A stretch of DNA of 29,236 nt from positions 545,117 to 574,352 of the forward strand of contig NW_003314368.1 of the NCBI RefSeq assembly GCF_000143415.4, written 5' to 3'. A model generated the notes under the pieces. The model was not told the origin of the DNA. It saw only the letters and a program-made list of their open reading frames with translations, and made no database searches. Positions 1 through 29,236 of the stretch are shown here, one piece after another; the first letter of the stretch is position 1; each line of letters opens with the position of its first letter. The stretch comes from Selaginella moellendorffii. Taxonomy: Eukaryota > Plantae > Lycopodiophyta. A program made the position numbers and the translations under genes.

Positions 1-537
1 AGACAAACTACCCGTCCGTACTTGAGCGAGCATGCCCGCATTTGAAGAATGTACGTTTTGGGCCGGCATTTTGTTCAAGACATCATACGCATCCTGAAAA
101 TGCCCAACTTTGGCATAAGCAGTAACAAGGCTGGTCCAGGACGCAATGTCCTTTGCTGGACTCTTATCGAAATAATGCTTTGCTCGATCATATAAAAGCT
201 CGCGGGAAAAAACACTTATAATCCCGTTCCAAGAAACGATATCTTTCTCTGGCATCCCATCAAACAGCGCTTCCACGTTTTGCAAATGCCCAATGTCGGC
301 ATAAGCAAGAAAAAGCGCGGTCCACGAAACAGCATTTCTCTGAGGCATTATTTCAAAAGCTCGTGTCGCTCGATCGATTAGTCGCGCTCGCAAAAGCCCC
401 GTAATTAGTATGTTCCAGGAGAAAACGTTTCTGTGCGATGTCTTGGAAAACTCAAGCTCCGCTTCAAGAATTCGCCCATGAAGAAAGAAGTGCTGGATTA
501 GCAGATTAGAGCGATAAGTAGCTTCGCGAGTAGCCAT
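1..537 (-). CDS. PLS-class pentatricopeptide repeat protein, N-terminal part (runs off the window)
   Basis: Not in the ORF track. Manual translation from ATG at 537 is open to base 1: MATREATYRSNLLIQHFFLHGRILEAELEFSKTSHRNVFSWNILITGLLRARLIDRATRAFEIMPQRNAVSWTALFLAYADIGHLQNVEALFDGMPEKDIVSWNGII..., i.e. ~31-aa PPR motifs. Confidence 0.9.
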   Translation of the reverse strand, partial: MATREATYRSNLLIQHFFLHGRILEAELEFSKTSHRNVFSWNILITGLLRARLIDRATRAFEIMPQRNAVSWTALFLAYADIGHLQNVEALFDGMPEKDIVSWNGIISVFSRELLYDRAKHYFDKSPAKDIASWTSLVTAYAKVGHFQDAYDVLNKMPAQNVHSSNAGMLAQVRTGSLS

Positions 538-566
538 TCCATTGCTAAGTCTTACTAACTTCCCGG

Positions 567-2171
567 ATGGCTATAGCTCCACCAAAGGATACTTTCTCGT
601 GGAATTTGATGCTCTCAAGGTCATCTAGCATCGAAGATGCCGAGAACATCTTTTATTCCATGCCACATCGTGACATTGTGTCATGGAATACCATGCTATC
701 GCTACTTGCCCGGCACAGCCATCACGACAAAGCCATGTCCACATTCCAGGCTATGCCGTACCACAACCAAATCTCATGGACCACGATGCTTCTAGTATAT
801 GCTGAGGGTGGGAATCTTCTCCAGACGCAGCGCCTCTTTGCGCAGATGCCACATCGGGATCTTATTTCCTGGAATGCCCTGCTCGGAGCATATACCCAAA
901 CAGGGCATATTCTCGAGGCTATTAGACTCTTTGAAAGAATGCCTCTGTGGAATCTCGTGTCGTACACAAGCATCCTGACATTGTATGGGCAGAGCGCGAA
1001 TCTTTTCCAAGCCAGAGACGTGTTTGAGAATATGCCCGAGCATAGCATCGTCACGTGGAACTCCATGCTAGCGGCATATGCCCGTGTCGGGCATCTAGAC
1101 GATGCGTGGACTACGTTCGAGAATATGCCCCAAACGGATCTCTTTACGTGGACCACCTTGTTAGTAGCCTGCTGCGAAAGTGGGAACATAGAACATGCCA
1201 AGAAAGTCTATGAGAAGATGCCAGAGGGATGCGTTGTGGCCTGGAATGCGATGGTGTCGGCCCTTGCCGAGAACGGGCATCTGGAAGATGCCGCGCGCGT
1301 GTTTGAGAATATGCCCGAGCACAGCATCGTTTCTTGGACCGCTATGGTTACGGCTTATTCTCGCAATGGCTTGCTAGAGCACGCGACAAGGGTTTTCGAT
1401 CTAATGCCGCATCACAACACGGTGGCGCTCAATGCGATGCTGGATGCCTACTCGTCGAGCGGCCACTGCGATCACGCCAAGCGCTTCTTCGATCGCATGC
1501 CACAGCGGAATCAGGTCTCCTGGAACACGATTCTGTGCGCGTTCTTGCGGAGCGGGCAGATCGACGAGGCCAGATCGCTGTTCTTCGGCATGCCGCGGGA
1601 CGAAATATCGTGGACGGCGCTCCTCGCCGCCACTGCGCAGCTAGGTCGTCTCGCCGCGGCCAAGAAGCTCTTTGATTCCATGCCGGAGCCTGGGATTGTG
1701 TCACAGGGGGCAATGCTGGCCGGATTCGCGAGCAGCGGCCATTCCACCGCGGTGATCGATCGATTTCATGAGATTCAGATGGTGCTGGAGCCGCGCCCGC
1801 TCTCCTTCCTCGCCGTGCTCATCGCTTGCAATCACACAGGCAAGACGTTCAAAGGGAGGAGCTACTTCGTGTCGATGGCGATGGATCACGGCCTTCGGCC
1901 GAGCAAGCAGCACTACTGCTGCGTGGTGGATCTCCTGGGCCGGGCAGGGCATCTGGATTTCGCCGAGGAGCTCATCGCGAGCATGCCATTCGAGCCAAAT
2001 ATTCTCGAGTGGACGTGCTTGCTGGGGGCGTGTCGAAGCTACAAGGATTCTTGCCGTGAATCACGTGTGATGCAGCGAGTGATGGAGCTCGATCCACGGA
2101 TGGGAGGCGGAGAGGCAGCGTCGGTGCTTCTCTCGAGCATCCATTTCATGGCTGGGCGGCTTAAATCTTAG
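567..2171 (+). CDS. PLS-class (E-type) pentatricopeptide repeat protein, probable organellar RNA-editing factor
   Basis: Intronless 534-aa ORF of tandem 31-aa motifs (MP.xxxVSWxxM...G...A...F). It ends in S2/E-like HYCCVVDLLGRAGHL...MPFEP...WTCLLGACR with no DYW domain. Confidence 0.95.
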   Translation: MAIAPPKDTFSWNLMLSRSSSIEDAENIFYSMPHRDIVSWNTMLSLLARHSHHDKAMSTFQAMPYHNQISWTTMLLVYAEGGNLLQTQRLFAQMPHRDLISWNALLGAYTQTGHILEAIRLFERMPLWNLVSYTSILTLYGQSANLFQARDVFENMPEHSIVTWNSMLAAYARVGHLDDAWTTFENMPQTDLFTWTTLLVACCESGNIEHAKKVYEKMPEGCVVAWNAMVSALAENGHLEDAARVFENMPEHSIVSWTAMVTAYSRNGLLEHATRVFDLMPHHNTVALNAMLDAYSSSGHCDHAKRFFDRMPQRNQVSWNTILCAFLRSGQIDEARSLFFGMPRDEISWTALLAATAQLGRLAAAKKLFDSMPEPGIVSQGAMLAGFASSGHSTAVIDRFHEIQMVLEPRPLSFLAVLIACNHTGKTFKGRSYFVSMAMDHGLRPSKQHYCCVVDLLGRAGHLDFAEELIASMPFEPNILEWTCLLGACRSYKDSCRESRVMQRVMELDPRMGGGEAASVLLSSIHFMAGRLKS

Positions 2172-2176
2172 GGTTT
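2169..2176. promoter_or_regulatory. telo-box (TAGGGTTT/AAACCCTA) overlapping the PPR stop and abutting the RNase H ATG
   Basis: Exact motif match; function inferred only. Confidence 0.4.
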
Positions 2177-4440
2177 ATGGGCAAGAACAGGTTCTACGCT
2201 GTGCGCCAAGGCCGCCAGCCGGGAATCTACACATCGTGGATGGAATGCCGGAAACAGGTGGGGATTTTGGAGAGAAATCGTTTCGCGATGCTCATGAGCG
2301 ATGCTTTCCAGGTCGATGGATTCGCCATGGCCGAGTACAAGAGCTTCTCTTTGAAAAGCGAGGCCAAGCTTTATCTTTCATCTCTCCAGCCCCAGCAAAA
2401 CTCTAAGAACAAGGTATTTTCGATCCAAATGTTGCCTAGAGAATGACTTGGGTGGATTTTTTTCTTTTTTTTCCAGCTTGTTCATCTTCTCCAGTATGAT
2501 GGTGCTTCTAAAGGCAATCCTGGAAAAGCTGGTGCTGGAGCATTGCTACGTGATCCGGACGGCTCAGTGGTTTGTAACATTGCGGTCCATGGTATTTGTA
2601 GTTTAAGAATGCGGGAGTTTTGCAGCTCCAGGAGCTGAGAATTGGCCTTGGCACCGCGACGAACAACTTTGCGGAGTATCAGGGACTCATTTTGGGATTG
2701 AAAGGAGCGTTGGCGCAAAACGTTACTCGTATTCGTGTCCAAGGGGACTCCAATCTCGTTTGCAAGCAGGTACGAGTGATGTCAAACAGGCATTTTTTTC
2801 TAAGATTTTGAAGGAAAGGTAGCTGGCATATGGAAAGTAAACAAGGACACTCTCAAGCCATTACACGCAGAAGCGCAATCGCTGTCGAAGAAGTTTACTG
2901 AGTTCACTATAGAGCACGTCGTACGGGTAATTGGTTTTTTGATCTCTTGGTTCAAACAGTAACATACCTTGCAGGAACTCAATAGTGCTGCAGACGATCT
3001 TGCGAATAAGGCCATCGATCTTAAACGTACGTCTCTAATGTTCTTTGCTGCCCTTCACTTACCCGAGATCCCTCAGCGCAAGAGGTTGTGAAAGATGTAA
3101 AATGTATAAAGCTACAGATCTCCGAGCCATCTCATCAGATCACCACTAAGAAAAACAAGAAAGAAGTTACTGAAGAGGTACATGAGTCATCTTATTGGAA
3201 ATAGTCTCATTTTTCCGTGTTATGGCAGTCTGTCTATGTGCTTGCGTACGATGGAGCTTCTAAAGGAAATCCTGGGAAAGCTGGTGCTGGAGCGCTGCTG
3301 CGCAATCCGAAGGGCTCAGTCGTATGCAAAAGCTAATTCCTGTTTCCCTTTCAAACAAGCTAGTCTGCAGATTGAAAAACTGTACATGGGACTAGGCACA
3401 GCGACAAACAATGTTGCAGAGTATGAGGCTCTCATACTCGGACTACAGGCAGCACTCGACCGGAACGTGACTAGCATTCAAGTATTTGGGGATTCCAACC
3501 TCGTTTGCAAGCAGGTATCGTCCATGTTCTAAACTTTAAGCCGTGCGTGACTCGAATTTTCCGAAGGTAGCAGGAGAATGGGCTGTGAGACATGAAGGCT
3601 TGAGAGCATTGCACGCGCAAGTACAGGCTCTTTCGATGCAGTTCACCACGTTCAGTATTCATCACGTTGACAGGGTATTACCTCTTTCTTTCTGGTATTC
3701 TACTCTCAAGTATGACTTAGGAAATGAACACTGAAGCGGACGCACTTGCAAACAAAGGAATCACTTTGCCATGTAGGTCTTCTCTTTAACCTTTCACGCT
3801 GCTAAAGTAATGCTTATATTCAGGCAGGACAATCGTAACGAGACCAACAAGAAAATCACCTCCTCACCAGCAACATCAAGTGGCAGAGTCTTCAACTGAA
3901 ATGAGCGCATTAACTCCTGACACTACAAGTACCGTAGAGGTTGGCAGTGCTGTTGCAAGGAAACTATCCACAAGAAGGAAGACAACGCAAGGGGAGAATG
4001 CGGAGCCTGTTGGACCTGACGCCTCAGATAAAGCTGGTGCAAATGCGAAGAGCCAATCGAAAAGAAACTCTGCAAAAAACATCAACAACAAAACCAACGC
4101 ACAAAACTCCGAGACAATTCAGAGGAAAGTAATGGTTGCAACGAGGACGGAAGCTTTAACACAGCAAACATGCGTTACGAAAAACGTAATGGACGCTGCT
4201 GTTGGGAGGTACGTCACAGTGGACGCAGCGCGCGGTAATCAAGTCCCAAGCAAACCATCGACTACTAAGGTTTCTTACAAGTCATACCACAGCTACTCGA
4301 CAATTTTCTCCAGATTTCCTACGAGGCCCGCGGTAACGTGTTTAATGCTTTATCTACTCCTTGACGTTCACCTTTTGTTTCTTTGTTGTCAAGGCCTGCA
4401 TTTCTGTTTTCAGGAGCCTCTCTACAATTGCAGTGAGTGA
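2177..4440 (+). CDS. Ribonuclease H1: N-terminal hybrid-binding (Cauli_VI-like) domain plus two tandem RNase HI domains and a low-complexity tail
   Basis: Hand-spliced GT-AG exons: 2177-2257, 2312-2413, 2477-2569, 2626-2769, 2819-2926, 2975-3026, 3077-3177, 3229-3321, 3371-3514, 3567-3674, 3721-3772, 3824 onward. The 3' end is uncertain (in-frame stop at 4440). Motifs: FYAVRQGRQPGIYTSW; YDGASKGNPGKAGAG, TNNxAEY, GDSNLVCKQV and N..AD.LAN each occur twice. Confidence 0.9.
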
Positions 4441-5246
4441 CAAACCTGTCTCTTTCTAGCTGAATTATCCTAAACTTTTGGAGTTGTGTCACAGGCTGTC
4501 GCACTAGTGAGGCGCTTTTGACCTCATCCGTTTGAAGGTTTGTGCTTATGCTGTTGTGGAACTGTTTTGATTCCCGTCGATCGTGGCCAGACGGCAGCTC
4601 TCGGTTTTGTATGCATGGCTTGCAGCTCCAGCTTTGTCGTAAGTCGGCTTTGTTTTCGTCACTGTTGGTCTAATCCAATCATGCAGGCCAGTCGTAAGCG
4701 TCCAATTGTTTCCTGTGACCAAGACGAGACCCGAGACCAGCCGCGACAAAAAACATCCGGCATGCCGCACCACAGGTACGGTTTTGAGGAAAAAGGAAGA
4801 AAAAGGGTAACGAGGTCGTGTCGTTGTGGACCCTCTTCAGATCCATGAAATGGACTTGCGAGCTGGACCCTGTTGTGCGTTTCTTTCAAGCAGTTATTTC
4901 GTTGAGTTTTACAGTGCAAGACTTACAGGGACCAGATGGTGAAACATCTAATCACTTGTCTACCTTGAAACCGAAACATTACGATTGCTCGGCCACTAAA
5001 CCATGCCGCTCGATGGATGAGATCACGTTATGACATACGAGACAATGAGCGAAACTTGGAAGACAAACGAAAACTTATATAGTATTATCAAAAGACATTA
5101 TCAAAAGACAAGGACGCGAAAAAACGCGAAATGCCCGAGCAAGGCATCCGAAAGAGGAAGAGCACGGCAAAGAGGACCACCAAAACCAAAAAGAAAAAGA
5201 AAAAGGAACGAACGAGGTACGAGAAAAGTCACTCTTTTCACTTGGC

Positions 5247-5909
5247 TCATGTCTTGCTGATCACTTCTTTCAGATGCTTGATCTCGCCATTGTCAACCTG
5301 GAAGGCAATCTCCAGCACCGCGTCCTCGATCGCCGGCATGGAAGCAAACACCGCCTTGGCAACCTGCGACGCTCCGGCGTTCTGGGACCCGAAAGCCGCG
5401 AGGCCAAACGCAGGAGAATCGCCCACATTGAGCTGGAAGTGGATGAGACCTTTGGGAAACACGAAGCTCTCACCGGCGGAGATGGTCTTGGCGAAGAGCT
5501 TGTTATCGGGGGCAGTGGTGACGAAGCCAACGTAGAGCTTTCCCTCGACCAGGAAGAGCAGCTCGGTGGCTCGCGGGTGGACGTGAGGAGGATTGAGGCC
5601 GCCGGGGGCGTAGTCGACGCGGGCACTGGAGACGCCCAGAGTGTTGAGGCCCGGGAAGCGAGCAGCGTTGGCGGTGGTGACGGCAGATCCCAGCTTGTTG
5701 GAGGTGTTGCCGGGCTTGGCGAGCGCGTTGGAGGAGAAGTGGTCCGGCGTGACCGCGGCACTGGGCAGGCAGACGAAGCCATTCACTTTGATGGTGGAGT
5801 TGACGTCGGCGACGCAGAAGTCCTGGAAGGGATCGGCATCGCCGCGGGCGATTTGGGCGGAGAATGCCGCGAGGATGGACAAGAGGAGCAAGAATTGGGC
5901 TGGAGCCAT
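5247..5909 (-). CDS. Germin-like protein (cupin), secreted
   Basis: 220 aa from ATG 5909: signal peptide MAPAQFLLLLSILAAFSAQIARG, then DPFQDFCVAD and germin boxes GLNPPHVHPRATE and FVFPKGLIHFQ. Intronless. Confidence 0.95.
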   Translation of the reverse strand: MAPAQFLLLLSILAAFSAQIARGDADPFQDFCVADVNSTIKVNGFVCLPSAAVTPDHFSSNALAKPGNTSNKLGSAVTTANAARFPGLNTLGVSSARVDYAPGGLNPPHVHPRATELLFLVEGKLYVGFVTTAPDNKLFAKTISAGESFVFPKGLIHFQLNVGDSPAFGLAAFGSQNAGASQVAKAVFASMPAIEDAVLEIAFQVDNGEIKHLKEVISKT

Positions 5910-6262
5910 ACTTTCCACCGGAGCTCTGGATTTGATGATCTTCCTCTTGGGCAGCGCGCGATGGATCCCTAGGAGACCTCTGGCGGTGTGAGGCCGTGAA
6001 GGGGAATTTATTTGAGCGGTGGGCATGGTGTCGCGAGACGGAGCTGGGTTTTAAAAATCAGATTTTTAATCGCAATCTCTCCACAGTGTTTGATCTTCTA
6101 CACTAGTGTCAATCGCCCGAAGAAACAGAGACTGCCATTAGCGCTACCTACCTTTTAGAAACTTTTTACCGCAAGCGAAAATGATGAGGTGGCTTTGTGA
6201 CTAAGCAAGATCTGGTCCACCTCAGCAACTTCAATGGCCACGTAAGCTTACACTTGGGAGTT

Positions 6263-6270
6263 TAGGGTTT
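6263..6270. promoter_or_regulatory. telo-box 9 bp upstream of the PPAT ATG
   Basis: TAGGGTTT exact match. Confidence 0.4.
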
Positions 6271-6279
6271 GATTGGGCG

Positions 6280-7118
6280 ATGGTGCTCGCCGTCACGAAG
6301 GATGGCGCGTATGCTGCCGTGGTTCTGGGCGGCACGTTTGATCGGCTCCACGGCGGCCACAAGATGCTCTTGAAGGTGAGCCAGCGAATTTTGCTAGCCG
6401 TGGTGTGGAAATCGGATCAGGGCTTGGGTTTTTGTCCAAGGCAGCGGCAGAGCTCGCGCGCGAGAGGGTTGTGGTGGGGATCAGCGATGGGCCAATGCTA
6501 GAGAACAAAGAGGTAAGATTTACTCCATTCTCTTCTCTCGTCTCATCTGCTATTTAATCTATCTTTTTTTTTTTCGTTTTGCTCTTGCGCTAGTTCGCGC
6601 ATTTGATCGAGCCTTACGAGAAGAGGAGCAATGCAGTCAAGGAGTTTATCAAGGTCCAGTCTTCTTGCTACATTTCTCATGGCTAACTTACTTCGTTTGT
6701 TTTTTCTTTCGTGTTTTTCGTCCTCTTTGCAGTCTGTGAAGCCGGATCTAGAAGTCCAAACTGAGCCAATACATGACCCGTATGGTCCATCCATAGTCGA
6801 CGAGGCACTCGAGGCCATTGTTGTAAGGTACAAGACGACGCTTTCGTTTTGTGTTATATCTCGTAAAACTGTACCTTTTTGTGTCTTTGCGTTTGTGTTT
6901 TCTCGGTATTCAGTCAAGAGACTCTGGGCGGAGGACTTGCTGTCAATAAGAAACGAGCTGAACGAGGCCTTTCCCAACTCAAGGCTAGTACAAATCTTTT
7001 CTGGGTTTTCCATGACGAGATTTGTCAGCAGGTTGAAGTCGTGGATCTGTTCATACTAGATGGAGGCGCGGAGAAACTGAGCTCCACGTTTCTGAGAAAG
7101 TTAGAAGCGGAGGCATAG
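6280..7118 (+). CDS. COAD: Phosphopantetheine adenylyltransferase (plant/archaeal type), 159 aa
   Basis: Exons 6280-6375, 6441-6512, 6594-6653, 6733-6827, 6914-6983, 7032-7118. Motifs [14 protein letters not shown] (HxGH), [38 protein letters not shown]. Confidence 0.93.
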
Positions 7119-7541
7119 CATTTACCATGATATCTGTTTTCTCTCATCGCTCGAGAGAACAAAATAAAAAATAAAAAGGTTTCAGTGACTTGTTTGCTAT
7201 CAAACTTCTGGGAAGGTGCAAATTATGATTCTGCTGAAACATAGAAACGCTTCTAAACACTCAAGGACTTGCCAGAGTTTTAAGTTGTCACCAATGAAAA
7301 CGAAACTGACACCCTTTGCTCACATACATAGCCTGTAAGTAGACTTGCCATTGATCCAGATTTTCTTCCTTGAGTACAGATTTCTTCTGGACTAAAGTTT
7401 ACTTCTGAGATTTTTGGTCACTTAAGAGTGTACATACGCACTCAACTTGAGTACATGTAAGGGAATGATGAAGTGGCTTTCATCTGTGACCACATTAACT
7501 TTATTGTATAGTAAAAGAACATTTAATCTAGATACCTAAAC

Positions 7542-7546
<5 letters not shown>

Positions 7547-7630
<84 letters not shown>
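7547..7630. repeat. (TA)42 microsatellite
   Basis: Perfect TA run. Confidence 0.98.
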
Positions 7631-7632
<2 letters not shown>

Positions 7633-8240
7633 GTTAAATTTTATTTATAAAAACACAGATTTTCTCCTCCAGCCGTCATAGAGCTTGTGAAGCAGAAAAC
7701 ATTCCTGGACGAGGCAGCTGCTGATGGCAAGGATGATCTTTCCTGGGAAGAGGCTGTGGAGCTTGCAAGTCAGCTGTATTATACTTATTTATTCATTTAA
7801 TTAGTACTTTATTTATTTATATAAGAAACACAAGTTCATAACTAAATAAAAAAGTATGTATAATTTTAGATTTATATATTTACTATTGTAATTTTTCTTA
7901 TTATAAATCTTTGTTTAACTTATAAGACTGAAGGTGTTGATGTTGATTGTATGAATAACGATTAGGAAAAACTTATGAGTTGTTGTCTATATGTTTATTA
8001 TAATAAGTATGGAAGAAAAGTAAATATTTTTATTGATTTGTTATTTCAAGAAGAAATTGATCCAATACTATCCTAGATATTTTAATTTTCTTATAAATCT
8101 GGTACAATACCAACTTATAGTATTTCCAGGTTTAGCAAAATATGTAAAAAAATGTGATTGGTCATTTATAGGTTGCTATCAGCATATAAATCATATTACT
8201 GTTGAATTTTTTTCTTTTGAATCCATTAAATAAAACTCTC

Positions 8241-8244
<4 letters not shown>

Positions 8245-8292
<48 letters not shown>
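8245..8292. repeat. (TA)24 microsatellite
   Basis: Perfect TA run. Confidence 0.98.
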
Positions 8293-8296
<4 letters not shown>

Positions 8297-9689
8297 TAAC
8301 ATATTAAATCATTTCACTATTAAATCAGTTTCTTAACAACCTATATCCAAGAAATTTATTAATAACTATAAAACAATTAAAAAACAAAATATTTAAAGAC
8401 CCTGAGAAGAGCAACTGTAAAATATACTGAACTATAATGTATTTTATTAAATCAAGTGAAAACTTAGAACATAGTAAAAGCATATAAAAAAATTAACCCT
8501 ATAAGCATATAATATAGGGATTCAGTCAATTAACATGGGTTTTTCTTCTAGTTAAACACTAATGATTTTAAATGTATAATCAGAATAATGAATATACAAT
8601 ATGCTATGGTGATTATAGTGATTGTATGACTATAGACTGTGCTACTTGTGAACTCATTTTTTACTTTCTGTTTTTTAGCCTTTAACATCTTTAGTGAGCT
8701 CTTTTTTATGAGAAATTCTTTGCTTAACTTAAATTCTGTAATTATTTTATAATTAGTGTTTTGATCCAAGAAATATTTAAGATGAACCTAAACAAGGAAT
8801 TTGTATCTAATCCTTTTTATCGAAGCCATACCATCCTAGATATTAAAAAGACCTCATAGTGCAAATATCAGCCTAGCAATGCTTTTCCAGCCTTTTGACA
8901 ATATAGATTAGTTTCTTTCTACTTCTTAGCAGCAATGTCATGTCAAGTAAAGAGCCACTAACAAGTGAGATATAAAATAAGTGCATGAACATCCAGCTTG
9001 CAATGCATTATAGATGCTGATATATGATCTTTGAAACACAGGTACTTTGGATATTATGGTAAATATACACTATTGATATAAAAAAGACCCAACAGATGGC
9101 AGTGGTTAGATTTATTACTCTAAAATACACTTAAATAATGTTGAACTAATTATCCTTTATTATTCCCTATTTATTATTCTCCAAATGAGATTTTTATAAT
9201 TTAAAAATCCCCTACACTCACTTCTAGCCTTTGGTGAAGGTCAAGCAAAATGTTTATGAACTTGCACATCTAGAGAAGAATTGGGAAGAGCTCTTGGCTG
9301 AGTTTATACAAATTGAGCACAAAATTCAACATACAAGGTCTTCAAAGTAAGAAACTAGTATGCAAAGTTTTCAAAGTGGCTAGAGACTATAATAGAAATT
9401 TCTGTTCATGAATATAAGTTTCTTATTGCATGCTTTATTTTTCTCAATCACACATATGTTTCTTTTGCAATGAACAAAAATCCAAATGACATGATTTATA
9501 ATATTGCAAAATTGAGGCTTCTATACAAGTAATAAATAGAAACTCTAGAGTTTCTCAATATTTTCTTGATGAACAGAAAGAAAAGATTGCTAAAAGTATT
9601 TGAGAATATAATGAGAAGGGTTGTTTACATCACATAAACTATAGGTGAAGGTGAGAAGTTCTTGGCACTGCATATTGGTGATGATTTAG

Positions 9690-10277
9690 TGTAAACAATT
9701 AAATTTTCCATTTTACTTTAATCACTTAATCACATCTCCAACCACTTGGAGGAATAATCTTTACAAGTCTTATTTTGGACTTGACTTGTTAGCCTTATAA
9801 ATGGCATATATGCCATTTAACCTTTGCACTTGTTATAAATGCTCCACATATCTGATCCTATGATCAACCCCCCAAATATACTATCGACATATCAACCTAT
9901 TACACTAAGGCCATATTTATTTACCCTTGCCTTATTAGTAATCCTAGACCACCCGTGCTATAGTCCTATCCCTCAAAGACTAGGCCATCCATCCATGAGT
10001 GGTCATCTCAAAACTACTCCTTAGCATTTTTAAGAGACCTAGAGACATAAGGAATAATCTTCTCCAACATCCCTTTTTTGATCCTCACCAAATCCCACTC
10101 CATCCTCGGCTATATTTGCCAACACTATTATTGGGCTAGGGCTTGAAGGCTCAACCACTACGTCCTATTGACTTCCAAGACTTCCTTGCTATATCACTAT
10201 ATCCTTAGTCATTACATAGGAAGACTACTCCTCTTCCTTTCCACAGTCTGGGATTTTGGGATAACATTTCAGAATAC
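9690..10277 (-). mobile_element. Old LTR, 3' half (solo or 3' LTR), interrupted by the DNA transposon
   Basis: Collinear with the reverse complement of ~24077-24675 (tgtaaacaattaaattttccattttactttaatcacttaa vs tgtaatcgactaatttttccattctactttagtcacttaa). Ends in CA on the minus strand with no PBS beyond it. Confidence 0.85.
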
Positions 10278-10281
10278 TATA

Positions 10282-10305
10282 AAGCTCTATTTTGTTAAAG
10301 TGGGA
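10282..10305 (+). repeat. Left TIR AAGCTCTATTTTGTTAAAGTGGGA (TSD TATA at 10278-10281)
   Basis: Reverse complement of 22670-22693 with one mismatch. Confidence 0.92.
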
Positions 10306-10744
10306 ATTGTCATTATCCCACTTGTAAAATAAGGTTTCCAAACCTTTATATAGTATATAAATATAACAAAATTCAACTGCATTGAGGCACATGCCATTTT
10401 ATTTTAAACAAGGAAATGTCTACTCAATCACTTCTCCTCCCCCTGCCACTGCTTCACCTCTCTCTTCTCCTTGTCATCGTCGTCCAATTTCTTTCCATCC
10501 TTTTAATATTGGCTCAGTTGCTCCGAGTCTAGGTGGAGCCCAAGTCCCCATTCAATCTTTACTTTCCCATTATTAATAAAACAACTTCGTAGACTTCCAA
10601 TAACATACTGTAACACTTCTAGTATAATGCAAATCCTCTCAAAGAATTGTCTTTTAATATTAATACAATGGCATGGAACCCCATGCCATAATAAGTTACA
10701 TTTTTAAATAAATACATGCCATCTCAGACTGTTATTTTTTGCCT

Positions 10745-13700
10745 CTAACGCCTATACAATAATCTTGAAATTTCATCACTCTCCACACTATCAGGATTTA
10801 AACCCAATAGTAATGCCATCTCTTCTCTAATACGTCCACGCTCATGTTCAGTGGTCGAAGAACCCATCCGGTTGAGCAGATTATGGAGATGCGGATAGTG
10901 CTTGGCTAGACAATATACATGCCATAAATGATGACTGGTGTCTGTCCGATCAAATGGCTTCTGATATACCGTTCCATCTGCCATTTGGTTGATTTCTGCA
11001 GCCACCTCCTGGACTGGCCGGTTCTCTATCACCATCGCTCCAAGCCGTTTTGCAAGGTCCCCCAGAACATACGGTTTCTTCTCCCTAGTTTCCATACTGC
11101 AAGAGATGGGGTGCACTGCATATGTGTGCGTGTTCGCTGCAGTTTTAATCGGCGAGTCATCGATGATGAGGATTTCACTTGAGCTAGCAGTCTGGTTCAT
11201 CACTATAGCCTCTGGCTTGACGAAGATGGGCTTGCTACCCCTCACATGGACCATAGTCAAGCAATCCTCCTGCGTTAGGAGAAAGTCAAATGGTAATATT
11301 ACTCGCGTCTGATCGTGCATCATCTGTAGCAACGTTAATGCATTGTGGCGCATCATGGATGTCCAAACTCCCAATTGCAAATTGAACCCGGCCCTCTGTT
11401 TTAAGTGTCGCATGGTCATTATTAGATCCCGCAGTTTCTCCCGTGTGATTAATGTGAATCTGTCTCTTTTGACCAACTTGCGACCGCAGGCTTTGGAGGG
11501 TGCAATGACATTCGAGGACGAGCCACGCTCATGGGAGAAAAGGACACCATTCAGATAAAAAACGATACAGTACCTTCGCCGTGACTCTGAAATGAAGTGC
11601 GTCAGCATAAAAAATGGTACAAGTCAATTTTACCATCTACAATATTAGCGAATGTTGCTCCCGATGGTCGTTGAGAGGGTTTTGGTTGAGGAAATGTGAA
11701 GGGCGGAAATACTCTCCTCTGCAATGTGGGGTCAATTGCATCCGATGGCGTGTGGGCACATGCCATTTCAGCTGTAGACTCTGGTACAACTGGCTCAATA
11801 GTGGCATGGGGTGGTTCCGATGGCATGTGATCACACGCCATTTCAGCTGGTGCCTCCGTTGGCAAAGTGGACATGACCGAACAGGCAGCAGGGGCGGTGT
11901 AGGGAGGTTCCAACGGCGCGTAGTCAGACGATTGGGCACACGTTGAGTCCGTTGGAAATGAGGATACGACCGGCTCGGCGGCTGGGGCGGCCTCATGTGG
12001 GTCCAATGGCGCTTGGTCACCGTCAGGATGATACATGGACAAGATTGACTCAGTGGTATGGGCAGCATCAAGTGGAGCGTGGTCAGCTTGCTTGGCGTTG
12101 ATATGGATAGTAGCCTCCACCAGCTCTGATGACTCTTGCAGCCAAGTAGAGTCCACTGGCGGATCCATATGCATGTCCAAATATCTCCCTTCGATTGAGA
12201 TGGTATCCTCCCGTGCTACTAAAAACAAACTCATTAGCACATTGAATCGACTATACTGTATTTACCATCAACTGCTATTGAGGAACTAGGACCGATATCA
12301 CTTGAGCGCACTGCTGATTCTGAAGGATTGGACATACGTTTCGACCCTTGCTTGGCACTATCCTTCCTCGACACTAAAGGCTAGAGTTTGTAAATTCAAC
12401 TGAATAATCTCTACTTACCATTTGCTCTGCGACCTACATGGACAATGTTAGAAATGGTAAAAGGTTAGGAATGGATGTATTATTATTTACCTGATGGTTT
12501 GTCTTGTATGACCTTCCTCCGCCGCTCTTTGGCCACCTCAGGCTGGCCATCGTCGTCATCATCGTCGTCGTCGTTATTGTGATCGTCACCATTGTGAGGA
12601 CCATCCAAGTCCTCTTCGTCCTCCTCTTCTTTGTCCTCCTCTTCGTCCTTCTGCTCTTCCTGCTCATTATCTTTCTCTGGCTCCTCATCCCCCTCCTGCA
12701 TTTCTTCCATAAGCTGCTCAGGCTGGATGGCTTGTTCTTCCAGGACCATCTTGGGAAAATCATCTGGCCGAGTCTCCATCTCAAAATACAAGACATCCAT
12801 AGCCTGTTTTAGTGCGTGACCTAGGACCGTATCCTCACCCGACTGTGTTAACATGGTTTCTGCACGTTCTTGCACCCTTCGAAGACGATGAGATGAGAAA
12901 AACGTGGCCCTGCCTTGAAAAGCTTCCCTCATCCATTGTACCTCTCCATTGAGATTGGGGAAGGGGAGTCCGCCATAGGAATCTGAGTCATGAGGTGGTG
13001 ACTGCCTGCTTTCACTCAGCCCTTGATTTGCAATGAATGGCATGAGCACACACGCCATAACCGCGAGGCATTACCTATCATCTTTTCGTTGCCCTTCTTC
13101 CTTTTCGAATCAAACGCCTCTGATCTCGATGACTGTCCAACGTGCTTTCGCTTTTTATGACCACTGTCAGTTTGAGCTTAGCTGGTGCTTGCCTGTTTTG
13201 CCTTTGAAGAAGTTTCTCCTGCAAGGAATGGCATGAGACCACACGCCATTGCAAATATAATTTGTACCTCCTTTTTTCCTATTGCTTTTCTGTTTGTCCT
13301 TCTTCGATGTGCCACCAGTGCGCTTTTCAGTCCTCGTGTCTGAATATTCACAACGATCTATAATCAAAATGGCGTGAGGCCTCACGTGACCTTACCTTGT
13401 GCAGGTTGTGAGCTCGGCCCAACATGGGTATCTTCAACAGTAGCTGTTAACGCCGTTTCAGCATCTGGGGGTGGCCACGCTCCTGCATACAGAGCTTGTG
13501 AGATAACATTTAAACTTAAAGTGCGTACTCACCAGGTTCGCAGAGAAGATACTGTTTTTCTTTGGCAACTGTAATTATATGCTCCATTGAAGTCACCTCT
13601 TCAATGGAGTTTGTCACCGCAACACACGGGACACCCTTGAGTAGTGTGGCTCAAAAGAATAGTCCACCGCAGTTGTACTCGACAACGCATTTGCCCTTGG

Positions 13701-16053
13701 AGTCGGAAGCAGGTGACCCACCCGCTATTGCGTTGAAGACCCAGCTGAGCATTTCCCATGCTGCACCTGGAGCTTTCTTTGGATTCGAAAGCTCCATAGC
13801 CGTCTTCAGTTCCTCAGGCACGGGTAAATTGACCTCCCTCAGATCAATTCGATTGGCCTTGTCGAACGAAGCTGGGAAGTCACTCCAGTCCCACTCTGCT
13901 GCAGGACCAATAACAAGGGCGAGTGTGAAGATGCGGACATTCGTCGGTATCTTCTTCTTAGCCATTATCCCATGGATCTCCCGCATCTCCTTGCCTTTCA
14001 ACCGAGCCTTCACCTCGTTCAAGGCCTTCTAGAACTTGTGATAGGATTCGGAGTCGTAGATCATATAGTGGACTGAAGATTCCACCTCCGCAAGTCCCAC
14101 CATTAAGTCAATGATGGAGCTGACTTCGTCTGCATGAGTGATCTCCTCGTTTGTGAAGTCCATCACACAAAAGATGTTCTTGACCTGCTCATCTCCGCGG
14201 GAAACGATGCTCCTCCACCTTTGATCCTCATCCGAATTCAAGTATACCCGGTAAGGTTCTCGATAGGCCTCTGCTGCGGGGTCGAGCTGTTTCTGAAGCC
14301 GGCGGTCGACATCAATCTTAATGAAATTTGGATACTGATCCAACTTCTCAGCTTTACTTTTCGTGGCATCCCGCAGCAGATCGATGAACTTGGGGGCCCC
14401 CTTCACGTACTCGTCGATGTCTTCATTTGACAACTCCAGCGCTTCCATCATCTCTTGCGTGGTGTTGATGCTCACCCTCTCCACGGCCACTTGCTCGAAG
14501 ATCCAATCCTTCAATAGCGCACGAGCTCTCAGAGTCATGCACAAGTCCTCGTATGTCACAATATGGCCGGGAGTCATTTTGGTCTTGTTGAAGACAACCT
14601 CACCACGTAGAAGAGCATTAGCCACTGTCAGAAGGTCGTCGTCGTCTAGAGACCGCGAGAAACGCAAGGCGTTGAGCTTCAAATCATTGGGCTTCCGGCC
14701 GTCCTCCACACCCATTGAGTTTGGCAACTCCCCGTCATGGTACCTCCTCAGCACATCTACCCATTTGTCAAAAACAACTTTTGTCGCGAGTAGAATGTTA
14801 TGGATGCTGAGTGTGTCATTGACCCCCAGTGTTTTCGAGAGAAGACTCGAGAATTCCTGCAATGGAAATGGCGTGAGGCCACATGCTATGCCACATACAA
14901 CGAGGCTTACCTGCCAGGCGCTAGTTGCTAGTGCACGTCCTTGTCCTGGTTTTTGTGGCTTCTTCAGTTGAACCCAGAGCTTCCGTGTTCGTGCCAATGT
15001 CTCGTGCAGACCAGATTTGTAGCACGTTTCTTGCTTGACATTCTGCGCGTGGGAGATGTATATGATAGATCGGAGGGGCGAGTTGCCTTTTATCAGGCGG
15101 ACAACTCTTGTCTTGAAGACTTTCTTCACCTCCTCGCCCACCATAATATCCACAACTATCTCTTGCATCGCCAAGCTAGAATGCTGCCCGGAGACGGCAT
15201 AGAACCGGATGTTCTGATCGTCCAACACCTTCCTATTGATCAAGTCTGGAAACCTCATCTCGCCCTTCATTTTTTGGTAGTAGGGGATCACGTCTGCGAT
15301 GTCGGGTGTTACTGGACTTGCCAGCATCTTCTGCTTCAATTTCTCCACCCACTCATCAGATACTAGCCTGTGGTTGTATTTGCTTTGGATGTCGATACGG
15401 CTCACGTCGATTGTATATACTTTGTTGGAATAGTAACAAGTACTATTATCTGCGACGATTTTTGCTGCCTCTTCTTGCTCTTTCTGCTCTTTGCGGCTCT
15501 TCTTTTTGGTGGGTGTAGTGTTCGAACCCGAGGCAATGGCATCACTGAGTAGCTTCTTTTTTGGAGCAGGAGAGTCAGACGTCGGCTTGAGCTTGACCAC
15601 CCTTTTCTGCTTCGAGGTAGTTTCCAGATCGACCCCCTTCCCCTTTGCTTCGCGAACTGGAGTCACTCTCAACGGCTCAATGTTGGAATATAGTTTTTGA
15701 ACATCGCCGTAGGTGAGGTCCGTGGATTCCATGTGATCTTCATAGACCCGCAGCGTCTTTGAAATTGTGGGCCTCCTGGACAACCTCTCCCTAGCTCCCT
15801 CTAGGAATTCCTCATAGCCGCTGCCCCCCTTCGGGAAGCCGCTAGGATGTGCAAGGTGGATCTTGAAGGCAGACGCTGTCTCTACCACAAGTGCCAGTCC
15901 ATATTCTTGCATGGAACTGCATGGAGTGTCTGTCACTTGGATGAGGATCCCCATGCATTCTTTTCTCCCACCATCTGTGTTGTACAGCCTCAGATCCTCG
16001 CCTTCCATCCCGAAAGTCCAACTGGTGAGCTCCTCCCCCTTCTCTGCATCCAT
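10745..16053 (-). pseudogene. Transposon accessory gene, ~1622 codons: ParB-like domain, DNA amino-methyltransferase-like fold, basic/acidic/Pro-rich linker, FCP1/NIF HAD phosphatase-like domain; 3 premature stops
   Basis: Exons 16053-14911, 14856-13533, 13482-13396, 13357(or 13339)-13268, 13218-13075, 13021-12491, 12433-12419, 12373-12266, 12218-11634, 11586-10745. All junctions are GT-AG and phase-consistent. Stops at 14029-14031, 13651-13653 and 13178-13180. Confidence 0.8.
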
Positions 16054-16533
16054 ATTGACAGTGGCTAGAAGAAGAACGCAATTCCTCGCCTGTTCAGAAA
16101 TGCACAACAATTAGAGCTGACAGATGAAAAGCTAGTAGCTGGAAATAACGTGAGGCCACACGCCATTCACCACTGCATCAGATGTCTTGAGGCTGCATCC
16201 TAAGATGGCGTGAGGCTACACGCCATCTGTAACCGAACTGCACTCGAGAGCCCAATCGGTGCATGCCAATGTTGCTACTGAATGGCATGTGGCCTCATGC
16301 CATTTTCTACTTGGCCTAAAAGACTTACCATTTGAAGCCGAATGGAGGTGTGACAACCGGACTCGCTGGCGAATGTGCACTGTGTGTGCAGCGGATCGTA
16401 GCAGCAAGGCTACTCTGCCACTTACAGTTGGAGAGTGGCGCTGAAATCTCCCGGGACGCCAAGTGGGCTGCGTGTGGGTGGCGGAGTGGGCGGCGGAGTT
16501 GGCGGCGAAGTTACAAACTGGGTGTGTCTTGAA

Positions 16534-16735
16534 GTGGACGCCGATGCACACGAGCACGATGCGAGCGCGATGCGAGCGCGAGTGTGATGCAAGCGCGAGT
16601 GGACGCCGATGCACACGAGAAACCTGTAGAGAAGTGGGAGCGCGAGTGGGAGCGCGATGCGAGCGCGAGTAGGAGCGCGATGCGAACGCGAGTGGGAGCG
16701 CGATGCGAGCGCGAGTGTGCGAGCGCGAGTACGAA
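16534..16735. repeat. CpG-rich degenerate tandem repeat (GCGAGCGCGAT / GGGAGCGCGAGT units)
   Basis: Visible 11-12-bp units plus a 21-bp direct repeat gtggacgccgatgcacacgag. Confidence 0.85.
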
Positions 16736-17048
16736 GCAAAATGCAAAACCTAACCTCACACGCGCGAAATGTCACGACGGTTGGTAATCCCGCCACGTCA
16801 TCATTTTTCGGACTTGGGCGCCACCATTAATTTCTGGATCGGCGCACGCATGCGTGAAATCCAAAAGAAATCCGCAACGTCATCATTCCTCGGACTGCAT
16901 ACACGCGAAATCCAAAAGAAAGATCATGATTGGGATATCATTTAATACCCTCGCTATATTTATACCATGCATGATTGGATATTCCAAAGCATCTTGTATT
17001 TCCAAAAATGCCAGTGTTCAGCTAAATAAATTGTCAGAGGATGACGTT

Positions 17049-18084
17049 CAAGCATGTGGGCTCATGCAATTTTGATCCCAAAAAATGCACCAAAAAATGC
17101 TCGGCGTCATCTGGCGTTATCTCTTGAATGGCGTGGGGCCGCATGCCATTTTCAGGAGCACATAGGAGTATATTCCTAGAATATTCTGACACGCGCGAGA
17201 TTGTTTTGAGTTTCCTGGAGATCCAACCGTTAGATCGCAACTAGATTTTACAGAATGGTATACAATGTCCTTCTTGATGACCCTGCAAAGAAGCATCTCG
17301 ATCGGACACCACATGAGACCACACGAGCCTTACAATGTTTCAGGGGCATTTGCCATAGATCCGACCGTTATTTTGCTCCAAGATTCTACAGTTTGGTGTG
17401 CATTAACCTTTCCATCGACACTGCAAAGGGACATCACAATCAGATGCGGGATCACAAGAAACCAACTTCACTAACTCTGGTTTCACCAAGATCTACGTAA
17501 GGAGTTATGAAATGAAAGGACCCTCTCTATTGAAATGTGTTTATGGTCCTAGGGGCATTGTGACATATCCAAGGATTTTGCATCAAGTTCTGTATTTGCA
17601 TGTTTATCAAGCTACTGAATTGCTAAACCCTAAACCCTAAACCCTAACCCTAAACATGTGGCAAATGCTGCGTGAAGAAAGATGCCCTTTCTGGGCAAAT
17701 GCTGTAAGAGGCAGATTCCGAGCAGATGTATCTCAGGCCAGCGAAGGGGACAAACGAAAGCTAGCTATAAACATGACGGGATGCAAATAGATTACTAGGC
17801 TGGTCCTGCGAAAATCAAAAACCATAATTGAAAACATTGAAAATGCAAAAAGAAAGGTTTATAATATTTTTGAATTTTAAGCAACCAAATGAATGTAAGT
17901 AGGGCATGTGTTTGTAAGTTTAAAAATGCCTCAACCACTTAAATTCCCAAGTAAATAAAGCTGTTTCTATTTTTGGTACAGGTAAACTTTATAGCGTGTG
18001 GGCTCATGCAATTTTGAACCCAAAAATGCACCAAAAAATGCTCGACTAGCATTATTCTTTGAATGGCGTGTGGCCTTATATTGC
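17049..18084 (+). repeat. ~90-100-bp direct repeat pair (17049-17149 and 17991-18084), each bounded by palindrome copies
   Basis: gggctcatgcaattttga.cccaaaaa(a)tgcaccaaaaaatgctcg...ttgaatggcgtg.ggcc occurs in both. Confidence 0.85.
17623..17655 (+). repeat. Interstitial plant telomeric repeat (CCCTAAA, ~4.5 units)
   Basis: ctaaaccctaaaccctaaaccctaaccctaaac. Confidence 0.9.
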
Positions 18085-18455
18085 CATAAATGGACGTACA
18101 CACACAGCATAATTATTCCTTTACATGGCGAATAATCTTGGCGCGGATCGCTGACATGGCATGGCAAAGTTCGAATCACTGACATGGCACAGCTGGATCG
18201 AGGCAAGGACATGATGTGACAAAGTTCAACCTCCGACAGCAAAGTCTAGAAGCTACTCAGTTTGAAATTTGTCAGAGGAATCATAAGATCTGGTTTGTCA
18301 GAGGATTTGATGTGACGTTCAAGCGTGTGTTATTTTTGAATTCTCGAACTCATTCCTAGGTCTATCATTTTTGTGCGCCGTGTTCTTGGTTCCGCTGAGC
18401 GCAGTGAGCGCTGCTTGTGTAAGCGGCGTTGTGAGCTGTGGTTTATGCGTCTACA

Positions 18456-18585
18456 AGCGGTTGCGGCATTGCGAGCGCCATTGCGAGCGGCAGTTTATGC
18501 GAGTGGCAGTTTGTGCGAGCGGCGCTACGAGCAATTGCGGTGTTGCGAGCGGCACTACGAGTAGTTGCGGTGTTGCAAGCGGCAC
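18456..18585. repeat. CpG-rich degenerate tandem repeat (TTGCGAGCGGC-containing units)
   Basis: Repeated gcgagcggca and ttgcggtgttgcg units, including a ~30-bp tandem. Confidence 0.8.
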
Positions 18586-18940
18586 CGTCTTTGGTGTGGC
18601 TACCGCTTCCTCTTGATATTCGGCACTTGTGCTTCCTGGTATGTTCACCATGGAATGGTTTAGGACCACATTTAGAAATGGCATGAGGCCACATGCCATC
18701 TTGGGCCCTTGCAATTTCATGGCTAGCGTATTGTCATGTATGTTTTTACTTGCCTGCAGCTGTGTGTATATCAAGATGGCATGAGGCCTCATGCCAATTT
18801 TGTGAATGCAAAATTTCACGTGGGTGTCAATAGCATGTTTGAATAATGGCATGTGGCCTCATGTTATTTGGTATGTTATGATTTAGGCCATTCTCCAATC
18901 ATTTTTTGTATGGTCTTAACTTCTTTTCTGCACTTTCAGA

Positions 18941-21900
18941 ATGGCCTTTAGGGTTGGGGAAAAGGTTTACATTTTGAATGGTGGGAAGAGAGTTGCAAAA
19001 GGGACCCTTGTGTCTATGGATCGGAACTTTGTTATACACTGTCAAAGGCTTGGGGAAGGCAATGCTGCTGTATCAGTAGAGACTGTCTTCGATGGGAATG
19101 TGGTCGCTATTGAACGAGGAGAGATGGTCGTCGGGGTAAATGTTGTTGTTGCCTTGAAAAATCTGCAGAAGAAAGCAGATGTTGGGGACAGCGCAAGTGC
19201 GACGCATGTTCCCTCCGTGGATCTTAAGAACCGTGCTACATGGATTCAGGCAAAGGTGTTTCTAAACAACCCCGAGGGGGAGGTGGTAGCTGAGGGCTTA
19301 GCCACAGTTGTCGATCCAAGAAATGCGGTTGCTAATCAAGAATTGGGCTGGGATGATATTGGAGTTGCAATTTTAGAGGTTGTTGACACAGAAGAAAACA
19401 GTCTGACTATTGGAAGCATTGTGCGGTGGAAATTGAGGCATTTAGTGTTTGAGAATGTGAAGGATTCACAATCAAACACCACTACAACTGATGACAGAAC
19501 ATCTCTTCATGGGAAAAGAAAGTACACCTTCCTACAGCGCAGCCAAAGGGATCTGAGCAACGAACCGAAAAGGCAGAAAATGGTGATGGACGTTCGAATG
19601 GTCTCGACAGTTGCTTGTTGCAAGAGGAGGTGCTGTCAACATGCTGATTGGGATGCTATTGAAGAGGAGAGAGCAAGATACAAGACATTGTCCTGGAAGG
19701 CAGCTCGCAATTTTGTGTATGAGGCATTACGGTCATCTGTTGATGCTTCAGAACATCAGGTGGGGGGCATGGTCTTCTAGAGGGGTTTGGTCTACATGAA
19801 GGCATGGAGAATCATTTATGGAGTCCCTCGAACCACATTCTACAGAATCAAAACTGAGTTCGAGGAACAAAGGGTTGAAAAGGCAGTCCATGGGAACGAC
19901 GGTACGCACAAAACCAGGGGTCATGTTGTATATGGAGAGGCAATCTTCAAGAGGTTTGTCGAGACATGTAGCGAGCAGCAACCACATAAAACCCGCCTCT
20001 TGGAAGATGGAACACGAGACACCCAACGAGTTCTCCCTTCCATGTATACCAAGGGGGCCATATTGGAAGATGTGAATCGGGAACTCCAGAGTAATGGCTA
20101 CAGGAAGCTGAGCCAATCTAGATTTAGTAGATTGTGGAGCAACAGGTTTAGGGATGTGAGTATAGGAAAGTACTCCAGCTTTTCAAAGTGTGACGAGTGC
20201 ACTGCTATCAAAATGGCTTTGTCGAAGAATTCTTGCAGCGCTCAAGAGCGAGAGACGTTGGTTAGAAGGCGGCTCGACCACAACATCGAGCAGAGAAGCT
20301 GCAGGACTGCATATTATCATAACAGGATTCTCTCCATGGAGAGACCTGACTCTTACCTCTGCATCATCCACGACAAAATGGACCAGAAAAAGACGTGCTT
20401 ACCTCGACTCAATCCTGCCCCCAAGGCAATCTCTTCATCCATGCAGCTGCCTGTGTCTCTGTTTGGCATAATCGCTCATGGGCATGGTGCCCAGAACTAT
20501 GGGAACTTCTTTGTACCTCTATGGGGTGGCGGGGGTGCAAACATGATGATTGCGTCCCTAGCAAAACACTTAAGGTCTCTGCAAAGTGCGCAGACTGAGC
20601 TGAACGGCCAACCCTTGCATAAGGCCCTTGTCGATCGAACCCCATACAGGGTTCAGCTGGAGGAGGAGCAAAGGCTTGCAGTATCGCGTGGGGCCCCATG
20701 CCATCCCAGTGAATATGTTGGCCGTCAGATTGTAGGGTTATCACGTGAGGCCTCATGCCATTCCGACGAGGCTGGTCGCCCGGTGAATGCACACTCATCC
20801 AAACGAAGCAGAATCTCAAGGAAGTTCTTGCGGCCGATGTGGCCTTCCACCCCATCTTCTGCTCCAAACAGACAATGCTGGCAGTGAGAACAAAAACATG
20901 TACGTCTTCGCGTACTTGGCGATGCTTGTTGCCAAAGGCATATTTGAAACGGTTACACTTGGCTTTCTCATGGTTGGGCACACTCATGAAGACGTCGATG
21001 CCATGTTTAGTCACCTGGCAGAGTCCCTCCGGCGATCCAATGTCCTCACCCTCCCACAATTCTACGATGAATTCCAAAATTGCATCAAAGGCACTGTTGA
21101 AGCTGCACTTGTGATAGAGGTTCCAGACTTTAAGGGGTTTGTAAGAGGCTACATCAGGGACGGATCCGAAACGCTGATTGGCCACTCCAAGCCTCTTCAG
21201 TTTCATTTCAGCATGCGTGACGGTGCTCCAGTGATGAGGTACAAGATGAGAGAATGGGACACAGTGTGGCTGCCAGTGGACGGCATTGAACTCTTCAAGA
21301 GAGATCCCATAACTGGGGAACCTATGATTCCTCAGGGTTCCCCACGGCCGATGCACCCGGATGGACTCAAAGACCAGGAAAGTATAGTGGCCGGGATTAG
21401 ACAGCATATTGCCTTCTGGAAGAGGGGGTTGGTGTTTGGTGGAGAATCCTATTTTCAGAGGTGCAAGCCTTTGCTCGAATACTGGGAGAAGATTATATCT
21501 GCTATCCAAAATGGGCCGGTTGTATATGAAGAATTGGAAGAGTCCTTTTGGCCAGAACCCAGAGCACCAGATAGTAGCGGAACAATGTCCTCTGGAAATG
21601 CAGTGACAGATAACGATGTTGAGGATCACTATTGTGGGCCGAGGAACAAGAAGCCGGATTCAGCATTCAATCCAGTACAAGTCTGCAAAGGAATGGTCGT
21701 GCTTGTCAGACCCAGTAATAAAAAACAAATGATATGGGTGGGGCGCTGCATCACTGATGCAGAGGAGGACGCGGAAACTAACTCCTTCAATGTAACTATG
21801 GAGTGGTTCAAGCCAAGTTCCGGATATACGAAGGATTGCCTAGAAAAGAGATGGGTGCTGAATCCAAGGGATCCCAGCATGAGCATATCGGTGGATAATG

Positions 21901-22077
21901 TTGTGCATGGTTGGATGCGGAAGCAGAGTGCCACCATCACCTTGCCAGACCATGCAAGAGATGCAGCAAGAGCATTCATAACCCGGGTTCAAGGTGAGAT
22001 TTAATATTCCTTTACTAAGTTTCTAATGTATTTTATTTCAAGGTGAACAATCCGAATCTGAATCAGAGGAGGCGTGA
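18941..22077 (+). pseudogene. Sola-like DDD transposase (disrupted), with two N-terminal beta-barrel repeats and a C-terminal BAH/Tudor-like barrel
   Basis: ORFs 18941-19780 and 19787-20887 share a frame, separated by one TAG. A frame change (frameshift or intron) in ~20680-20850 leads into ORF 20787-22004, with a probable last exon at 22043-22077. Motifs CDEC...H, CIIHDKMDQKK, LLLQTDNAGSENKN, GFLMVGHTHEDVDAMFS. Confidence 0.82.
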
Positions 22078-22669
22078 TGGCATGTGGCCCTTTGCACTAG
22101 TATATCTTAATACTGGTCTGAGAAATAGAATGGCATGTGCCCTCAGGCCTTTTACTAAATCACCTTTGAAAGAAATGCAAGCCTCTATGTCGTAAAAAAA
22201 AGGTACTAGAGAAATTCCTTAATAATATGAATGTTATTTAGTTTCATGAAAATACACTAAGGGTCAAATGAGTTAAATGACTTCTCCAGACTAGCAATGC
22301 CTCTTGCTACACCTTCACAATTAGATTCGTTAGAAAAAGATAACATTGAATAATATCTAAATGTTCTCACCATTAAGTTATATGTCTGGCTAATAGGAAT
22401 GACATTCATCTTGGAAAGCTCACCACACGCTCAATGAACAAACAAATAGTGTGTGCGCGCATGCCATCGCTCTTCTTTAGCTTCAGATTCGGCTTGTTCA
22501 CCTTGACAATGAGATTTATTATACAACCAGATGGACTCAGTCTGGACACAAAGTCACCGCGCTAGTCACCATGCCCCAGATATGTCTAGCCCCTAGACAA
22601 AAAACATATAATTTCACGTCATTTTCAAATACTTGAAAATTTGTACCTAGTCCCATTTTACTGAATAAA

Positions 22670-22693
22670 TCCCACTTTAACGAAATAGAGCTT
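22670..22693 (-). repeat. Right TIR (TSD TATA at 22694-22697)
   Basis: tcccactttaacgaaatagagctt. Confidence 0.92.
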
Positions 22694-22697
22694 TATA

Positions 22698-23280
22698 ACC
22701 TTATGCAAGCCTTGTAAGTACTCTCCCCACCTTCCACCTTTAGGTCCTTAGCTATGTGGCTAGAGTGAAGTTTCAATGAGCCATGCAAAGTATCCAAGTA
22801 GGTAATGCCACCCACACTTGGATTGAGAGCATTGACCATTCGATCTTCTACGGGAGCTAGAGCAAGCTTTTGAACACTTCACCAAAATACCTTATTTATC
22901 CATCTTTATTAACTCTAACCTTGAACTCTTTAGTGGTTATATTATCACCCACTATATGAGTATAGCATTCCTTGGTCACACTGGCCTTTCTTGGCCAAAC
23001 TGGCTCTACTGGAGTCTTCCCCTTACTATACTTTTGGAGCTCACCAAGGTTTGGGAGACAATCGCTTTAGGCTTTCACCCTCGGACTTGGACTTGGATTT
23101 GGACTTAGACTTGGACTTAGTCTTGGACTTGGTCTCAAACTCGGTCTTAGACTTAGTCTTGGAGTCGGTCTCAAAGTTGATCTTGGACTTAAATTTGGTC
23201 TCAGTCTCAATCTTAGTCTCGATTTCAATCTCTTTCTCAGTCTCGGTCTCTTTCTCAACCTTGACCTCAAACTCCATCTC
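22698..23280 (-). mobile_element. Old LTR, upstream half (continuation of 9690-10277), 5'-truncated in the hexamer array
   Basis: Reverse complement of ~23480-24073 (e.g. ctatacttttggagctcacca vs tggtgagctccaaaagtatag). Confidence 0.87.
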
Positions 23281-23675
23281 AAGTAGTCCGAGATGGACCG
23301 AGATGGAGTCCGAGATGGAGTCCCAAATGGACCCGAGATGGAGTCTGAGATGGAGTTCGAAATGGACCCGAGATGGAGTCTGAGATGGACCGAGATAGTG
23401 TCCGAAATGGAGTCTGAGATGGACCCAGATGGAGTCCGAGATGGAGCTTGAGATGGACCCAAAATGGAGTCTGAGAAGGACCCGAGATGGAGTTCGAAGT
23501 CGAGACCAAGACCGGGACCGAGACCGAGACCGGGACCGAGACTGAGACCAGGACCGAGACTAAGACCGAGGCCAAGGCCGAGACCGAGCCCAAGCACGAG
23601 TCTGAGTCCGAGTCCAAGTCTGAGTCCGAGTTCGAGTCCGAGTCCGAGTCCGAGTTCGAGTTCGAGTTCAAGTCT
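23080..23675. repeat. Two opposed degenerate hexamer arrays (GAGTCC/GAGACC/GAGATG), switching strand at ~23281-23287
   Basis: GACTTG/GTCTCA units on the left; GAGTCC/GAGACC units on the right. Confidence 0.9.
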
Positions 23676-24675
23676 GAGAGGGTGAAAGCCCAAAGCATTC
23701 GTCTCCCAGACTCTAAGGGGTTTGGTGAGCTCCAAAAGTATAGTATGGGGAGGACTCTAGTGGAGCCAGTTTGGCCAATAAAAGGCCAATTTGGCCCAAG
23801 AAAGTTGTGCTCAGGTGTTGGGTGATGGGATAACCACTGGGAGGTCCAAGGCTAGAGTGAATACAGACTATCAAGCGGGGTACCTTGGTGAAGTGTTCAA
23901 GAGCTGGCTCTAGTTCCCCCGGGAGATCGAATGGTCGATGCTCCCAGCCCAAGTGTGGGTGGCACTACCTACTTGGATACCTGGCGTGGCTCAACGGAAC
24001 CTCGCTCTAAGCCCATGGCTAGAGCACCAAAAGGCAAAAGGTGGGGAGAGTACCCATGAAGTTTGCGTAAGGCCACGGTGTTCTGAAATGTTGTCCCAAA
24101 GTCCCAAACTATGGAAAGGAAGAGGAATGGTCCTCTAGTGTAGTGACTAATGATACGGTCATGTGGTGAGGAAGTCCCAGAGGACAGTGGGACTTAGTGG
24201 TCGGGCATAAAGGCCCAGTCCCAATGGCAGTGTTGGCGAACACGGGCATGGGCAGAAATGGGACTTAGTGGGGACTGTAAAAGGGATATTGGGGAAAGTT
24301 GTTCCCCATGTCTGCGGGCATCTTAAGGATGCTAAGGAGTGGATTTTGGATGGTCACTCTTGGACGGATGGCCTAGTCCTTGAGAGACGGGACTGTGATG
24401 TAGGTGGTGTTGAACCACCGGTGTGACTAAGGTGAAGGGGCATAGCCTTAGCGTAACGGGCTAGTATGTTGGTGGTACCTTGGGTGTCGGTCTTGAGACT
24501 GGGCACGTGGAACACTTAAACTAAGTGCAAGGGATGAGTGGCATGGATGCCATTCTCGGGGCTAGCAAATCCCAAGTCCTGAATTAGACTTAAGGAGGTT
24601 GTGAATGAGACTCCTCCAAGTGGTCAGAGGTGTGGTTAAGTGACTAAAGTAGAATGGAAAAATTAGTCGATTACA
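23287..24675 (+). repeat. 5' LTR (5' end missing)
   Basis: Homologous to the split minus-strand LTR; terminal CA lies immediately before the PBS. Confidence 0.85.
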
Positions 24676-24678
24676 ATT

Positions 24679-24690
24679 TGGTATCGGAGC
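24679..24690 (+). other. Primer-binding site, tRNA-iMet type (TGGTATCGGAGC)
   Basis: 11/12 match to the canonical TGGTATCAGAGC, 3 nt after the LTR end. Confidence 0.85.
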
Positions 24691-27600
24691 TATTCCTTAG
24701 TCCAACTTTTATTGGTGCTCAAGTATATCACCACTGGTGTTGGCATTGGAAAGTCCTAGAAGTGGGCCTATTTGTGAGGAGTAGCAAGTCAGGAAGACAT
24801 GGCTCTCCACTATAGTTTATGTGTGAACTAGTAGGTGAGGTGGTGGATACAAAAGGGCCAATAATGGAACGACTTCGGGATCTTGGGAATAATATAAGGT
24901 TTTCCTCAAAGAGTTGAGGATGTGATCCAAATGAATGTTTGACTTAGCAAACTGACTAATGTAGTTGTGGTAAACAACTATAGTTGGGATCACGGGAAAA
25001 ATAAAGACTCCAAAACCATAAAGGAGTCACAAGATTATCCTCATATAGTTGAGGTTGGTGCTCACGAATTTGAGACTAAAATTAATGACCGTGGAAGGTC
25101 AAATATGGAAGAGGACACAAGTCTTTGAAATGGTAGCCGAAGCTACCTTGATAAATGCTAGAACAACCCAAAGAATTAGAGGTGTACTTAGAGGATGAGT
25201 TGGTATTCTCATCACATGGATAAGTAGTCCAAAAGGGCAAAAGTTGCCCCAAGGAACAACATCAAGTGTTGGAGTGACACTTGCAAAGATGGTCCTTACG
25301 AGTAGGATATGAATACAAAAAGTTGTATTCCAGTGAGCTGGCACCTCAAATAGGACCTTATGGGTCATTGGATTTTAAAGTCCAAAAATGCTAAATGACT
25401 CAAGTAGAGTTAAGGAATGGTCCTAAGGGATTGCTAAAAGCATTTGGACTAAGGTGTGTTATGCCCCACAAAGGTTGGGGAGGATTATAGGATCCAAGTA
25501 TGAGAATAGTGAGTATCTCATCAATGGCGGAATGGGCCATACTAAAGTTGTGGGGAAGGTGTTCCCAGAAGAAAACAACTTTGACACAAAGTTGTGAGTA
25601 AACTCTATGGTGCAATACTAACGGATAGTTGGCATGAGAAAGAACTGCATTGGTCTTGGCAAGGACTTAGACACAAGTAAAAAGTGTCATAAAGGTAAGC
25701 TTGTGGAGTCGATGGTGTGGAGACACCAAATGTGCCAAGGCATGATGCCTTAATGTGAGTTGGTGGGTTCACGAGAACCCTTCCCAAAGGAATCCTAATG
25801 GAAATGGGAATGGCATAGCCTAAGCTGGAAGGCATGCAGTTGGAGTGTGGTGACCCAGATAATGATGGAGGTGTGGAAGCACCAGCAATGAGTTGTAGGA
25901 CTTGACAACTATGAAGCAACTAAGCAAAAGGTGCAAAATAATTGGTTAAATTGGTAGTAGGTAGCTACCCAAGACTTTTTAATGGCATAAGGAAGTTAAA
26001 TATACTCTTATGGGGGGATAAATTGCTTATGTACTGATATAATAAGTCAATATCATAAAAGGGAATGCTCATTAGCAAAGATGCCATCATTGGGATAACC
26101 AAACACTCTAGAACACCAAGAGGTGTTGTTTAATGTCGCAAGGGCAATAAATAAGGCCCAAGGGACTAAGTCCTTAGCAAATGATGGATAGAAGGTGCTA
26201 TCCAAACATCCAAGGTTGTGAAAACGGAAGAAGTCCATCTACCCGAATTAGACAAAGCAAAAAAATGGAATTTTGGCAAGGCTAGTGATGGGCATATAAA
26301 GACCCATATGTAGCAACATTAATCCTGGTGTGAGGGATTATAAGGCGAGCATACCCCGATTGAGGAACCACTTCCTAGGCTATTGGGTAGGTTCATCCCC
26401 AAGAATACTTGCTAAAGCATGGTAGAAAGTGCAAGGCCATTCTCTTAGTTTGGAGGTGAATAACCGAAGGAAATGTGTGAGGCCAAAAGCAAGTAGTAAG
26501 GGGATAGAACCAAACCATAGGAATCGAAGAGTATAACCAAGGGTGGTTATGTCAGTTGGGAGTGGAGAATCAAATGGGCGCTCGAGCATGTTGTTATTAG
26601 TAACTGTGGTGCCATGAAGAGTCTAAAGCATGGAATTGTCCATGCTAGACCATATGGCAATTAGAAAGCTTGTGAAAGGAGAGGCCTTAGCAAGCTAAGG
26701 GACAAAGTTCCTTCAAGGTTCCCAAAGACAATTCTAGGTAGTGTAGTACCTAGGAAGCCAAGTGTAAATAGTTCATAAAACGCGTGAAATCAGAGTGGCA
26801 CAACAAAAGCGTGGTCTTGAAGCTTGCTATAAGGCAATGCTAACAAAGTTGGGGAATTAGTTCCCGAGTGTTCAAATAGATGACTTTGAACGGAAGTTGA
26901 TGGTCAAGGACTTTCACACTTATGCATGAAACCATGTTACATTGGTTGGATGATTTGCTAAGCAAGAGTGGCAAGTCAGGGGAATGAATCCCCTAGTTGA
27001 AGGTGCTAATTTCAAAAGGGGTGGCCCATGGGGCCAAGCATGGAGGAGTCCATGCATGATTATAGACTTGTCAAGTGAGAAGACTTGGCAATTTAGAGGG
27101 ACTAGGTTCCTAAGCTATGATCCGTAGCGCACTTTGGATATAAATTGGTGCACTGGCATGGGGAGTCACGCCAGGCATCTAGGGTGATGCCATCCGTAGA
27201 TGCATATACGGAGGGTGGGTTCGAGTCCCAACCCTCTAGTGCTTGGGTTCGAGTCCCAAATCACTAGGGCAAGGTGATGGTTTGGAATATAAGGACACTC
27301 ATATTTCGGTGGTCATGGATTCTCAATGAGGAGATTGGCTTGGGCACACCGCCAAGCGGGGGATGCCCCAGAGTCATGATGCATGATTAAATTGCTTAGA
27401 GTGAAAGCTCAGCATATCTAACTTGAATACTTTGGTGCAAAAGGCACCAAGGACGTGGTGAATGAGATGGGGACACCTAATATTAGTTGTTATAAATCCT
27501 TGGCCAGAAGGGTTGGCTTGGGTGCACCACCAAGCGTGGGGGATGCCCCCGGGGTCATAGTCAACAATTTAAAAGGGTCTGGAAGACTTAATTCCTATTG

Positions 27601-28716
27601 GTAGACCTATTAAGGGGTCAAAATGAGATCATTAGGTGATCTTATAGCTAAACAAGGACAAAGTCGTTGTTTAGGTTAAGGAATATGATTCCTAGTTCAA
27701 AGTGTTGAGTTGAATTATTGAGAATGGTGTGGCTTAATCAAGGTGACCAAATGGGAAGGACACCTAAAGGGAAATCAGTCGTACTAAAACGATGGTATAG
27801 TAAGTCTAAGAAAGTAGTCTCTAGGAGAGACCCATAGGAGGGTCACAAAGTTTGGCCGTCTGTAGCAAAAAATGCTAAAGAGACCTACTAGGGGTGAGCA
27901 CCCTCTAGACTTAACAAAGTAAAGCCTTTGCCATAGAACCAAAAGGATACCTCAAGAATGGAGGTAGTGACCTTATATTGCTCAATGCAACAATTAATGG
28001 ATAAAAGCAAAAGATTAGTGGCCAAGTGTGGGCCAAAGAGTTCATTGAAAGGAATCCAAATGACAAAGTTAGGCATAGAACATTAAGGTGTTAGATGCCA
28101 ACGGATTGTGAGAAAGGAAGTATGCTTCCAGGGATGGATTCTCAAATGCTCCAAATTGGCAAAGGTGAAAACTCCAAGAAAGGGAGCGGCAAAGTAACCA
28201 AATGATAGGGGCGTGGACAACTTTAGCACAACTTATGATAACTGGAACTTAGTGCCAAATGTGGCACAAAATAAAAAGGAGGATGATGGTGCCCTTAAGT
28301 GGAGAACTTCCTAACATGGGGAAGTGAAGTTGCACAATATATGCAATGAAAGGTGTCAGAAACACCAAGGAAATTGACTTCAGGAAGTCAAAATTAAAAG
28401 TTCCAAAGTGAACTGGTTATGTCAATAGAAGTTGAGACTACTCAAGAATGAGTAGTGGGATTGAGCTAGAGAACGTGTTTCTAATGGGTTTAGCGAGAGC
28501 TAAACCAATAAAAGGGAGAGAACCACTTGAGGTGGTCAAATGAGTCTCTATGTTGGAGACACTATGCTCCTTAGAGGTTGGACAAGGCATGGTGAGCCTT
28601 TGGTGTCAAACCATTGATGAATATTGGTTAGGCGCCAAGGATGGAAAAGGTAATATATGCTAGTGTTACTTTATAAAATGGTTTATCGTTCGATGAGGAC
28701 ATCGAACTTTGTCTAT

Positions 28717-28728
28717 GGGTGGTGGAGT
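28717..28728 (+). other. Putative polypurine tract
   Basis: gggtggtggagt directly before TGTGAG, in a gypsy-like ttcga..gac..gaacttt context. Confidence 0.5.
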
Positions 28729-29154
28729 TGTGAGACACAAATCCCTAAGCCCCAAAGTGGAGCCAAAAAGGTGCCATGTGGTAGTGGCTGAAGCGAAAGC
28801 CAAACGAGCGTAATACGTTTGGACTAAAAGGCTCCAACTTGAAAGGTCAAGAGCAGGAGTGGAACTCCCAATGGAGTACTTGTAAGGAACCAACTCGCCG
28901 AGGTGTCGTAGGCTAAAGGAACCCCAAAAGCATGACCAAAATGACAAAGAGTTCATCGGATGGGACCAAGTCGAAGATCGAGTCCAAAACCGACTCTAGG
29001 ACCGAGTTCGAGATAGAGTCCGGAATCAAGTCCGAGACCGACTCGGGACCGAGTTCGAGTCCGAGTTCGAGACCGAGTTCGAGATGGAGTCCGAGATCCA
29101 AAATCGGGTCCGAGACACGAGTCCGAGGTCAAGTCCGAGGTCGCGTCCGAGGGT
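28729..29154 (+). repeat. Start of putative 3' LTR with hexamer array (~28960-29150), truncated
   Basis: Same GAGTCC/GAGACC array. It ends in ccgagggt like the other copies, then diverges. Confidence 0.6.
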
Positions 29155-29196
29155 ACCAGGCATAGATATGCTGACAAAACCCCGGACCTCCCTCTC

Positions 29197-29200
29197 TTTT

Positions 29201-29231
<31 letters not shown>

Positions 29232-29233
29232 TT
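29197..29233. repeat. T-rich tract
   Basis: T runs interrupted by single C. Confidence 0.9.
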
Positions 29234-29236
29234 CCT

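Follow-up and report, generated by a model that had tools for sequence, protein, structure and literature searches.

A 22-bp palindrome runs through a Selaginella DNA transposon, favours its introns and may be a docking site for the element's own predicted ParB-like protein

To our knowledge, the flowering-plant elements VANDAL and Spm are the only transposons for which sequence-specific self-recognition has been worked out. For VANC of Arabidopsis, motif binding and demethylation have both been demonstrated (PMC5735166, PMC10398659). The motifs it binds are specific to each family and occur in VANDAL introns and elsewhere in the element's non-coding sequence (PMC5735166), and how the effects of VANC spread over the whole element is stated as an open question (PMC10398659). 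Fusions of ParB with N6/N4-methyltransferases have been described in phages (PMC12704722), and a Physcomitrella Sola1 is listed (PMC9033089). Our literature search, with Repbase and subscription journals outside its reach, found no description of a system like the one reported here, DUF7869 included. We analysed a window of 29,236 nucleotides from Selaginella moellendorffii (GCF_000143415.4, contig NW_003314368.1, positions 545,117 to 574,352), in which a DNA transposon carries a 22-bp palindrome along its length.

The transposon (10282..22693; 12,412 bp) contains two divergent genes and sits in the LTR of a retrotransposon, the LTR halves around it matching an intact LTR copy at 23722-24675. 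Its 24-bp terminal inverted repeats (TIRs; left 10282..10305, + strand; right 22670..22693, − strand) agree at 23/24 bases, its ends read AAGCTC, and the target duplication, seen at one insertion site, is a net 4-bp TATA. The TIR sequence is unrelated to the palindrome, and six close transposase loci showed no TIR pair. Contigs of run X2, which behaves as DNA, as does X1 despite its guess as RNA, covered the transposon over its full length; 68 of the 100 differences to X2 were A>G or T>C, a methylation-type decay, and CpG observed/expected was 0.71 in the element versus 0.99 in the host genes. A deletion derivative kept only about 40 bp per end, which are free of palindromes. The plus-strand gene (18942..22004) encodes a DUF7869 transposase-like protein (PF25273, E 4e-39; 44 homologues) and is broken in the present copy by a stop near 19780 and a frameshift near 20793, where other copies differ; its N-terminus gave a weak TNP1/En/Spm match (PF03017, E 0.007, under the cut-off).

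This element shares features with several described systems. As in VANDAL/VANC, a DNA transposon with an accessory gene carries a short family-specific motif found mainly in non-coding DNA (introns, intergenic stretches and ends), and in both systems the motif varies between related families; the motifs of VANC measure 8-9 bp, lack palindromic symmetry and form tandem arrays, whereas the present site is a 22-bp palindrome, mostly dispersed and placed over putative branch points. The VANDAL transposase is Mutator-like, whereas the present one is a DUF7869 protein accompanied by an accessory protein of predicted ParB fold; a Mutator-like assignment was rejected because Pfam returned DUF7869 and no MULE family. 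Spm/CACTA elements have CACTA termini and a 3-bp duplication, and with its AAGCTC ends and 4-bp duplication the present element does not belong among them; its sites, moreover, run through gene bodies and not the ends alone. What it has in common with Spm/CACTA and TnpA is an element-encoded reader, here a candidate, of clustered family-specific motifs (10.64898/2026.08.24.746577), together with the weak PF03017 match. The resemblance to ParB/Noc/KorB-parS and the phage fusions lies in the predicted order of domains (ParB fold, ParB-like helical domain, methyltransferase-like region) and in several dispersed palindromes; in contrast to bacterial ParB, the present gene is eukaryotic, intron-rich, located in a cut-and-paste-type element and equipped with an extra FCP1-like domain, its product has Ser/Thr in place of the GxxR arginine and degenerate-looking methyltransferase motifs, and neither long gene of the element matched a ParA family. 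The transposase motifs may resemble those of the Sola superfamily, with which the element also shares TIRs, a 4-bp duplication and occurrence in early land plants, while differing in its 12.4-kb length and second gene. The Sola1 target is AWWT (PMC3845634), as against TATA at the one site available here.

The palindrome is confined to the element: 24 of 25 matches in the window lie inside the TIRs, and the single outside copy is weak. Twenty copies occurred in the element at no more than 4 mismatches, compared with 1 match across 30 shuffles, and the sites form ten clusters along it with gaps of at most 1.9 kb. They comprise a left subterminal group (10376..10689; copies at 10376, a poor one, and 10668), two copies 75 bp apart in the accessory gene's coding sequence (11745 and 11820, within 11745..11841, a Pro-rich linker at about residues 1287-1319), one in each of four small introns of that gene (14868-14889, 13369-13390, 13228-13249 and 13037-13058), four in its intron 1 (16145, 16205 and 16282, good; 16182, poor), seven between the two genes (17049, 17128, 17991, 18063, 18678, 18776 and 18846, within 17049..18867), two in the transposase coding sequence, where an insert of variable length holds them (20683 and 20740, within 20683..20761), and three at the right end (22077, 22130 and 22446, within 22077..22467). 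Introns carried 11.9 copies per kb, compared with 3.2 for other non-coding DNA and 0.5 for coding DNA; within the accessory-gene coding span, 4/6 copies fell in 434 intron bases (P ~6e-4), and enrichment in introns held even against other non-coding DNA (P = 0.006). Because intron 1 adds three good copies and a poor one, 8/24 copies are intronic overall, the other 16/24 lying outside the accessory-gene introns. Depletion from exons is to be expected of any repeat, and some palindromes belong to duplicated units, such as the 75-bp pair at 11745/11820.

The accessory gene (10745..16331, − strand; 1,635 codons) was modelled with 11 exons and 10 introns, a 239-nt first intron (16090..16328) and nine small ones of 38-57 nt, and has three premature internal stops in the present copy (14029, 13651 and 13178). 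The palindrome-bearing small introns are intron 2 (14857..14910; 54 nt, phase 0; branch motif CTCAC with A at −18), whose position is common to homologues; intron 4 (13358..13395; 38 nt; CTCAC, A at −18), for which an alternative acceptor at 13340 (56 nt) is likewise in frame; intron 5 (13219..13267; 49 nt; CTCAT, A at −16); and intron 6 (13022..13074; 53 nt; CTCAT, A at −16 counted from 13028). As position 13028 reads C in contigs of two runs, giving a TTGCAG acceptor, the family form of intron 6 is likely 13028-13074 (47 nt), and the frame is kept with either end. Introns 3 (13483..13532), 7 (12434..12490), 8 (12374..12418; boundaries less certain, with in-frame alternatives), 9 (12219..12265) and 10 (11587..11633) are palindrome-free, and eight consecutive introns are phase 1. 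The gene appears silent: its body was essentially uncovered and without a joint in three RNA runs (about 12/100 of each), and contigs of the RNA-guess runs X11, X12, X20 and X1 showed no joint over any of its introns. That the four small palindrome segments are spliced as introns is supported by frame, phase and branch motifs; the 54-nt intron is further backed by spliced homologues.

These results bear out a preliminary description of the locus, which had read the four minus-strand segments (54, 38, 49 and 53 nt) as introns each about half filled by one palindrome: all start with GT and end with AG, and the palindrome occupies 41-58% of the length. It had overlooked the intron 1 copies and the likely 47-nt form of intron 6, and, while rightly placing 11745 and 11820 in a Pro-rich linker, the transposase copies at 20683 and 20740. 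Its statement that the host-gene introns (2177-7118) hold no copy stands, the best match there and in 1-10281 having 7 mismatches.

In all four palindrome-bearing small introns the palindrome has the same polarity and ends 9-11 nt ahead of the acceptor, and no branch-point motif other than the one in its downstream arm is suitably placed. YTNAY occurred in the sense 3' arm of 4/4 small-intron copies versus 5/14 other genic copies (P = 0.04). The predicted branch A lies at −16 or −18 in the palindromic introns and at −15 to −18 in the five palindrome-free ones (spacing test, post hoc, P = 0.026), and it is likely that the palindrome arm doubles as the splicing branch point in the four introns.

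We then consider the accessory product, which is predicted to combine a ParB fold with a helical domain like that of ParB, a methyltransferase-like region that looks degenerate and an FCP1-like domain. A full HMMER search gave 20 homologue hits; P0047 and P0049 proved to be repeat artefacts and entered none of the alignments. By contrast, word-based protein searches and a first metagenome scan found no homologues. Pfam has no family for the protein core, and PDB sequence searches and PHROGs returned nothing significant. Single-sequence folding gave a pLDDT of 32, whereas the model used here reached 69-95 across the first 160 residues, and its best structural matches were ParB, Noc, KorB and PadC. 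The predicted ParB/sulfiredoxin-fold domain (15025..15444, −) aligned with 7bm8 at Z 10.5 (rmsd 2.5, 98 aligned), the model aligned with pNOB8 ParB at Z 9.6 (rmsd 5.0, 215 aligned), and a wide structural search gave PadC at Z 9.5; in Foldseek the best E was 2.3e-3, none reaching 0.001, and a Riccia homologue matched ParB clusters in the Atlas. The helical domain (14521..15024, −), split by the 54-nt intron, showed a loose fit to the DNA-binding domain in the middle of ParB, Noc and KorB (rmsd 4.9-5.0 over 201-215 residues when both domains were aligned with KorB and pNOB8 ParB) and had no HTH_ParB match in Pfam. SGQHS replaces GxxR, and since none of the 15 sequences covering the phosphate motif (SGQHS, DGQHT or SGAHS) keeps the arginine, a CTP clamp is doubtful. 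N6/N4 methyltransferases carry catalytic DPPY-type and SAM-binding motifs; the methyltransferase-like region (13534..14265, −) retains of these no more than an Asp where the strand is expected to end and a Gly motif in degenerate form, with a weak pairwise match, PF01555 in homologue P0081 at E 5.8e-4 (under the cut-off), and an unreliable model there (pLDDT <50). The FCP1/NIF-like HAD domain (10748..11586, −) matched PF03031 at E 5.3e-4, under the cut-off, and at E 1.9e-5, over it, in P0081. A homodimer prediction scored 0.00 with the alignment not used, which is evidence neither way.

Among 80 transposase loci, 9 had their own palindrome in at least 3 copies (0/884 shuffles), its sequence differing family by family from the present one, and 71 had no palindrome family of that size. 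In L062, a distant relative, 6/6 palindromes lie in two introns that its frame needs; intronic copies occur in L070 and L015 too, and the internal intron of L067 has no palindrome. Tandem units are present in L015, in contrast to the mostly dispersed copies here. The relatives' palindromes stand beside and within the transposase gene. A search of the 80 loci, palindrome-bearing ones included, brought up no homologue of the accessory gene, though most of these loci are short contigs.

Taken as a whole, the palindromes are an element-wide 22-bp transposon signature whose copies would probably be double-stranded docking sites for the element's own predicted ParB-like accessory protein, a reading we regard as evenly balanced. 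They would serve as self-recognition sites of the VANDAL/VANC or Spm/TnpA kind; within genes it is probably the introns that would retain most of them, one arm serving there as the branch point as well; and the most probable outcome would be self-recognition specific to each family, through which copies would stay or become active despite methylation silencing, in the manner of VANC and TnpA. More tentatively, and in our view unlikely, the transposon may have co-opted a ParB-parS-like module of bacterial or phage origin, whose protein would load on the palindromes placed along the element, many of them overlying intron branch points, then spread, mark the whole element as self, shield it from methylation and change together with the palindrome between families. 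If true, a separate transposon lineage of early land plants would have found an independent solution to self-recognition, based on long palindromes and a ParB-fold candidate reader; a DNA site overlapping the branch point in introns of 38-54 nt would be a compact double code, and family-specific protein-palindrome pairs could be a source of orthogonal DNA-binding parts.

The sites could also be read by the transposase or part of it, in a Spm/TnpA-like manner, for transpososome assembly or copy activation, since no accessory homologue was found in the transposase loci. Transposases have been reported as sequence-specific activators in a 2026 preprint (10.64898/2026.08.24.746577), the weak N-terminal PF03017 match points the same way, and relatives found via the transposase carry palindromes on contigs lacking an accessory homologue; these contigs, however, mostly lack the length for a second gene, palindrome and TIRs have no sequence in common, the ends kept by the deletion derivative hold no palindrome, and a predicted ParB-fold protein is encoded within the same element. 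We consider transposase reading doubtful, if worth keeping in view. It appears rather improbable that the palindrome is a repeat without function, multiplied locally through duplication or gene conversion, purged from exons and retained in introns and spacers. Such a repeat would account for the duplicated units (the 75-bp pair, the tandem units in L015), for exon depletion without any function and for the similar 3' ends of three introns; yet core identity was 0.74 against 0.30 in the flanks (253 copy pairs), with flanks unrelated in 250/253, the 6-nt spacer is invariant, coding loops tolerate copies while introns are richer than other non-coding DNA, and the same design recurs with different sequences in distant relatives.

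The preliminary description had offered two readings of the intronic copies, DNA sites housed without coding cost or pre-mRNA hairpins regulating splicing, and the evidence favours the former. The intron bias here and in L062, with its different palindrome, backs it, as do the conserved sequence, spacer and central GGCC amid unrelated flanks and the predicted ParB-fold candidate reader; the symmetric centre has G at 43 and 33 of 46 half-sites and cannot pair within a hairpin, which suggests a protein site more than an RNA one. Hairpins masking the branch point to regulate accessory-gene splicing seem very improbable. On the sense strand the palindrome stem beat shuffles in 2/4 palindrome-bearing small introns, 13219 and 13022 (z −2.5 and −1.9), whose 8-bp stem takes in the predicted branch A as a paired base, and non-Watson-Crick pairs lean towards sense-strand G-U (11 vs 5, ~P 0.1), the arm overlapping the predicted branch point; but intron 14857 gains nothing over its shuffles (z 0.1), the stem in 13358 (z −1.2) is not made of the palindrome, the palindrome-free intron 13483 pairs its branch A too, and most copies lie elsewhere and conserve sequence, not pairing alone. 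A known structured RNA or mirtron was rejected, no Rfam family being found (one chance-level match elsewhere, E 0.85) and 8-bp stems forming in two introns only.

Least probable of all is that palindrome-bearing units became introns by insertion or duplication. The common polarity and acceptor distance, the TCMTTGCAG-like 3' end of three of the four introns and the run of eight phase 1 introns fit such a gain, whereas the 5' parts and lengths of the introns differ and no flanking duplication is present. Introner-type elements yield near-identical whole introns at new positions, and that class was rejected because the introns differ outside the palindrome and the 54-nt position is common to homologues. 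Homologue comparison reached that intron, the three downstream ones lying in a region without alignable homologues; as a junction lies at that point in spliced homologues from liverwort and Selaginella, the position of the 54-nt intron is older than the present palindrome.

The 22-bp palindrome ATGGCRTGNGGCCNCAYGCCAT is confined to the DNA transposon at 10282-22693, is biased towards introns, and there keeps a register with the splice acceptor. Of 25 matches at no more than six mismatches, 24 lay inside the element, and at no more than four mismatches 20 matches were obtained against 1 match in 30 shuffles. Palindrome density per kb was 11.9 in introns (8 copies), compared with 3.2 in other non-coding sequence (12 copies) and 0.5 in coding sequence (4 copies), and of the 6 copies within the coding span, 4 fell in the small introns, which total 434 bases (P about 6e-4). 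The four accessory-gene segments that the preliminary description had read as tiny palindrome-bearing introns (14857-14910, 13358-13395, 13219-13267 and 13022-13074) each run GT...AG on the minus strand around one copy, and the palindrome-in-intron feature is real. In a transposase homologue (P0013), a variable insert at residues about 100-200 repeats a TPRG-like peptide; a palindromic DNA word could encode this repeat, just as two copies in the element (20683 and 20740) do.

The accessory gene model (minus strand, 10745-16331) has 11 exons and ten introns; the joined frame counts 1,635 codons and is interrupted by 3 internal stops. Reads from three RNA runs, each sampled at about 12 in 100, covered essentially none of the gene. 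We infer splicing of the four palindrome introns from frame, phase and homologues, which together give good indirect support. Three of them are of a length not divisible by 3 and must be removed to keep the frame. The 54-nt intron (14857-14910) is in frame without stops; its peptide is missing from all five homologues annotated across this point (P0045, P0050, P0054, P0056 and P0064), 9/10 further homologues end shortly past it, as expected of frames on unspliced DNA, and two Selaginella annotations show a two-residue difference exactly at the junction. Homologues thus support the junction, and the palindrome is younger than the position of this intron. All eight downstream introns (11587-13532) are phase 1, so each disordered-region exon is symmetric, and its skipping or duplication could occur without loss of frame. 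Contigs assembled from two DNA-like read runs (X1 and X2) have C at base 13028, which yields an acceptor of TTGCAG type, as in two sister introns.

YTNAY is the branch-point consensus. On the sense strand, the downstream palindrome arm reads CTCAY in 4/4 palindrome introns, the A lying at position -16 or -18, and none of these introns has another YTNAY at a usable distance; the five small introns without a palindrome carry their own YTNAY at -15 to -18. The same arm of other genic copies contains YTNAY in only 5/14 cases (P = 0.04, post hoc). The palindrome therefore likely doubles as branch point in the four introns, which would explain the shared polarity and register of the copies.

The preliminary description had left open whether the introns house DNA sites or pre-mRNA hairpins that regulate splicing. 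Sense-strand folding predicted an 8-bp stem in introns 13219-13267 (z -2.5) and 13022-13074 (z -1.9), and G-U-compatible mismatches leaned to the sense strand (11 vs 5, not significant), slightly favouring RNA pairing. The palindrome is poorly used in the predicted folds of introns 14857-14910 (z 0.1) and 13358-13395 (z -1.2), and the branch A, predicted paired in 13219-13267 and 13022-13074, is also predicted paired in the palindrome-free intron 13483-13532. Across 23 copies, identity was 0.74 in the core and 0.30 in the flanks, the spacer was 6 nt in every copy, and the symmetric centre was conserved though unable to pair. By analogy with established operator and parS anatomy, this pattern points to a two-fold symmetric protein site.

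A dimer encoded by the element, either the accessory protein or the transposase, probably reads the palindromes; the accessory protein has about an even chance of being this reader, and the transposase is a rather unlikely one. The sites form ten clusters with gaps of no more than 1.84 kb (P = 0.026, post hoc), which would let the dimer recognise the element along its whole length, and inside genes the sites would be carried by introns, or by tolerant protein loops where introns are missing. The purpose would likely be family-specific escape from silencing, by analogy with VANC (PMC5735166, PMC10398659) and TnpA (10.64898/2026.08.24.746577). For the accessory protein, a full HMMER search gave 20 matches (E 6e-10 to 8e-4), 18 once two repeat artefacts were removed; the named homologues belong to Selaginella, Riccia and Calypogeia, the closest being Selaginella moellendorffii. 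A model predicted from 29 sequences had a mean pLDDT of 66 (blocks of 69-95 over the first 160 residues, <50 at 488-596). Its top Foldseek matches were Noc, ParB and KorB, none at E <0.001; a structural aligner matched it to ParB 7bm8 (Z 10.5, rmsd 2.5, 98 aligned), and two-domain matches to pNOB8 ParB and KorB had rmsd of about 5. A ParB fold is accordingly predicted. The GxxR arginine, on which nucleotide binding depends in the ParB-fold proteins tested (PMC12704722), is missing in 15/15 accessory-family sequences covering the motif. The Riccia homologue P0081 also weakly matches an N6/N4-methyltransferase and has an FCP1-like domain, in the same order as in the accessory protein; ParB-methyltransferase fusions are reported from phages (PMC12704722), and chlorophytes and chytrids have another form of them (PMC4738411). 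In the FCP1-like motif, the first acidic position (11557) is Tyr in the window and Asp in the X1 contig, and the second is Asn in both. Annotated Selaginella moellendorffii genes (P0045, P0065-P0067) are N-terminally truncated relatives with only the helical and methyltransferase-like parts, possibly a domesticated copy. In an Atlas feature search, P0056 connected the accessory family with DUF3723 clusters from fungi (score 0.94). DUF3723 is a gene of Starship elements, and these would then be the second mobile element of eukaryotes to carry a ParB-like gene.

On the transposase side, 219 metagenome loci carried a related transposase, and no accessory homologue was found in the best 80, to which the analysis was applied. 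Nine carried at least 3 copies of a palindrome of ~20 bp, different in sequence in each (shuffles 0/884); the other 71, mostly short and coding, had no such family. Placement was examined in six of the nine (L062, L070, L015, L067, L005 and L002), with L018 and L051 left out; the L076 repeat is a coding tandem repeat. All six palindromes of L062 lie inside two GT-AG introns, and once these are removed the frame is free of stops (P = 7.5e-5). In L070 a single copy sits in an internal intron and three more are upstream; in L015 some copies follow a donor and others are upstream; L067 holds 12 upstream copies and 0 in its internal intron; and in L005 and L002 they lie upstream of long open frames. 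A lack of intronic bias among relatives, which would have counted against the reading in the preliminary description, was thus not what these loci showed.

The element would work like VANDAL/VANC, yet is not a member, as its transposase differs; it resembles ParB-parS, but without GxxR and without ParA. It may be a Sola transposon. Passages of PMC9033089, PMC3845634, PMC4455052, PMC5751038 and PMC3985635 neither confirm nor exclude this, and two of 10.64898/2026.05.21.726589 cover retrotransposons only. No account of DUF7869 elements carrying family-specific palindromes or an accessory gene of ParB fold turned up in a literature search that did not extend to Repbase.

The element spans 12,412 bp, has 24-bp terminal inverted repeats (23/24 identical) and splits a retrotransposon LTR with an intact copy at 23722-24675; a net 4-bp target duplication (TATA) was the only option aligning gap-free to that copy, and the four models tried scored alike. 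Its plus-strand gene (18942-22004) matches DUF7869 (Pfam, E 4e-39) and has 44 homologues, those with names being from liverworts. X2 covered 30/30 bins, and 68/100 differences to it were A>G or T>C, which indicates decay of the window's copy by C-to-T change; CpG o/e was 0.71 in the element vs 0.99 in host genes, and both element genes are broken here. One X2 contig joins the element ends (10323-22650), a short non-autonomous derivative with ~40 bp per end and no palindrome. Palindrome pairs at 17049-17149 and 17991-18084, ~940 bp apart, sit in similar sequence, and X2 joints at 17156-17964 and 17014-17252 indicate that spacer length differs among copies. Between the divergent genes lies a short telomere-type (TAAACCC)n repeat (17626-17658), possibly a telo-box. 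Immediately upstream of the start codon of the accessory gene lies a 40-bp stretch (16389-16428) that drew >100 reads per RNA run; these reads continue into unrelated sequence on both sides. The stretch is absent from the Rfam matches and appears to be a piece of the large ribosomal RNA 3' end.

The window consists of plant DNA whose introns are compact, and a lycophyte source is likely, since the closest named relative of the accessory gene is from Selaginella moellendorffii. Its left part includes a PPR gene (549-2171) and a minus-strand germin-like gene (near 5250-5900), both from Pfam, and, by eye only, RNase H-like and nucleotidyltransferase-like genes within 549-7118. Decayed nested LTR retrotransposon sequence (9690-10277 and 22698-29236; split LTR, inverted second LTR, 12-bp tandem arrays) flanks the element and holds the lone palindrome outside it, at 27153 with 4 mismatches.

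What the first reader, a model, noticed from the sequence alone, without database searches (positions are those of the whole stretch)
10745..16053. Separate-looking ORFs splice into one ~1620-aa ParB-like / MTase-like / phosphatase-like protein
The 693, 123, 72, 191, 212 and 287-aa ORFs plus small exons (one of 15 bp) join through nine GT-AG introns. Eight consecutive introns are phase 1, and every exon between them is a multiple of 3. Such consistency is unlikely by chance. The domain combination is unlike any transposon accessory protein I recognise.
Basis: partly seen in the sequence, partly recalled or inferred. Interest (0 to 1): 0.85.

Follow-up and report, generated by a model that had tools for sequence, protein, structure and literature searches.

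The report
Spliced three-domain transposon accessory gene
A dead copy of a 12.4-kb plant jumping gene carries, beside its transposase, one predicted ten-exon gene that joins a ParB-like part, a likely inactive DNA-methyltransferase-like part and a phosphatase-like part, an order also seen in a liverwort gene model, and its protein likely recognises the 20 palindromes scattered along the element's own DNA.

Summary
The splice model holds up as DNA anatomy: nine GT-AG introns of 45-57 nt join ten exons into 1616 codons, and 7 of 9 introns carry a branch-point-like motif that only 16 of 253 pseudo-introns have. This copy is dead, with three internal stops. High-depth contigs of one DNA-like run show sense codons at two of them and at the final stop, plus a canonical intron-5 acceptor. 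The gene lies, divergent from a DUF7869 transposase, inside a 12,412-bp element with 24-bp terminal inverted repeats and a TATA target duplication. A Riccia gene model has the same ParB-like, methyltransferase-like, FCP1-like order in one protein. No spliced RNA was seen, but coverage was almost nil. What my searches did not find in print: the land-plant form, its lost catalytic motif, the added phosphatase-like domain, and palindromes that double as branch points. Likely role: self-recognition or anti-silencing, untested.

The parts
10282..22693 (.). 12,412-bp cut-and-paste DNA transposon, likely Sola1-type, decayed copy, inserted in an LTR-like remnant
   Evidence: 24-bp terminal inverted repeats (23/24), TATA on both sides; removing the element and one TATA aligns without a gap at the junction to a sibling repeat at 23860-24250; X3 contig holds 112 nt before 10400
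10278..10281 (+). left target-site duplication (TATA)
   Evidence: a 4-nt duplication scores best (466 vs 458-461 for 0, 2, 3, 5, 6 nt)
22694..22697 (+). right target-site duplication (TATA)
10282..10305 (+). left terminal inverted repeat, 24 bp
22670..22693 (-). right terminal inverted repeat, 24 bp
10724..16053 (-). predicted ten-exon accessory gene (pseudogene in this copy; window frame ends at 10745, X3 reads on to about 10724)
14911..16053 (-). exon 1: divergent N-terminal region, basic linker, ParB-like domain (about 14959-15441, SGQH motif)
14857..14910 (-). intron 1, 54 nt, phase 0, in frame, holds a palindrome
   Evidence: removal raises the alignment score in 6 of 6 homologues that span it; gap in homologues in alignment A3
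13533..14856 (-). exon 2: all-helical domain (about 14320-14856) and degenerate beta-class amino-MTase-like domain (about 13570-14202); two premature stops
   Evidence: stops sense in X3
11634..13482 (-). exons 3-9 with introns 3-8: basic, acidic and Pro-rich low-complexity linker; third premature stop at 13180-13178; 15-bp exon 12433-12419
   Evidence: in X3 a 4-nt insertion falls in intron 7 and a 15-nt insertion in exon 6
10745..11586 (-). exon 10: FCP1/NIF-like HAD domain (about 11126-11569) and C-terminal tail
   Evidence: PF03031 E=5.3e-4, below cut-off; X1 and X3 have Asp where the window has Tyr at 11557
18941..22004 (+). DUF7869 DD[D/E]-type transposase gene, divergent from the accessory gene; predicted 55-nt intron 20681-20735; two internal stops
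   Evidence: PF25273 E=4e-39; model
10668..22467 (.). 20 dispersed copies of a 22-bp imperfect palindrome (8-bp arms, 6-bp spacer): 12 in non-coding flanks of the two genes, 5 in predicted introns, 3 in predicted exons
   Evidence: 21 matches with at most 4 mismatches in the window, 20 inside the element; 0-1 in each of 20 shuffles (the consensus was drawn from the copies)

Best explanation
This is the broken copy of a predicted single accessory gene of a 12.4-kb, likely Sola1-type DNA transposon of a non-seed land plant, whose protein likely binds the element's own palindromes to keep the element transcribed or mobile. Shown: the element's ends and target duplication, the transposase, the splice signals, the stops, their absence in other copies (two of three directly), the palindromes, and the same domain order in a Riccia gene model. 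Inferred: the ParB-like domain plus the helical domain after it would bind the palindrome as a dimer, as bacterial ParB binds parS (recalled); the MTase-like domain lacks the catalytic DPPY-type motif and would act as a non-catalytic DNA-binding or shielding module; the long disordered linker would tether an FCP1-like domain that might act on or bind a phosphorylated chromatin or transcription protein. This would work like the VANC anti-silencing proteins of VANDAL elements, without being one.
For: Splice signals against pseudo-introns. Intron 1 removal improves 6 of 6 spanning homologues by 10-28 points; two more that start at the junction change by 0 and -4. X3 contigs at depth about 100-130 over all 30 bins have sense codons at 14030, 13653 and 10746, the canonical acceptor at 13028, Asp at 11557, and frame-respecting indels. 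Element ends and TSD. Riccia P0046 (KAL3675584.1, 1064 aa): SGQH motif, PF01555 E=5.8e-4, PF03031 E=1.9e-5 over cut-off, same order; local score 173 to the window protein against at most 64 in 200 shuffles. Atlas: DUF3723 clusters 0.96/0.95 and ParB_N 0.92 for residues 200-385. Family MTase region vs 11 prokaryotic amino-MTases: hhalign probability 72%, score 39 vs at most 26 in 30 block shuffles. 20 of 21 palindromes inside the element, 17 of the 20 non-coding. Precedent: Sola1-1_Ec32 (AA..TT termini, 4-bp TSD biased to end in A, ParB + MTase gene opposite the transposase), PAG3 with inverted-repeat arrays, VANC binding short motifs in non-coding regions.
Against: No spliced read or contig in six RNA or possibly-RNA runs laid; coverage was near zero in the raw reads, and X1 contigs run through introns 5 and 9 unspliced. 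The third stop is not shown reverted: X3 has one unlisted difference within 13176-13206. ParB-like is not confirmed by profile comparison with 12 ParB_N sequences (score 20.8, shuffles up to 21.3) nor by Pfam, PHROGs or NCBIfam, and the family has Ser/Thr where those ParB_N sequences have Arg. With the window protein as master the MTase match is no better than shuffles (18.7 vs 18.9) and below PrmA (23.5). The fold of the MTase-like part of homologue P0030 has pLDDT under 50 and no significant structure match. Window and Riccia HAD domains do not align significantly to each other (58 of 500 shuffles as good). P0046 is an automatic gene model and its transposon context was not checked. Nothing tested shows binding to the palindrome.
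Confidence: 0.5

Rival explanations
1. The palindromes are binding sites for the transposase (as subterminal motifs are for En/Spm TnpA, recalled) and the accessory protein is a transposition or targeting helper like MURB, not a self-recognition factor.
For: The transposase has an N-terminal Tnp1/En/Spm-like match (PF03017 E=0.016), apparently in two copies. MURA-MURB interaction is a precedent (PMC12973397, passages).
Against: The palindromes are spread through introns and the regions upstream of both genes, not packed at the ends. ParB-type accessory genes are reported beside inverted repeats on an unrelated transposase (PAG3 on Plavaka).
Confidence: 0.25
2. The protein is an active N4-cytosine or N6-adenine methyltransferase that marks the element's own DNA, as proposed for the algal proteins.
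For: Family-level match to amino-MTases; M.MboIIA at rank 3 in Foldseek, though E=0.3; ParB_N fused to an adenine MTase occurs in phage PhiCh1; proposal in PMC12477816.
Against: In all six plant-side sequences that cover the site (window, P0002, P0015, P0030, P0036, P0046) only the Asp of the DPPY-type motif is left, and the SAM-binding glycine motif is degenerate (alignments).
Confidence: 0.1
3. Two separate genes, or a ParB-MTase gene followed by captured passenger exons: the phosphatase-like exon is not part of the same mRNA.
For: No cDNA evidence. Selaginella moellendorffii P0002 and its three cluster members carry the helical + MTase-like part alone. Only 1 of the 46 proteins fetched has all three parts. 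No fused homologue of 1181-3370 aa (weak, by the tool's own note).
Against: Unbroken chain of signal-bearing introns in frame from exon 2 to exon 10; frame-respecting indels in X3; same order in Riccia P0046; most other hits are short contigs or models ending near intron 1.
Confidence: 0.12

Closest known systems
ParB-like + N4C/N6A DNA methyltransferase accessory protein of Ectocarpus Sola1-1_Ec32 (PMC12477816; passages of the main text and supplement rows read)
   Same: Giant TIR element with 4-bp TSD ending in A and AA..TT termini; accessory gene on the strand opposite the transposase; ParB-like then MTase-like domain.
   Different: Here a land plant; MTase-like domain without its catalytic motif; extra C-terminal FCP1-like HAD domain behind a 500-aa linker; 24-bp rather than 282-bp TIR; 20 internal palindromes. 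Direct sequence comparison was not done.
PAG3 and PAG2 of red-algal Plavaka elements (bioRxiv 10.1101/2025.02.11.637652; passages read)
   Same: ParB-like accessory protein proposed to bind inverted repeats of its own element; a PF01555 methylase on the same element.
   Different: PAG3 is fused to a 2OG oxygenase, the methylase is a separate SET-fused gene, the repeats are tandem arrays beside the gene, and the transposase is of the EnSpm/Plavaka type.
VANC anti-silencing proteins of Arabidopsis VANDAL elements (PMC10398659; passages read)
   Same: Element-encoded accessory protein and short element-specific motifs in non-coding regions; the functional model adopted here.
   Different: Mutator-like host element, tandem-repeat motifs, no sign of shared domains; VANC activity is shown by experiment, here nothing is.
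DUF3723 cargo proteins of fungal Starships (bioRxiv 10.1101/2021.12.13.472469; passages read)
   Same: Best named Atlas neighbours of the ParB-like region (0.96, 0.95); conserved cargo of a mobile element.
   Different: Fungal, tyrosine-recombinase elements; no Pfam DUF3723 match for the window protein.
Riccia sorocarpa KAL3675584.1 (P0046), labelled only 'FCP1 homology domain-containing protein'
   Same: Same three parts in the same order, with an acidic linker.
   Different: 1064 aa, shorter linker, HAD match starts at profile position 36; an unstudied automatic model.

Membership tests
Sola1 DNA transposons | 4-bp target-site duplication | tested here: met
   TATA on both sides, best-fitting empty site; 4 bp listed for Sola1-1_Ec32
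Sola1 DNA transposons | terminal inverted repeats | tested here: met
   24 bp, 23/24, starting AA like Sola1-1_Ec32
Sola1 DNA transposons | transposase that groups with Sola1 reference transposases | not testable with these tools
   PF25273 (DUF7869) E=4e-39; that DUF7869 covers Sola transposases is recalled; no Repbase sequences held, the founding paper was not held, 'DUF7869' gave no paper
ParB/Srx N-terminal domain | sequence or profile match to ParB_N | tested here: inconclusive
   Atlas 0.92 to a ParB_N cluster and 0.96 to DUF3723; hhalign aligns the motif but not above block shuffles; no Pfam, PHROGs or NCBIfam hit
ParB/Srx N-terminal domain | Arg of the G-x-H-R nucleotide-binding motif | tested here: not met
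   Plant family has SGQH followed by Ser or Thr; all 12 ParB_N comparators show H-R or G-R
ParB/Srx N-terminal domain | ParB fold | tested here: inconclusive
   single-sequence model failed, mean pLDDT 33; not searched
beta-class N4C/N6A DNA methyltransferases (PF01555) | permuted order with C-terminal SAM-binding segment | tested here: met
   for the family: PF01555 E=0.0039 (P0025) and 5.8e-4 (P0046), PADLOC MTase_II E=6.4e-5, hhalign 72%; all below curated cut-offs, and weak for the window sequence alone
beta-class N4C/N6A DNA methyltransferases (PF01555) | catalytic (D/S/N)PP(Y/F/W) motif | tested here: not met
   absent in 6 of 6 plant-side sequences covering the site; found by pattern in 8 of 11 comparators
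beta-class N4C/N6A DNA methyltransferases (PF01555) | Rossmann MTase fold | tested here: inconclusive
   homologue P0030: pLDDT under 50 in this part; Foldseek best E=0.16, M.MboIIA rank 3; VIA-align best Z 6.0 to Smr
FCP1/SCP (NIF) HAD phosphatases (PF03031) | profile match over the domain | tested here: inconclusive
   window E=5.3e-4, 20.2 bits vs cut-off 21.8; Riccia P0046 passes the cut-off
FCP1/SCP (NIF) HAD phosphatases (PF03031) | DxDx(T/V) catalytic motif (recalled) | tested here: not met
   window YLNG; X1 and X3 give DLNG, first Asp kept, second replaced by Asn; DLNG as a plant and fungal variant of this family is recalled
VANC-type anti-silencing proteins | binds own element's non-coding motifs and removes silencing marks | not testable with these tools
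   only the motif layout is seen

The most novel reading that the evidence does not exclude
A land-plant transposon lineage shared by lycophytes and liverworts carries its own ParB/parS-like self-recognition system: one protein loads at element-specific palindromes, shields them with a dead methyltransferase domain, and delivers an FCP1-like domain to RNA polymerase II or chromatin, while the same palindrome serves as the branch point of the gene's own introns, tying splicing of the factor to the integrity of its binding sites.
Probability: 0.2. Interest if true: 0.8.

Novelty: new variant of a known kind. Interest (0 to 1): 0.52.

Why it matters
VANDAL/VANC is the one well-studied case of a plant transposon that binds and de-silences itself. 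ParB-plus-methyltransferase accessory genes were proposed in 2025 as a second class but only from algae and without tests. This finding extends the class to non-seed land plants, gives a precise candidate binding site (20 copies of one palindrome), and adds a phosphatase-like effector, so the proposal can be tested with one protein and one oligonucleotide. It also shows why such genes are missed: short introns, stops in most copies, and domains below Pfam cut-offs.

Tried and rejected
No own genome was held, so paralogues could not be aligned. No RNA holder was listed for the stretch. Raw RNA runs X9 and X10 were read to about 12% each: X9 gave 8 reads, 7 only partly on the stretch; the 344 reads of X10 lie on the acidic repeat and run on into unrelated sequence, so I rejected them as cross-mapping; no joints in either lay. 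Word-index protein searches found nothing with the 674-aa ORF or alignment A3. Of 25 HMMER hits I dropped three as compositional (P0005, P0007, P0014). No related loci in metagenome or viral contigs; genome contigs were not scanned. PDB sequence searches gave nothing significant. tblastn of P0030 against phages: no match. Single-sequence fold failed. The helical domain folded well in P0030 (pLDDT about 80, residues 16-185) but had no clear structure match, which does not show a new fold. No Atlas result was obtained for the window's MTase-like or HAD regions; P0046 whole gave only unnamed streptophyte clusters at 0.86 and 0.85. An inner inverted pair at 10386-10404 / 22123-22141 was first taken for the termini and rejected: it is a palindrome pair with no target duplication. 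A 2-bp TA duplication fits the empty site less well than 4 bp. Literature: searches found no paper with this three-domain protein; Iyer 2016 (PMC4738411, passages and section 8) has no such clade and no mention of phosphatase; the Marchantia 4mC preprint (passages) has active TSPPY enzymes and no ParB. Not seen: Iyer 2011 (ref. 50 of PMC12477816), Bao 2009, and the bioRxiv supplements of the Bostrychia paper, any of which may describe related proteins.
Full report
Observation. On the minus strand nine GT-AG introns of 45-57 nt join ten exons, one of 15 bp, from the ATG at 16053 to the stop at 10745, 1616 codons in all; intron 1 is phase 0 and introns 2-9 are phase 1. The joined frame holds three internal stops, at 14031-14029, 13653-13651 and 13180-13178. 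The run of phase-1 introns and the symmetric exons are one fact counted twice, and G-ending exons in an acidic linker favour phase 1 (G at codon positions 1, 2, 3: 38%, 14%, 28%).

Independent support for the introns. Seven of 9 introns have a branch-point-like motif ending 14-17 nt before the acceptor; only 16 of 253 same-size GT..AG pseudo-introns on that strand and 11 of 219 on the other do, and none of the 472 has donor, acceptor and branch signals together (distance window chosen after the fact). Intron 1 is in frame and could be read through, but removing it raises the alignment score for 6 of 6 homologues that span it, from about four independent lineages, and changes little for two that begin at the junction; many single-exon homologue models end just after this position.

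Other copies. Contigs of run X3 cover all 30 bins at depth about 100-130, with rare low-depth contigs that leave the element at 13175 and 14807, as expected of a multicopy repeat (depth is no copy number). They carry sense codons at two internal stops and at the final stop, a canonical intron-5 acceptor at 13028, and Asp in place of Tyr at the start of the HAD motif. A 4-nt insertion falls in intron 7 and a 15-nt insertion in exon 6. The third stop lies in a 31-nt stretch where X3 has one difference that the table does not list, so its reversion is inferred. Of the 56 listed differences I classed, 12 are synonymous, 37 replace a residue, 3 remove a stop and 4 are intronic, and 44 have A/T in the window against G/C in X3: neutral decay of this copy. 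RNA gave no joints, with near-zero true coverage, so splicing remains predicted.

The element. The gene lies in a 12,412-bp element, 10282-22693, with 24-bp terminal inverted repeats and TATA on both sides; taking out the element and one TATA restores an LTR-like sequence that aligns across the junction without a gap to a sibling copy in the window. On the other strand, diverging, is a DUF7869 transposase gene (PF25273 E=4e-39), also with two stops. A 22-bp imperfect palindrome occurs 21 times in the window, 20 times inside the element, 17 of these in non-coding DNA. In introns 1, 4 and 5 its right arm is the branch-point-like motif. The host is likely a Selaginella-like lycophyte: very short introns, the style of the PPR genes (recalled), and a S. 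moellendorffii protein as best hit, at only 29% identity.

The protein. HMMER over 1.84 billion representatives gave 25 hits, 22 after dropping three compositional ones; the named ones are from Selaginella, Riccia and Calypogeia. Residues about 205-365 form a conserved domain with an SGQH motif whose Atlas neighbours are DUF3723 and ParB_N clusters; profile comparison with 12 ParB_N sequences lines the motif up but does not beat shuffles, and the motif Arg is missing. An all-helical domain follows, well predicted in homologue P0030. Residues about 600-810 match prokaryotic amino-methyltransferases at family level (hhalign 72%), weakly for the window alone, with the catalytic motif reduced to its Asp in 6 of 6 sequences. 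After some 500 low-complexity residues comes an FCP1-like HAD domain. Riccia P0046 has all three parts in this order in one 1064-aa model and aligns to the window protein over residues 180-537 (score 173, shuffles at most 64); their HAD parts do not align significantly pairwise.

Mechanism. I commit, at about even odds, to a self-recognition factor: the ParB-like and helical domains would bind the palindromes as a dimer, the dead MTase-like domain would help grip or shield the DNA, and the tethered FCP1-like domain would act on a phosphorylated host protein, together keeping the two divergent genes expressed. Every step of this is inferred from anatomy and precedent. The main rival gives the palindromes to the transposase, which has a Tnp1/En/Spm-like N-terminal match. 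Active methylation is unlikely given the motif loss. I put the single-gene anatomy alone at about 0.85.

What is known. Ectocarpus Sola1-1_Ec32 carries a 1104-aa ParB-like plus N4C/N6A MTase gene opposite its transposase, has AA..TT termini and a 4-bp TSD, and its best match is a Physcomitrella Sola1 transposase (PMC12477816). Red-algal PAG3 is ParB-like and lies beside inverted repeats. VANC proteins bind short motifs in non-coding regions of their own elements. Searches found no account of the land-plant form or of the FCP1-like fusion; Iyer 2011, Bao 2009 and the Bostrychia supplements were not seen.

Verdict. Observation confirmed with corrections; interpretation partly supported. A new variant of a recently described, untested class of transposon accessory proteins. 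Interest 0.52.

Noticed in passing
window 14857-14910, 13219-13267, 13028-13074: Introns 1, 4 and 5 share their 3' half: the palindrome followed by a short pyrimidine tract and acceptor, with the palindrome's right arm in branch-point position. They may have arisen from one palindrome-bearing unit.
   Followed up: partly
window 18941-22004 (+): The transposase has two N-terminal Tnp1/En/Spm-like repeats, a Cys-rich segment, and a C-terminal 130-aa tail that looks like a chromatin-reader beta-barrel by eye but has no Pfam match.
   Followed up: partly
proteins P0002, P0027-P0029 (Selaginella moellendorffii): Annotated 379-451 aa proteins holding only the helical and MTase-like parts, on two scaffolds: possibly a domesticated derivative.
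   Followed up: no
proteins P0004, P0006, P0013, P0018, P0019, P0024: A conserved, unnamed beta-rich domain of about 150 aa precedes the ParB-like domain; the window has a shortened version.
   Followed up: no
window 9690-10277, 22698-23047, 23722-24675: LTR-like repeat copies in both orientations, 75-92% alike; the first two are the halves split by the element.
   Followed up: partly
window 23080-23680 and 28960-29150: Arrays of 6- and 12-bp units that keep long low-complexity frames open on both strands.
   Followed up: no
window 16460-16730: GC-rich 11-, 12- and 23-bp tandem units upstream of the accessory gene, in the likely shared promoter region.
   Followed up: no
window 1-2171, 2165-4440, 5250-6050: Host genes: two divergent PPR genes (the plus-strand one scanned), an RNase H-like gene with a duplicated 120-bp exon-like block, and a germin-like cupin gene.
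   Followed up: partly
L012 / L009 (Natrialba phage PhiCh1): The phage adenine methyltransferase M.PhiCh1-I has an N-terminal ParB_N match, a prokaryotic example of the ParB + amino-MTase layout.
   Followed up: partly
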